A stretch of 41,231 nucleotides of DNA from positions 128,001 to 169,231 of the IMG/VR virus record IMGVR_UViG_3300028666_000024. One strand, given 5' to 3'. The notes below the pieces were generated by a model. The model ran no database searches. It was given only the letters and a program-made list of their open reading frames with translations, and had not been told where the DNA came from. This document shows, piece after piece, positions 1 through 41,231 of the stretch. A program made the translations under genes and the position numbers. The first letter of the stretch is position 1, and every line of letters starts with the position of its first letter. This DNA comes from a virus. Lineage: Duplodnaviria; Heunggongvirae; Uroviricota; Caudoviricetes.

Positions 1-165
1 ATAAAATTAGTTGATTTTGAAGGATTTAAAAATTTTGCAAATTCTAATTTTAAAGATTATGATATAAATAATTTTAAAATTTCAAAAAAAATAAATTATA
101 ATCCTGAATGGATAAAAGATTTTAACCCAGATTTTGAAACTACACATTTTCCTGAAGGAATGTAA
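1..165 (+). CDS. 3' end of a hypothetical protein (partial, runs off window start)
   Basis: Frame 1 is open from base 1 (IKLVDFEGF...HFPEGM) to TAA at 163-165, just before the next ATG at 167. Confidence 0.6.
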   Translation: MKLVDFEGFKNFANSNFKDYDINNFKISKKINYNPEWIKDFNPDFETTHFPEGM

Positions 166-166
166 G

Positions 167-640
167 ATGTCTTATAAAGATAAAGAAGATGAAAGAAAAT
201 ATCGTATAGAACATAAAGAAGATAAAAGAAAATATGATAAACAATATCGTATAGAACATAAAGAAGATAAAAGAAAATATATTAAACAATATCGTATAGA
301 ACACAGATTAGAATACAGATTAGAACAAAACTTAAGGAGAAGATTAAGATATGCACTAAAAGGAAATAAAAAATGTACAAAAACTTGGATACTTATAGGT
401 TGTTCAAAAGATTTCTTAAAAGAACATCTTCAACAAACAGCAATAAAGAATGGATATTTAGACTTTGATATTAATAATTACTCAGGCAAACAATATCATA
501 TTGACCATATAATTCCATGTAGTAGTTTTGATTTAGAAAAATCAGAAGAACAAGAGAAATGTTTTCATTATACAAATTTACAAATTTTAACGGCAAGTGA
601 AAATCTAAAAAAATCAAATAATTATATTAAACCATTTTAA
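167..640 (+). CDS. HNH-family (homing-type) endonuclease with repetitive basic N-terminus
   Basis: HIDHIIPCSSFDL...CFHYTNLQIL...ENLKK beta-beta-alpha metal motif; ATG 167 preferred over TTG 134, which overlaps the upstream CDS. Confidence 0.8.
   Translation: MSYKDKEDERKYRIEHKEDKRKYDKQYRIEHKEDKRKYIKQYRIEHRLEYRLEQNLRRRLRYALKGNKKCTKTWILIGCSKDFLKEHLQQTAIKNGYLDFDINNYSGKQYHIDHIIPCSSFDLEKSEEQEKCFHYTNLQILTASENLKKSNNYIKPF
180..303 (+). repeat. 45-nt tandem repeat (about 2.7 copies) encoding QYRIEHKEDKRKY
   Basis: aatatcgtatagaaca recurs at 198, 243 and 288. Confidence 0.85.
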
Positions 641-667
641 ACAAACTTTTGAAGCAACTCCTTCAGA

Positions 668-1279
668 TTGGAAAATATAGTGGACAACTTGGATATTATA
701 AACCAGCGTGTTAAGATAATATTCTACGGTTTCTTTTTCAAGATAATGAAAGAGCGGGAGATAAAGTATAATGAGATAGTTTTTAAAAAGGTTTTCAAAG
801 GTTATAAAAATTTAGAATTTACTCTTCAATATGTTGCAAAGGATATTCAAAGTTTAAAAATTTCAGAAATGGATTTTATAAAGTTTTTATTTTTAATGTT
901 TTTGAAGCACGGATTTCATGCTGTTATGAGATTCAATTCTATAGGTATTAAAAAGGATATTTCAGTTTTGTTATCTACAGAACAATATGAAAAAGATAAG
1001 AAAATATTAAATGATATAATGAAACTTGAACCATCAACTTTTAAGACTAAACAGGATTTTTTAACGCTTAGAAGTGATGGTGTTTCGATGTTATATATTC
1101 TTTTTAAGGACAAGAAAATAACGGAACATATTTCAATTCTACCATTCTTATCTTTCGATAAAAAAGACTTGATTTCTCCAAAAAAAGATGGTATTATTAG
1201 TAGTGTAGAGATTGAGAAGAACTACAAACGGTTCCTTGAAGTCTTGATAAAATTTAAAGAACTAATGGAAAAGGAGTAG
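668..1279 (+). CDS. Possible gp59-like helicase loader
   Basis: Directly upstream of gene 32 as in T4; similar length; weak resemblance of YEKDKKIL...SMLYILFKDKKI to the gp59 C-terminal half. Confidence 0.4.
   Translation: MENIVDNLDIINQRVKIIFYGFFFKIMKEREIKYNEIVFKKVFKGYKNLEFTLQYVAKDIQSLKISEMDFIKFLFLMFLKHGFHAVMRFNSIGIKKDISVLLSTEQYEKDKKILNDIMKLEPSTFKTKQDFLTLRSDGVSMLYILFKDKKITEHISILPFLSFDKKDLISPKKDGIISSVEIEKNYKRFLEVLIKFKELMEKE
1169..1197 (+). promoter_or_regulatory. sigma70-like promoter, class A (TTGATT-17-TATTAT, extended -10 TG)
   Basis: ttgatt tctccaaaaaaagatgg tattat; identical copy at 6278; lies upstream of gene 32. Confidence 0.75.
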
Positions 1280-1286
1280 TTGAATT

Positions 1287-2141
1287 ATGAATGATTTAAG
1301 TTATCGTGAAAAGATGGATGCATTGAATGTTAAAGTTAAGAATAAAACTTTTGATAAACCAGTGAAGCAGGTAAAGGAAAATTACTGGAGTCCTGACTAT
1401 ACTACTAAGGGTTCGTTTGATGGTATTATCAGGGTTCTTCCATCTGCATGTTTGGATGAGTGTTGGTTTCATAAGGATTTTTCCCACAATTTTAATGTAG
1501 GAAGTAAGTTTTATAGTGAACTTTGTCCTACAACTATTGGTAAGGAATGTCCGGTTTGTAATAAGAATAGTGTAGATTGGAAGGGTTTGAAGAAGGAAGA
1601 TATTTCTAAGAAGGATATTCTTCGTTCACGCAAGTGGAGATTTACTTCAAATATTCTTGTTGTAAAAGACCCTATTCATCCTGAGAACAACGGCAAGGTT
1701 TTTCTCTATGAATATCCTTTTGAAATTAAGAAGAAGTTTGATTTGAAGATTGAACCTCCAGAAGATAGTAGTGATGAACAGTCTTTTATTTATGATTTCG
1801 ACAATGGTTGTAATTTCAAACTGAAGGTTAATGTTCAGAAGCTTGAGAGTGGTTATGATTGTCCACGATTCGTAAATTCAACCTTCAGTGATACTAATAC
1901 TTCAATTGGTGATGCATCTTTTATCGAAAAGGTTATCAGTCAGTTGCATGATGTGAAAGAACTCAAGGACGAAAAGAGATTCAAGAGTTATGAAGAACTT
2001 GAAAAGAATATGAATCTTACTTTTGGAATTGTAACTCCTGAGAAGATTATTGTTCCGGAAGTTCCAACACAAGAGGAAACATTTGTTATTGAGGAAGTAA
2101 AGTTTGAAAGTGCTGATGATGTTTTCAAAGACATTAAATAA
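1287..2141 (+). CDS. 32: T4 gp32-like single-stranded DNA-binding protein
   Basis: IIRVLP, H-x-F, CPTTIGKECPVC zinc site, NILVVKDPIHPENNGKVFLY, GCNFKLK, acidic C-tail. Confidence 0.93.
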   Translation: MNDLSYREKMDALNVKVKNKTFDKPVKQVKENYWSPDYTTKGSFDGIIRVLPSACLDECWFHKDFSHNFNVGSKFYSELCPTTIGKECPVCNKNSVDWKGLKKEDISKKDILRSRKWRFTSNILVVKDPIHPENNGKVFLYEYPFEIKKKFDLKIEPPEDSSDEQSFIYDFDNGCNFKLKVNVQKLESGYDCPRFVNSTFSDTNTSIGDASFIEKVISQLHDVKELKDEKRFKSYEELEKNMNLTFGIVTPEKIIVPEVPTQEETFVIEEVKFESADDVFKDIK

Positions 2142-2455
2142 TGATTAATAATGTTGTTATTAATGTTCTTAGAAAGAAAGCTTTAAAAAGTGTTTGTAAT
2201 TACAAGATAGGAGCTATAGGTTTTAATCGTAGAGGTGATTATATTTATAGTTCCTTTAATAAACCAAAGTTCGACAGGAAGCATGGTTCGATACACGCAG
2301 AAGAAGATATAATGAATAAGGCGCGTTCAATCAAAACTATACTGATAGGTCGAGTTAATGCAGAAGGTAAGTTCCTACCGATTCACCCTTGTAAAAGATG
2401 TAAGCAAGCGGCGGATAAAAGAGGAATAAATATAATAACTGTTTTAGATGTCTAA
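2141..2455 (+). CDS. Zinc-dependent cytidine/deoxycytidylate deaminase-fold protein
   Basis: HAE and PCxxC motifs (SIHAEEDI...PCKRC). Confidence 0.75.
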   Translation: MINNVVINVLRKKALKSVCNYKIGAIGFNRRGDYIYSSFNKPKFDRKHGSIHAEEDIMNKARSIKTILIGRVNAEGKFLPIHPCKRCKQAADKRGINIITVLDV

Positions 2456-2479
2456 CTAACACTAACAAGGAGTTGTACT

Positions 2480-2641
2480 ATGGCAGTAAAGGTTTGTATT
2501 GCAAAGGGTTTCAAGAAGTTGTCAAAGACAGAGCGTGATGAGAAGATTCGTGACATGTACGCTACTGGTAAGTTCTCCCACCGTACTCTTGGACTCAAGG
2601 TCGGCCTTAGTAAGTCCCATATTGGTCGAATCCTTGGTTAA
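2480..2641 (+). CDS. Small helix-turn-helix DNA-binding protein (53 aa; below ORF-track cutoff)
   Basis: AAGGAG RBS; MAVKV...IRDMYATGKFSHRTLGLKVGLSKSHIGRILG has the HTH pattern. Confidence 0.7.
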   Translation: MAVKVCIAKGFKKLSKTERDEKIRDMYATGKFSHRTLGLKVGLSKSHIGRILG

Positions 2642-2647
2642 ATGAAG

Positions 2648-2722
2648 TGACTCTTTAACCATCGGTTAAGGAGTTATCAAGGCTTTGTTAGGTTGTGCCA
2701 GTCCTACCGAAACAACCTAACA
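2648..2722 (+). other. Two adjacent stem-loops (terminator or small structured RNA)
   Basis: TGACTCTTTAACC/GGTTAAGGAGTTA (2648-2676) and TGTTAGGTTGT/ACAACCTAACA (2686-2722). Confidence 0.55.
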
Positions 2723-2742
2723 CTTATTATGGTTTATAAATC

Positions 2743-2998
2743 ATGAATATATCAACTGCTGATACTCCAAACAGATTAAGAGTCTGAATGGAAGTGTATA
2801 AGAAAAGGTATTGGATATTATAATAAATGGTATCCTGTCGATGGAAGTAATACTCTTCTCTATGAACAAAGAATGCATGTGAAAAATATTCCTAATCCTC
2901 CAAAAGGAAAGTATTCTTGTAATCATAATAGAGTTGATGGATATGCTGATTATAAAATTGGAAGGTTTTATATTTCTCCTTATGATTTGGTAATATAA
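2743..2998 (+). pseudogene. Probable frameshifted or start-less small gene
   Basis: 72 open codons at 2780-2995 end in TAATG overlapping the primase start; first in-frame ATG is at 2873; a 14-codon ATG ORF (2743-2787) overlaps in another frame. Confidence 0.4.
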
Positions 2999-3978
2999 TG
3001 TTTCTACTCACAGATGCTTTCCTCATTGATGAACAAATCCGGCAGATTCTTAGAACTCATATTAAAGGTGGTTTCAAAGAGACTTCTGAATATTTTAATT
3101 TTCGATGTCATATCTGTGGTGATGATCAATATAACAAGACAGTTCGTAAAGCATATATTTTAAAAGAGGGTGATCGCAGGACTTATTATTGTCATCATGC
3201 AACTTGTGGATATTCAAAGTCTGTAACAACTTGGATGAAAGAGTATTTTCAATATGCTTTCAATGATTATATAGCATCTCTTATCAGAAACGATTCATCA
3301 GAATATGATATTTCACCAATTGTTGAAGAAGAGGTTTATGATGAAAAGAAAGATACAAAATTCTTCATTCCAATTTTAAAAGGTTTTGGAAATAATTTTG
3401 AAATTGCAAAACAACTATGTTATGATAGAAAGATTCCTTTTGAAGTTTGGAAAAAGTGGGGAGTTGCGACAGGTGGAACTTTTAAAAATAGATTGATAAT
3501 TCCATATTTCAACGGATCAGAGATTTATAATTGGCAGGCACGTAATCTGAATGATTGGGAACCGAGATATATTTCCCGTAAGGGTGATCATAATAACATT
3601 TATAATTTTTATAATGTAGATAAAACAAAACCTGTTGTTATATTTGAGGGAGTGATTGATAGTTTGTTTGTTGAAAATTCTATTGCTATTTCTGGTGCAG
3701 GGAAGATTAAAACAAAATTACTTAGAGAAATTCCTTATAAATACTTTTTGATGGATAGTGATGCAGCAGGCCGGAAGAAATCCTTACAACTCTTAAATGA
3801 TGGAAAATATGTATTCTCTTGGAAAAACTTTGCTGAGGATTTTAAAATAGATTTGACAAAAGAAAAAATAGATATGAATGATGTTATTTTACTTTTAAAT
3901 CGTTCTGAAGGTTTTAAATTTTCTGAACTTGAAAAGTATTTTACAGATTCAATATTTAGAAAGATTGAGTTCTTATGA
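2998..3978 (+). CDS. 61: T4 gp61-like DNA primase
   Basis: N-terminal zinc ribbon (NFRCHICGD...YYCHHATC), RLIIP, WQAR, TOPRIM FEGVIDSLF and MDSDAAG. Confidence 0.92.
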   Translation: MFLLTDAFLIDEQIRQILRTHIKGGFKETSEYFNFRCHICGDDQYNKTVRKAYILKEGDRRTYYCHHATCGYSKSVTTWMKEYFQYAFNDYIASLIRNDSSEYDISPIVEEEVYDEKKDTKFFIPILKGFGNNFEIAKQLCYDRKIPFEVWKKWGVATGGTFKNRLIIPYFNGSEIYNWQARNLNDWEPRYISRKGDHNNIYNFYNVDKTKPVVIFEGVIDSLFVENSIAISGAGKIKTKLLREIPYKYFLMDSDAAGRKKSLQLLNDGKYVFSWKNFAEDFKIDLTKEKIDMNDVILLLNRSEGFKFSELEKYFTDSIFRKIEFL

Positions 3979-4121
3979 AAACATACGGTAGAAGAAGACA
4001 ACATCCCGGCAATACTCCTGATAATCATCCAACCAAAGGATATGTAAATTGGTGGGAGATTGAATATAGTAAAGTTAAGTCAAAGAAAACAGAGAGACAA
4101 ACCTTTAAACAAGATAAATAA
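3975..4121 (+). CDS. Small hypothetical protein (48 aa)
   Basis: ATGA overlap with the primase stop; ends immediately before ATG 4122; MKTYGRRR...HPTKGYVNWWEIE. Confidence 0.6.
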   Translation: MKTYGRRRQHPGNTPDNHPTKGYVNWWEIEYSKVKSKKTERQTFKQDK

Positions 4122-4793
4122 ATGAAAATTATAGGTGTAGATTATTCAATAAATTCTCCAGCAGCTTTCAAATTTCAACTTTCAAAAGATTTAAAAGATA
4201 TTGAAAATTTTGATTTCATAGGATTTTCAACTACTAAAAGACTTGCAAAGAGTTGTGCCAATATATTATATTATGATTTGGAGGACTTTCAGAATCAATT
4301 CGAAAGGATATTCTGGTTCCGAGATCATATATATCGGTGGATGAATATTTCAAAGGATGATGCTGAAGGAACCTATATCGGGATAGAAGGTTATGCAATG
4401 GGAGCTAAAGGTAGGGTTTTTGACATCGCAGAGGCCACATTTAGTCTCAAAGAGAAGATATACCTTACCGGAGTACCTTTGAGAATTTATGCTCCTACAG
4501 CGGTTAAGAAACATGCTACAGGGAACGGCAGGGCGAAGAAGGGAGATATGTCAGATTGTTTTGACAAGACTTCTTATTCAAACATCTTTCCCGGATTTTC
4601 AAAAGGTTCGCCGAGAGAAGATATCATTGATGCTTTTTTTGTGGCACAACTTTTGATAATGGAATTGAGACTTAAAAAGGGAGTTTTAAAATTTGAAAAT
4701 TTAACTTTGAAACAGAAAGAAATTTTCAAGAATAAAAAAGTTGACCTTATTAAAGAAGATTTTATTATAAATAATTTAGAGGAGAAGGTATGA
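4122..4793 (+). CDS. RuvC-like Holliday junction resolvase
   Basis: IIGVDYS, IEGYA, PTAVKKHATGNGRAKK and DIIDAF acidic catalytic motifs. Confidence 0.85.
   Translation: MKIIGVDYSINSPAAFKFQLSKDLKDIENFDFIGFSTTKRLAKSCANILYYDLEDFQNQFERIFWFRDHIYRWMNISKDDAEGTYIGIEGYAMGAKGRVFDIAEATFSLKEKIYLTGVPLRIYAPTAVKKHATGNGRAKKGDMSDCFDKTSYSNIFPGFSKGSPREDIIDAFFVAQLLIMELRLKKGVLKFENLTLKQKEIFKNKKVDLIKEDFIINNLEEKV
4766..4773 (+). promoter_or_regulatory. T4-type late promoter TATAAATA
   Basis: Exact consensus upstream of the GAGGAG RBS and ATG 4790. Confidence 0.65.
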
Positions 4794-5602
4794 ATTTCAA
4801 AGATTATTATTGCAAAGAGATTATGAATGAATCAAGTTATTCCAGACTCATGAATATGATTGTTGGTCTTATTCCTAAAGTCAGAGAGTTTGGTATTATT
4901 ACGTGGGAAAATCCACATAGTAAAAAACTTTCAACGGAAGAAAATAATTCTAGAAATGAAGAATTAAAAGAAATACTTCAGGGTTTGAATTATGGATATG
5001 TTCAAATTATTGGGAAGTATGGTAATATTGAAAATCCTTTCTTTGTACCTAACATTATCAGAGAAGATATTTTTAAGCTTGGTTTGGAAGGGGAGCAGGA
5101 TTCCGTCATTCATGGTAAAATCATAAAAGAGTTTGATGTGTCTTATGAAATGATTTATATGGATGGTCGTGAATCTTTGTTTAGGAGAATTTTAAGAACT
5201 ATCAAAGGTGGTAAAGTTGTTTGGAATCAGAGTAAAGATGAAAGATTTATGAGTAAGTTAGGTGATAAGGTTTCTGATAATTATTATTCTGAATACAAAG
5301 GAAAGAGGTTTATCATTCCCTTTTATGATGATAAAGCTGAGAATGCATTTTTTACTCGGTTGAAGAAAGATAATGGACAACTTACAGGTGTTGGAATAAA
5401 AGAATCCTTTAGAATTTATTTCAAAGAGGATTTTAAAGAAGAGTTTGTAAGCAATATTGAAGAAATTTTTGAAGAGAATGATATTATGAAACAAAGGGGG
5501 AAGATTCATCAGTGGGATGCTAGAGGACAAATTTACTATTATCTCCTTAAAGAATCTATTGAACCCGGAAAAATCAACATAAGGAAGAAGGAGATATTAT
5601 AA
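4790..5602 (+). CDS. DUF3293-like protein, possibly virion-associated
   Basis: ITWENP...EENNSRNEEL...GKYG..ENPFFV...QDSVI pattern; late promoter; N-terminus MNFKDYY..E. Confidence 0.5.
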   Translation: MNFKDYYCKEIMNESSYSRLMNMIVGLIPKVREFGIITWENPHSKKLSTEENNSRNEELKEILQGLNYGYVQIIGKYGNIENPFFVPNIIREDIFKLGLEGEQDSVIHGKIIKEFDVSYEMIYMDGRESLFRRILRTIKGGKVVWNQSKDERFMSKLGDKVSDNYYSEYKGKRFIIPFYDDKAENAFFTRLKKDNGQLTGVGIKESFRIYFKEDFKEEFVSNIEEIFEENDIMKQRGKIHQWDARGQIYYYLLKESIEPGKINIRKKEIL

Positions 5603-6207
5603 TGGGACTCAAGTATTCAGCATATTGGATTGCACCGTCTGGACAGATTATACCTGTTACCGGCAATGACATTAGACACATTCATCAGATAATCAACAAT
5701 CCTGATAAGTTTGGTTTGACGCTTGATTATATCAAAAAGGTATATCGGGCACATAAGGAAAAACTTTATAGTGAGGGAAATGCTAGAGAAGAAATTATGG
5801 CTCACCTGATTAAAGATGGTTGGACTAGAGTTCGTTACGTCCCTCATTATGATTTCTTTACCATTCAAACCAATAAACTTGATCATGACTCAAAGGAAGG
5901 TATTTGGGATTGGGCTGTTGGTGTCACCAGAAAATTTGACAAAGCTTCAAAATATGCAGGTGTAAAAATTATGAACCTTTTTGGAGATTTAATTTATAAT
6001 GGTGATGTAGCCGGGATAATCTCATATAATGCCTTCCAAGAAGATGTTAAATTTACCTTTAAAGATAGATTCTGTTTCATTGAGGACTATTATCCTTCTT
6101 TTTCAGATTTTATTCGGTCAGAGGAAGTTTCTAAGAAAAACACTCTGAAGTTGGATGAATCAAAAAAGTATAAGATTGAACTAGATGATGAAGTTCCTGT
6201 AGAATAA
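5602..6207 (+). CDS. Hypothetical protein
   Basis: 201-aa ORF with AAGGAG RBS and TAATG coupling. Confidence 0.8.
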   Translation: MGLKYSAYWIAPSGQIIPVTGNDIRHIHQIINNPDKFGLTLDYIKKVYRAHKEKLYSEGNAREEIMAHLIKDGWTRVRYVPHYDFFTIQTNKLDHDSKEGIWDWAVGVTRKFDKASKYAGVKIMNLFGDLIYNGDVAGIISYNAFQEDVKFTFKDRFCFIEDYYPSFSDFIRSEEVSKKNTLKLDESKKYKIELDDEVPVE

Positions 6208-6225
6208 ACCAGACATCATACCCGG

Positions 6226-6252
6226 AAAGGCTGCTGAAAAGTGGCCTTTTTT
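6226..6252 (+). terminator. Rho-independent terminator
   Basis: AAAGGCTGCT-GAAA-AGTGGCCTTT followed by a T-run. Confidence 0.8.
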
Positions 6253-6277
6253 ATTTTAACCAAACCATTAAAAATAC

Positions 6278-6306
6278 TTGATTTCTCCAAAAAAAGATGG
6301 TATTAT
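6278..6306 (+). promoter_or_regulatory. sigma70-like promoter, class A
   Basis: TTGATT-17-TATTAT, identical to 1169; follows the terminator. Confidence 0.8.
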
Positions 6307-6334
6307 TAAGGTAGAAATTCAGCAAAGGAAATAT

Positions 6335-6511
6335 ATGAGTGACGATGTGAATGAAGGATTTGATAAAACTAACGGTAGAAGGATATCAAGTTATACTTAT
6401 CATGAAAAGACAAATTCAATATTTGCTCTATGTGTAGATGGTACACTTTGGAACTATAATATTGAAAATGAATTGTGGAATAAAGTCCCGGAAATTCCTA
6501 AAAATGAATAG
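6335..6511 (+). CDS. Small hypothetical protein
   Basis: AAGGA RBS then ATG 6335; the track start at 6278 is the -35 box. Confidence 0.6.
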   Translation: MSDDVNEGFDKTNGRRISSYTYHEKTNSIFALCVDGTLWNYNIENELWNKVPEIPKNE

Positions 6512-7367
6512 AAAAGTTTTAATAATTGATTGTGGAAATTTGATGTATCGAACTCTTCATGGTTGTATACATCAATGCCCCGAAGACCAAGAGAATTTCT
6601 ACTTGTGGAGACATGCCTTCATAACATCTCTGTTTGAAAATATTAGAAGATTCAAACCAGATCATGTTGTTGTCGCTCAAGATTCAAAGATAAATTGGAG
6701 ATATAACATTTATCCTGAATACAAAGCCAATCGTAAACTCAGGAGAGCGAAGTCAGATATAAACTTTGAAAACTTCTTTCCTATTTCAAATAAGTTTTTT
6801 AAAGATATTAAAAATATCTTTTCAAATATTGTTTTTTTAAAAGTTGATGATTGTGAAGCAGATGATATTATTGCAACTCTTTGTTATAAATCAACAGGTG
6901 AAGAGATTACAATTCTTTCTTCTGATACAGATTTACTTCAACTTCAGATAGGGTTTCCAAAAATCAAACAATATGATCCTATGAAGAATGAGTATATTCA
7001 AAGTATTAATCCAAAAAAAGATTTATTTATCAAGATTATTGCCGGAGATCGTGGAGATTTTATTTATGGTATCAAACCTCGTTGTGGAATTAAAACGGCA
7101 GAAAAAATAATTGAAAAAAATTTGCTTGAAGAAGAACTTAAAAATGAAGAAGTTAGAAAGATTTATGAACGTAATGTAAAACTTATAGATTTGAAAAATA
7201 TTCCAAAAGAAATTTCAGAAAATGTTTGGAATATCTATTCAAGTTATCAGAAGCCTCAATTAAATTTAACAACTAAGGTCTTGGATTTCTGGTATCAAAA
7301 TAAACTTGTTGATTTGATGGAGAGATGGGGAGAAGATTACAAACCATTTATAAAAGAATTAACATAA
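6504..7367 (+). CDS. rnh: T4-type RNase H / 5'-3' flap exonuclease
   Basis: LIIDCGNL, WRYNIYPEYKANR, EADDIIATL, SSDTDLLQL, GDRGD..GI...GIKTA. Confidence 0.92.
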   Translation: MNRKVLIIDCGNLMYRTLHGCIHQCPEDQENFYLWRHAFITSLFENIRRFKPDHVVVAQDSKINWRYNIYPEYKANRKLRRAKSDINFENFFPISNKFFKDIKNIFSNIVFLKVDDCEADDIIATLCYKSTGEEITILSSDTDLLQLQIGFPKIKQYDPMKNEYIQSINPKKDLFIKIIAGDRGDFIYGIKPRCGIKTAEKIIEKNLLEEELKNEEVRKIYERNVKLIDLKNIPKEISENVWNIYSSYQKPQLNLTTKVLDFWYQNKLVDLMERWGEDYKPFIKELT

Positions 7368-7996
7368 TGATACAACTAAACTTTGATGGTATTTGTTCCA
7401 GACAACCAACATATTATTATAAATTGAACGATATAGATGCTAATGTTATATTCTCATACACAGGACAAGATTTAAGATTCAAAGATTGTTTTGTTTATAT
7501 GGGGGGATTCTACGATTTGTTCTATTTTAATTCAGTTGTTATAAATTCTCTCCCGGACGCAGATAAAGAAGAATTTTTAAAGTTTATAAATGATTTGAAA
7601 GTTCTCAGAGATAATAAACCCAATGTTAATGATTATTTAAAACAAGCAGAGAAAATCAAACCTTTACCTGTTAATGTTGATACAATTGTTTCTGCAAACT
7701 CATTTATGGAAGATTATCAACCTCTTGACTATACTTTTAAAGAGGTTAGTAAGAGAGAACAGACCGAGCAATATATCAATAACGAAGGTTTCAAAGAATT
7801 TATAAAGTTTAAAATTATTTTCAATGTTATTAATAAAATATTTGATATCAATGATAAAATTGTTAGATTTCAAATTAAAAATATACAGAAAACTATAGAT
7901 AAAAAAATAAAAAATAAAATTGAATATTCTCATAAAAGTCTTATGTTAAGAAATAAAATATGTGATTTATTTATAACCTCTAAAGGAGAAAAGTAA
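7367..7996 (+). CDS. Hypothetical protein
   Basis: TAATG coupling at 7365-7369; long ORF. Confidence 0.7.
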   Translation: MIQLNFDGICSRQPTYYYKLNDIDANVIFSYTGQDLRFKDCFVYMGGFYDLFYFNSVVINSLPDADKEEFLKFINDLKVLRDNKPNVNDYLKQAEKIKPLPVNVDTIVSANSFMEDYQPLDYTFKEVSKREQTEQYINNEGFKEFIKFKIIFNVINKIFDINDKIVRFQIKNIQKTIDKKIKNKIEYSHKSLMLRNKICDLFITSKGEK

Positions 7997-8233
7997 ATGG
8001 CAAGACTACTGATTGAAGTGAATTGCGAGAAAGAAATTTGTGGAGAGTGTAGCTGGAAATTTGGTGGACTAAATGAAGAAGAAGCGGCTGAGTATTTTGG
8101 ATGCGCCCTTTTCAATGGCGAGGATTTATGTTATAATGATGATGAAAATCCACTTCGCTGCCATGCCTGTCTCACCTCCGAAGCCGACGCAGAAATATCG
8201 AGGAGTGAAGGAGGAGACAGCAAATGTATCTAA
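7997..8233 (+). CDS. Small Cys-rich hypothetical protein
   Basis: AAGGAG RBS; CxxxCxxC...C...CxxC. Confidence 0.65.
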   Translation: MARLLIEVNCEKEICGECSWKFGGLNEEEAAEYFGCALFNGEDLCYNDDENPLRCHACLTSEADAEISRSEGGDSKCI

Positions 8234-8355
8234 GTAAGGACCGACAGGAGAAGAAGTATGTGATGGAAAATCTTGGAATCAAAAGCGGTAAAACTCTTCG
8301 CCGCTTATTAAAGAAGAGTAAGGCAAAACAAAAACAAACCAAAGGAGCAGTATAA
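8224..8355 (+). CDS. Small basic hypothetical protein (43 aa)
   Basis: GGAGG RBS; MYLSKDRQEKK...; TAATG coupling to 8355. Confidence 0.55.
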   Translation: MYLSKDRQEKKYVMENLGIKSGKTLRRLLKKSKAKQKQTKGAV

Positions 8356-8654
8356 TGGCAAAAGACAGGAAGTTTGTCGGCAGTGGTAAGGTAATTGGTA
8401 ACTTCGGTCAGATTAAGCTTGGTATCAGGGTTTCAGATCTTCCGGAACCTAATGAAAGGGGATACATCAATCTTATCGTTGCTGCACGGAAAGAAACCAA
8501 TGAGTGGGGACAGACTCATTTCGTTTACGTTGATGATTTTGTTCCGAATGGTGGGAAATCCCCCGTTGCAGCAAATCAACCGAGTGGTGTTGCTGGAGAG
8601 GTTGTTGAAGGAGAATTTGCTGAAGGTATTGTTGAAGAAAACCTTCCCTTCTAA
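8355..8654 (+). CDS. Small SSB-like protein with acidic tail ending in LPF
   Basis: Beta-rich core, flexible linker, acidic tail EENLPF resembling the bacterial SSB C-terminus (DDIPF). Confidence 0.55.
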   Translation: MAKDRKFVGSGKVIGNFGQIKLGIRVSDLPEPNERGYINLIVAARKETNEWGQTHFVYVDDFVPNGGKSPVAANQPSGVAGEVVEGEFAEGIVEENLPF

Positions 8655-8666
8655 AATAGTCTTCTT

Positions 8667-8674
8667 TATAAATA
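8667..8674 (+). promoter_or_regulatory. T4-type late promoter TATAAATA
   Basis: Intergenic, upstream of the gp4 homologue. Confidence 0.7.
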
Positions 8675-8711
8675 CTTTCAGGAACCTTCAAAAATTTCTG
8701 AAAGTATTTTT
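8670..8711 (+). terminator. 15-bp stem-loop with T-tail overlapping the late promoter
   Basis: AAATACTTTCAGGAA (8670-8684) pairs with TTTCTGAAAGTATTT (8695-8709). Confidence 0.6.
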
Positions 8712-8731
8712 ATTCTTCGAAAGAACTACTA

Positions 8732-9202
8732 ATGGCAGGATGGAAACAGGGTGATTATATTGTTAAGAACCGAGAAAAATATAACGGGGAGAAAAATCCT
8801 CGTTATAAATCTAATCTCGAAGAACGTATGATGTGGTATCTGGACAATAATCAAAATGTTATAGGTTGGGGTTATGAAAAGAATACAATATATTACAAGA
8901 AACCTATTTTTGTGAATTGGAAATTACATCATGTAGAAGATCATCGTTATATCATAGATTACTGGTGTGAGGTTAAAAATAAAGATGATGGAAAGGTTAC
9001 AAAATTCCTCATTGAAGTTAAATCTCATGAACATACAAAACCACCAGTAAGACCTAAGAAAATGACACAGAAAGCACAGCGTAGATATATGCATGATTGT
9101 ATGACATATGCTATCAATCAAAATAAATGGATGTTTGCTAAAGAATATGCTAAAACAAAGGGTTGGAATTTTGTAATCATTACAGATAAAGATTTACTTT
9201 AA
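8732..9202 (+). CDS. 4: T4 gp4-like head completion nuclease
   Basis: KQGDY.VKN.EKY.G, YKSNLE, HRYIIDY, LIEVK, YAINQNKW..AK, IITDKDL. Confidence 0.88.
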   Translation: MAGWKQGDYIVKNREKYNGEKNPRYKSNLEERMMWYLDNNQNVIGWGYEKNTIYYKKPIFVNWKLHHVEDHRYIIDYWCEVKNKDDGKVTKFLIEVKSHEHTKPPVRPKKMTQKAQRRYMHDCMTYAINQNKWMFAKEYAKTKGWNFVIITDKDLL

Positions 9203-9226
9203 AATTACTTTAAAATTATTTTAAAA
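9194..9226 (+). repeat. 11-nt tandem repeat x3 (ttactttaaaa)
   Basis: ttactttaaaa ttactttaaaa ttattttaaaa between gp4 and nrdJ. Confidence 0.6.
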
Positions 9227-9254
9227 CTAAATTCGAAAGAGAGATTTTGTTGAA

Positions 9255-11114
9255 ATGATAAAATATCCTAATATTGCTTCAGAGTTTGTTAGTTTGGTTC
9301 ATTATTGCAGATGGAATGAAAGTAAGGGTAGAAGAGAAAATTGGGAAGAGGTTACAGAAAGAGTTATAAATTGGTTGAAAAGTAAAGAACATTTGTCAAA
9401 AGTTCCTACAAAGGTTTGGAAAAAAATTGAAGATGGTCTTTTAAATTTTTCTGTAATGCCTTCAATGAGATTAGTTGCAACAGCAGGACCAGCAGCAGAT
9501 TCTAATAATATTTGTCTTTATAATTGTAGTTATCTTCCTATTGATACCTTAGAAAGTTTCTCCGAATTAATGTATATCTTGATGCATGGAAGTGGAGTAG
9601 GTTATAGTGTAGAAAAAGAAAATGTCAATAAACTTCCTGAGATTAAACATTGCACAGGAATCATGAGAGATGAATATACCGTTGAGGATTCAAGAGAAGG
9701 TTGGATGAAAGCAATTCTCTTCGGATTACAAACATGGTATGCAGGAGAAGATGTTGAATATAATTTTGGTAAAGTCAGACCTAAAGGTGCTCCCCTCAAA
9801 ACTATGGGTGGAACTGCTTCTGGTCCTGAACCTCTTAAAAAACTTTTGGAAGATGTTAAAAAAATAATTTTAAATGCTGTTGGAAGAAAATTGAAAACTA
9901 TCGAATGTCATGATATTTGTTGCATGATAGCAAGTTGTGTTGTTATGGGTTCAAAAAGAAGATCTGCATGTATTTCATTTAGTGATTTTGATGATGATGA
10001 AATGAGAGATGCTAAACATATTCCTTTTCCTTCGTATAGATATATGTCAAATAATAGTGCAGTATATAAAGATAAACCACAATCAGCAAAGTTTATGAAG
10101 GAGTGGGCTGAACTTGCTATGAGTGGAACAGGTGAACGAGGAATTTATATTGAACAGGAAAGAAACGGGCATAAACTCAGAACAAATCCTTGTGGGGAAA
10201 TCCTTCTTCGTCCTAATGAATTTTGTAATCTTTCAGAAGCAGTTATTCGACCCGGAGATGATATTGATGATTTAGTTGAAAAGGTTAAGACTGCTACTTG
10301 GTTGGGTTGTATTCAAGCAACATTTACAAATTTTCCAAATCTTCGTCCTATATGGAAACAAAATTGTGAAGAAGAAAGACTTATTGGAGTTTCATTAACA
10401 GGGCAGATGGATAATTCAGAAATTCTTACTGAAGAAGTTTTGAAACAACTTCGAAAGACTGTTGAAAAGGTTGCCAAACATGCTTGTAAAATATTAGGAA
10501 TTAATTTTTCTGCTGCTCTTACGGCGGTTAAACCTAGTGGGACAGTTTCACAATTAGTTAATAGTTCTTCGGGTTGTCATGCAAGATATGCTCCTCATTA
10601 TATCAGGAGATATCGTATTAATACAAGTGACCCTATGTTTCATATGATGTGTGATCAAGGTATGGAATGGTTTCCTGAAGTAGGACAAACAAAGGATAAT
10701 TGTTCAACGGCGGTCTTTGAATTTCCTATCAGGGCAGTTGCAGATAATATGATTTATAGGTCACAGATGAATGCTATTGACCAGTTAAATTGGTATTTGA
10801 AACTACAGGATAATTGGTGTTCTCATAATACTTCTATCACAATTTATGTTCCTGATTCTGAATGGTTAAAGGTTGGTTCAGAAGTTTATGATAAGTGGGG
10901 AAGGATTAATGGTGTTGCATTTTTTCCGCTTGATGAACATAATTATCCTTTGGCACCTTATGAAGAAATTACTTCAGAAAGGTATTTAGAAATGTTAGAA
11001 AATTTTCCAAGATTAGATTTTACAAAGTTAGGGGAGTATGAAAAAATCTCCGGGGATACTACCAAAACATCAAGGGAATTTTCTTGTAGTGGTGATAGAT
11101 GTGAGTTAAAATAA
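9255..11114 (+). CDS. nrdJ: Class II (adenosylcobalamin-dependent) ribonucleotide reductase
   Basis: PSMR, NCSY, VRPKGAPLKTMGG.ASGPEPL, TNPCGEI, KPSGTVSQL, C-terminal CSGDRCE; no beta subunit gene alongside. Confidence 0.93.
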   Translation: MIKYPNIASEFVSLVHYCRWNESKGRRENWEEVTERVINWLKSKEHLSKVPTKVWKKIEDGLLNFSVMPSMRLVATAGPAADSNNICLYNCSYLPIDTLESFSELMYILMHGSGVGYSVEKENVNKLPEIKHCTGIMRDEYTVEDSREGWMKAILFGLQTWYAGEDVEYNFGKVRPKGAPLKTMGGTASGPEPLKKLLEDVKKIILNAVGRKLKTIECHDICCMIASCVVMGSKRRSACISFSDFDDDEMRDAKHIPFPSYRYMSNNSAVYKDKPQSAKFMKEWAELAMSGTGERGIYIEQERNGHKLRTNPCGEILLRPNEFCNLSEAVIRPGDDIDDLVEKVKTATWLGCIQATFTNFPNLRPIWKQNCEEERLIGVSLTGQMDNSEILTEEVLKQLRKTVEKVAKHACKILGINFSAALTAVKPSGTVSQLVNSSSGCHARYAPHYIRRYRINTSDPMFHMMCDQGMEWFPEVGQTKDNCSTAVFEFPIRAVADNMIYRSQMNAIDQLNWYLKLQDNWCSHNTSITIYVPDSEWLKVGSEVYDKWGRINGVAFFPLDEHNYPLAPYEEITSERYLEMLENFPRLDFTKLGEYEKISGDTTKTSREFSCSGDRCELK

Positions 11115-11117
11115 CTA

Positions 11118-11146
11118 TTGCTTTCTTCAAAATAATGTGGTATTAT
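11118..11146 (+). promoter_or_regulatory. sigma70-like promoter, class A
   Basis: TTGCTT-17-TATTAT with TGG before -10 and the same downstream taaggta as 6278; upstream of the tRNA and clamp gene. Confidence 0.75.
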
Positions 11147-11162
11147 TAAGGTATAGAAATTT

Positions 11163-11242
11163 GGCTTCGTGGTGGAATTGGCAGACACACCTGACTCAAG
11201 ATCAGACGCGAAAGCATAAGAGTTCAAATCTCTTCGAAGCTA
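11163..11242 (+). tRNA. tRNA-Leu (anticodon CAA), no encoded CCA
   Basis: Acceptor GGCTTCG/CGAAGCT+A; D-arm GTGGAATTGGCAGACAC; anticodon loop CTCAAGA; variable arm GCGAAAGC; T-arm AAGAG-TTCAAAT-CTCTT. Confidence 0.9.
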
Positions 11243-11275
11243 CTAACATTTAAATCTTAATAGGAGTAACATCTA

Positions 11276-12016
11276 ATGTCTAACGAAGTTCAGTTTAAAA
11301 AGAAGTTTTTTGAAGTTTTGAAAGATCTTTCCAAGATTACCACACAAGTAATTATTACCAAGGAAGATGGTCATTTAGTTTGCAGACAGAAGACAGATGA
11401 TGAGTCGATTCGTTATACTCTCACTGCCCCGTTGGATAATTTTACTTTTGAAAAGGATGAAGTTGGTATATACAATTATCCAGAATTCTATCAATTCTTT
11501 TCACTTTTTAAGAATCCAAAAATCCTCATTGAAGATGATAAGATTCGGTTTGAAGAAGGAAATTCTCTCATTGAATATTACTTCTCAAAACCAGAAGTTT
11601 GTGCAAGGGGAGTAAACACTAACTGGTCAAAGTATCCGACTGCTGTTAAGTTTAAAATTCTTCAAAAGGATTTAGAATCTCTTGTAAAAGCATCAAGTCT
11701 TATTGTTTCTTCCGACAAGAGAAAGAAAGCCAGAATCAGTGTTGAAAATGATATGGTTAAAATTGAATTGATTGGAACTAACATCAATCAAAAGAGTAGT
11801 GAGTATAATCAATCATATAGCAAGGTTTTTGATGCAGAGAAGGTTACTGATTATGAACCATTCAATTATACTATCAATGCTGATTTCTTCATTAACTCTG
11901 CAAAGAACACAGACTTTGAAGTTGAGATTAAACAGATTGGGGCAATAAAGTCCTCCTATAAAGTTGACGATATTTGTGTTGATATTTTCACAACATTTAT
12001 TAAAGAGAGATCATAA
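11276..12016 (+). CDS. 45: T4 gp45-like sliding clamp
   Basis: LKDLSKI..., VGIYNYPEF..FFSLF.NP pattern; length; position upstream of the clamp loader. Confidence 0.8.
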   Translation: MSNEVQFKKKFFEVLKDLSKITTQVIITKEDGHLVCRQKTDDESIRYTLTAPLDNFTFEKDEVGIYNYPEFYQFFSLFKNPKILIEDDKIRFEEGNSLIEYYFSKPEVCARGVNTNWSKYPTAVKFKILQKDLESLVKASSLIVSSDKRKKARISVENDMVKIELIGTNINQKSSEYNQSYSKVFDAEKVTDYEPFNYTINADFFINSAKNTDFEVEIKQIGAIKSSYKVDDICVDIFTTFIKERS

Positions 12017-12018
12017 TA

Positions 12019-12546
12019 ATGACCACAGAGAAAAATGTAGAAGAATTGAAAGTTGTAAAGACTGAACAAGACCAACTTATTCACGAAGAGTATGTTGCAC
12101 CTGCTCCGGTAGAGAAGTTTATTGACTCAGTAACAGGTGAGGTTATTGATAAGTCTAAGTTGACTCATTGGCAGAAGATTAAGATAGCTGCTGAAGCAAC
12201 AGGAACACAAGTCAGAGAACCGAAGTCTGGTTGTAAGAAGTGTTTCGGTCGAGGATATGATATTTATCTTCAAGACGGAACTCCTCATCCATGCAACTGT
12301 ATTTATCCTAACAAGACAGAGGCCGAGAAGATGAAGGACCAATCACTCTCTTCATTTGCAGTTAATAGGAAGATGAAGCGGGATGCTATGAAGGAAAATA
12401 AAAATCTTTCAAATAAACTTGCTAATCTGATTCGAGAAGGTAAGATTAAGATTAAGAAAGAACTTGAAAAAGATGTTCCTGAAATTGTAAAGGAAAATCT
12501 TGAAGTTACTCCTGATGCTTCTGAAGTTATTGAGGTTTGTAAATGA
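12019..12546 (+). CDS. Hypothetical protein with DnaJ-like zinc finger
   Basis: CKKCFGRGY...PCNC. Confidence 0.65.
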   Translation: MTTEKNVEELKVVKTEQDQLIHEEYVAPAPVEKFIDSVTGEVIDKSKLTHWQKIKIAAEATGTQVREPKSGCKKCFGRGYDIYLQDGTPHPCNCIYPNKTEAEKMKDQSLSSFAVNRKMKRDAMKENKNLSNKLANLIREGKIKIKKELEKDVPEIVKENLEVTPDASEVIEVCK

Positions 12547-12746
12547 AAAAGTTTATAATCTATAAAGAAACAATATTCAATAATGGATAAGTTGTGAGAA
12601 CTGTATATTTTGTGAAGAAGGTTCTTTGGTTTTGGAAGGACATGAAAGGATCTCTTTATAGATTTGAATTTAAAACTCCTCAAGACGCAGAAGAAACTAT
12701 TAGAGTTATTTATGATAATAACCTTTGAGAAAGACTTATAATCTAA
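12543..12746 (+). pseudogene. Small gene interrupted by two in-frame stops
   Basis: MKKFIIYKETIFNNG*VVRTVYFVKKVLWFWKD...DNNL*ERLII* exactly fills the gap; TAA 12588, TGA 12726, final TAA abuts ATG 12747. Confidence 0.55.
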
Positions 12747-13706
12747 ATGAACATTCAAGATCTTAACAGTGCAGTGTGGTATAAGAATTATCAACCGAAG
12801 AATATGAATAATATTATGCTTCCTAAGTCTATGAAAGCATATTTTACAAAACTTATGAAGAGTGGAAAAGATTTACCTCCTCTTCTTTTTCATTCAGTTT
12901 CTCCGGGAACTGGTAAGAGCACATGTGCATGGTGTCTAATCAATGACCTTGATGTTGATTATATTTACATTAACGGATCTTTGGAAAATGGTATTGATAT
13001 GATCCGCGATAAGATTGTTGTTTTCTGCACGACAGCATCTTTTGAAGGTAAGAAGAAGATTGTTTTTCTTGATGAGTTTGACGGTATTACTATGCAAGCG
13101 CAGAAAGCATTACGTGGTCTTGTTGATGAATTTATAAATTATTGTGGATTCATAGTTACTTTAAATTATGTGTCCACTATCATTGAACCTATCACTTCAA
13201 GATTTACAATGAAAGATTTTAATTTTACTTCTGAAGAAATCAAAACAGAACTTGTTCCAAAATTTGCAAAATATATCAATGATATTTTGGATATTGAAAA
13301 GGTTGAGAGATCTTCAGAAATTATTGAAACTGTTGTAAAGAAATTTTATCCTGATGTTCGTAAGATGGTAAATATTTGTCAGGAATATTCTGAACAAAAC
13401 AACGTTATTGATTCTGGAATTTTAAAGTTTGAAGAGATTTCAAATGAACTTATAGAATTTATTTTAAAAAGAGATTTTTTAGGAGCAAGAAGATTTGTAA
13501 TCAATAATAATATCAGTCACCGAGTTATATTCTCTCATCTTTACAAACATCTATTACCAAGACTTTTAAATACTCCTTTACAAAAAAGGTTTCCAGAAAT
13601 TTTGATAATTCTTGCAAAGTATGACCGAGAGAGTTATTATGCAAATGACAAAGAATTACAAGTTGCTGCATGTTTATTAGAGATTATTCAAAGAATTAGT
13701 ATATAA
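12747..13706 (+). CDS. 44: T4 gp44-like clamp loader AAA+ subunit
   Basis: W..NYQP, SPGTGKST Walker A, FLDEFD Walker B, AQKALRG, IIEPITSRF, YPDVRK. Confidence 0.93.
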   Translation: MNIQDLNSAVWYKNYQPKNMNNIMLPKSMKAYFTKLMKSGKDLPPLLFHSVSPGTGKSTCAWCLINDLDVDYIYINGSLENGIDMIRDKIVVFCTTASFEGKKKIVFLDEFDGITMQAQKALRGLVDEFINYCGFIVTLNYVSTIIEPITSRFTMKDFNFTSEEIKTELVPKFAKYINDILDIEKVERSSEIIETVVKKFYPDVRKMVNICQEYSEQNNVIDSGILKFEEISNELIEFILKRDFLGARRFVINNNISHRVIFSHLYKHLLPRLLNTPLQKRFPEILIILAKYDRESYYANDKELQVAACLLEIIQRISI

Positions 13707-13713
13707 CATTTTA

Positions 13714-13833
13714 TGTAGGTGATAATCGTTGTCTGCGGATGTATCTCTGAAAGGTGGTGTGTATACCACAACTACATGAGAATTGGGAACACTATAGCTC
13801 TCTTCCCTACCCTAAGTGCGACAACAACCTACA
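13714..13833 (+). ncRNA. Candidate structured non-coding RNA (about 120 nt)
   Basis: GC-richer intergenic stretch with nested pairings TGTAGGT/ACCTACA, GTTGTC-GC/GCGACAAC, ATGTA/TACAT, GTGGTG/TACCAC, GGGAA/TTCCC; strand not established. Confidence 0.5.
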
Positions 13834-13861
13834 GATTTAATTTAAAGGAAAGAATAAATAA

Positions 13862-14107
13862 ATGGAAGAACATCTTAATGCAACCTTAATACCATATGAA
13901 TCTGAACCAATAAAAAATTATAAACTTGTAGCTCTAATATATTTTCTCATTCGAGATCATATTCAACCCGGAGTAATTGAAACATTAATGAAAGATATAT
14001 CTTATGAAGGAAATATAAATTTTCTTTCAAATTATTGGCTTGTTGGATACTCAAAAGATATAGTTGAAAGATTAACAGAAAACACAAACGAGGAGAAAAT
14101 ATCATGA
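13862..14107 (+). CDS. Hypothetical protein
   Basis: AAGGA RBS, 81-aa ORF, ATGA overlap with the next gene. Confidence 0.7.
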   Translation: MEEHLNATLIPYESEPIKNYKLVALIYFLIRDHIQPGVIETLMKDISYEGNINFLSNYWLVGYSKDIVERLTENTNEEKIS

Positions 14108-14739
14108 AAAAGGGTTTGACTGAAATTACAGTAGTTATGGATAAGTCTGGTTCAATGGAACATCTTACAAAAGATACAATAGGTGGTTTTAATTCTTTTA
14201 TTGAGGGACAGAAGAAAATTCCCGGTGATGCAACACTAAGTCTTTTTCTTTTTGGTACAGAAATTTATCCTCTTTATGAAAACAAAGATATTAAAACAAT
14301 TAACCCTATTACTTCAGAAGAATATGTTGCTGATGATTATTCGACTGCTCTTTGTGATGCTATAGGAAAAACTATTGATAGTGTTGGAGCACGACTTTCT
14401 GCAACAAATGAAAACGACCGTCCTGAAAAAGTTTTGATTGTTATTCTTACTGATGGATTTGAAAATGATAGTAAAAAATATAATCAATCAAAAATCAAGG
14501 AGATGGTTGAAAATCAGAGGAAGACTTATTCATGGGAATTTATTTTTCTTGGTGCAAACATGGATGCTTTTACTGTTGGTGGAAGTTATGGAATTCAAAA
14601 TAATATCAATTACTCTTCCACCAATATTGGAACCAGAAAGGCATATGAAACTGTATGTTATGCTGCTACTAATATAAGACTCGGTAAATCTATAATGGAT
14701 GGTGTTAGTAATGATATAAGGGACAATACAAATGTATAA
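14104..14739 (+). CDS. von Willebrand factor A (vWA) domain protein
   Basis: MIDAS DKSGSM, TALCDAIG, ILTDGFEN, WEFIFLGAN. Confidence 0.9.
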   Translation: MKKGLTEITVVMDKSGSMEHLTKDTIGGFNSFIEGQKKIPGDATLSLFLFGTEIYPLYENKDIKTINPITSEEYVADDYSTALCDAIGKTIDSVGARLSATNENDRPEKVLIVILTDGFENDSKKYNQSKIKEMVENQRKTYSWEFIFLGANMDAFTVGGSYGIQNNINYSSTNIGTRKAYETVCYAATNIRLGKSIMDGVSNDIRDNTNV

Positions 14740-15421
14740 ATTAATTGTTCCAAGAGTTCCCGGCGACGATGTTCTTTTCGATAGTATCGTATATGCTAAC
14801 GTTAAAAACATTTCAACTCAGACAGAGATAATCAACATCACAGACGATTATCCTAACGAAACAATTCATTCAAAATATTTCAAAGCTTTGATAAATTTGA
14901 AAGAAAATGATTTGAAAGATGATGATGTTCTTATATTCTGTCATAATGATTGTGGAATTATTGATCCTCTTTTCAAAGAAAAAGTTGATAGGTTTTTTGA
15001 AACTACAGATGTTGCTCTTCTTGGTTTTGTTGGAAGTAGCAAAATGAAAGAGGATTTGTGTTGGTGGAATAGTGAACCTCAATATCTTCGAGGTCATTTG
15101 ATGCAGGGTAATAAGGATGATAATAATGCAACACATTTGATAAAGGGAGCAATAGGATTTTATAACGATTTAATAATGATTGATGGTTTTTGTTTTGTAA
15201 CGCTTGGAAAGTATTTTAAAAATTTTCCAATCAATTTTGATAATAGTTATAAAGGAAATCATTTTTATGATATGGACCTTTGCCGTCAGTTTATGTTTCA
15301 AGATTTAAAAATTGGAGTTGCAGATATTCTTATGTATCACAAGTCTCCCGGTAGTTCTCCAAGTGATGAAAATTGGAAATCCGATAGAGCAAACTTCTTA
15401 TTGAAAGCAGATTACATTTAA
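14732..15421 (+). CDS. GT2-like glycosyltransferase (Glyco_tranf_2_5-like)
   Basis: LIFCHND, GFVG, IDGFCF, FD......HFYDMDLC, H.S.G motifs. Confidence 0.75.
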   Translation: MYKLIVPRVPGDDVLFDSIVYANVKNISTQTEIINITDDYPNETIHSKYFKALINLKENDLKDDDVLIFCHNDCGIIDPLFKEKVDRFFETTDVALLGFVGSSKMKEDLCWWNSEPQYLRGHLMQGNKDDNNATHLIKGAIGFYNDLIMIDGFCFVTLGKYFKNFPINFDNSYKGNHFYDMDLCRQFMFQDLKIGVADILMYHKSPGSSPSDENWKSDRANFLLKADYI

Positions 15422-15865
15422 ATGATGTTTCTTACTTGTTTGAGTATAATTATCTATCAGTGTTGGACAGGTGTAGTTGAAGGACTGAAGAATCGTTGGT
15501 CAACTCTTCCGGTTCTTTGGTGGTCTAAAGATGGTTCATATCATGAGTGGAGATTGATGCAGGGAGTTTTTATTATTTTTGCTGTTATCTTCGGGATGTT
15601 TGCTGGTTTTACTTGGTTACATGTTGCTGCCCTTGTTTGTTCGTGGATAGGTGGTAACGCAATCTATAACAGATTCCTTGTATGGGTTGCACAAGCTAAA
15701 CATTCACTACTCGATATAAATCGTAATGTAGATGGAACACCAGCCTCTTTTTGTTTTGGAAAGTTGATTTTAAAACAATATCCAATTTTTACAACGGGTT
15801 GGACAGAACTTGTGTTTACCTTTCCAATCTTTACAATTTTTGCAATAATCTTAGCAATAGTTTAA
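15422..15865 (+). CDS. Hypothetical membrane protein
   Basis: Several hydrophobic segments. Confidence 0.7.
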   Translation: MMFLTCLSIIIYQCWTGVVEGLKNRWSTLPVLWWSKDGSYHEWRLMQGVFIIFAVIFGMFAGFTWLHVAALVCSWIGGNAIYNRFLVWVAQAKHSLLDINRNVDGTPASFCFGKLILKQYPIFTTGWTELVFTFPIFTIFAIILAIV

Positions 15866-15876
15866 AAGGAGTTAAA

Positions 15877-16086
15877 ATGGATTATAAAATAACTGTTCAT
15901 TTTAAAGATATTAATGATAAAGAATCTTTTAGATGTTTTATAGGAGAAGATAAAAATTTTAAATATTTTATAAAAGATTCCTTTTCTTTCTATTATAATA
16001 GTAATTTTTATGATAAAAAAGTAAAAACTATCAAAATTAATTATAATACAGAAGAAACACCAACTGTAGATATTATCACTATTTAA
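15877..16086 (+). CDS. Hypothetical protein
   Basis: AAGGAG RBS before ATG 15877. Confidence 0.6.
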   Translation: MDYKITVHFKDINDKESFRCFIGEDKNFKYFIKDSFSFYYNSNFYDKKVKTIKINYNTEETPTVDIITI

Positions 16087-16099
16087 CAAAGGATTTAAA

Positions 16100-16666
16100 A
16101 TGGAAAAAATGAATGATGGTTATGATGGTTTGCGACAGATTGTTTTAGATGCTGTTGGTCGTGCTGCAATTGGTAAGGGTAAGGAACGTCATGCTTCGGG
16201 AGAGGATTTTGAGGACCAACAGATTTGTCAAATTCCCCGATGGCAGAAGAGTATTCATGGGTTGCTTTTTCAGGTAACTAAGAAGGCAATGGAGATTGAG
16301 CGTCTTCCTACACTTGAGGCACAGATTAAGGAGTTGCAGGATATTATTATCTACAGTGCAGCGGCAATCATTGTTAAACATGAAGAACTTGGAAAGGCCT
16401 ATCAACAAAATATTCAACAAAATATTTATCAAAAGGCTTCAGACTTTATTGATGAAAATACTGTTTCACAAACTATTTCACCAACAAATATTGGAAAGGA
16501 CTATCAACAAAATATTTATCAAAAGGCTTCACAAACTATTTATCAAAAGGCTTCAGACCTTGTTGATGAAAATACTAATATACCTGTTTCACAAACTATT
16601 TCACCAACAAATATCGGTAGTATTGATGTTGATGCTGTTCAAGATATTATTGGAAAGACCAACTAA
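16100..16666 (+). CDS. Phage protein, possible all-alpha NTP-pyrophosphatase-like domain, with internally duplicated tail
   Basis: GKGKERHA...QVTKKAME...ELQDIIIY helical motif; tail built from repeated YQQNIYQKAS and VSQTISPTNIG blocks. Confidence 0.45.
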   Translation: MEKMNDGYDGLRQIVLDAVGRAAIGKGKERHASGEDFEDQQICQIPRWQKSIHGLLFQVTKKAMEIERLPTLEAQIKELQDIIIYSAAAIIVKHEELGKAYQQNIQQNIYQKASDFIDENTVSQTISPTNIGKDYQQNIYQKASQTIYQKASDLVDENTNIPVSQTISPTNIGSIDVDAVQDIIGKTN

Positions 16667-16669
16667 ACA

Positions 16670-17059
16670 ATGAAGATTTTTGATTATCTTAATGGAATGA
16701 CCTCTGAAAAGAAGGAACTTAATTTTGACTTGGATGAGGTTTCAAAGGGATATGATTCATACATGACTAACCGATGGGTTTCTATGTGTGAGTTATATCT
16801 TCCGATAGCAGCAGAAATAAATCGTATAAATACTTCTGACGAGGATAATTACAATTATTATCGAATATCGTTACCAAAGAATCATGTTTATTTTTCATAC
16901 ATTAAAAAGAACAAGTCAGAATCTTTAAAAGAAAAAGAATACTTAGCAAAGTTTTATAAGGTAAATTTAAAAGAAACTGATGAACTTTTAAAAATTTTAA
17001 AACCCGAACAGATTAAAAAAATAGTTGAATTTTATGAACGTGGAGGAAAGGTTAAATGA
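16670..17059 (+). CDS. 62: T4 gp62-like clamp loader small subunit
   Basis: IFDYLN, Y.SYM.NR..S, AAEIN, YNYY...LPK, LAKFY.VN..E...LL.IL..EQI. Confidence 0.8.
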   Translation: MKIFDYLNGMTSEKKELNFDLDEVSKGYDSYMTNRWVSMCELYLPIAAEINRINTSDEDNYNYYRISLPKNHVYFSYIKKNKSESLKEKEYLAKFYKVNLKETDELLKILKPEQIKKIVEFYERGGKVK

Positions 17060-17310
17060 GTAATGCAGGAAACAAACCTTATATAAAAGGATATGATGTA
17101 AGTGAAATTGAATGGTTAAGAATTTTTCCAAAGGAGAGTTTTATGATACCAAAGAAAGTAAAGTGTTTGCATTGTGGTGAGATTATTGATGTGAATGTGC
17201 AGCGTAATCATTCTTGTACTTGTAATACAGTAGTGATTGCAGAGGGTAGGGTTTATGGAACTCCCGGAACTGATTGGACTGATGTATCTCCAATGTTGTT
17301 GAATGAGTAA
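17056..17310 (+). CDS. Small zinc-ribbon protein
   Basis: KCLHCGEII...CTC. Confidence 0.65.
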   Translation: MSNAGNKPYIKGYDVSEIEWLRIFPKESFMIPKKVKCLHCGEIIDVNVQRNHSCTCNTVVIAEGRVYGTPGTDWTDVSPMLLNE

Positions 17311-17315
17311 ATTAA

Positions 17316-17498
17316 GTGGAATTTAAATTTTATGTAGATCAAAATTCCAGTTTGGATTATGTGAAGTCATTAATGAAAACCCAATTGGACGCTATCGTTG
17401 ATCAGAACTTCTATAGAACTTTGAAACTTTTTAAAAAAGATTGCAAAGATAAGAAGGCTGTGAGAATGGTTGTAAAAGTAGAAGTTGAAGAGATTTAA
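17316..17498 (+). CDS. Small hypothetical protein
   Basis: GTG-start ORF filling the operon gap. Confidence 0.5.
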   Translation: MEFKFYVDQNSSLDYVKSLMKTQLDAIVDQNFYRTLKLFKKDCKDKKAVRMVVKVEVEEI

Positions 17499-17521
17499 AA
17501 TATATTTTAAACAAACAAAAT

Positions 17522-17529
17522 TATAAATA
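17522..17529 (+). promoter_or_regulatory. T4-type late promoter TATAAATA
   Basis: Intergenic, upstream of the AGGAG RBS of the GroES homologue. Confidence 0.7.
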
Positions 17530-17550
17530 TTTTAACAGGAGATTTAAAAG

Positions 17551-17964
17551 ATGAGTGAATCAGGAGTAGATACAAACGCACCAGTGTATTTGACCAATAG
17601 TATGATTGACTTCAAGACAGATAATATTAACAAATTCATTCCATTGAGAGATAGAGTTGTTGGTAAGTTGGTGAAAGATGCTCGTAAAGAAACAAAGGTT
17701 GGTAGTATTATTCTTACATCAAATACCAAAGAACCTTATTCTGAATGTGAAGTGTTATCAGTAGGTAGAGGAGTTACTACTTCTATCGGTGTTATTCCTC
17801 CAGAAGTTGCAGTCGGAGATATTTGTCTGCTTTGGACTGGTAAGTGGTTTGAACTGACAGATGGAGATAATCAATATATCATCTTTCAGGAGAATGATAT
17901 TGTTGCAAAGTATAGACCCGTTGCTCCTACCTCAGTTCCTATAACCGAAGAGGAAAGTACATAA
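17551..17964 (+). CDS. groES: Co-chaperonin GroES/Cpn10 homologue
   Basis: PLRDRVV, GSIILT, EVLSVGRG, V.VGD, IFQENDIVA. Confidence 0.88.
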   Translation: MSESGVDTNAPVYLTNSMIDFKTDNINKFIPLRDRVVGKLVKDARKETKVGSIILTSNTKEPYSECEVLSVGRGVTTSIGVIPPEVAVGDICLLWTGKWFELTDGDNQYIIFQENDIVAKYRPVAPTSVPITEEEST

Positions 17965-18293
17965 TGGGTAAGTTTTCAAATTTCTATTATTTTGAAAATC
18001 CTAAATCAGAAACAGAGACTTTAGAAGTTTCAGAAGTCTCTTTTCTAATTCATGAAAAAGAATTTGATAGACTTTTGAAAGAGTTTCAACAGGATTATAA
18101 ATACTTTCTGGATGCAAATGAGTTTAAAGATGATTGGGGTTACGGTTACACGTTCAAAAGTAGAGATGGAACAGTAACCCTTTTAAATCGTTGGAAAGAT
18201 GAAGTAATAAACGAAGATTCAAAAATTATTTGTTGTTGTGAAGATATTTTTAAAACAGTAAAAGAATTATTTAAAATTACATTAAAGGAGTAA
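17964..18293 (+). CDS. Hypothetical late protein
   Basis: TAATG coupling; N-terminus MGKFSNFYYFE. Confidence 0.7.
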   Translation: MGKFSNFYYFENPKSETETLEVSEVSFLIHEKEFDRLLKEFQQDYKYFLDANEFKDDWGYGYTFKSRDGTVTLLNRWKDEVINEDSKIICCCEDIFKTVKELFKITLKE

Positions 18294-18298
18294 TAAAT

Positions 18299-18604
18299 AT
18301 GTCATTTGAGAATTATGTATTATTTGAATCTGAAGTTAGAGGATTTGCAAAGAAATTTGAATCTTTGAAAAGTTCTATTCAAAAGACTTTGGAAAGTATT
18401 AATAAGTTCAAAGAGAATAAGGATATTATCGAATCTGGTAATATGGAAGTTATTCGACAGTTTAATAAGGTTGGTGAGACTCTTGAGGATGCATTGCGGG
18501 AGATTGATGTTTTGGTTGATATTGCATCTGAAAAGAAAGATGAACCTGTTAAAGATGTTAATAAGAAGAAAATGGCTGATTATTTGATTAAGGAGACAAA
18601 GTAA
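18299..18604 (+). CDS. Hypothetical late helical protein
   Basis: AAGGAG RBS; N-terminus MSFENYVLFE. Confidence 0.75.
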   Translation: MSFENYVLFESEVRGFAKKFESLKSSIQKTLESINKFKENKDIIESGNMEVIRQFNKVGETLEDALREIDVLVDIASEKKDEPVKDVNKKKMADYLIKETK

Positions 18605-18957
18605 TGTCTAAACAAACTGCTGGTGAATATCTTGAAGAGATGAGAAAGTATCTGACCGAGGAACCTACAGATGCGGAACAAGGGTTTGCTGATGGAACAA
18701 TGCCTGAACCTAATGATGATCTTGCTCCCGGAGATGAACCCGGAGAGGATATTGGAGATGATGATACCATTAAGATTTACTTCAATGATTTAACCGAAGA
18801 GATTCAAGAGAAGGTTATTGATAAGATGAAGAAAGCTTTGAAAGTTACCGAAGAGGATGATGTTTCAATCAATAAGATTAAAGATCAAATTAATGATAAT
18901 CCTCTGGTTGAAATGGATGTAGAGGAGTTTAAACGTAAGATGGGTTTGAAGATTTAA
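18604..18957 (+). CDS. Acidic hypothetical late protein
   Basis: AAGGAG RBS; D/E-rich. Confidence 0.75.
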   Translation: MSKQTAGEYLEEMRKYLTEEPTDAEQGFADGTMPEPNDDLAPGDEPGEDIGDDDTIKIYFNDLTEEIQEKVIDKMKKALKVTEEDDVSINKIKDQINDNPLVEMDVEEFKRKMGLKI

Positions 18958-18995
18958 TAGTAACTAACTAAATCATTCACTTTAAAAGAAGAGGT

Positions 18996-19337
18996 GTGTA
19001 TATGGGTTTTGTAATTCTTTCTGCTATTCTTGTTGGTTCAGGATTTATTGTCGGTTTGTGGACTGTTAATTCCGGACTTGAAGCAAAGGTTGAGGCAAAG
19101 GTTAAGACTGCTGTTGATGATTTTGAAAACAGAGTGTCAAGTATTGAGGGTGATGTTGCTTCTATTAAGACTAGAGACGAAGCCGCTTTTATTCAGAAGT
19201 ATGCTCAGGTGACACAAGTTATAACAACTACTGCAAGTGATGTGAAGAATGATGTTGAAAATGTTGGTGCTACTGTAACAAGTGATGTTGCTGTTAAGGT
19301 TGCCGCTGTAGAAAATACTTTGAATACCGCTGTTTAA
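18996..19337 (+). CDS. Membrane-anchored coiled-coil protein
   Basis: N-terminal hydrophobic helix then heptad-like region; start may be ATG 19002. Confidence 0.7.
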   Translation: MYMGFVILSAILVGSGFIVGLWTVNSGLEAKVEAKVKTAVDDFENRVSSIEGDVASIKTRDEAAFIQKYAQVTQVITTTASDVKNDVENVGATVTSDVAVKVAAVENTLNTAV

Positions 19338-19354
19338 TTCTGTTAAGATGAAGA

Positions 19355-19381
19355 GAGGGAGGATTTTAAATCTCCCTTTTA
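19355..19381 (+). terminator. Rho-independent terminator
   Basis: AGGGAG...CTCCCT followed by T-run. Confidence 0.7.
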
Positions 19382-19388
19382 AATTTAT

Positions 19389-19396
19389 TATAAATA
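19389..19396 (+). promoter_or_regulatory. T4-type late promoter TATAAATA
   Basis: Intergenic, just after the terminator. Confidence 0.65.
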
Positions 19397-19434
19397 TTTT
19401 TGAATAGACTTTTCATCTTCACAAGGAAATATCA

Positions 19435-19839
19435 ATGATTATAACTTTGATTTGTTTTGGGGTTTTTCTTGTTTGGTCTACAATTATGTCTATGATCTTC
19501 GCAGGTTTTGTTAAAACACTTATCTATGGATCAGATCCTTATGAAGGTGTTGATTTAAATGATGATTCTACATTACCCGAAGAATATAAGAAGAAGTTTA
19601 TTGAACTGACTAGATTTGGAATCACTCAGGGATTAAATTTACAACTCCTCGCAACTTTTAAAATGCTTGAGGATTGTGGTGGAATTTATACAGGAACATT
19701 TGAAAATATCAAACAAGAAACTAATAAAAATATTGACTGGTTGATGGGTGATGTAAAACGTATGGAAGAATGGAACGGTAAATATTCCGAATATATTAAA
19801 CAATCTAAAGCAGAAGATAGTGGAACAGAAAACAAATGA
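19435..19839 (+). CDS. Hypothetical membrane protein
   Basis: N-terminal TM segment. Confidence 0.7.
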   Translation: MIITLICFGVFLVWSTIMSMIFAGFVKTLIYGSDPYEGVDLNDDSTLPEEYKKKFIELTRFGITQGLNLQLLATFKMLEDCGGIYTGTFENIKQETNKNIDWLMGDVKRMEEWNGKYSEYIKQSKAEDSGTENK

Positions 19840-20216
19840 TAATTTTAATAATTATTCAAACCTTAATCCTTATAGGGTTTATATTTTTTGGTTGGAGGAT
19901 GAAAGGCGGGACAGAATTTCTTCTTGGAAAATTTGTTGACCAAGTTCAAAAACTAACAACCGAAAGCAATGCAGCAACCAAAGCATTTGCAAATGAAATA
20001 AAAGAATTAAAAAATCTTACAAAGACTGTTCAAGATTTTAAAGAAGAAGGTAAAACTTTTCAAAATGCTAATAAAACATTGGTAATAACTTCACAAACTT
20101 TAAATAACGAGGGAGTTAGAAATTATAAATCAATAGACTCCTCAGTTAGAAGATTAGATGTTGCAACAAAAAATTTAGAATTAATAACAAGAAATATAAA
20201 TGCAAAACTCAAATAA
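19836..20216 (+). CDS. Membrane-anchored coiled-coil protein
   Basis: N-terminal TM plus helical remainder; architecture resembles i-spanins but not demonstrated. Confidence 0.6.
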   Translation: MIILIIIQTLILIGFIFFGWRMKGGTEFLLGKFVDQVQKLTTESNAATKAFANEIKELKNLTKTVQDFKEEGKTFQNANKTLVITSQTLNNEGVRNYKSIDSSVRRLDVATKNLELITRNINAKLK

Positions 20217-20754
20217 GATTCAATCTGTAATAGAAAATTGTGATGTCAAAACAGCTTTTATCAAAGTTGTAGATTTTTTTGATCCTAACCGTGGAAAAAA
20301 CCAAAAAACAAATATTTTGGATTTCTCGAATCTCTTTATCTGGAATGACAGAGATATTAATTTATATAACGTGACCAAGACCCGTAATATGAATAGTGCC
20401 TCACAGAAACGATTTGATTTAATCCTCTATGAACCTCCATACAACAAAACCTACATCACCAATGCTACCGAAGCCTCTAAGACCTTTCATGCTGTCCTGA
20501 ACGACCGTGGAGTGGTTATAATCAAAACTACAGACTTCAAGGCAAATACTCCAAAGCTTATAGGTGGATATGATTTAAAATTTGTTATGGAAATTAATGA
20601 TTTTTATCTCTCTGACCAACTAATTTATAAGTATAATTTTAAAAATGCAGGTAACACGAAAAAAGAACCCCAAAACAACGCTGTCGATACAATTCATTTT
20701 TATTTCATGATATTTCGAAAGAATGATAAAAAAGACTTGATTACTCAAAAATAA
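20200..20754 (+). CDS. Divergent amino-methyltransferase-like protein (EPPY in place of DPPY)
   Basis: FFDPNRGK motif-I-like segment, FDLILYEPPY, VLNDRGVVIIK..D, H.YFMIFRK. Confidence 0.55.
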   Translation: MQNSNKIQSVIENCDVKTAFIKVVDFFDPNRGKNQKTNILDFSNLFIWNDRDINLYNVTKTRNMNSASQKRFDLILYEPPYNKTYITNATEASKTFHAVLNDRGVVIIKTTDFKANTPKLIGGYDLKFVMEINDFYLSDQLIYKYNFKNAGNTKKEPQNNAVDTIHFYFMIFRKNDKKDLITQK

Positions 20755-20765
20755 GATGGTATTAT
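20737..20765 (+). promoter_or_regulatory. sigma70-like promoter, class A
   Basis: TTGATT-17-TATTAT with gatgg before -10. Confidence 0.75.
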
Positions 20766-20796
20766 TTATTGAAACAAACAGAGAGAGGAAAAGTAA

Positions 20797-20934
20797 GTGG
20801 CAAAGATTAGGATTGAAGATTTAGACCAGTTGGAAGAAGAATTTGATGATGGCCGATATCAGGACCAACGAGAGAAAAACAGGAACAGAGATTCCAAAAA
20901 CAAATTTAAAAAAGAGGAATATTTTGAAAACTAA
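20797..20934 (+). CDS. Small charged protein (45 aa, GTG start)
   Basis: GAGGA RBS after the promoter; MAKIRIEDLDQLEEEF... Confidence 0.55.
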   Translation: MAKIRIEDLDQLEEEFDDGRYQDQREKNRNRDSKNKFKKEEYFEN

Positions 20935-21133
20935 CAAATTAAAATATTTGTCTGATTTTGAACTTCTTAATATAATTTGTAAAAAACAACGTAAAAGTTT
21001 TTGTAAACATTGTCCTTTTGAATATTGTGTTGCCTCTATAGGATTATTTAATAAAGCAGAAGCAAAAAGAATAACAGAAATCATAAACAAATATAGAGAA
21101 GATCTTCCCGGAACAAAAAATGCCAAATCCTAA
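20924..21133 (+). CDS. Small Cys-containing hypothetical protein
   Basis: TTG start after GAGG; C...CKHCPF..C. Confidence 0.5.
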   Translation: MKTNKLKYLSDFELLNIICKKQRKSFCKHCPFEYCVASIGLFNKAEAKRITEIINKYREDLPGTKNAKS

Positions 21134-21386
21134 TCTTTTAAAAGAACTTCTAAATATTTACAATCTTCTTTCTGAAGGTAAAGATAAAAAAGATTTAGAA
21201 TACATTTTAAATCTTATCAAGATCAGTATAACTACTAATAAGGTTTCTTTAAAATTTATTTTACTTTATTTAAAAAACAAACTCAAGAGTGTAAGTGTTG
21301 CTTCAAATGTGGATGGTAAGTCGTTGATTCTTTGGAGAAAAATTCTAAACATCTTTCAGGAGAATGTAAAAAGTGAAAATAATTAA
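21120..21386 (+). CDS. Hypothetical protein
   Basis: ORF overlapping both neighbours in the operon. Confidence 0.6.
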   Translation: MPNPNLLKELLNIYNLLSEGKDKKDLEYILNLIKISITTNKVSLKFILLYLKNKLKSVSVASNVDGKSLILWRKILNIFQENVKSENN

Positions 21387-21993
21387 ACCAAGTTTTGAAA
21401 TTCTTTCTAAGATTGATGGAGAAGAAATTTTAAAGAATTTAGAATTGGTAGGAAGAGTTTGTTATAAATCAGAAGAAAAGATTACAGAAGATTCAGCAAG
21501 AAAATTTGTAAAAGGAATTATAAAGTCAGGACATGAAACTATTCTCGAACATGAAAAGGTTACAGTCAGGATTATTTGTGACCGTGGTGTATCGCATGAA
21601 TTGGTAAGACATAGAATTATAAGTCCAAGTCAGGAGTCTACTCGTTTTGTAAAATATAATGATGTTACTTTTATTGAACCATGTTTTTGGAATGAAGATC
21701 CTGAAATGTTTACTGCTTGGAAGACTGCTTGTGAATCTGCTGAGAAAGTATATTCTTTTATGCTTGATAGTGGAGCAAAACCACAAGAAGCCCGTTCAGT
21801 TCTTCCTAATTCATTAAAGACTGAACTTGTTATTACTGCTAATATGAGAGAGTGGAGACATATATTTAAACTTCGTGCTATCGGAACAACTGGTAAACCT
21901 CACCCTCAAATGTTAGAGATTATGGTTCCTATGCTACAAGAATTTAAAACAAGAATTCCTGTTATCTTTGACGATTTAACCTTTAACAATTAG
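21373..21993 (+). CDS. thyX: Flavin-dependent thymidylate synthase
   Basis: GRVCY, GHETILEH, SHELVRHR..S.SQESTR, QEARSVLP, NMREWRH. Confidence 0.95.
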   Translation: MKIIKPSFEILSKIDGEEILKNLELVGRVCYKSEEKITEDSARKFVKGIIKSGHETILEHEKVTVRIICDRGVSHELVRHRIISPSQESTRFVKYNDVTFIEPCFWNEDPEMFTAWKTACESAEKVYSFMLDSGAKPQEARSVLPNSLKTELVITANMREWRHIFKLRAIGTTGKPHPQMLEIMVPMLQEFKTRIPVIFDDLTFNN

Positions 21994-22001
21994 GAGTTAT
22001 T

Positions 22002-22160
22002 ATGGGTTCAGATGATGCAAATTGGTTGTTTAGTGATAGTCCAAGTCTTGAGGATACAACAGCAGGTATGGTGTTTCATGGTGATTTCAACTTAGAAAAG
22101 TTTGTAAGGGAAGTTGGAGTTGAAAAGGTTCAGGAAACTATTAACAAGTTAAAGGTATAG
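22002..22160 (+). CDS. Small hypothetical protein (52 aa)
   Basis: AGGAG RBS; TAG directly abuts ATG 22161. Confidence 0.6.
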   Translation: MGSDDANWLFSDSPSLEDTTAGMVFHGDFNLEKFVREVGVEKVQETINKLKV

Positions 22161-22604
22161 ATGGACAAGAAAGAAGTTCTCAATTTTGTTTATGAGGTTA
22201 TCAAGGATGAAAACCTCCAGATTTATCCAATAGTGAAATATAAATACAAACACATCTCCTATCCTTGTGAGATAATATTATTCAAAGGTAAAGATAAGAA
22301 GAATCTTTTAATCTGTAATCTTATTTTGAACAGAAATGTTTTTAACAACAAAACAAACAGAAATCTACTAAAGGCATATATTCTTCATGAATTTGGACAT
22401 TGTTTCTTTGAATCAAAAAGTAAATATAAGAATGAACTGTATGCACAAACGTGGGCCATCTATAAAGCAAGGAAGATGGGAATTAAATTCATCGAAAGAC
22501 ATTTGATAACTATTATGAAAGAATGGTTGGAAATGAATTGGCAAGATTTTGAATTTCGTAGATACATAACGGCAGCTAAAGAATATTTCAAAGAAAAAAA
22601 GTAA
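22161..22604 (+). CDS. HExxH zincin-like metallopeptidase-fold protein
   Basis: ILHEFGH followed by NELYA (third-ligand Glu spacing as in ImmA/IrrE-like proteins). Confidence 0.65.
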   Translation: MDKKEVLNFVYEVIKDENLQIYPIVKYKYKHISYPCEIILFKGKDKKNLLICNLILNRNVFNNKTNRNLLKAYILHEFGHCFFESKSKYKNELYAQTWAIYKARKMGIKFIERHLITIMKEWLEMNWQDFEFRRYITAAKEYFKEKK

Positions 22605-22612
22605 TATAGTTC

Positions 22613-22641
22613 TTGACTTTTATTTACCCATAATATATTTT
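22613..22641 (+). promoter_or_regulatory. sigma70-like promoter, class B-like, for the radical SAM operon
   Basis: TTGACT-17-TATTTT; spacer resembles the 30460 (-) promoter. Confidence 0.5.
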
Positions 22642-22642
22642 A

Positions 22643-23701
22643 ATGACAACCAAATTAAACAACTTTAGAAAGGGTTTTAAAGTGAATCTTTTTGAAAATA
22701 AAAAAATAAAGTCTCTGAGTTCACCTGAAGTTAATTATATATTTAACAAAGAAAACGGACTGATGGGAGTTTGGGGTAAAGAAATAGAAGAAGATCCTAC
22801 TCATTCTCCCTATGGTCCTTTCATTGCAGATATTGAACTCTCTACTATCTGTGCAAATGGTTGTCGTTTCTGTTACAAAGACAATACTTCTAAGGGTGAG
22901 AATATGAGTTTCGAAACCTTTACAAAACTTTTCAAAAAGATTCCAAAGACCCTTACACAAATTGCTTTTGGAATTGGTGATATTAATAGTTGTCCAGACC
23001 TATTTCCCATTATGAATTATTGCAGAAACAATGATTATAATTATGTTGTTCCTAATATCACTATCAATAGTTGCACAGAATATCAGGCTTCTTGTCTTGC
23101 TTCTATTTGTGGTGCTGTTGCTGTGTCTCTTTATGATTATGATACCTGTTATAATTCAGTCAAACGTCTTACCGATGCAGGTTTGACTCAGGTTAATATT
23201 CATGCCGTTGTTAGTGAAGAAACTTATGACAGATGTATGAAGGTTGTTGAAGATGTAAAGACTGACCCACGCTTGAATAAACTCAATGCTATTGTTTTCT
23301 TGATGTTGAAGAACAAAGGCCGGGGAGAAACCTTTCATAAGATTTCTTTTGAAAAGTATAAAATTCTTGTGAATACTGCCCTTGAAAAAAAGATTAATAT
23401 TGGATTTGATAGTTGTTCAGCATTTAGTTTTCTTTCGGTTGTTGATAATCAAAATAAATATAAACAGTTTGTTGAAGAATGTGAAAGTGCAAGGTTTAGT
23501 CTTTATATCAATGTTAAAGGTGAATATCATCATTGCTCATTCGCGGAAAAGGGAGATGGTATCAGTATCCTTGATTGTGAAGATTTTGTAAAGGATATTT
23601 GGAATCATGAAAAAGTTGTAAATTTTCGAAATACTTCTATAGAGAATTGTAAAAAATGTGTTTCTTGTCAACTATTTGATTTGAAACTGGAGAAAGAATA
23701 A
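22643..23701 (+). CDS. Radical SAM enzyme with C-terminal SPASM/twitch-like Cys cluster
   Basis: CANGCRFC (CxxxCxxC); C-terminal CES.RFSLYINVKGEYHHC...CKKCVSC; true start may be GTG 22682. Confidence 0.9.
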   Translation: MTTKLNNFRKGFKVNLFENKKIKSLSSPEVNYIFNKENGLMGVWGKEIEEDPTHSPYGPFIADIELSTICANGCRFCYKDNTSKGENMSFETFTKLFKKIPKTLTQIAFGIGDINSCPDLFPIMNYCRNNDYNYVVPNITINSCTEYQASCLASICGAVAVSLYDYDTCYNSVKRLTDAGLTQVNIHAVVSEETYDRCMKVVEDVKTDPRLNKLNAIVFLMLKNKGRGETFHKISFEKYKILVNTALEKKINIGFDSCSAFSFLSVVDNQNKYKQFVEECESARFSLYINVKGEYHHCSFAEKGDGISILDCEDFVKDIWNHEKVVNFRNTSIENCKKCVSCQLFDLKLEKE

Positions 23702-23702
23702 T

Positions 23703-24005
23703 ATGAAAATTAGAATGGGGTTTGTCAGCAATTCAAGTAGTTCTTCTTTCGTATTTTATGTTAAGAAAGAAGATTTTCAAAAGGTACTTGATAAACTTCC
23801 TGAAGATATTAAGAAAGATTTTACAGAAGCAGACCCCAAAGACCCCGAAGACTATTATGCTAACTACCGGGAAGAGAATCATTTTGGAGTTAATATCATA
23901 AGATGTTATTTTTCTGTAATTGAAGGTTGTGAAACATATGAAATTATTCAAAATATTTTTAAAGATATTGATAATATTTCTTCAAATCTTGGGAGGAATG
24001 AATGA
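23703..24005 (+). CDS. FVSNSSS-motif protein 1
   Basis: N-terminus MKIRMGFVSNSSSSSFVF. Confidence 0.9.
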   Translation: MKIRMGFVSNSSSSSFVFYVKKEDFQKVLDKLPEDIKKDFTEADPKDPEDYYANYREENHFGVNIIRCYFSVIEGCETYEIIQNIFKDIDNISSNLGRNE

Positions 24006-24280
24006 AAATTCGAACAGGTTTTGTTTCAAATAGTTCATCATCAAGTTTTATAATTCTTATGAAGAAAGAAGATTATAAAGAGTTTTACAAATCTTTAGAA
24101 CCAAAACTAAAAAAAATTATTAAAAGTAATGATCTTGGTTGTTGTGTAAATGATTTGAAACATTTTAATATAGATTTAAAAGAAATTAATATGAGTGGAA
24201 TGGATGGAGATGATTGGATGCAAGATATTCAAAAAACAGCATCTAAGTTTGATATTATAAAATATTATATTGATAACTAA
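24002..24280 (+). CDS. FVSNSSS-motif protein 2
   Basis: N-terminus MKIRTGFVSNSSSSSFII. Confidence 0.9.
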   Translation: MKIRTGFVSNSSSSSFIILMKKEDYKEFYKSLEPKLKKIIKSNDLGCCVNDLKHFNIDLKEINMSGMDGDDWMQDIQKTASKFDIIKYYIDN

Positions 24281-24316
24281 TGAAGTTCAATTAACAAAGT
24301 TCAATAGGAGTATGAT

Positions 24317-24685
24317 ATGAAAATCAGAACAGGTTTTGTCAGCAATTCATCATCGTCTTCTTTTATTGTTGATACTGAGGCAGACAAGAATGAATTGGAA
24401 CTAATGAAAGTTAAATCATTTTCGGTTGATGAAATTATAAAGTATTATGAAAATATTTTAAAATCTCTTTCTAATGTCGATACTGCCGAAGAGATTATGC
24501 CTTACTTTATGACTCTAACTTATTCCTATAGACCAACTATATCTTCTATCAAAAAAGAACTTATGGAAGAGATTGAAGTTATGAAAAATTATAAAGGTAA
24601 ATACATAACAGAAGCAGTCGATAGGGATTGGGCGTATGAAAATATATTAACATTTAAACTCTCAACTTTCGAAACAGACTTATAA
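24317..24685 (+). CDS. FVSNSSS-motif protein 3
   Basis: N-terminus MKIRTGFVSNSSSSSFIV. Confidence 0.9.
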   Translation: MKIRTGFVSNSSSSSFIVDTEADKNELELMKVKSFSVDEIIKYYENILKSLSNVDTAEEIMPYFMTLTYSYRPTISSIKKELMEEIEVMKNYKGKYITEAVDRDWAYENILTFKLSTFETDL

Positions 24686-24686
24686 T

Positions 24687-25043
24687 ATGAAAATCAGAAC
24701 TGGTTTTGTTTCAAATAGTTCCAGCGCAAGTTATTTGATTATAGTTAAGAAAGAAGACTTTCAAAAGATTTATAATGGTTTGAAAGATTTTGAACAAAGT
24801 ATGATTAATGAAGTTTCAAAACCTTTTAAAAAATTTGGAATGAATCTTGTAGAAATTTATTTTAAACGTGATGAAGATTATACAACTCTTGATGATTGGG
24901 AAGAATCTAATAAGGATGATTTTACTCAAAAACAAAATTATTTATTTGAAGAAAAATATTATGGAGTAGGAAGATATTTTGAAGATAAAGTTATAAAAAA
25001 TTTTGAAAGTGTTGAAAATATTACACATTGTGATTTTGAATAA
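24687..25043 (+). CDS. FVSNSSS-motif protein 4
   Basis: N-terminus MKIRTGFVSNSSSASYLI. Confidence 0.9.
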   Translation: MKIRTGFVSNSSSASYLIIVKKEDFQKIYNGLKDFEQSMINEVSKPFKKFGMNLVEIYFKRDEDYTTLDDWEESNKDDFTQKQNYLFEEKYYGVGRYFEDKVIKNFESVENITHCDFE

Positions 25044-25067
25044 ATAACTAAATTCAAGGAGATTAAT

Positions 25068-25403
25068 ATGAAAATTCGTATGGGTTTTGTATCTAACAGC
25101 AGCAGTTCAAGTTTCTGTATTTATGGAGTAGAAATAACTGAAAAAGATATTTGTAAAATTTTAGATGTTCAAGACTTTAATTCTATCAATCATTATGTAG
25201 AAGATATTACCGAGAAGACAGATCTTGAGATGCATGGTAACGGAAATTCTGAAACTTATTATCTCGGTCGTAGTTTCAGTACAATTGGAGATGATGAAAC
25301 AGGCAAGGAATTTAAAAAGTCAATTGAAAATACTTTGAAAAAGTTTCTTGGAAATGATATTAAATGTTGTGATATTGAAGAAACCGGATATGATGTTTAT
25401 TAA
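25068..25403 (+). CDS. FVSNSSS-motif protein 5
   Basis: N-terminus MKIRMGFVSNSSSSSFCIYG. Confidence 0.9.
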   Translation: MKIRMGFVSNSSSSSFCIYGVEITEKDICKILDVQDFNSINHYVEDITEKTDLEMHGNGNSETYYLGRSFSTIGDDETGKEFKKSIENTLKKFLGNDIKCCDIEETGYDVY

Positions 25404-25427
25404 CATTAACATTAACAAAGGAGTAGT

Positions 25428-25772
25428 ATGAAAATTCGTATGGGTTTTGTATCTAACAGCAGTTCAAGTAGTTTTTGTATCTATGGGATGGAAATGGACA
25501 AAGAAGACCTTCTAAAGATTATTGGTAAGACTGAAGAAGAGTTTGGTGGAATGTATGATTCATTAGAAGAAGCGGCAGAGAAGACAGATCTTGAGATGCA
25601 TGGTAACGAAAATTCTGAAACTTATTATCTCGGTCGTAGTTATTCTCGTATTGGTGGTGAAGAAACAGGCAATCAATTCAAGGCAGATGTTGTAAAGAAA
25701 CTTAGTGATGCTCTTGACAGGAATGTTTCTGCATCTTGTAGTTATATTTCAGAAGCTTGGTATAATGGATAA
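25428..25772 (+). CDS. FVSNSSS-motif protein 6
   Basis: N-terminus MKIRMGFVSNSSSSSFCIYG; full-length paralogue of protein 5. Confidence 0.9.
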   Translation: MKIRMGFVSNSSSSSFCIYGMEMDKEDLLKIIGKTEEEFGGMYDSLEEAAEKTDLEMHGNENSETYYLGRSYSRIGGEETGNQFKADVVKKLSDALDRNVSASCSYISEAWYNG

Positions 25773-25797
25773 GCATTTTTATGAAGTATAATTGTAT

Positions 25798-25824
25798 GAG
25801 AGGGAGTTTTTAAATTCCCTCTTT
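25798..25824 (+). terminator. Stem-loop terminator closing the radical SAM operon
   Basis: GAGAGGGAG...TTCCCTCTT. Confidence 0.7.
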
Positions 25825-25849
25825 CAAATTTTTATAAAGAGGATTTAAA

Positions 25850-26167
25850 ATGCCAATTGATAATATTGAACTTTTAAATAAATTAGTAAAGAAAATCGAA
25901 GATACTTTCAAAGTCGATGAATGGACATATGATTTAATTCCTCCAGATTACAAAGAGAAAGTTTTTAAGAAAGATGGTAGCATAGAAATATTAGATCATT
26001 GTATAGGTGTTAGAAATATTAATAGTAGAACTCAAAAATTGTGGTTTACTTCTACAAAAGAATCTAAAATTCTTTACAAGTTTATTATAAAAAAAATTGA
26101 TGATAAAAGATTTGAAATACTTACAAAAGATATTGAAGATTCTATTGAAAATATTTTAAAATCATAA
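25850..26167 (+). CDS. Hypothetical protein
   Basis: GAGGA RBS, TAATG coupling. Confidence 0.7.
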   Translation: MPIDNIELLNKLVKKIEDTFKVDEWTYDLIPPDYKEKVFKKDGSIEILDHCIGVRNINSRTQKLWFTSTKESKILYKFIIKKIDDKRFEILTKDIEDSIENILKS

Positions 26168-26454
26168 TGTCCAAACAATCCGAACTTTATAAAAGAAATT
26201 GGATATATGTTCAAAATCCAAAGGTGTATGGTTTTCACTGTGATGTCTGTGGTGAAAGTAATATTGAATGGTCTGAATTTGAAGGACATATTTTTTGTAA
26301 AGATTGTAAGATAGATACTAAAGGAACAGGAAGTATTTTTGATGGGCCAATTGATGTGAATGCTGCAACAATGTTAGGAATATCTTTCGACCGTCTCGAT
26401 ATTCAAACTAACAAACTTCAAAAATTTAATTTAAAAACAAAACAATATGAATAA
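26167..26454 (+). CDS. Zinc-ribbon protein
   Basis: CDVCG...FCKDC. Confidence 0.7.
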   Translation: MSKQSELYKRNWIYVQNPKVYGFHCDVCGESNIEWSEFEGHIFCKDCKIDTKGTGSIFDGPIDVNAATMLGISFDRLDIQTNKLQKFNLKTKQYE

Positions 26455-27118
26455 TTTTAACATTCAAGATTATGTTGTTTCCTTAATTGATAATATGAGT
26501 CTTAAAAAAGGAAGCATAGGAATTGTAAAAGGTATTTTGATACAAGAGAGTATGCTTGCTGTAGAATGGAATGATTTTTATTCTGGTACTTCCTGTAATG
26601 GACTTTGTAAAACCAATTCCGGTTTGTTTGTTAATTTCGATACAGTAAAATTATTTTATATATTTAAATTAGGTGATTATGTCGAAATTAATGATAAAAC
26701 AAGTATCTATAACGGATTCAAAGGTTTGATCACTTCTTTCAGATATACCCCTCCATATAAAAAAGAAGTAATTATTAGTTGCGAAAACAACAATAAAATA
26801 TCAACTTCAGAATATTCTATAAGACTTGTAAAAAGTTCAGAAGAAATTATAAAAAGTTCAGAAGAAGTTGTAAAGAAAAAAAGTTCAGAAGACACTTCTT
26901 ATATAGAATTAGATGAACTGTTTAAAAGAGCTTCTGAAGATTTAAAAAATTCTTTTTTAAAACAAATAAATAATGTTCAAATTATTCCACAAGATAAAGT
27001 AGAGTTTTTTTCTTTGGGTTTTAGTGATTTTAAATATATACCAGTTGAAAAGAAAATAGAACCATTTCAAAGTATTTTTATGAACAAGAGAAAAAGATTT
27101 TTCTTTATAGATAACTAA
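26447..27118 (+). CDS. SH3/CAP-Gly-like repeat-domain protein with KRKRFFF tail
   Basis: G.VK...VEWNDFYSGTSCNGLC; second FKLGDYV...G.I module; ends KRKRFFFIDN. Confidence 0.6.
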   Translation: MNNFNIQDYVVSLIDNMSLKKGSIGIVKGILIQESMLAVEWNDFYSGTSCNGLCKTNSGLFVNFDTVKLFYIFKLGDYVEINDKTSIYNGFKGLITSFRYTPPYKKEVIISCENNNKISTSEYSIRLVKSSEEIIKSSEEVVKKKSSEDTSYIELDELFKRASEDLKNSFLKQINNVQIIPQDKVEFFSLGFSDFKYIPVEKKIEPFQSIFMNKRKRFFFIDN

Positions 27119-27133
27119 CTAACAGGAGATAAG

Positions 27134-27865
27134 ATGGCAAATCCAATTAATAAAAAAGATTTAATAATTACAGATTTTGAAACAACAGGAACAGATTTTA
27201 GAACACATGAGATTATTGAGATAGGTGCAATCAGAGTTGATTATCAATTGAATATTATTGAAGAATATTGTCAAAAAACAAAGATAAATCATCCTGAGTT
27301 GTTGACCGAGAGTGCAAAACGTTGTAATGGTTATCAAGAACATCTTTGGAAGAATTCAAAAGATTTAGAAGAATCTATCAAAGAATATCTCGTCCTTGCT
27401 AAAAGTGCTATCTTCGTTGCTCATAATACTACATTTGATTGGTTATTTCTAAATCAAGCAATGTATAATTTTAAAATTAAGGATACCTTTGATAGATATA
27501 AATATGATATTCCAACTATCTTTCATACGCTTTATCCAGATGCTGAGTATATTGGGGTTGATAGCATAAGTAAAATGTTAGGTCTGCCGGAAGAAGTTAA
27601 ACCACATGCCGCTATCAATGGTGTACGACAGTCTTTGAAAATTTTGAGAAGATTGAAAAATTTACCAATCGATGATTTAGAAGAACTTGAAAAGAAGAGA
27701 AGTCCTTATTCATATGGTCAAATGTTTGGATCTAAATATTCTAATACTGTTTGTGTAATATGTAATAATAAAATCAAAGAAGGTGAAATGATGTGTAAGC
27801 AATATGATAACAGAGATAAAAATAATATCAACTATGTTCATGTTGATTGTATTGGGAGGATTTAA
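27134..27865 (+). CDS. DEDDh (DnaQ-like) 3'-5' exonuclease with C-terminal zinc-binding module
   Basis: DFETTG, EIIEIGAI, FVAHN..FD, PHAAING; C-terminal CVIC...HVDC. Confidence 0.85.
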   Translation: MANPINKKDLIITDFETTGTDFRTHEIIEIGAIRVDYQLNIIEEYCQKTKINHPELLTESAKRCNGYQEHLWKNSKDLEESIKEYLVLAKSAIFVAHNTTFDWLFLNQAMYNFKIKDTFDRYKYDIPTIFHTLYPDAEYIGVDSISKMLGLPEEVKPHAAINGVRQSLKILRRLKNLPIDDLEELEKKRSPYSYGQMFGSKYSNTVCVICNNKIKEGEMMCKQYDNRDKNNINYVHVDCIGRI

Positions 27866-28009
27866 AAATATCACATGATAATCTTGGTGATAAAATGAAG
27901 AGCAAACTAACCTGTGAGTTCTTTTACGACTATATTGATTTTGATGATAGACTTAGACACTCATTAAAATTATCTTCGATTGTAGAGGATCTTAGGTGTG
28001 TTAAATTAA

Positions 28010-28039
28010 AAAGGCTCCAGAATTTCTTCTGAAGCCTTT
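28010..28039. terminator. Bidirectional terminator between convergent genes
   Basis: AAAGGCT.CAGAA-TTTC-TTCTG.AGCCTTT. Confidence 0.65.
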
Positions 28040-28061
28040 GAAAGAATTTGAAAAATTTTTA

Positions 28062-29000
28062 TCAATCTTCGGAAGCAAAATTAAACTTCCGGAGCGGTTT
28101 GACCTCGATCATGCTCGGAAGAATTTTTTCAATCTTTTCAAACTCCTTTTTGATTTCTTCCCGAAAATCATCATTTTTCCGAAGAACTTCAACATCACAT
28201 CCCTTCATGACAAGTTTTGCCTTTTCCACCAACTCAGTCAGGTCGTTATCATCCGTGATGTTCAGGTTTTTGAAGTTGTTGATGAATTCCTCAAAATTTT
28301 CAAAGGAGTTCTTTTTGAATCGCCGTTTATTTCCATCCGGACTGTCACCGAGGACTTCTGCAAGATGAGATATCAATTCTGCAAACTTCACCCGTAATGC
28401 CTGTTGAATCTCGATGGCGGCATTCTTCAACTTATCCGAGAACTCTGCACGTTCCCTCTTGAAGATTTCCGGAGAGATTGACTTCAGACGACCGGGGAGG
28501 GTTTCTTCGATGTAGTTTGTCTCGACCCCGAACTCAGCAGCGATGCTTTCCTTTGATAAATAGTCGGCAGGATTAAATACTCCACCGAGATCATTTTTGG
28601 CATCCCTGACAGCTTGTTCGTAAACGTCGATGAACTTTGAGATTTCCATCAAGCGCCGACTCCGGTATTCCTGAATCATGCTGTCAACAACTTCCAGATT
28701 GGCAAGGGGAATCAGGTAAACACCACGACCGAACGGAGAGGGAAGACTGAGTTTCAGGATATCCGACCTGATTGCATTGTCGGAACTCATGATTTCATCA
28801 AACTCCGGGCAACTGAAAAGTTTCTTCGATACCCCGATGTTCTCGGTCTTCGGTTGCTCACCATGACCTTCCTTGAGTTGCATCGAATCGCTTTGCACCT
28901 TGCGACGAATACCCGGACGGCTGATCTCAATACGGAACGCGATACACTTGTCAAAAAGATTTGGTTGGGTTTCGAGGAACGACTTTTTAGGCTTCTGCAT
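28062..29000 (-). CDS. DUF3150-like helical protein, GC-richer than flanks
   Basis: SKKL...SLP...G.YLIP...F...YE......LG..FN..DY pattern; GGAGG RBS and own promoter. Confidence 0.6.
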   Translation of the reverse strand: MQKPKKSFLETQPNLFDKCIAFRIEISRPGIRRKVQSDSMQLKEGHGEQPKTENIGVSKKLFSCPEFDEIMSSDNAIRSDILKLSLPSPFGRGVYLIPLANLEVVDSMIQEYRSRRLMEISKFIDVYEQAVRDAKNDLGGVFNPADYLSKESIAAEFGVETNYIEETLPGRLKSISPEIFKRERAEFSDKLKNAAIEIQQALRVKFAELISHLAEVLGDSPDGNKRRFKKNSFENFEEFINNFKNLNITDDNDLTELVEKAKLVMKGCDVEVLRKNDDFREEIKKEFEKIEKILPSMIEVKPLRKFNFASED

Positions 29001-29059
29001 AACAACCTCCGGTTTAGTTTTGGTGTTGATTGATGTCGTTTCAAACTTCCTACAACTAA

Positions 29060-29088
29060 AATATACAACATCCCGGACAACAATGCAA
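29060..29088 (-). promoter_or_regulatory. sigma70-like promoter, class B
   Basis: TTGCAT-17-TATATT with upstream TTTAAAATAGATTTAAAAAGAC, also seen before 33392. Confidence 0.8.
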
Positions 29089-29115
29089 GTCTTTTTAAAT
29101 CTATTTTAAAATATT

Positions 29116-30396
29116 TTACTCCCATTCATTGAAAAAGAATCTGCTTTTCTTCGGTAATAGTTTTGAATTCAAGGACTTAGAATCTTTTATACACTCACAT
29201 TTCCTAATTAGTTTCAAAAACCTTAAAGATACTTCTGTATTATACGCTGATCCGTTGTTCGAAGCAAACCATCTGACGATAACTCTTTTGGGTTTTTCAA
29301 AATTAATAATCTTTCCTCTTCTACCCACATTAATGGATTGAGAGAATCTAGTATCTTCCAAACAATTCTCTACAATATCACCAACATCAAACATTTCATA
29401 CTCTTCTTCCCGCGAAATCATATCATCTTCACAATACCAACCATAACCAGCAGAACAAAGTCCGTTGCAGTTGATTCCTCCAACGTATTCATCCCATTCA
29501 ACTCCGATTAATTCAGAGTCAAATCCTATAATGGTTCCAGTCAAATCTTTCCAAATCTTTCCAAAATTTGTTTTAATATCCTGAGTTGCAGTGACCTTAT
29601 CCCCGATCTGAAGTTCCCGAAAAGTGAATTTACTTACAAATCGTATTTGATTAAAATTACAAGTTATAAAAGCATCTCCTGATGATCTTTTATCTGGAGA
29701 TTTGTTTTTTATATAAAATTGAATAGTTCCTTGTCCTACACTTGCAACCTCAAGAATTTTTCCACTTAGATATTTAAAGCAATCATCTACACAATAAATA
29801 ATCTTTACATACTCTCCCGGTTTGAGTGCATCTTTATCTTCAAAAGATTTTTCCGAATATTGTGGTGAAGGAGTTGTGGATTTAGTTAGATCATCACAAG
29901 AAATAAATTCACACCGGGACTTATCGATATACCAAAGGGAATTTTTTGGACCATCACCAGTAGTTAAAGTATTCCAATCAACATAATAACATGAAGTACT
30001 TTCATCAACAATAGTTCCAACCATACCCCCTATGATTTTATCTTCCATAAAACCTTTAACTTCATTTTTAATACAAATAACATAACTTCCAATCTTTGAT
30101 ATCTTTGGTATTGGTGGTTGAAGAGATGTATAATTTAATTTTATTTTATTTTCTTCTTCAGGCGAATCTATTTTTTTGATGAATTTTTCTAATTCATTTT
30201 TAGGCCATATTATAATCCACCCATTCATTGGGTTTCCAGCAGAACTTATAATGGGAATATCCCAATCAACAATAAAATCTCCATCACTATCGATTTTTAT
30301 AATTTTTCCTTTCATACCAACTTTTAAATTCCAAGGAGTATCAAAACTTGAATAGTTTTTTATGACTTCAATCCTATCTTTTACTTTAAAATTCAT
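29116..30396 (-). CDS. Multi SH3/CAP-Gly-like domain protein with KKSRFFF tail
   Basis: About five modules of type (GD/G).V...G.(I/V)...V.W, including GVEWDEYVGGINCNGLC; ends KKSRFFFNEWE. Confidence 0.65.
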   Translation of the reverse strand: MNFKVKDRIEVIKNYSSFDTPWNLKVGMKGKIIKIDSDGDFIVDWDIPIISSAGNPMNGWIIIWPKNELEKFIKKIDSPEEENKIKLNYTSLQPPIPKISKIGSYVICIKNEVKGFMEDKIIGGMVGTIVDESTSCYYVDWNTLTTGDGPKNSLWYIDKSRCEFISCDDLTKSTTPSPQYSEKSFEDKDALKPGEYVKIIYCVDDCFKYLSGKILEVASVGQGTIQFYIKNKSPDKRSSGDAFITCNFNQIRFVSKFTFRELQIGDKVTATQDIKTNFGKIWKDLTGTIIGFDSELIGVEWDEYVGGINCNGLCSAGYGWYCEDDMISREEEYEMFDVGDIVENCLEDTRFSQSINVGRRGKIINFEKPKRVIVRWFASNNGSAYNTEVSLRFLKLIRKCECIKDSKSLNSKLLPKKSRFFFNEWE

Positions 30397-30431
30397 TTTG
30401 AATTCCTTTTGAAGAAGATTTTGAATCTTTA

Positions 30432-30460
30432 AAAATAATTCATGGCAGAAATAAAATCAA
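30432..30460 (-). promoter_or_regulatory. sigma70-like promoter (divergent pair, leftward)
   Basis: TTGATT-17-TATTTT, shares CCATGAATTA with the rightward promoter. Confidence 0.6.
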
Positions 30461-30503
30461 GATTTATTTTGAAAGGGATTTAAAATAATTGAAAATAAAG
30501 TTC

Positions 30504-30532
30504 TTGCATTTGATTGTACCATGAATTATATT
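30504..30532 (+). promoter_or_regulatory. sigma70-like promoter, class B (divergent pair, rightward)
   Basis: TTGCAT-17-TATATT. Confidence 0.75.
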
Positions 30533-30560
30533 TTGATATCATTTCCGAAAGAGGTTTATC

Positions 30561-31112
30561 TTGCTGCTCCCTGAAGAAATAATTGTCGGCAAACAAATCT
30601 ATATTGTTTATGATTTTAATGAATTGTGGGGAGGATTTCCAAAACTAATTATTTTAAAAACTGAAATCATAGATATCTCTCAAGGACTTATACATACAGG
30701 TTGGGTTCGTTCACCTGATCCTAGAGATATGAAATTTAAAGATAGTTGGTTCCCGGAGGAGATACAAAAACATGGACATAAAACATATATCTCTGCTTCC
30801 TTTGATAAAGATAATTGGATTGATGAAATAATTCAAAAGTTAAATCTTCAAAAGAATATTTCAAAAACACTTTATTATAGTTCGGAGTCATTTATGCCAA
30901 CTGAAAAAGAATTTAAAAGAATTGCTAATAACAGCACTTCCAAAGATTTTCAAACTGTTTGTGAAAAGAAAATTCGATGGGTAACTATCTTCAGTCATGA
31001 GAAAGAAGGATTTGCAAAGGTTGATATTTTTCCTGAAACTTCGGAAGAATATGAAAAGATTGAAAACTGTTTTAAAGAAATTTTAAACAAACGGAGAGAA
31101 AATCCCGTTTAA
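30561..31112 (+). CDS. Hypothetical protein
   Basis: GAGGT RBS, TTG start after the promoter. Confidence 0.7.
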   Translation: MLLPEEIIVGKQIYIVYDFNELWGGFPKLIILKTEIIDISQGLIHTGWVRSPDPRDMKFKDSWFPEEIQKHGHKTYISASFDKDNWIDEIIQKLNLQKNISKTLYYSSESFMPTEKEFKRIANNSTSKDFQTVCEKKIRWVTIFSHEKEGFAKVDIFPETSEEYEKIENCFKEILNKRRENPV

Positions 31113-31129
31113 ACGAAAGGATAAAGAAA

Positions 31130-31327
31130 ATGAGTAACTTTTTTTGGGGGGTTTTCTTTAGTGCGGCAGTTACACTTTTAATAACATTGAGTATTGGTGA
31201 TGATAAATCTAAACATATGATGGAGAGACATCTTGGAACTCAGGTTGTTAATGGAGTAGTTTATAATGTCTCTATTGATAGCACTGCGACAGATTCACTT
31301 CATAAAATTGAATGGAGGAAAAAATAA
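31130..31327 (+). CDS. Small membrane-anchored protein
   Basis: AAGGA RBS; N-terminal hydrophobic helix. Confidence 0.65.
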   Translation: MSNFFWGVFFSAAVTLLITLSIGDDKSKHMMERHLGTQVVNGVVYNVSIDSTATDSLHKIEWRKK

Positions 31328-31402
31328 TTTGAAAGAAGTTTAAAATTTACAGAAGAAAATAATGTCAAACTTTTAATAACTCATAAAGATTTAAATATCT
31401 AT

Positions 31403-31654
31403 GTGGATTATTTCTTTGTTCCTTTAAAATTAAGAGGACAAGGATTAGCAAAGAAGACTATGAAACTTCTTTGTGAACATGCTGATAAATTTAAAACTAA
31501 TATAGAATTATTTCCTTGTCCATTAGATAAACAAACTGACCGGGAAAAACTTCTAAAATTTTACAGAGATTTTGGATTCAAGAGAGAATTATTTTCCCAC
31601 AAATACAAAAGGAAATTTAACCGTGGCAGACGAATACCGAAGGGAAATGGATAA
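31403..31654 (+). CDS. GNAT-family acetyltransferase, 5' end possibly damaged
   Basis: VP..LRGQGLAKK acetyl-CoA motif and L.KFYRDFGF; frame is open back to 31328 with no start codon. Confidence 0.65.
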   Translation: MDYFFVPLKLRGQGLAKKTMKLLCEHADKFKTNIELFPCPLDKQTDREKLLKFYRDFGFKRELFSHKYKRKFNRGRRIPKGNG

Positions 31655-31844
31655 TAAAGTTGGTGTTGGAGGTGTAAAGTGTTTCTGTTGCAACGTATAT
31701 CATGGTAAATCCAAGGCAATACTTAATAGGATAGTACGACGAAAACTCAAGGAGAGAATTAAAAACGAAATACATGAAGAGTCAAACCCCAAAATCACAA
31801 TCAACTATCTCAGGAGTAATACAAATGGATCAGCAGACAAGTGA
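31623..31844 (+). CDS. Small basic hypothetical protein
   Basis: AAGGA RBS before GTG 31623; GGVKCFCC motif. Confidence 0.5.
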   Translation: MADEYRREMDNKVGVGGVKCFCCNVYHGKSKAILNRIVRRKLKERIKNEIHEESNPKITINYLRSNTNGSADK

Positions 31845-31950
31845 AGTTTTGACAAACGAAATTATGTTGGGTGCCGGATGCTCTGAAGTTTTTCTGTGCT
31901 GCGATTGTCCAATTCAAAACAAATGTGATGATTATTTCCTGAAAGATTAA
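31774..31950 (+). CDS. Small Cys-rich protein (58 aa)
   Basis: C....CCDCP....C; TAATG coupling to 31950. Confidence 0.5.
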   Translation: MKSQTPKSQSTISGVIQMDQQTSEVLTNEIMLGAGCSEVFLCCDCPIQNKCDDYFLKD

Positions 31951-32702
31951 TGTTTAACCCAAAAGATTTAAATATAATAGAGGTTGATAACGGAAATTAT
32001 AATGTTAATTATAATGTTTCCTATAATCCAGATTTTGATAACGGAAATTATAATGTTAATTATAATGTTTCCTATAATCCAGATTTTGATAACGGAAATT
32101 ATAATGTTAATTATAATGTTTCCTATAATCCAGATTTTGATTGGTATTATTATCCTCCTGATGAAAAAAAACCTGAGATAGAAGAATGTAGTGTTGTTGC
32201 AAAGAATAATTATTTAAATGTTATTAAGAAGGGAATGATTGGTGAAGTTGTTGTAAAAGATATAGTAAACAAAGAACCCCTTTTTGGTGTTGATTGGGCG
32301 GATTTTACTGGAGGTCATGATTGTAATGGTAATGGTAGAAAAAAACATTGCTTGTGGATGAGGGAAGAATATTTAAGATTGGCAGAGAAATCTGATTATA
32401 ATGAAGTTCCCATCACTCCAAATTGTATTTTTAAAATAAATGATCTTGTAGTTTCTGAGGTAAATCAATATGAAAATCAGTTGATGAAAGGTATGGAAGG
32501 AATAGTAAGAAAAATCAAACCAGAATCTACAAGTTTTGCCGTTGCTGTAGAATGGTTTGGTATTGTTGATGGATCTGATTGTGAAAAAAGTTGTAAAGAA
32601 AACAATGGATTATGGATGTTATATCCTGAAATTAAATTGAAAAATGATTTTAAAGATTCAAAATTTTTCTTTAAAAAGAGGAGATTCTTCTTCGATGAGT
32701 AA
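31950..32702 (+). CDS. Two-module SH3/CAP-Gly-like protein with N-terminal 17-aa repeat and KKRRFFF tail
   Basis: KGM.G.V...GVDW..GGHDCNG and KGMEG.V...VEW..GSDCEKSC; ends KKRRFFFDE. Confidence 0.65.
   Translation: MFNPKDLNIIEVDNGNYNVNYNVSYNPDFDNGNYNVNYNVSYNPDFDNGNYNVNYNVSYNPDFDWYYYPPDEKKPEIEECSVVAKNNYLNVIKKGMIGEVVVKDIVNKEPLFGVDWADFTGGHDCNGNGRKKHCLWMREEYLRLAEKSDYNEVPITPNCIFKINDLVVSEVNQYENQLMKGMEGIVRKIKPESTSFAVAVEWFGIVDGSDCEKSCKENNGLWMLYPEIKLKNDFKDSKFFFKKRRFFFDE
31984..32141 (+). repeat. Perfect 51-nt tandem repeat x3 (DNGNYNVNYNVSYNPDF)
   Basis: Units start at 31984, 32035 and 32086. Confidence 0.95.
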
Positions 32703-32751
32703 AAATTCTTATGGGACTAAACGTAAATTCTTTTTCGAAGATGAGGAATAA
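32695..32751 (+). CDS. 18-aa micro-ORF MSKNSYGTKRKFFFEDEE
   Basis: GAGGAG upstream; overlaps the previous stop; carries the same tail motif as three larger proteins. Confidence 0.45.
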   Translation: MSKNSYGTKRKFFFEDEE

Positions 32752-32756
32752 GATTA

Positions 32757-33086
32757 ATGATAAATAGTTTATGGTCACAGGATATTTTTATTCAACTTGC
32801 TGTACTTTTTAGTTGTCATTATTTCGCCGATTTTCCGATGCAGGGAGATTGGTTGAGTGAAGGAAAAAAGAAATCATGGTACTTTATGTTTGTTCATTGT
32901 ATGATTTATGCATCAACCTTTGTTCTCTTTGCTCATATATCTTTAACGGCAGCATTAATATTATTCGTAACACATTTTATAACAGATCCTATCAAAGCAA
33001 GATGGAATCTGATTTCATTTGAGATGGATCAAGCTATTCATTGGTGTGTAATAATTTTTATATGGTTACAATTTTATGTTCACTAA
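32757..33086 (+). CDS. DUF3307-like membrane protein
   Basis: HYFADFPMQ...K......HC.IY...HFITD.....DQAIH. Confidence 0.75.
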   Translation: MINSLWSQDIFIQLAVLFSCHYFADFPMQGDWLSEGKKKSWYFMFVHCMIYASTFVLFAHISLTAALILFVTHFITDPIKARWNLISFEMDQAIHWCVIIFIWLQFYVH

Positions 33087-33087
33087 A

Positions 33088-33176
33088 TTTAACGAAGTCT
33101 TTAACGAAGTCCTTTAACGAAAGGTAGTGTTTATGTCTAACAAAGTCTTTAACAAAGTCTTTAACAAAGTCTTTAA
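33088..33176 (+). repeat. Two short arrays of a 12-nt unit, tttaac(g/a)aagtc
   Basis: About 3 copies of tttaacgaagtc before the gene start and 3 of taacaaagtctt inside it (NKVF x3). Confidence 0.8.
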
Positions 33177-33366
33177 TGTTTCTTATAATGATATCGAAAA
33201 TGTTTGTTATGATGATGTCGAACAACTCCAACGGGAATATAACAAAACTCTCCGGGAATATAATGATACTAATGATTTATATTCTTACGAAAAACTTGAA
33301 AATCTTCTTGCAAAAATTCATAATCTTGATTCTAAAATTTTGAAAGAAACAGGTTATCAAAGTTAA
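33127..33366 (+). CDS. Hypothetical protein
   Basis: ORF; start probably ATG 33133. Confidence 0.55.
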   Translation: MFMSNKVFNKVFNKVFNVSYNDIENVCYDDVEQLQREYNKTLREYNDTNDLYSYEKLENLLAKIHNLDSKILKETGYQS

Positions 33367-33391
33367 AATTTAAAATAGATTTAAAAAAGAC

Positions 33392-33420
33392 TTGCATTCT
33401 TCCAAACCATGATGTATATT
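33392..33420 (+). promoter_or_regulatory. sigma70-like promoter, class B
   Basis: TTGCAT-17-TATATT with upstream TTTAAAATAGATTTAAAAAAGAC. Confidence 0.8.
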
Positions 33421-33457
33421 TTAAGTGTAATAAAATTCTTTATCTCAAGAGGATATT

Positions 33458-33712
33458 ATGGCATACAAATACGTCAGGTTTGAGAATGGAAGATATCAGG
33501 ATGGTCCGGAAGATTTTATCATTATCTTTCCGGGAAGCATCAATCATAAATCTTTTGCTCGAACAATTAGAGGAAAACCTGTTTCTGCCGGGAAGGTTGA
33601 TGTTGATGTAGAAGGTAAGTATTATGCATACGATGAATCTGAAAGTCTAAATTTGAAAAGTAATCCTGAAGCAGATTCAAAACTCCTTAATATTCAAAAT
33701 AGGATTTATTAA
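33458..33712 (+). CDS. Small phage hypothetical protein
   Basis: GAGGA RBS; KYVRF...IIFP..I.H...PVSAG...ESESL.LKS. Confidence 0.75.
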   Translation: MAYKYVRFENGRYQDGPEDFIIIFPGSINHKSFARTIRGKPVSAGKVDVDVEGKYYAYDESESLNLKSNPEADSKLLNIQNRIY

Positions 33713-33895
33713 ATGAAAACCTATCGAAAATGGACCGTGACTCTCACCAACGGAAAAACCCAAGTATACACTGAGGACGGAGACAATGTACAGATCGACG
33801 GTACCAGCACGGTATATCCGTTGCCGGTATTTTGGGCCGGGCTCGATAAGATGCGGGCGGCGGGGGGCACGATCACAGAGACTATCACGCACTAA
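33713..33895 (+). CDS. Small hypothetical protein in GC-rich insert
   Basis: Abuts the previous stop; GC3-rich codons. Confidence 0.6.
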   Translation: MKTYRKWTVTLTNGKTQVYTEDGDNVQIDGTSTVYPLPVFWAGLDKMRAAGGTITETITH

Positions 33896-33914
33896 TGCAA
33901 GAGGGGAGATGATC

Positions 33915-34115
33915 ATGACGTATATCGCACGATGGGACACGGGCAGCACGTACGGCAGTTTTGAGGGCGACAATTTACGCATAGTAAAGATTGAGGTCCG
34001 CAGGGTACTCGCGGGCAGCTTGCCGCGTGGCACGCGCGGTCGCTGGTCAATTGACTATCTCGATCAGACCAAAAGACAGATCGACCCTATCGCAGCCGGG
34101 ATTATCAGCAACTAA
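33915..34115 (+). CDS. Small hypothetical protein in GC-rich insert
   Basis: GAGGGG RBS then ATG 33909/33915. Confidence 0.6.
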   Translation: MTYIARWDTGSTYGSFEGDNLRIVKIEVRRVLAGSLPRGTRGRWSIDYLDQTKRQIDPIAAGIISN

Positions 34116-34239
34116 CCACAACACAACTTTAAGGATGAACAAATTCGAAATCTTATTAAGTTGATTTCAAAAAAAGCTTGGGAAGCCGGAAAAAAGAACA
34201 AAATGATTTCACCATTAGCAGTTGTGAAAGGTTAAACTA

Positions 34240-35106
34240 ATGTGTAACTCTGCCTCTTTCATCGTAACTCAAAATGATGTTTTGTTTTCCAAATATTCAG
34301 ATAGTCATGAAAATATCATATCGGAAAATAAATTGAATGACAAAACAGATACACCTGATTTTGTTCGAATAGAAATTTCTCCAAAGGATAATGATTATCG
34401 AACTCCTATGGAGAATTGGATATTTAAAACAGATCAGGATTTTCTGCCGGAATGGTTTAATATCCAAGAAGCAGAAATCGCCTGTCGAGATAAAATAAAC
34501 GAATGGGCGAAAACTCATATCATTCGAAAAGATACAAAAATTCCAATTGAGTTCACCAAACTGAATTTGATTATTTTATCCGGTAATGTGAAAATCGATA
34601 CAGTGTCTAGTGGATATGTCAGGAGTTATAATAAATCCAAACTGACAATCAATACATTATCTGGTGGATATGTCAGGAGTTTTGATACCTCCAATGTGAC
34701 AATCGATACAGTGTCTGGTGGATATGTCCGGAGTTATGATACCTCCAATGTGACAATCGATACAGTGTCTGGTGGAGATGTCTGGAGTTATGATACCTCC
34801 AATGTGACAATCGATACAGTGTCTGGTGGATATGTCAGGAGTTATGAGACCTCCAATGTGACAATCGATACAGTGTCTGGTGGAGATGTCGGGAGTTATG
34901 ATACCTCCAATGTGACAATCGATACAGTGTCTGGTGGAGATGTCCTGAGTTATGAGACCTCCAATGTGACAATCAATACAGTGTCTGGTGGATATGTCCG
35001 GAGTCGTGATACCTCCAATGTGACAATCGATACAGTGTCTGGTGGATATGTCAGGAGTTGTGGGACCTCCAATGTGACAATCAAAAATGATAGGAGGAGT
35101 AAATAA
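34240..35106 (+). CDS. Variable 18-aa repeat (beta-solenoid-like) protein, copy 1, 9 units
   Basis: Conserved ~117-aa N-domain (MCNSASF...SDSHE...FVRIEISP...DQDFLPEWF) plus TIDTVSGGYVRSYDTSNV-type units. Confidence 0.85.
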   Translation: MCNSASFIVTQNDVLFSKYSDSHENIISENKLNDKTDTPDFVRIEISPKDNDYRTPMENWIFKTDQDFLPEWFNIQEAEIACRDKINEWAKTHIIRKDTKIPIEFTKLNLIILSGNVKIDTVSSGYVRSYNKSKLTINTLSGGYVRSFDTSNVTIDTVSGGYVRSYDTSNVTIDTVSGGDVWSYDTSNVTIDTVSGGYVRSYETSNVTIDTVSGGDVGSYDTSNVTIDTVSGGDVLSYETSNVTINTVSGGYVRSRDTSNVTIDTVSGGYVRSCGTSNVTIKNDRRSK

Positions 35107-35108
35107 CC

Positions 35109-35306
35109 ATGATAATAATCCCAACTAGATATCGAGAACTCAAGAAGGAACTTGATAAGCAGACCTCAATATTCAAAAAATATGAGGCTGCATATAATCC
35201 AAGTGACCGTGACTCTCCTCTCACAAGGTTAAATCTTTCTCGAATGGATAGAGCAAGACAAGTAATCATAGAAATTAATAAATCACTCAAAACCAACCGA
35301 GGTTAA
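35109..35306 (+). CDS. Small hypothetical protein
   Basis: AGGAGG RBS, operon spacing. Confidence 0.6.
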   Translation: MIIIPTRYRELKKELDKQTSIFKKYEAAYNPSDRDSPLTRLNLSRMDRARQVIIEINKSLKTNRG

Positions 35307-35308
35307 TT

Positions 35309-36010
35309 ATGTCACAACTAACTGAACGGCCTTTAAAAGAACAAATAAATAAATTCAAGAAGAATAAAGAGATAGAGAATGAAATGATAAAGAATCTCTA
35401 TAACTCTCTTCTTCCACATCACAAAAATCTTCAGTTGGATATTCTCGACCGTGAAAAAATATTTTCTTCAGATGTAGGCAGTCAGGAAGATGTTGAAAAA
35501 ATTATAATTCCTTTTCAAATTTTTAAAATTGTTCTTAAAGATTTTTTCAATATTATTGCAACAGGACATAAGGTTTGGAATAATTATTATAATCATTTAA
35601 AAGGAATTGAATATTTTGTAAAGTTTGAAAATGATTATAAAGAGCATTGGTATAAAAATCCAAACTCTGTTATCAAAGCAGTTTCTAAATTTGTTGAAGA
35701 AGAAACTACTCGCCGGGATATTGTGGGGAAAGAAGAAAAGATTTATCAATCAGGATTAGAAACTATAAAACTTTTAAATTCATCAGCAAATTGTTTTTTT
35801 GTTGTAAAAACGTATAGCAAATTCGAACCGAGTAATAAACCAACTTCGCTTGTTCAAATTATTTATCCAAATGAATTTTCTTTTGTTATGAGTATTAATC
35901 CGGCGGAATATGTAAAGGATAAAGGAGTACCAGTTGATTTGAAAATTTGTTCAATAGATGTTTCAAAGTTGAATTTTGAAAAACTTGTAGAAACTCTTTC
36001 GAAAATTTAA
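35309..36010 (+). CDS. Hypothetical protein
   Basis: GAGGT RBS, 233-aa ORF. Confidence 0.75.
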   Translation: MSQLTERPLKEQINKFKKNKEIENEMIKNLYNSLLPHHKNLQLDILDREKIFSSDVGSQEDVEKIIIPFQIFKIVLKDFFNIIATGHKVWNNYYNHLKGIEYFVKFENDYKEHWYKNPNSVIKAVSKFVEEETTRRDIVGKEEKIYQSGLETIKLLNSSANCFFVVKTYSKFEPSNKPTSLVQIIYPNEFSFVMSINPAEYVKDKGVPVDLKICSIDVSKLNFEKLVETLSKI

Positions 36011-36024
36011 TAAGGAAATTTGAA

Positions 36025-36378
36025 ATGAATTTTAAAAAATATCCGAAGGAGTTAAGAATAATGATTAAACATAATATAGTATTTGAAGCAGATAAAACCA
36101 AACAACAAACCGTCTGCGTTATTGGTAATGGTGATGTTTGTTGTGGTTTCAAAACCCTTGATAAATCTTTAAACTTTTATAAGATTAAAAAGGGAACTTT
36201 CAAATCCGGCAAAGTTGATTTTAAAGAATTTGATAAAGTTGTCAAAGACAAGAAACCAGATTTAATTCTGAAGATAACTAATATCAAAACATTAAACGTT
36301 ATTCAAAAATGTCTTGATATATTATATGGAGTTTTACTACAGAAATCTCTTTCAAAATCTTTAAAGGACATTAATTAA
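36025..36378 (+). CDS. Hypothetical protein
   Basis: AAGGA RBS, 117-aa ORF. Confidence 0.7.
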   Translation: MNFKKYPKELRIMIKHNIVFEADKTKQQTVCVIGNGDVCCGFKTLDKSLNFYKIKKGTFKSGKVDFKEFDKVVKDKKPDLILKITNIKTLNVIQKCLDILYGVLLQKSLSKSLKDIN

Positions 36379-36379
36379 T

Positions 36380-37516
36380 ATGTGTAACTCAGCCTCGTTC
36401 ATCGTAACTCAAAATGATGTTTTGTTTTCCAAATATTCAGATAGTCATGAAGATATCATATCGGAAAATAAATTGAATGACAAAACAGATACACCTGATT
36501 TTGTTCGAATAGAAATCTCTCCAAAGGATAATGATTATCGAACTCCTATAGAGAGTTGGATATTTAAAACAGATCAGGATTTTCTGCCGGAATGGTTTAA
36601 TATCAAAGAATCAGAAATTGCTTGTCGAGATAAAATGAACGAATGGGCGAAAACTCATATCATTCGAAAAGATACAAAAATTCCAATTGAGTTAACCAAA
36701 CTGAATTTGATTATTTTATCCGGTAATGTGACAATCAATACAGTGTCTGCTGGATATGTCAGGAGTTATAATAAATCCAAACTGACAATCAATACATTAT
36801 CTGGTGGATATGTCCGGAGTTATGATACCACCAAACTGACAATCAATACAGTGTCTGGTGGATATGTCCGGAGTTTTGATACCTCCAAACTGACAATCAA
36901 TACAATATCTGGTGGATATGTCCGGAATTATAATACCTCCAAACTGATAATCAATACAGTGTCTGGTGGATATGTCTGGAGTTTTGATACCTCCAAAGTG
37001 ACAATCGATACAGTGTCTGGTGGATATGTCCGGAGTTATCATACATCCAAAGTGACAATCAATACATTGTCTGGTGGAGATCTCTGGAGTTATAATACCT
37101 CCAAAGTGACAATTGATACAGTGTCTGGTAGAGATGTTAGGAGTTGTGATACCTCCAAACTGACAATCAATACAGTGTCTGGTGGAGATGTCAGGAGTTG
37201 TGCTACCTCCAAACTAACAATCAATACATTATCTGGTGGAGATGTCCGGAGTTTTGATACCTCCAATGTGACAATCGATACAGTGTCTGGTAGAGATGTT
37301 AGGAGTTGTGATACCTCCAAACTAACAATCAATACATTATCTGGTGGAGATGTTAGGAGTTGTGATACCTCCAAACTGACAATCAATACAGTGTCTGGTG
37401 GATATGTCCAGAGTTTTGATACCTCCAAAATGACAATCAATACATTATCTGGTGGAGATGTCCAGAGTTATGAGACCTCCAAACTAACAATCAAAAATGA
37501 TAGGAGGAGTAAATGA
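36380..37516 (+). CDS. Variable 18-aa repeat protein, copy 2, 14 units
   Basis: Near-identical N-domain to copy 1; 54-nt repeat units. Confidence 0.85.
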   Translation: MCNSASFIVTQNDVLFSKYSDSHEDIISENKLNDKTDTPDFVRIEISPKDNDYRTPIESWIFKTDQDFLPEWFNIKESEIACRDKMNEWAKTHIIRKDTKIPIELTKLNLIILSGNVTINTVSAGYVRSYNKSKLTINTLSGGYVRSYDTTKLTINTVSGGYVRSFDTSKLTINTISGGYVRNYNTSKLIINTVSGGYVWSFDTSKVTIDTVSGGYVRSYHTSKVTINTLSGGDLWSYNTSKVTIDTVSGRDVRSCDTSKLTINTVSGGDVRSCATSKLTINTLSGGDVRSFDTSNVTIDTVSGRDVRSCDTSKLTINTLSGGDVRSCDTSKLTINTVSGGYVQSFDTSKMTINTLSGGDVQSYETSKLTIKNDRRSK

Positions 37517-37821
37517 TTATACTTATTATGCTTTGTAGTCTTGCATCAATATATTTAGTCATTACAAGTGGTCGGAATGAAAAAGTTTTTAAATTTAGAA
37601 TAAATGTTATTGATTTTGTTTTTGAATATAACATGCAACTGATTAAGGCATGTTGTAAAAATTTGGAAGAGCTTCAAAAGCTTAAACTTATAAACTCTGA
37701 AAATGTTCTTCCAATAAGTTATGGAAAGATGGTATGGTTGTATATCTGGATATGGGACTTTACAAAATGTATAAATCCTGAGTATAAGAAACAATATGAA
37801 GAATGGAAGAAAAACAATTAA
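37513..37821 (+). CDS. Membrane-anchored hypothetical protein
   Basis: AGGAGG RBS; hydrophobic N-terminus. Confidence 0.6.
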   Translation: MIILIMLCSLASIYLVITSGRNEKVFKFRINVIDFVFEYNMQLIKACCKNLEELQKLKLINSENVLPISYGKMVWLYIWIWDFTKCINPEYKKQYEEWKKNN

Positions 37822-37846
37822 ACTTTAACATCAAAAGGAAACAGTT

Positions 37847-38197
37847 ATGCCTATCAAAGACGAATCAGGATGGAAGAAATGTCAAGAGAATAATCAAGAT
37901 GCTTATGGTGGATGTTGTGTTAATGTTGCAAGGAAAGTTATGGAAATCCTTGACACAGAACCCGGAGACTTTGATCCACACCTTTTGATTTGTCGTGCTG
38001 ATAACGAAACAAACTCAGGAGGTATTACAGGTTATATGGCAGGTGCAGTAGCTTCTATAGTATCTAGTGTTCATTCAAGAGGAGATGAGTTCAGAAAGAA
38101 ATGGAACAATGATACTCAAATAGGAAATGAAGGCGAGGAGGCAACAGCAAAAGGCAGAACGTTGAATCCAGCACTGATTTCAATTGGAAGGAAATAA
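37847..38197 (+). CDS. Hypothetical protein
   Basis: AAGGA RBS, 116-aa ORF ending before the terminator. Confidence 0.75.
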   Translation: MPIKDESGWKKCQENNQDAYGGCCVNVARKVMEILDTEPGDFDPHLLICRADNETNSGGITGYMAGAVASIVSSVHSRGDEFRKKWNNDTQIGNEGEEATAKGRTLNPALISIGRK

Positions 38198-38201
38198 ATT
38201 T

Positions 38202-38240
38202 AAAAGGCTTTCCAAACTTTAAAAACTTGGAAAGCCTTTT
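38202..38240. terminator. Bidirectional terminator
   Basis: Perfect 14-bp inverted repeat AAAAGGCTTTCCAA/TTGGAAAGCCTTTT between convergent genes. Confidence 0.85.
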
Positions 38241-38305
38241 GAAATCTTTTTGAAATCTTTTTGAAATCTTTTTGAAATCTTTTTGAAATACTTTTGAAAT
38301 CTTTT
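38237..38305. repeat. 11-nt tandem repeat, about 6 copies (gaaatcttttt)
   Basis: Units at 38241, 38252, 38263, 38274, 38285 (variant) and 38296. Confidence 0.9.
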
Positions 38306-38606
38306 AAACTTTGACAACATTACAAAAGTTCTCCCGAAACTCCATTTTGTTTATATCATTCCCATACTTCCGATTAATTGCCGTTGCATAAATAAAACAA
38401 AACTTATTATCCTTATCCTTCCCTTTCACCATTCGAATCTTCGGGGCTATCGACTTCACAACAAATAACTCTCCCGGTTCAATAACAACATCCTCTCCCC
38501 ATGTGGTGGTTTCCTTAACAATGTTCTTAACGGTAACTTTATCTCCTACAGAAATACCATTGCAGGATAAAGGATGAAAAGATAATTTACAATTTTTACA
38601 AGACAT
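38304..38606 (-). CDS. Hypothetical protein with SH3-like module
   Basis: AAGGA RBS; ISVGDKV.V pattern. Confidence 0.65.
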   Translation of the reverse strand: MSCKNCKLSFHPLSCNGISVGDKVTVKNIVKETTTWGEDVVIEPGELFVVKSIAPKIRMVKGKDKDNKFCFIYATAINRKYGNDINKMEFRENFCNVVKV

Positions 38607-38618
38607 TTTAAATTCCTT

Positions 38619-39002
38619 TCAAACTGCTTTCTGAAGAATCTGAATAACCTCTTCAAGAATCCCTTGAGCAGCATAGATGTTGGGAGAATAGGTTCTTGCA
38701 TATCGATTAATACTTTCCTCCACAAGAATAGCAACAGTCATGGCGTTCTTCTTCATCCTCCTCTTGTCTGCTCTTTCCATTGACCTAATCTTCTTGATGT
38801 TGTTTAGAAATTTTAATTTACCTTTCCCGGCAATGAGTTTATTTATCTCCTCCTCTACCAACTTATCATTATCATCCCTTACTCCATTAATGATTTCACT
38901 ACCGATAATTTTTCCCTTATAGAAGATATCATAATAGAAGATATCATATCCACAAGGATTTGAAAAAAATTTAAAATCTGATTGTAAAAGTTTCATAGTC
39001 AT
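38619..39002 (-). CDS. Hypothetical protein
   Basis: AAGGAG RBS. Confidence 0.7.
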   Translation of the reverse strand: MTMKLLQSDFKFFSNPCGYDIFYYDIFYKGKIIGSEIINGVRDDNDKLVEEEINKLIAGKGKLKFLNNIKKIRSMERADKRRMKKNAMTVAILVEESINRYARTYSPNIYAAQGILEEVIQILQKAV

Positions 39003-39026
39003 TTTAAAACTCCTTTCAAAGATTTT

Positions 39027-39248
39027 TCAAAGGATGATAATACTTGACTTATCCGATTTGATAACTACAGCATATGCTACGATAGACTTCCCATAACACT
39101 CCGGACGGATTCGAACAATAGAATCATCAGGAACACCATCAAGAAGTTCCTTGAGATATTTGACAGTTAAAGACTTCGTTAAAGACTTCGTTAAAGACTT
39201 CGTTAAAGACTTCGTTAAAGACTTCGTTAAAGATTTATTCAATTTCAT
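39027..39248 (-). CDS. Small hypothetical protein with KSLT repeats
   Basis: GGAGG RBS before ATG 39248; TVKYLKELL..VPDD pattern. Confidence 0.65.
   Translation of the reverse strand: MKLNKSLTKSLTKSLTKSLTKSLTKSLTVKYLKELLDGVPDDSIVRIRPECYGKSIVAYAVVIKSDKSSIIIL
39166..39233 (-). repeat. 12-nt tandem repeat x5.7 (gttaaagacttc on +)
   Basis: Reverse complement equals the 33088 unit tttaacgaagtc. Confidence 0.95.
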
Positions 39249-39501
39249 TATCAATCCTCCCTATTGTCTCAGGGAAATATGCTTCTTGTAAAATATACTG
39301 ATCCTTTTTGAACATATCATTCAGAGCCTTGTAGAACTCAGGTGTTGATACAGGAATAGAGTTACCATCTTCCTCAGCAAACATATCAACACCATCTCCC
39401 ATCCCCTTACATTCTCCGGTTAAGGTATCCTCTATCTGGAAATCATGAAAGGTTTCCCTCCAGATAAACCGATGAACTTTTGAAAGTCCTTTGGAATTCA
39501 T
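39235..39501 (-). CDS. Hypothetical protein
   Basis: AAGGAG RBS before ATG 39501. Confidence 0.7.
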   Translation of the reverse strand: MNSKGLSKVHRFIWRETFHDFQIEDTLTGECKGMGDGVDMFAEEDGNSIPVSTPEFYKALNDMFKKDQYILQEAYFPETIGRIDNEIE

Positions 39502-39524
39502 TTGAAATCTCCTTTGAAAAGATT

Positions 39525-39776
39525 TTAAATAGTTTGAAACTTTTTGAGATATTCCATTCCCCAAGTTTCAATATCATCATCCGGATTATATGGAAGAATA
39601 TCAAAGTTGCCATTATAAATATCATTAGGCAAAGAAGATAATCCAGAACCATCTTTGAATTTGATGGATATCTTTAAAATCTTCTCCATCAAAGCAACTG
39701 ACGCTCCACGTATCCAAAGTTGATAACATAACATCTTGATGGTTTCTTCAGAAACTTTTTCTTTGGAAGAGTTCAT
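39525..39776 (-). CDS. Hypothetical protein
   Basis: AAGGA RBS. Confidence 0.65.
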   Translation of the reverse strand: MNSSKEKVSEETIKMLCYQLWIRGASVALMEKILKISIKFKDGSGLSSLPNDIYNGNFDILPYNPDDDIETWGMEYLKKFQTI

Positions 39777-39787
39777 AATGAATTCCT

Positions 39788-40064
39788 TTAAACCTTTTCA
39801 AGTCGTGTATTGATATGATCTTGCAAATCTTTGGAAAGACTTTCAAAAGTAATCTTCTTTCCAAGATGCTTTCCAACCTGACATGTGGAAAATTGAGAGA
39901 ATCCTGTATATGATGTTGGATAGACAAAGGCAGGGTCGAAGTCCTTTTATTTCCGCTGACTCACTCCACTCTTTACCATATATCACAACAGTATAACGGT
40001 CAAGTTGGTCTTCACCAGAATCATATATTGATATTGAAGTTCCCCGTTCAATAACATGTCTTAG
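39788..40064 (-). pseudogene. Frameshifted gene lacking an in-frame start
   Basis: Frame A reads ...IYDSGEDQLDRYTVVIYG...CLCLS; frame B continues PTSYTGFSQFSTCQVGKHLGKKITFESLSKDLQDHI...* to the next RBS; shift near 39920. Confidence 0.6.
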
Positions 40065-41012
40065 TTATCCTTTATCATTTTTGATTGTCAGTTTGGAGGT
40101 ATTTAAACTCCAAACATCTCCACCAGACACTGTATCGATTGTCACATTGGAGGTCTCATAACTCTGGACATCTCCACCAGACACTGTATCGATTGTCACA
40201 TTGGAGGTCTCATAACTCTGGACATCTCCACCAGACACTGTATCGATTGTCACATTGGAGGTATCAAAACTCCAGACACATCCACCAGACACTGTATTGA
40301 TTGTCAGTTTGGAGGTATTATAACTCCTGACATATCCACCAGACACTGTATCAAAACTCATAACATCTTCACCAGACACTGTATCGATTGTCACATTGGA
40401 GGTATCATAACTCCAGACATCTCCACCAGACACTGTATCGATTGTCACATTGGAGGTATCAAAACTCCGGACATATCCACCAGATAATGTATTGATTGTC
40501 ACTTTGGATGTATGATAACTCCGGACATATCCACCAGACACTGTATCGATTGTCACATTGGAGGTATCAAAACTCCGGACATATCCACCAGATAATGTAT
40601 TGATTGTCAGTTTGGAGGTATTATAACTCCGGACATATCCACCAGACACTGTATCGATTTTCACATTACCGGATAAAATAATCAAATTCAGTTTGGTGAA
40701 CTCAATTGGAATTTTTGTATCTTTTCGAATGATATGAGTTTTCGCCCATTCGTTTATTTTATCTCGACAGGCGATTTCTGCTTCTTTGATATTAAACCAT
40801 TCCGGCAGAAAATCCTGATCTGTTTTAAATATCCAACTCTCTATAGGAGTTCGATAATCATTATCCTTTGGAGAAATTTCTATTCGAACAAAATCAGGTG
40901 TATCTGTTTTGTCATTCAATTTATTTTCCGATATGATATCTTCATGACTATCTGAATATTTGGAAAACAAAACATCATTTTGAGTTACGATGAACGAGGC
41001 AGAGTTACACAT
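40065..41012 (-). CDS. Variable 18-aa repeat protein, copy 3, 11 units with one 7-aa in-frame deletion
   Basis: Near-identical N-domain; inverted relative to copies 1 and 2. Confidence 0.85.
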   Translation of the reverse strand: MCNSASFIVTQNDVLFSKYSDSHEDIISENKLNDKTDTPDFVRIEISPKDNDYRTPIESWIFKTDQDFLPEWFNIKEAEIACRDKINEWAKTHIIRKDTKIPIEFTKLNLIILSGNVKIDTVSGGYVRSYNTSKLTINTLSGGYVRSFDTSNVTIDTVSGGYVRSYHTSKVTINTLSGGYVRSFDTSNVTIDTVSGGDVWSYDTSNVTIDTVSGEDVMSFDTVSGGYVRSYNTSKLTINTVSGGCVWSFDTSNVTIDTVSGGDVQSYETSNVTIDTVSGGDVQSYETSNVTIDTVSGGDVWSLNTSKLTIKNDKG

Positions 41013-41030
41013 TTTGAGTTATCCTTTTAA

Positions 41031-41059
41031 AATATACAACATGCCGGGATAGAAGTCAA
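41031..41059 (-). promoter_or_regulatory. sigma70-like promoter, class B
   Basis: TTGACT-17-TATATT with upstream TTTAAATAGATTTAAAAA; spacer resembles the 29088 promoter. Confidence 0.8.
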
Positions 41060-41084
41060 ATGTTTTTAAATCTATTTAAAATTA

Positions 41085-41231
41085 TTTCAAAGTTCTTTCA
41101 AAGTTCTTTCAAAGTTCTTTCAAAGTTCTTTCAAAGTTCTTTCAAAGTTCTTTCAAAGTTCTTTCAAAGTTCTTTCAAAGTTCTTTCAAAGTTCTTTCAA
41201 AGTTCTTTCAAAGTTCTTTCAAAGTTCTTTC
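41085..41231. repeat. Perfect 11-nt tandem repeat (aaagttctttc), at least 13 copies, running off the window end
   Basis: 41089-41231 is 13 exact units. Confidence 0.95.

Follow-up and report, generated by a model that had tools for sequence, protein, structure and literature searches.

Does a phage radical SAM enzyme act on the N-terminal sequence shared by the six small proteins encoded directly downstream of it? The question is raised by a locus in a 41,231-nucleotide stretch of DNA (the window) from a large T4-like phage with a 169-kb genome, where a radical SAM gene is followed by six closely spaced genes on the same strand and then by a terminator-like hairpin. All seven open reading frames of the original prediction are present where it had placed them, the six small ones encoding 92-122 residues, and the six copies of the shared N-terminal sequence (hereafter the tag) in the 169-kb genome all lie inside this block. 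We find that the enzyme-tag pair is most likely a new protein-modification system, no description of which was found in the literature searched. The locus comprises the following features.

22613-22641, + strand: promoter-like site, TTGACT-17-TATTTT, directly upstream of the radical SAM gene and matching at 9/12 positions
22643-23701, + strand: radical SAM enzyme, 352 aa, identified by phrog_7293, fold and Cys motif
23703-24005, + strand: tag protein 1, 100 aa, pI 4.8, with MKIRMGFVSNSSSSSF and its own body; N-terminus matches phrog_7397
24002-24280, + strand: tag protein 2, 92 aa, pI 7.7, with MKIRTGFVSNSSSSSF; ATGA start/stop overlap with tag protein 1
24317-24685, + strand: tag protein 3, 122 aa, pI 4.7, with MKIRTGFVSNSSSSSF; body resembles no other in the window
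24687-25043, + strand: tag protein 4, 118 aa, pI 4.9, with MKIRTGFVSNSSSASY; starts 2 nt past the stop of tag protein 3
25068-25403, + strand: tag protein 5, 111 aa, pI 4.6, with MKIRMGFVSNSSSSSF; member of a widespread ~110-aa family
25428-25772, + strand: tag protein 6, 114 aa, pI 4.5; paralog of tag protein 5 (44% identity, E 2e-24)
25798-25832, + strand: terminator-like hairpin with an 11-bp stem, 4-nt loop and T-rich tail, 26 nt past the last tag gene

The compact anatomy of this operon is directly visible: tag protein 1 starts 2 nt past the enzyme stop, with GGAG upstream, and the predicted terminator is a real hairpin at 25798-25823 with a T run, the sole such site between 22000 and 26300, where 0.7 would be expected. 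The putative promoter held up only in part, as the site exists but is weak evidence, such sites not being enriched over shuffled sequence in this AT-rich DNA (28 found vs 24.8 expected).

All six small proteins do open with a common 16-residue start, MKIR[MT]GFVSNSSS[SA]S[FY], and the codon lists on which its conservation as protein rather than DNA had been argued proved exact: the Ser after FV is encoded by AGC, TCA, AGC, TCA, TCT and TCT, and the Ser after N by TCA, AGT, TCA, AGT, AGC and AGC. Over the 16 tag codons, pairwise comparison of the six genes gives 118 synonymous vs 19 non-synonymous differences, at a mean nucleotide identity of 67%. Beyond the window the consensus widens to MK[I/V/T]RxGFVSNSS[S/T][S/T/A]SF, and across 353 distinct viral tag proteins conservation exceeds 4 bits at 11 of the first 16 positions and drops below 1 bit at positions 19-26, with F7 (99%), V8 (95%) and S9 (99%) nearly fixed. 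A profile built from the six window proteins matches 11,543 cluster representatives, while phrog_7397 matches all six proteins (E 6e-6 to 2e-3), in most cases through nothing beyond residues 1-24. In its conservation the tag surpasses even the enzyme, which a sequence serving recognition alone would not usually do.

The bodies behind the tag are largely unrelated. Once residues 1-18 are stripped off, the 353 viral proteins (74-269 aa, median 132) separate into 152 families, and the seven largest of these reach an hhalign probability of at most 1.6% against each other. Within the window, three body types had been proposed. Tag proteins 5 and 6 are indeed clear homologs (E 2e-24), tag protein 5 belonging to a widespread family of ~110 aa with the pattern 'FCIYG...YIGRSW..DDETG..EAWYDG', and tag protein 3 stands alone, a word-index search for its relatives returning only itself. 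The grouping of 1, 2 and 4 is much less secure, with 1 and 4 marginally similar (E 4e-4) and tag protein 2 having just a 26-residue local match, to tag protein 5.

An AF2 model for the family of tag protein 5 (pLDDT 83.5) shows a ferredoxin-like body, for which a PDB structure search returned nothing significant. In this model residues 1-12 are predicted to be disordered (pLDDT ~50, no secondary structure), while S13-F16 form the beginning of the body's first beta-strand (residues 13-24), meaning that part of the tag is also structural. The idea that the motif is simply a core strand, which would have counted against the original prediction, fails for residues 1-12, an outcome in favor of that prediction, with the caveat that S13-F16 are part of the first strand in this one predicted fold. 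All tag proteins could in principle represent a single diverged fold, with the motif forming a core strand and a Ser-rich phosphate or ligand loop, and with the enzyme as a metabolic partner rather than a maturase. Such an arrangement would recall nucleotide-binding N-termini, and the run of S13-F16 into the first strand fits it, yet we find it hardly credible: the tag-less body families lack profile-profile similarity, the most conserved residues (1-12) are those without secondary structure, and the modelled body is a generic ferredoxin-like fold without a significant PDB match.

The pairing of enzyme and tag is specific in both directions. Among 40 viral loci collected by tag peptide patterns alone, 32 carry a full-length enzyme homolog (39-50% identity) within 10 kb, usually on the same strand and directly upstream of the tag genes. 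Conversely, 71 of 80 viral loci collected by enzyme patterns alone contain 1-13 tag genes, and every one of the 291 tag genes in these loci shares the strand of the enzyme. Of the nine enzyme loci lacking tag genes close by, five were examined over their entire records, and four of these have tag genes elsewhere. On the opposing side, five viral records carry the motif with no enzyme close by, and four of them lack one in the rest of the record as well, these being fragments 21-79% complete. The predicted co-occurrence of the motif with this enzyme clade is nevertheless borne out, the enzyme seldom being missing near tag genes. As a synteny control, the other window ORFs from 12 to 36 kb were compared with the 40 loci, and none has homologs in more than two of them; a HExxH protein encoded upstream in the window is conserved in 0/40. 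Only the enzyme and the tag-protein bodies recur as families, and no protease or transporter/exporter family is recurrent in 41 loci. The same pattern holds in cultured phages, where the enzyme is found in 172 records and the tag protein of phage KP27 in 175 (enzyme vs tag protein: Klebsiella, 110 vs 115; Enterobacter, 20 vs 20; Cronobacter, 14 vs 14; Citrobacter, 11 vs 11; Escherichia, 9 vs 9). In KP27 itself the enzyme and tag genes lie ~19 kb apart, yet the genus counts are near-identical. The pair recurs in thousands of phage sequences.

This linkage bears on whether the tag might instead be a trafficking or stability signal (T4-like capsid packaging, a degron or secretion), with the radical SAM gene linked for some other reason. 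The T4 internal proteins IPI-III and Alt are encoded by tandem genes in a plastic region of T4-like genomes, and likewise consist of a common short N-terminal capsid-targeting peptide on otherwise unrelated bodies; the predicted flexibility of residues 1-12 would also suit a signal. Nevertheless, we regard this possibility as very doubtful in view of the two-way linkage to the enzyme (32/40 and 71/80 loci), the passing of controls by the predicted complex described below, and the presence of the pair in NACHT cassettes of bacteria, a setting without a capsid. Moreover, the tag differs in sequence from the T4 targeting peptide, the consensus of 353 proteins contains neither an L/I-x-E prohead-protease site nor a signal-peptide-like hydrophobic core, and no radical SAM enzyme accompanies the T4 proteins.

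The enzyme is a divergent one and belongs to phrog_7293 (E 2.6e-83, residues 13-341), which, like phrog_7397, is a PHROGs family of unknown function. Its predicted CxxxCxxC motif is present as CANGCRFC (CX3CX2C at C70/C74/C77), and in each of the 28 homologs aligned, CX3-13CX2C is present with Y-K/R after it. The Pfam Radical_SAM model (PF04055) scores 26.8 bits (E 7e-6), below its cut-off of 29.5, which a bacterial sister enzyme clears with 51.8 bits. The Cys-rich, SPASM-like tail was correctly foreseen insofar as the Pfam SPASM model passes (23.8 bits, cut-off 21.5) and C280-X12-G-X4-C298 is present. However, a full SPASM domain is not met: the seven-Cys pattern CX9-15GX4C ... CX2CX5CX3C ... 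C is not conserved among homologs, its CX2CX5CX3C block being replaced by CX2CX2C in the window enzyme and by a single Cys in some homologs, and only C258/C280/C298/C342 are invariant in the C-terminal part. Judged from the alignment alone, these four cysteines look more like the ligands of one auxiliary cluster, as in twitch domains, than those of the two clusters in SPASM. In NCBIfam the single match of the enzyme was to the twitch model N_Twi_rSAM, at just 17.5 bits where 170 are required, and at E <= 1 there is no match to the XyeB, FxsB or GrrB family models.

A sequence search of the PDB gave no match to the enzyme, and its relationships come from structure prediction. The AF2 model (pLDDT 89.6) is a partial TIM-barrel radical SAM fold preceded by a four-strand N-terminal beta domain (residues 15-44). 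Foldseek matched it to 181 PDB chains at E <= 0.001, those listed at the top all being radical SAM enzymes, with SkfB, TigE, SuiB and anSME first (E 6.5e-11 to 7e-9). These four, together with CteB and EpeE, modify peptides or proteins; the lipid synthase GDGT-MAS is also among the top ten, and with it included these matches span E 6.5e-11 to 5e-7. As modelled, the enzyme is thus closest in fold to peptide- and protein-modifying radical SAM enzymes, without this placing it in the anSME or RiPP families.

Whether the motif enters the active site was addressed by co-folding the enzyme with residues 1-40 of a tag protein, SAM and two 4Fe-4S clusters. The three ipSAE values were 0.84, 0.84 and 0.83, against 0.01 for the best control, with runs sharing at least 66% of contacts and a partner pLDDT of at least 54. 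Among 80 solved complexes 58 attain the mark used, as do 2 among 110 mismatched pairs, counts that hold only roughly here because our own alignments and small molecules were supplied. In the predicted complex, residues 1-19 occupy the enzyme cleft. Residues 2-4 pair with strand 39-44 of the N-terminal beta domain, and the segment from about residue 6 to 19 spans the barrel mouth, with the SAM/[4Fe-4S] site on one side and the auxiliary-cluster domain on the other. Invariant enzyme residues contacted by residues 1-19 are D63, Y78, Q106-G110, N138-T140, C156-A160, N185, H187, G254-C258, C280 and C298-F300. The output carried no coordinates, so that the residue nearest SAM remains unresolved. From the models, the tag would need to be free for entry into the enzyme, either before folding or after being peeled off the body.

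Docking of this kind could also serve an adaptor. The tag proteins might be specificity subunits, with the tag anchoring bodies that bring or regulate the true substrate, be it a host protein, a nucleic acid or a small molecule. Many unrelated folded bodies are what would be expected of target-binding modules, the conservation of the tag exceeds that of the enzyme, and a small accessory protein of the KpAvs2 operon, which has been studied by experiment, binds its STAND protein (PMC11564622). We nonetheless judge this unlikely, since the predicted position of residues 1-19, in the catalytic cleft and on invariant barrel and auxiliary-cluster residues, would block another substrate. In addition, the nearest folds act on peptides directly, and the phage loci hold no third conserved component.

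We consider it probable, in the absence of biochemical evidence, that the locus is a two-component protein-modification module in which the enzyme acts on the N-terminal tag of the downstream proteins. One enzyme serving a panel of small proteins through a shared tag, as first suggested from the window, is supported by the reciprocal co-occurrence, the lack of any other conserved neighbor, the unrelated bodies, the controlled co-fold and the peptide-maturase-like fold; catalysis on the tag, the residue hit, the product and the role of the matured proteins are inferred only. In the mechanism we propose, the substrate of the enzyme encoded at 22643-23701 would be the tag of each downstream protein, and once SAM is reductively cleaved, the resulting 5'-deoxyadenosyl radical would take a hydrogen from one of the tag residues. 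The modification installed would most plausibly be a two-electron oxidation or a crosslink; thioether chemistry is excluded by the absence of Cys from the tag. Candidates for the product are a Phe7-x-Ser9 cyclophane of the triceptide kind and, by analogy with anSME, a formylglycine made from Ser. In this way a single enzyme would mature a whole modular set of small proteins, mostly acidic and not related to one another beyond the tag, that are expressed from a region of early/middle type and presumably take part in host takeover or counter-defence.

Several known systems resemble parts of this module. The best structural matches are the twitch/SPASM maturases SkfB (6efn), SuiB (5v1s), CteB (5why) and TigE (8vpo), at Foldseek E 6.5e-11 to 7e-8 and TM about 0.5-0.6, the best of all being SkfB, a twitch enzyme. 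Common to both are a partial TIM barrel, a C-terminal auxiliary Fe-S domain, a peptide (predicted here) held between the two, and an enzyme gene adjoining its substrate genes. Yet the phage enzyme is only 12-17% identical to these maturases, has its small four-strand N-terminal beta domain in place of a PqqD-like recognition element, and would modify up to 13 different proteins of 74-269 aa with folded bodies rather than short precursor peptides. Given these lengths and the one modelled body, which is folded, the features of a RiPP cluster (a short leader/core precursor, usually with a protease or exporter) are not met.

The anaerobic sulfatase-maturating enzymes (anSME/AtsB, 4k39; E 5e-9), whose substrates are Ser- or Cys-type sulfatases, are another top structural match and also combine radical SAM chemistry with auxiliary clusters, altering a Ser or Cys in an N-terminal-proximal motif of a full-length folded protein; the tag here is likewise serine-rich. 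An anSME system was rejected all the same, as the motif (C/S)-x-(P/A)-x-R is missing from the tag, no sulfatase domain was found in the tag-protein bodies by Pfam, and the phage enzyme, with only four invariant C-terminal Cys, falls short of the complete, two-cluster SPASM domain of anSME. A glycyl-radical pair was also discounted. Glycyl-radical motifs sit near the C-terminus of a large barrel enzyme and are served by a small, PflA-type activase, whereas the tag is N-terminal on small proteins and has one residue between R and G (R4-x-G6-F7) instead of two (R-V-x-G-[FWY]), and the phage enzyme has a C-terminal auxiliary-cluster domain and best fold matches that are not activases.

As for triceptides, the aromatic-x-residue motif of such systems is present in the tag as the invariant F7-V8-S9. 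For FxsB and related radical SAM/SPASM enzymes, cyclophane formation on their precursor peptides has been reported (PMC10114670). NTPase conflict systems include peptides with an FxSxx motif that are paired with a radical SAM-SPASM protein, the Fxs motif lying at the C-terminus of its precursor (PMC7159879) and not, like the tag, at the N-terminus. Triceptide-like chemistry is a hypothesis only, the pattern being present with no crosslink shown.

The pair is not confined to phages. In ten Acidobacteriota/Verrucomicrobiota loci, the gene for one 137-aa tag protein lies immediately upstream of that for an enzyme homolog, whose identity to the phage enzyme is just 27-31%. A counterexample is provided by two MAG genomes of Planctomycetota, which encode a single tag protein but no phrog_7293 enzyme. 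The bacterial pair is embedded in a conserved cassette of SMEK_N-NACHT, a 128-aa protein, tag protein and radical SAM enzyme, and the NTPase part of the SMEK_N-NACHT protein matches PADLOC Avs2 models (E 1.8e-23). These cassettes allow a bolder extension of the modification reading, which is tentative and rather unlikely to be right: the modified Ser-rich N-terminus, as a crosslinked or electrophilic cap, may itself be functional, with phages fitting it onto binding bodies against host immunity and SMEK_N-NACHT cassettes using the same pair as an immune component. If true, one post-translational modification would be shared, and contested, across the phage-host arms race. In outline the cassette, with its NTPase, small proteins and radical SAM enzyme, resembles the KpAvs2-Avap1-Avap2 operon of Klebsiella pneumoniae, which encodes a STAND/NLR-like NTPase, the radical SAM protein Avap1 of unknown role and the small Avap2 (Bechon et al. 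2024; PMC11564622); homology with Avap1 and Avap2 is untested. Avap2 belongs to Pfam DUF6375 (PF19902), unlike the small proteins here: this model was matched neither by the six window tag proteins (E <= 1) nor by the bacterial 128-aa and 137-aa proteins (E <= 10), and it was absent from five of the bacterial host genomes. The two operons also differ in their N-terminal effector, an Mrr nuclease in KpAvs2 and SMEK_N in the bacterial cassette.

The original prediction placed a radical SAM gene and six tightly packed small genes in one block of the window, noted a shared start in all six small proteins, and proposed that the enzyme modifies them. The open reading frame (ORF) listing bears out this layout, with intergenic spacing of -4 to +36 nt and GGAG-type ribosome-binding sites before most of the six small genes.

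Genes of the operon block (the six tag-protein ORFs encode 92-122 aa)
22643-23701, + strand, radical SAM enzyme, 352 aa, CANGCRFC (CX3CX2C)
23703-24005, + strand, tag protein ORF1
24002-24280, + strand, tag protein ORF2
24317-24685, + strand, tag protein ORF3
24687-25043, + strand, tag protein ORF4
25068-25403, + strand, tag protein ORF5
25428-25772, + strand, tag protein ORF6

All six small ORFs do open with MKIR[MT]GFVSNSSS[SA]S[FY] (hereafter, the tag), and this motif turned up at no other site when the entire 169-kb genome was scanned in six frames. The codons originally listed for the tag serines were exact on recheck, and the inference that the motif is kept as protein rather than as DNA holds: pairwise comparison of the 16 tag codons gave 118 synonymous versus 19 nonsynonymous differences at 67% nucleotide identity, and selection is therefore on the tag peptide, not the DNA. 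The proposed terminator was likewise recovered as a hairpin at 25798-25823 with a T run, the sole terminator-like site in the region; the proposed promoter was not, as the candidate site at 22613 does not exceed chance expectation in such AT-rich DNA. Taken with the evidence below, we consider it likely that these genes form an enzyme-substrate pair, with the radical SAM enzyme modifying the N-terminal tag on a panel of phage proteins.

If tag and enzyme work together they should co-occur, and this was observed from both directions. In IMG/VR, tag peptide patterns by themselves yielded more than 592 matches, and in 32 of 40 confirmed loci taken from these a full-length enzyme homolog lay within 10 kb, mostly directly upstream of arrays of up to 13 tag genes. 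The contigs carrying these loci span 26-54% GC and 17-548 kb. As a control for shared ancestry, other window genes from 12 to 36 kb were compared, none of which had a homolog in more than 2 of the 40 loci; the only families recurring across tag loci were the enzyme and the tag-protein bodies, the body being the remainder of each protein. In the reverse search, viral loci were collected by enzyme patterns alone, built from an eight-sequence subset (a pattern search with a single enzyme protein found no relatives). Between 1 and 13 tag genes were present in 71 of these 80 loci, and all 291 tag genes found there share the enzyme's strand. Nine enzyme loci had no tag gene nearby; five of them were checked over whole records, and in four, among them both records of at least 90% completeness, tag genes lie elsewhere. 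For five tag loci lacking an enzyme close by, the enzyme is present elsewhere in the record in one case, and the other four are fragments of 21-79% completeness. Cultured phages give a similar picture, with the enzyme in 172 records, the KP27 tag protein in 175, and near-identical genus counts. Well-known cultured phages that infect Klebsiella, Enterobacter, Cronobacter, Citrobacter and E. coli carry the module, among them KP27, Miro, Matisse, Lw1 and RB43-like phages; in these, annotation of both genes is mostly as hypothetical. Enzyme and tag-protein genes are about 19 kb apart in KP27, and Vibrio phage D479 carries five tag genes 2-10 kb from the enzyme.

Tag proteins are abundant and diverse. 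A profile of the six window proteins matched 11,543 cluster representatives among 1.84 billion. A word-index homology search with tag protein 3 returned only itself. Across 353 distinct tag proteins from viral loci (median length 132 aa, body pI below 5.5 in 87%), M1, K2, R4, G6, F7, V8, S9, N10, S11, S12, S15 and F16 are 95-100% conserved, and positions 19-26 carry less than 1 bit. With the first 18 residues removed, these proteins fall into 152 families, 115 of them singletons. An explanation that would have refuted the original prediction is that the motif is merely a core strand of one fold common to all tag proteins. ORF5 and ORF6 do belong to one well-conserved family of about 110 aa, and an AF2 model of the ORF5 family (pLDDT 83.5) has a ferredoxin-like body whose first strand begins at S13, with residues 1-12 disordered; a Foldseek search of the PDB with this body returned generic ferredoxin-like folds alone, none of them at E ≤ 0.001. 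The seven largest body families, however, have no detectable homology to one another (hhalign probability at most 1.6%), and thus the tag appears to be a portable module on unrelated bodies. The single-fold explanation is weaker but not excluded.

Several features of individual tag proteins were also observed. Body family 0 (about 163 aa, 25 members; for example, at 8012, 8519 and 9029 of locus L016) has CxxCG right after the tag and further Cys/His pairs, suggesting a putative zinc-ribbon body. Otherwise intact arrays contain truncated tag ORFs that stop after 20-42 aa (loci L032/L033 at 12655, L036/L039 at 7757, L063 at 876 and L080 at 10001), a sign of fast turnover among array members. Three database proteins (P0049, P0110 and P0126) each have a complete tag at the N terminus and a second complete one further inside, still after a Met, and look like fusions of neighboring array genes or cases of a missed intervening stop.

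The enzyme matches phrog_7293 (E 2.6e-83), a family listed, like the tag proteins' family phrog_7397, as of unknown function. Its more than 3,245 clusters of relatives bear only generic names in public sources, no PADLOC model covers the window's enzyme or its tag protein, and a sequence search of PDB chains gave nothing meaningful. The cluster motif, here C70/C74/C77, is present as CX3-13CX2C in 28 of 28 aligned homologs, although the Pfam Radical_SAM score (26.8 bits) is below the cut-off of 29.5. The SPASM-like tail originally described stands only in part: Pfam SPASM is passed (23.8 bits, cut-off 21.5), but only four C-terminal cysteines (C258, C280, C298 and C342) are invariant across the 28 homologs, which fits one auxiliary cluster in a twitch-like rather than a full SPASM domain; the only NCBIfam match, far below threshold, was to a twitch model. 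An AF2 model (pLDDT 89.6) comprises a four-strand N-terminal beta domain, a barrel and a C-terminal domain. Its best Foldseek matches in the PDB are SkfB, TigE, SuiB, anSME, CteB and EpeE at 11-17% identity, with the lipid synthase GDGT-MAS third among the matches; by fold, therefore, the enzyme groups mainly with peptide- or protein-modifying enzymes. Separately, the enzyme gene is split in two at L069 (7374-7676 and 8431-9132) and L037 (7255-7452 and 8655-9491), with gaps of about 0.75-1.2 kb, and in Vibrio phage D479 (L002, 5076-5804, - strand) a gene for a homing endonuclease adjoins its 3' end, suggesting that the gene is targeted by mobile insertions (homing endonuclease or intron).

The suggestion that the motif might enter the active site was supported by co-folding the enzyme with residues 1-40 of the ORF5 family, SAM and two 4Fe-4S clusters, using our own alignments. 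Tag residues 1-19 are predicted to contact the enzyme cleft, with ipSAE of 0.84, 0.84 and 0.83 whereas the best of three controls scored 0.01; at least 66% of contacts are common to the runs, with partner pLDDT of at least 54. Of 80 solved complexes, 58 meet the same mark, as do 2 of 110 mismatched pairs, counts that are only roughly valid here because we supplied our own alignments and included small molecules. In the models, tag residues 2-4 pair with enzyme residues 39-44, F7 sits against N138, G157, A158 and Q183, and the remaining tag residues lie on invariant barrel residues and on auxiliary-domain residues near C258, C280 and C298. These predictions support tag binding in the catalytic cleft but demonstrate neither catalysis nor a target atom, and the tag could instead be an adaptor or a trafficking signal; both possibilities are weaker but not excluded.

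Assuming modification, its chemistry can be partly constrained. The tag has no Cys, which excludes thioether formation, and a glycyl-radical motif was rejected on spacing and position. Judging from the alignment, epimerization would be less likely, because the enzyme has no invariant Cys to spare beyond the cluster ligands. Triceptide cyclophanes have an aromatic-x-residue pattern (PMC10114670) to which the invariant F7-x-S9 conforms, though as a match of pattern only. Given the anSME-like fold, the serine run would also be compatible with oxidation to formylglycine.

In bacteria, tag patterns matched only 92 times across 185,579 species (one genome each), and some of these matches are phage-like arrays on MAG contigs. 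Ten Acidobacteriota and Verrucomicrobiota loci share a conserved four-gene cassette.

Genes of the bacterial cassette
SMEK_N-NACHT protein, 959 aa; NTPase part matches Avs2 models in PADLOC
128-aa protein
Tag protein, 137 aa
Enzyme homolog with just 27-31% identity to the phage enzyme

That tag and enzyme remain paired at this level of identity is strong support for a functional couple. In outline the cassette resembles the KpAvs2-Avap1-Avap2 operon, whose radical SAM protein Avap1 is required against some phages but has no known role (PMC11564622). Pfam DUF6375 (Avap2) matched neither the window tag proteins nor the 128-aa and 137-aa cassette proteins, so identity with the KpAvs2 system is not shown; a DUF6375 search of 401 genomes of one MAG's class gave no match, but its controls were silent too and this negative carries no weight. 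Two Planctomycetota MAGs carry a lone tag gene of the FCIYG-type ORF5 family on chromosomal contigs of 2.6 Mb and 530 kb (L059, 10001-10366; L072, 10001-10381), and the phrog_7293 enzyme is absent from both genomes. In L059, a different, canonical radical SAM-SPASM gene (14833-15876) lies 4.5 kb downstream of the tag gene, beside a DNA methylase.

We found no description of this tag-enzyme system in the searchable literature: the string GFVSNSSS was absent from a body of about 8.4 million papers and preprints, and concept searches returned nothing on it. The radical SAM gene goes undiscussed in the KP15/KP27 genome paper, and although papers on pelagimyophages and Campylobacter phages refer to radical SAM cassettes, the tag is absent from them. 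Known radical SAM maturases act on short natural-product peptides and on a few dedicated proteins, such as sulfatases and the amine dehydrogenase subunit. In the present system a single enzyme appears to serve a portable tag of 16 residues that is fused to at least 152 sequence families of small proteins, the largest without detectable mutual homology. If our interpretation is correct, it would bring a new protein modification to phage biology, a first role for thousands of hypothetical phage genes, a compact enzyme and tag pair of possible use in protein engineering, and a specific starting point for explaining the radical SAM partners in bacterial NLR-like defence operons.

The block lies in a T4-like replication and early-gene region, and the T4-like DNA-metabolism genes place the module among early/middle genes.

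T4-like DNA-metabolism ORFs of the window
2998-3978, 6438-7367, 9255-11114, 12747-13706, 21373-21993 and 27134-27865; the set includes primase, exonuclease, ribonucleotide reductase, clamp loader, ThyX-type thymidylate synthase and RNase T-like exonuclease

Directly 5' of the radical SAM gene, a 147-aa ORF (22161-22604, + strand) encodes a zinc-peptidase-like HEFGH (HExxH) motif. A role as leader peptidase was rejected: none of 40 related loci holds a homolog, and the protein has neither a Pfam or NCBIfam match nor a relevant PHROG one, which makes it likely that this ORF lies outside the system. A single tRNA-Leu (anticodon CAA; 11163-11243, + strand) lies just past the ribonucleotide reductase gene. 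Finally, two minus-strand ORFs of 312 and 426 aa without Pfam or PHROG matches occupy 28062-30396, where GC skew is reversed and GC is locally raised (0.44 at 28-29 kb), and this block may be an inserted element.

Follow-up and report, generated by a model that had tools for sequence, protein, structure and literature searches.

The closest structural match to the repeat proteins described here is found in the passengers of the autotransporters Ag43, TibA and AIDA-I, which are three-sided beta-helices with Ser/Thr-rich rungs of about 18-19 residues. A different likeness is offered by proteins diversified by diversity-generating retroelements (DGRs), such as Mtd of Bordetella phage, which are also phage proteins, with hypervariability confined to a few surface-forming codons of an otherwise conserved frame. 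Toastrack domains (DUF2807/DUF4097/DUF2154; LiaG, YvlB; PDB 3ljy, 3jx8, 3lyc) likewise form a single-chain right-handed beta-helix and, in the passages of the Toastrack study used here, are described as intracellular, with an N-terminal 7-stranded region intertwined with the beta-helix and with broad protein-docking sheets proposed rather than specific paratopes (10.1101/2020.09.24.301986). We compared with these systems a repeat gene family of a T4-like soil phage (record of 169 kb), starting from a stretch of 41,231 nt, here called the window.

A nine-copy repeat gene family

The window holds three paralogues, copies A, B and C. Parsing in frame agreed with an earlier note on this DNA that they carry 9, 14 and 11 units, respectively, of the form TI[D/N]T[V/L]SGG-x-V-x-S-x-x-TS[N/K][V/L]. 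The N-domains, described in that note as nearly identical, share 96.5-98.6% of nucleotides over their first 345 nt when A, B and C are compared, and the third copy is indeed inverted. The features of the region are the following:

34240..35106, plus strand: copy A, 288 aa
34240..34587, plus strand: copy A N-domain, aa 1-116, begins MC (model of A, pLDDT 92.2)
34588..35073, plus strand: nine 54-nt (18-aa) beta-helix units of copy A (TRF, parsing, model)
35074..35106, plus strand: basic tail of copy A, VTIKNDRRSK, and stop
35109..36378, plus strand: three small ORFs between A and B, gaps of 1-14 nt, in the same-strand block from A to the Tad4-like gene
36380..37516, plus strand: copy B, 378 aa
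36380..36727, plus strand: copy B N-domain
36728..37483, plus strand: fourteen 54-nt units of copy B (DUF2807, 32.8 bits against a cut-off of 24.2)
37484..37516, plus strand: tail of copy B, LTIKNDRRSK, and stop; the next ORF, starting at 37513, overlaps it
37513..37821, plus strand: 102-aa ORF separating copy B from the Tad4-like gene, hydrophobic at its N-terminus
37847..38197, plus strand: Tad4-like gene, last of the block (Pfam PF25186, phrog_9822)
38202..38240, no strand assigned: perfect 18-bp hairpin resembling a terminator, at the end of the block, where genes of the two strands converge
40065..41012, minus strand: copy C, 315 aa
40065..40091, minus strand: shortened tail of copy C, LTIKNDKG, and stop
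40092..40664, minus strand: eleven units of copy C, one lacking 21 nt (7 residues short)
40665..41012, minus strand: copy C N-domain
41031..41059, minus strand: promoter-like TTGACT-17-TATATT upstream of copy C (10/12 matches, consensus match only)

TRF placed the 54-nt arrays at 34585-35082 in copy A (9.2 copies, score 800), at 36729-37494 in copy B (14.2 copies, score 1063) and, in two rows, at 40083-40667 in copy C. An AGGAG within the tail of copy A is the Shine-Dalgarno sequence of the next ORF, which starts at 35109. The earlier count of three paralogues and 34 units fell short of the family, since the 169-kb record contains nine full copies with 82 units, as well as the remnant of a tenth, which is short and lies just upstream of one full copy. 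This gene constitutes the largest paralogue family of the record. Its nine members range from 252 to 378 aa with 7-14 rungs each, and all of them have an open frame, in-phase units, the conserved tail and a conserved ribosome-binding site.

As the earlier note had claimed, identical 54-nt units recur between copies at shifted positions (unit 3 of A equals unit 4 of C, and unit 5 of B equals unit 2 of C); the exact stretches common to copies span only 31-104 nt. The record is a short-read metagenome assembly, and the apparent shuffling of units, perhaps also their counts, might be products of assembly over nine near-identical genes, the true arrays being different. A single public run contains the stretch, and its contigs match the unique flanks of A, B and C with 0-3 mismatches and break within the arrays and N-domains, so that unit number and order per copy are known from the record's assembly alone. 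Besides these breaks, the exact matches of up to 104 nt, the many related viral contigs ending within the repeat region of their homologue and the 'terminal repeat' of the record, itself an 11-nt tandem array, would fit an artefact. However, the nine frames are intact, in phase and with proper tails, the unique flanks were recovered, the variation of each unit fits in the span of one read, and independent contigs elsewhere show the same architecture. We consider an assembly origin distinctly unlikely; unit order and shuffling could be partly chimeric, and such an artefact would affect the order and number of units, not the existence of the family nor its variable positions.

Repeat fold and variable positions

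In the AlphaFold (AF2) model of copy A (pLDDT 92.2, pTM 0.85), the repeats are predicted to form a single-chain, three-sided, right-handed beta-helix; the model and its fold matches uphold the beta-solenoid put forward previously. Residues 89-288 of copy A superimpose on the Ag43b beta-helix 7kob_A over 187 residues (Z 20.8, rmsd 1.9 A), and the model matches TibA 4q1q_B with Z 21.0. Unlike the autotransporters, the phage proteins have neither signal peptide nor beta-barrel translocator, and identity is only 11-16%. The proteins of the three copies share the start MCNSASF, lack a hydrophobic leader and close with a basic tail of 10 residues (shorter in C); no signal peptide or membrane segment was seen on reading the sequences directly, and Pfam detected no autotransporter domain in the three copies (288-378 aa). 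The likeness to autotransporters is one of fold only.

VIA-align of the copy A model with DUF2807 structures gave Z 14.7 for 3ljy_A, 14.1 for 3jx8_A and 12.8 for 3lyc_A. By Pfam DUF2807 (PF10988), copy B passes the cut-off given above, copies A and C fall short of it with 17.5 and 20.4 bits, and precomputed matches exist on two of the five other copies listed. The present genes, unlike Toastrack, are carried by a phage in many copies, their 18-residue rungs are very regular and four positions of the unit are hypervariable; they also lack a PspC, LiaF or membrane partner. In contrast to the intertwined start described in the cited passages of the Toastrack study, residues 1-116 form a separate alpha/beta head in both models, to which DSSP assigns 4-5 short strands and helices 23-29 and 75-93.

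In our unit numbering, positions 10, 12, 14 and 15 correspond to 9, 11, 13 and 14 of the earlier note, which had located the greatest variation there. These columns have the four highest entropies (1.53-1.91 bits, all others not exceeding 1.34). Positions 10-13 lie in a strand by DSSP, and in the unit alignment the variable residues 10, 12 and 14 alternate with V11 and S13, each of which is kept in 77 of 79 units, as the earlier note would have it. This periodicity and the DSSP strand suggest that positions 10, 12 and 14 face outwards, with 15 in the next turn. The residue set is narrow, D or Y occupying position 10 in 71 of 79 units and R position 12 in 43 of 79, and variable residues run in blocks along the arrays, as at position 10 of copy B, where six Y are followed by six D. 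Stabilising surface ladders would give the same narrow, blocky pattern.

The pN/pS ratio was 2.44 at the four variable columns and 1.11 in the rest of the repeat, against 0.26 for the N-domain, and the four-column pN divided by the whole-unit pS was 2.93 (bootstrap range 2.40-3.67). Minimum-step counts were 19 N to 1 S in the four columns versus 21 N to 19 S in the N-domain (Fisher p 0.001), and the former showed no significant departure from the neutral site ratio (binomial p 0.15); repeat units are not independent samples. The proposal that selection diversified these residues holds for the excess of replacements relative to the N-domain, but not for omega above 1 on step counts alone.

The repeats might instead be a passive scaffold or a self-assembling rod, comparable to Toastrack platforms and bactofilins, in which the variable sites drift or form ladders and are copied by tandem duplication with no selection by a ligand. 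Such a rod would be in keeping with the narrow residue set in blocks, with the step counts and with the broad docking sheets, not specific paratopes, proposed in the passages cited (10.1101/2020.09.24.301986). Nevertheless, neutral drift should bring the four-column ratio to about 1, the same positions vary in distant relatives and on an unrelated LRR-like scaffold bearing the same head, and nine copies here together with repeated expansions in other phages are hard to explain for a passive element. We regard this explanation as unlikely.

The variable codons change at bases 1-2 and keep base 3 (NNG, NNT), and the seven NNG codons reported before at the second of the variable positions are all present. 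Superficially, this resembles AAY-type DGR targets; however, base 3 is constant because synonymous divergence is low. A search for a reverse transcriptase gave no RVT_1 (PF00078) match at E <= 0.1 in the 169-kb record, rated 74% complete by CheckV, while control genomes were positive. Neither was a non-coding template found. Every 54-nt array is inside one of the nine genes, the short remnant of the tenth being the only other copy-like sequence, and the variation extends over 82 units in nine genes rather than over one VR/TR pair. That a DGR writes the variation is, on this record, hardly credible. The family also departs from Mtd in having a beta-helix instead of a C-type lectin fold, and its variation is germ-line, between repeats and paralogues.

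Gene neighbourhood and promoter-like sites

Copies A and B and the Tad4-like gene belong to one tightly packed same-strand block. The latter, two genes downstream of copy B, is a putative Thoeris inhibitor according to its match to PF25186 (Type I Thoeris inhibitor; 35.6 bits, cut-off 25, E 1.2e-8, residues 1-101 of 116). Other copies sit among NAMPT, an NMNAT-like gene, RNA ligases, an RtcB-like gene and a methyltransferase. An intracellular role had been argued previously from sigma70-like promoters, an argument that proved weak: the scan returned 43 promoter-like sites versus 34.0 +/- 4.9 expected, and a good site stands immediately upstream of copy C only. Copy A, which opens the block, has no listed promoter site within 600 nt upstream, and copy B lies inside the block. 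The neighbours do speak for an intracellular role rather than a tail fibre, being early, replication and counter-defence genes and not virion genes. Neighbouring genes whose best hit carried a name were counted at 18 related loci: 19 belong to DNA/RNA metabolism, 5 are transcription regulators, 3 are integrases, 3 are head/packaging genes and 2 are others, and none is a tail or lysis gene. In the temperate phage Dulem virus 35, the homologue is located between a cro-like repressor and replication genes, in an early operon.

Beta-helices are common in tailspikes, and the products might be virion-associated adhesins, decorations or fibres whose variable face binds cell-surface receptors. Tailspikes and phage fibres come up in the fold search with copy A as well, at Z 12-15, and there is a weak PHROG match to 'virion structural protein' (E 0.02-0.03). 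Yet the proteins are small, were modelled as monomers and have no trimerisation or anchor domain, and none of the nine copies belongs to a structural module, their surroundings being genes for replication, NAD salvage and RNA repair, and Tad4-like genes. The lack of tail genes near the related loci and the early operon of the temperate-phage homologue also speak against a virion part, which we judge quite improbable.

The constant head and the proposed binder repertoire

The N-domain, or head, comprises 116 aa and starts with MC. Its sequence has no match in Pfam, NCBIfam or PDB, and the best PDB match in a fold search reached only Z 4.6. With phmmer, 1209 clusters, almost wholly viral, were retrieved at E <= 1e-3, and each of the matches listed begins within the first residues of the protein. 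In 135 aligned rows, His23, Pro48, Pro70 and Trp72 are invariant, and the motifs DSHE (with His23), FVRVE-x-x-P, DQD-x-x-P-x-W and E-x3-R-x2-L-x2-W were recognised; the invariance of Cys2 was scored on rows selected for an MC start. Among 150 listed hits, 17 lack this start; in most of them the gene call is shortened or extended, and one carries Gly there. Relatives fuse the same head to LRR-like repeats or to repeats of 8, 15, 16 and 20 residues, whose variable positions show the same x-hydrophobic-x pattern. Several copies (2-6) are present at 8 of 78 related viral loci, and all source names seen for family members are 'hypothetical protein'. The head would carry a constant activity or a docking function, and is possibly a Cys/His catalytic or metal site.

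We favour, with a probability of roughly 0.55, a multigene family of cytoplasmic, modular phage effectors whose binding face is diversified and which most likely serve the phage, within the infected cell, as tailor-made binders. We infer binding, targets, exposure and head chemistry from the observed architecture, site of variation, selection contrast, modularity of the family and context. The products would be soluble accessory proteins of two modules, the head supplying a constant activity or docking and the beta-helix rod stacking the variable residues rung on rung into a long stripe, which would be the target-binding face. This face would diversify, with no retroelement involved, through replacement substitutions at the four codons and through whole 54-nt units being duplicated, deleted or exchanged from copy to copy. 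The nine copies would be a repertoire of binders for host proteins that vary; defence or takeover targets are the most plausible ones, and the copies would be expressed together with known counter-defence genes.

If this holds, the family represents a widespread, wholly unannotated class of phage accessory genes of at least 1209 sequence clusters. It could lead to host targets that are new and to a new small fold, possibly with N-terminal-Cys chemistry, and its very regular, naturally diversified beta-helix could serve as a scaffold in binder engineering. Since such genes break short-read assemblies, the family is probably under-represented in viral catalogues. To our knowledge, a constant head joined to an evolvable binder, as known in effectors of bacteria and of eukaryotic viruses, has not been described for phage counter-defence. 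The main text of a catalogue paper on 268 anti-defence proteins does not contain the words solenoid, beta-helix, leucine-rich or repeat.

The IpaH/SspH LRR-NEL ligases of bacteria and the poxvirus ankyrin-repeat/F-box host-range families combine a constant domain with variable repeats that presumably choose the target, and expand as multigene families in accessory genome regions. The phage family resembles them in its constant head, variable repeats and multigene character, and some of its relatives use LRR-like repeats; by contrast, no relation of its head to NEL or F-box was found in sequence or in fold, and its host is a bacterium. A broader reading, which we advance only tentatively, is that of a Caudoviricetes-wide, germ-line 'variable receptor', in which a Cys/His head of new fold, acting as enzyme or recruiter, would be aimed at different host proteins by swappable hypervariable scaffolds, the beta-helix in this phage and, in relatives, LRR or octapeptide solenoids, and amplified without a retroelement into repertoires that track host defences. 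If true, bacterial viruses would have their own equivalent of the IpaH LRR-NEL or poxvirus ankyrin/F-box families.

Nine copies of a repeat gene family in the viral record

The earlier note had described three genes with nearly identical N-terminal domains and 9, 14 and 11 hypervariable 54-nt units, and the open reading frames were found as it had placed them:

34240-35106, + strand, copy A (ORF call), 9 in-frame units
36380-37516, + strand, copy B (ORF call), 14 in-frame units
40065-41012, - strand, copy C (ORF call), 11 in-frame units

Over their first 345 nt, the three copies are 96.5-98.6% identical, and the units follow the motif x-T-I-[D/N]-T-[V/L]-S-G-G-x-V-x-S-x-x-T-S-[N/K], with seven residues missing from one unit of C. 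Tandem Repeats Finder returned a 54-nt array inside each gene, with scores of 800 for A and 1063 for B and in two rows (393 + 479) for C. Every codon that had been listed for the second of the four hypervariable columns (position 11 in the earlier numbering, 12 in ours) was present in the units, and the reported recurrence of unit variants between copies was borne out by identical 54-nt units at shifted positions (A3 = C4, B5 = C2).

Three copies, however, is an undercount, since the 169,231-bp record, of which the window forms the final 41 kb, holds nine full copies and the stump of a tenth. The six further full copies lie at record positions 12547, 15739, 21039, 40345, 42680 and 43494. The stump (locus L006, record ~42600-42680) consists of a last unit plus tail, reads ...YVRSCDTSKLTIKNDKRITQ and directly adjoins the beginning of the 42680 copy, which overlaps that of the 43494 copy; the three are a decayed tandem triplet. 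Together the nine genes contain 82 units, 79 regular, two with a two-residue insert and one short. In an all-against-all comparison of the record, no other paralogue family of the phage came near this one in size, and the genes flanking the copies were not duplicated along with them. Upstream of every copy about 20 nt are kept, including an AAAGGA ribosome site, and the 3' tail is also kept in every copy, its AGGAG serving the next gene; in five of the nine, the next ORF overlaps the stop or begins 0-4 nt from it. The original observation is confirmed and extended.

Fold and variable positions of the repeats

The proposal that the repeats form a beta-solenoid was supported by an AlphaFold2 model of copy A, built from a 12-row alignment (pLDDT 92.2, pTM 0.85). 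Foldseek against the PDB gave nothing at E <= 1e-3 for the whole model, and VIA-align, run over 48,161 chains, aligned residues 89-288 to several known beta-helices, with a best Z of 21.0.

VIA-align matches of copy A, residues 89-288
TibA, 4q1q_B: Z 21.0
Ag43b, 7kob_A: Z 20.8, rmsd 1.9 A, 187 residues
Antifreeze beta-helix, 3p4g_A: Z 17.9
DUF2807 proteins, 3ljy, 3jx8 and 3lyc: Z 12.8-14.7

The Pfam family DUF2807 matched B above its cut-off (32.8 bits versus 24.2), while A and C remained below it. The paper that defines the Toastrack domain (10.1101/2020.09.24.301986) unites DUF2807, DUF4097 and DUF2154 in it and calls this domain intracellular.

Entropy over the 79 regular units was highest at positions 10, 12, 14 and 15 (1.53-1.91 bits), while V11 and S13 were each kept in 77 of them. 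As positions 10-13 form a strand in the A model (DSSP) and V11 and S13 alternate with variable residues, residues 10, 12 and 14 would face opposite V11 and S13; deduced from this pattern, they would share one side and residue 15 would open the turn. Two unit flavours are defined by the dimorphic positions 1 (V/L), 4 (D/N), 6 (V/L) and 18 (K/N). A TALE-like code of one rung per nucleotide was also considered, and the 38 distinct four-residue combinations in 79 units argue against such a small discrete code.

Pairwise pN/pS fell from 2.44 in the four variable columns to 1.11 in the rest of the repeat and 0.26 in the N-domain, with pS being alike in whole repeats (0.102) and N-domain (0.109); the ratio of four-column pN to whole-unit pS was 2.93 (bootstrap over units 2.40-3.67). 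Minimum-step counts gave N19:S1 for the variable columns, N29:S6 for the remaining repeat columns and N21:S19 for the N-domain. Diversification by selection, as had been suggested, stands in part: the excess at the four columns is significant against the N-domain (Fisher p 0.001), but tested against the neutral site ratio the 19:1 count is not significant (p 0.15), the units are not independent, and the residues used at the variable positions form a narrow set that runs in blocks along the arrays.

Array diversity and assembly

A diversity-generating retroelement was rejected as the source of variation, since the 169-kb record gave no match to the reverse transcriptase family RVT_1 and no template copy of the repeats was found in it outside the nine genes. 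Only short exact tracts (31-104 nt) are common to copies, and they are often shifted in unit position. A stretch of 21 nt is missing, in frame, from one unit, two units have gained 6 nt each, and of one copy just the stump is left. With no reverse transcriptase or template found, these features fit a process in which point substitution plus slippage and exchange at the scale of units would generate the array diversity.

Apparent exchange of units could also come from short-read chimerism. One public run was listed for the stretch, as DNA contigs, and no RNA run; in its contigs, the flanks of all three window copies were reproduced and the arrays were not, and neither bridged arrays nor population variants were found among the contigs of this run, which may be the sample of origin. 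In many related IMG/VR contigs, the repeat region of a family member is the contig end (loci L014-L018, L026, L029, L041, L047, L048, L052, L055, L057, L059, L060 and L064 included), and short-read assemblies apparently break at the family genes on a regular basis. CheckV completeness of the record is 74%. Its 'direct terminal repeat' consists of a perfect tandem array of the 11-nt unit TTTCAAAGTTC at both ends, just upstream of the promoter-like site of C:

window 41085-41231, 13.4 copies
record 1-127, 11.5 copies

Genome closure is therefore uncertain, and the array could be genuine and iteron-like, or else an artefact of assembly closure.

Tandem arrays with periods of 10-12 and 51 nt, mostly perfect, abound in the accessory region; several of those at the positions below are coding, in the ORFs given after them:

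window 38237-38305 (93% matched), 39166-39233, 33138-33176 and 31984-32141
record 1976-2025 and 2575-2642
ORF 39027-39254, coding array KSLT x5.7
ORF 33127-33366, coding array NKVF x3
ORF 31950-32702, coding array of a 17-aa unit x3.1

These arrays suggest frequent slippage in this phage. Directly upstream of A lies a GC-rich patch (33713-34115; 1-kb bins of 36-39% versus 31% GC in the genome), whose two small ORFs matched nothing in Pfam or PHROG; a second patch (28001-29000, 0.436) holds an unassigned 312-aa minus-strand ORF.

Head domain, neighbourhood and proposed role

Searched against 1.84 billion representatives, the head (the N-domain, residues 1-116) matched at least 1209 clusters at E <= 1e-3, of which 449 reached E <= 1e-10. 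In all matches listed the alignment begins at or near residue 1, and 133 of the 150 listed start with Met-Cys; most of the remaining 17 are gene calls that were cut short or extended, and one has Gly in place of Cys. In 135 aligned rows chosen for the Met-Cys start, His23, Pro48, Pro70 and Trp72 are invariant, and Ser6, Thr10, Glu45, Trp60, Asp65, Gln66, Glu79, Arg83, Leu86 and Trp89 are at least 90% kept. The head alone was modelled with confidence (pLDDT 92.4), and Foldseek found nothing for it in the PDB at E <= 1e-3. Its best VIA-align match, RNase PH-type exosome subunits at Z 4.6, was not accepted as an assignment, since not one chain in 48,161 reached Z >= 5, and a UBC-like row in the ESM Atlas was too weak (TM 0.36/0.48). 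Structural relatives were limited to two uncharacterised phage proteins in BFVD (E <= 1.4e-3) and 'hypothetical', mostly viral, clusters in the ESM Atlas. Pfam assigned no family to the head, alone or in all 135 rows, and there was no match in NCBIfam, PDB sequences or PADLOC; all source names seen for relatives were 'hypothetical protein', and a word-indexed search with residues 1-116 matched the phage's own paralogues only. Literature searches, at the level of listings and abstracts, yielded no description of the family. It is uncharacterised across the libraries and literature searched, and the head is new.

The window carries T4-type replication genes (clamp loader, clamp, SSB, primase, NrdD-like reductase and RNase H-like exonuclease), with a tRNA-Leu (anticodon CAA; 11163-11243, + strand) between the reductase and clamp genes. 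Identity of the clamp loader to those of the best isolates (Ochrobactrum and Campylobacter myoviruses) reaches only 36-37%, and megablast of window 30000-41231 against phages gave no match. At 23703-25772 (+), four adjacent ORFs (100, 92, 122 and 114 aa) match phrog_7397 through an N-terminal stretch common to them, a second, small paralogue cluster. Copies A and B belong to a same-strand block of A, three small ORFs, B, a 102-aa ORF and a Tad4-like gene, in which neighbouring genes overlap by up to 4 nt or stand up to 25 nt apart, with an 18-bp hairpin at the end:

37847-38197, + strand, Tad4-like 116-aa ORF, last in the block; PF25186 (Type I Thoeris inhibitor), 35.6 bits versus cut-off 25, E 1.2e-8

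Tad4 is reported, in a review (PMC13728456), to bind ThsB of Thoeris. Around other copies we found genes for NAMPT, a cytidylyltransferase/NUDIX protein, RNA ligases, an RtcB-like ligase, a DNA ligase and a methyltransferase. The NAMPT and cytidylyltransferase/NUDIX genes, presumably an NAD+ salvage pair, and two RNA ligases with the RtcB-like ligase, which we take to be for tRNA repair, stand among paralogues at record 16919-19456, 19765-25511 and 39165-40340 (loci L089 and L090), a region that we assume to be a counter-defence island.

Neighbours were surveyed from 24 loci with both flanks (ORFs >= 110 aa clear of the match, n=196); of these loci, L058, L080, L085, L087 and L088 were left out and L036, near-identical to L034, was dropped, keeping 141 ORFs in 18 loci. 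By best PHROG match, 19 belong to DNA/RNA metabolism, 5 are transcription regulators, 3 integrases, 3 head/packaging and 2 other, while 19 have families of unknown function and 90 no match; tail and lysis genes were absent from the 141, and no conserved partner gene was found in the 18 loci. The homologue in Dulem virus 35 has a cro-like repressor on one side and the replication genes on the other. The argument for an intracellular role from sigma70-like promoters proved weak, as the 43 promoter-like sites found stand against an expectation of 34.0 +/- 4.9 and C alone has a good one immediately upstream.

The same head is joined in relatives to quite different repeat types:

VSGG-type units, 16 and 18 residues
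GTVNGG units, 15 residues
STQxAG units, 8 residues, matching the Pfam ice-nucleation repeat
GNGTVKSV and DSATVxAx units, 8 residues
LRR-like units, 20-21 residues

At 8 of 78 related viral loci, 2-6 copies occur within 8 kb. In this family a new head goes with hypervariable scaffolds that are interchangeable, and the genes have expanded into multigene sets in phages. In an LRR-like copy of 16 units, the two x positions on either side of the conserved L-x-L, the ligand-facing ones in LRRs, have the highest entropy (2.5 bits). Judged from the architecture, the contrast in selection and the gene neighbourhood, the best available reading is a diversified intracellular binding face, probably acting in counter-defence. 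For the Toastrack domain, docking of proteins on its sheets has been proposed (10.1101/2020.09.24.301986).
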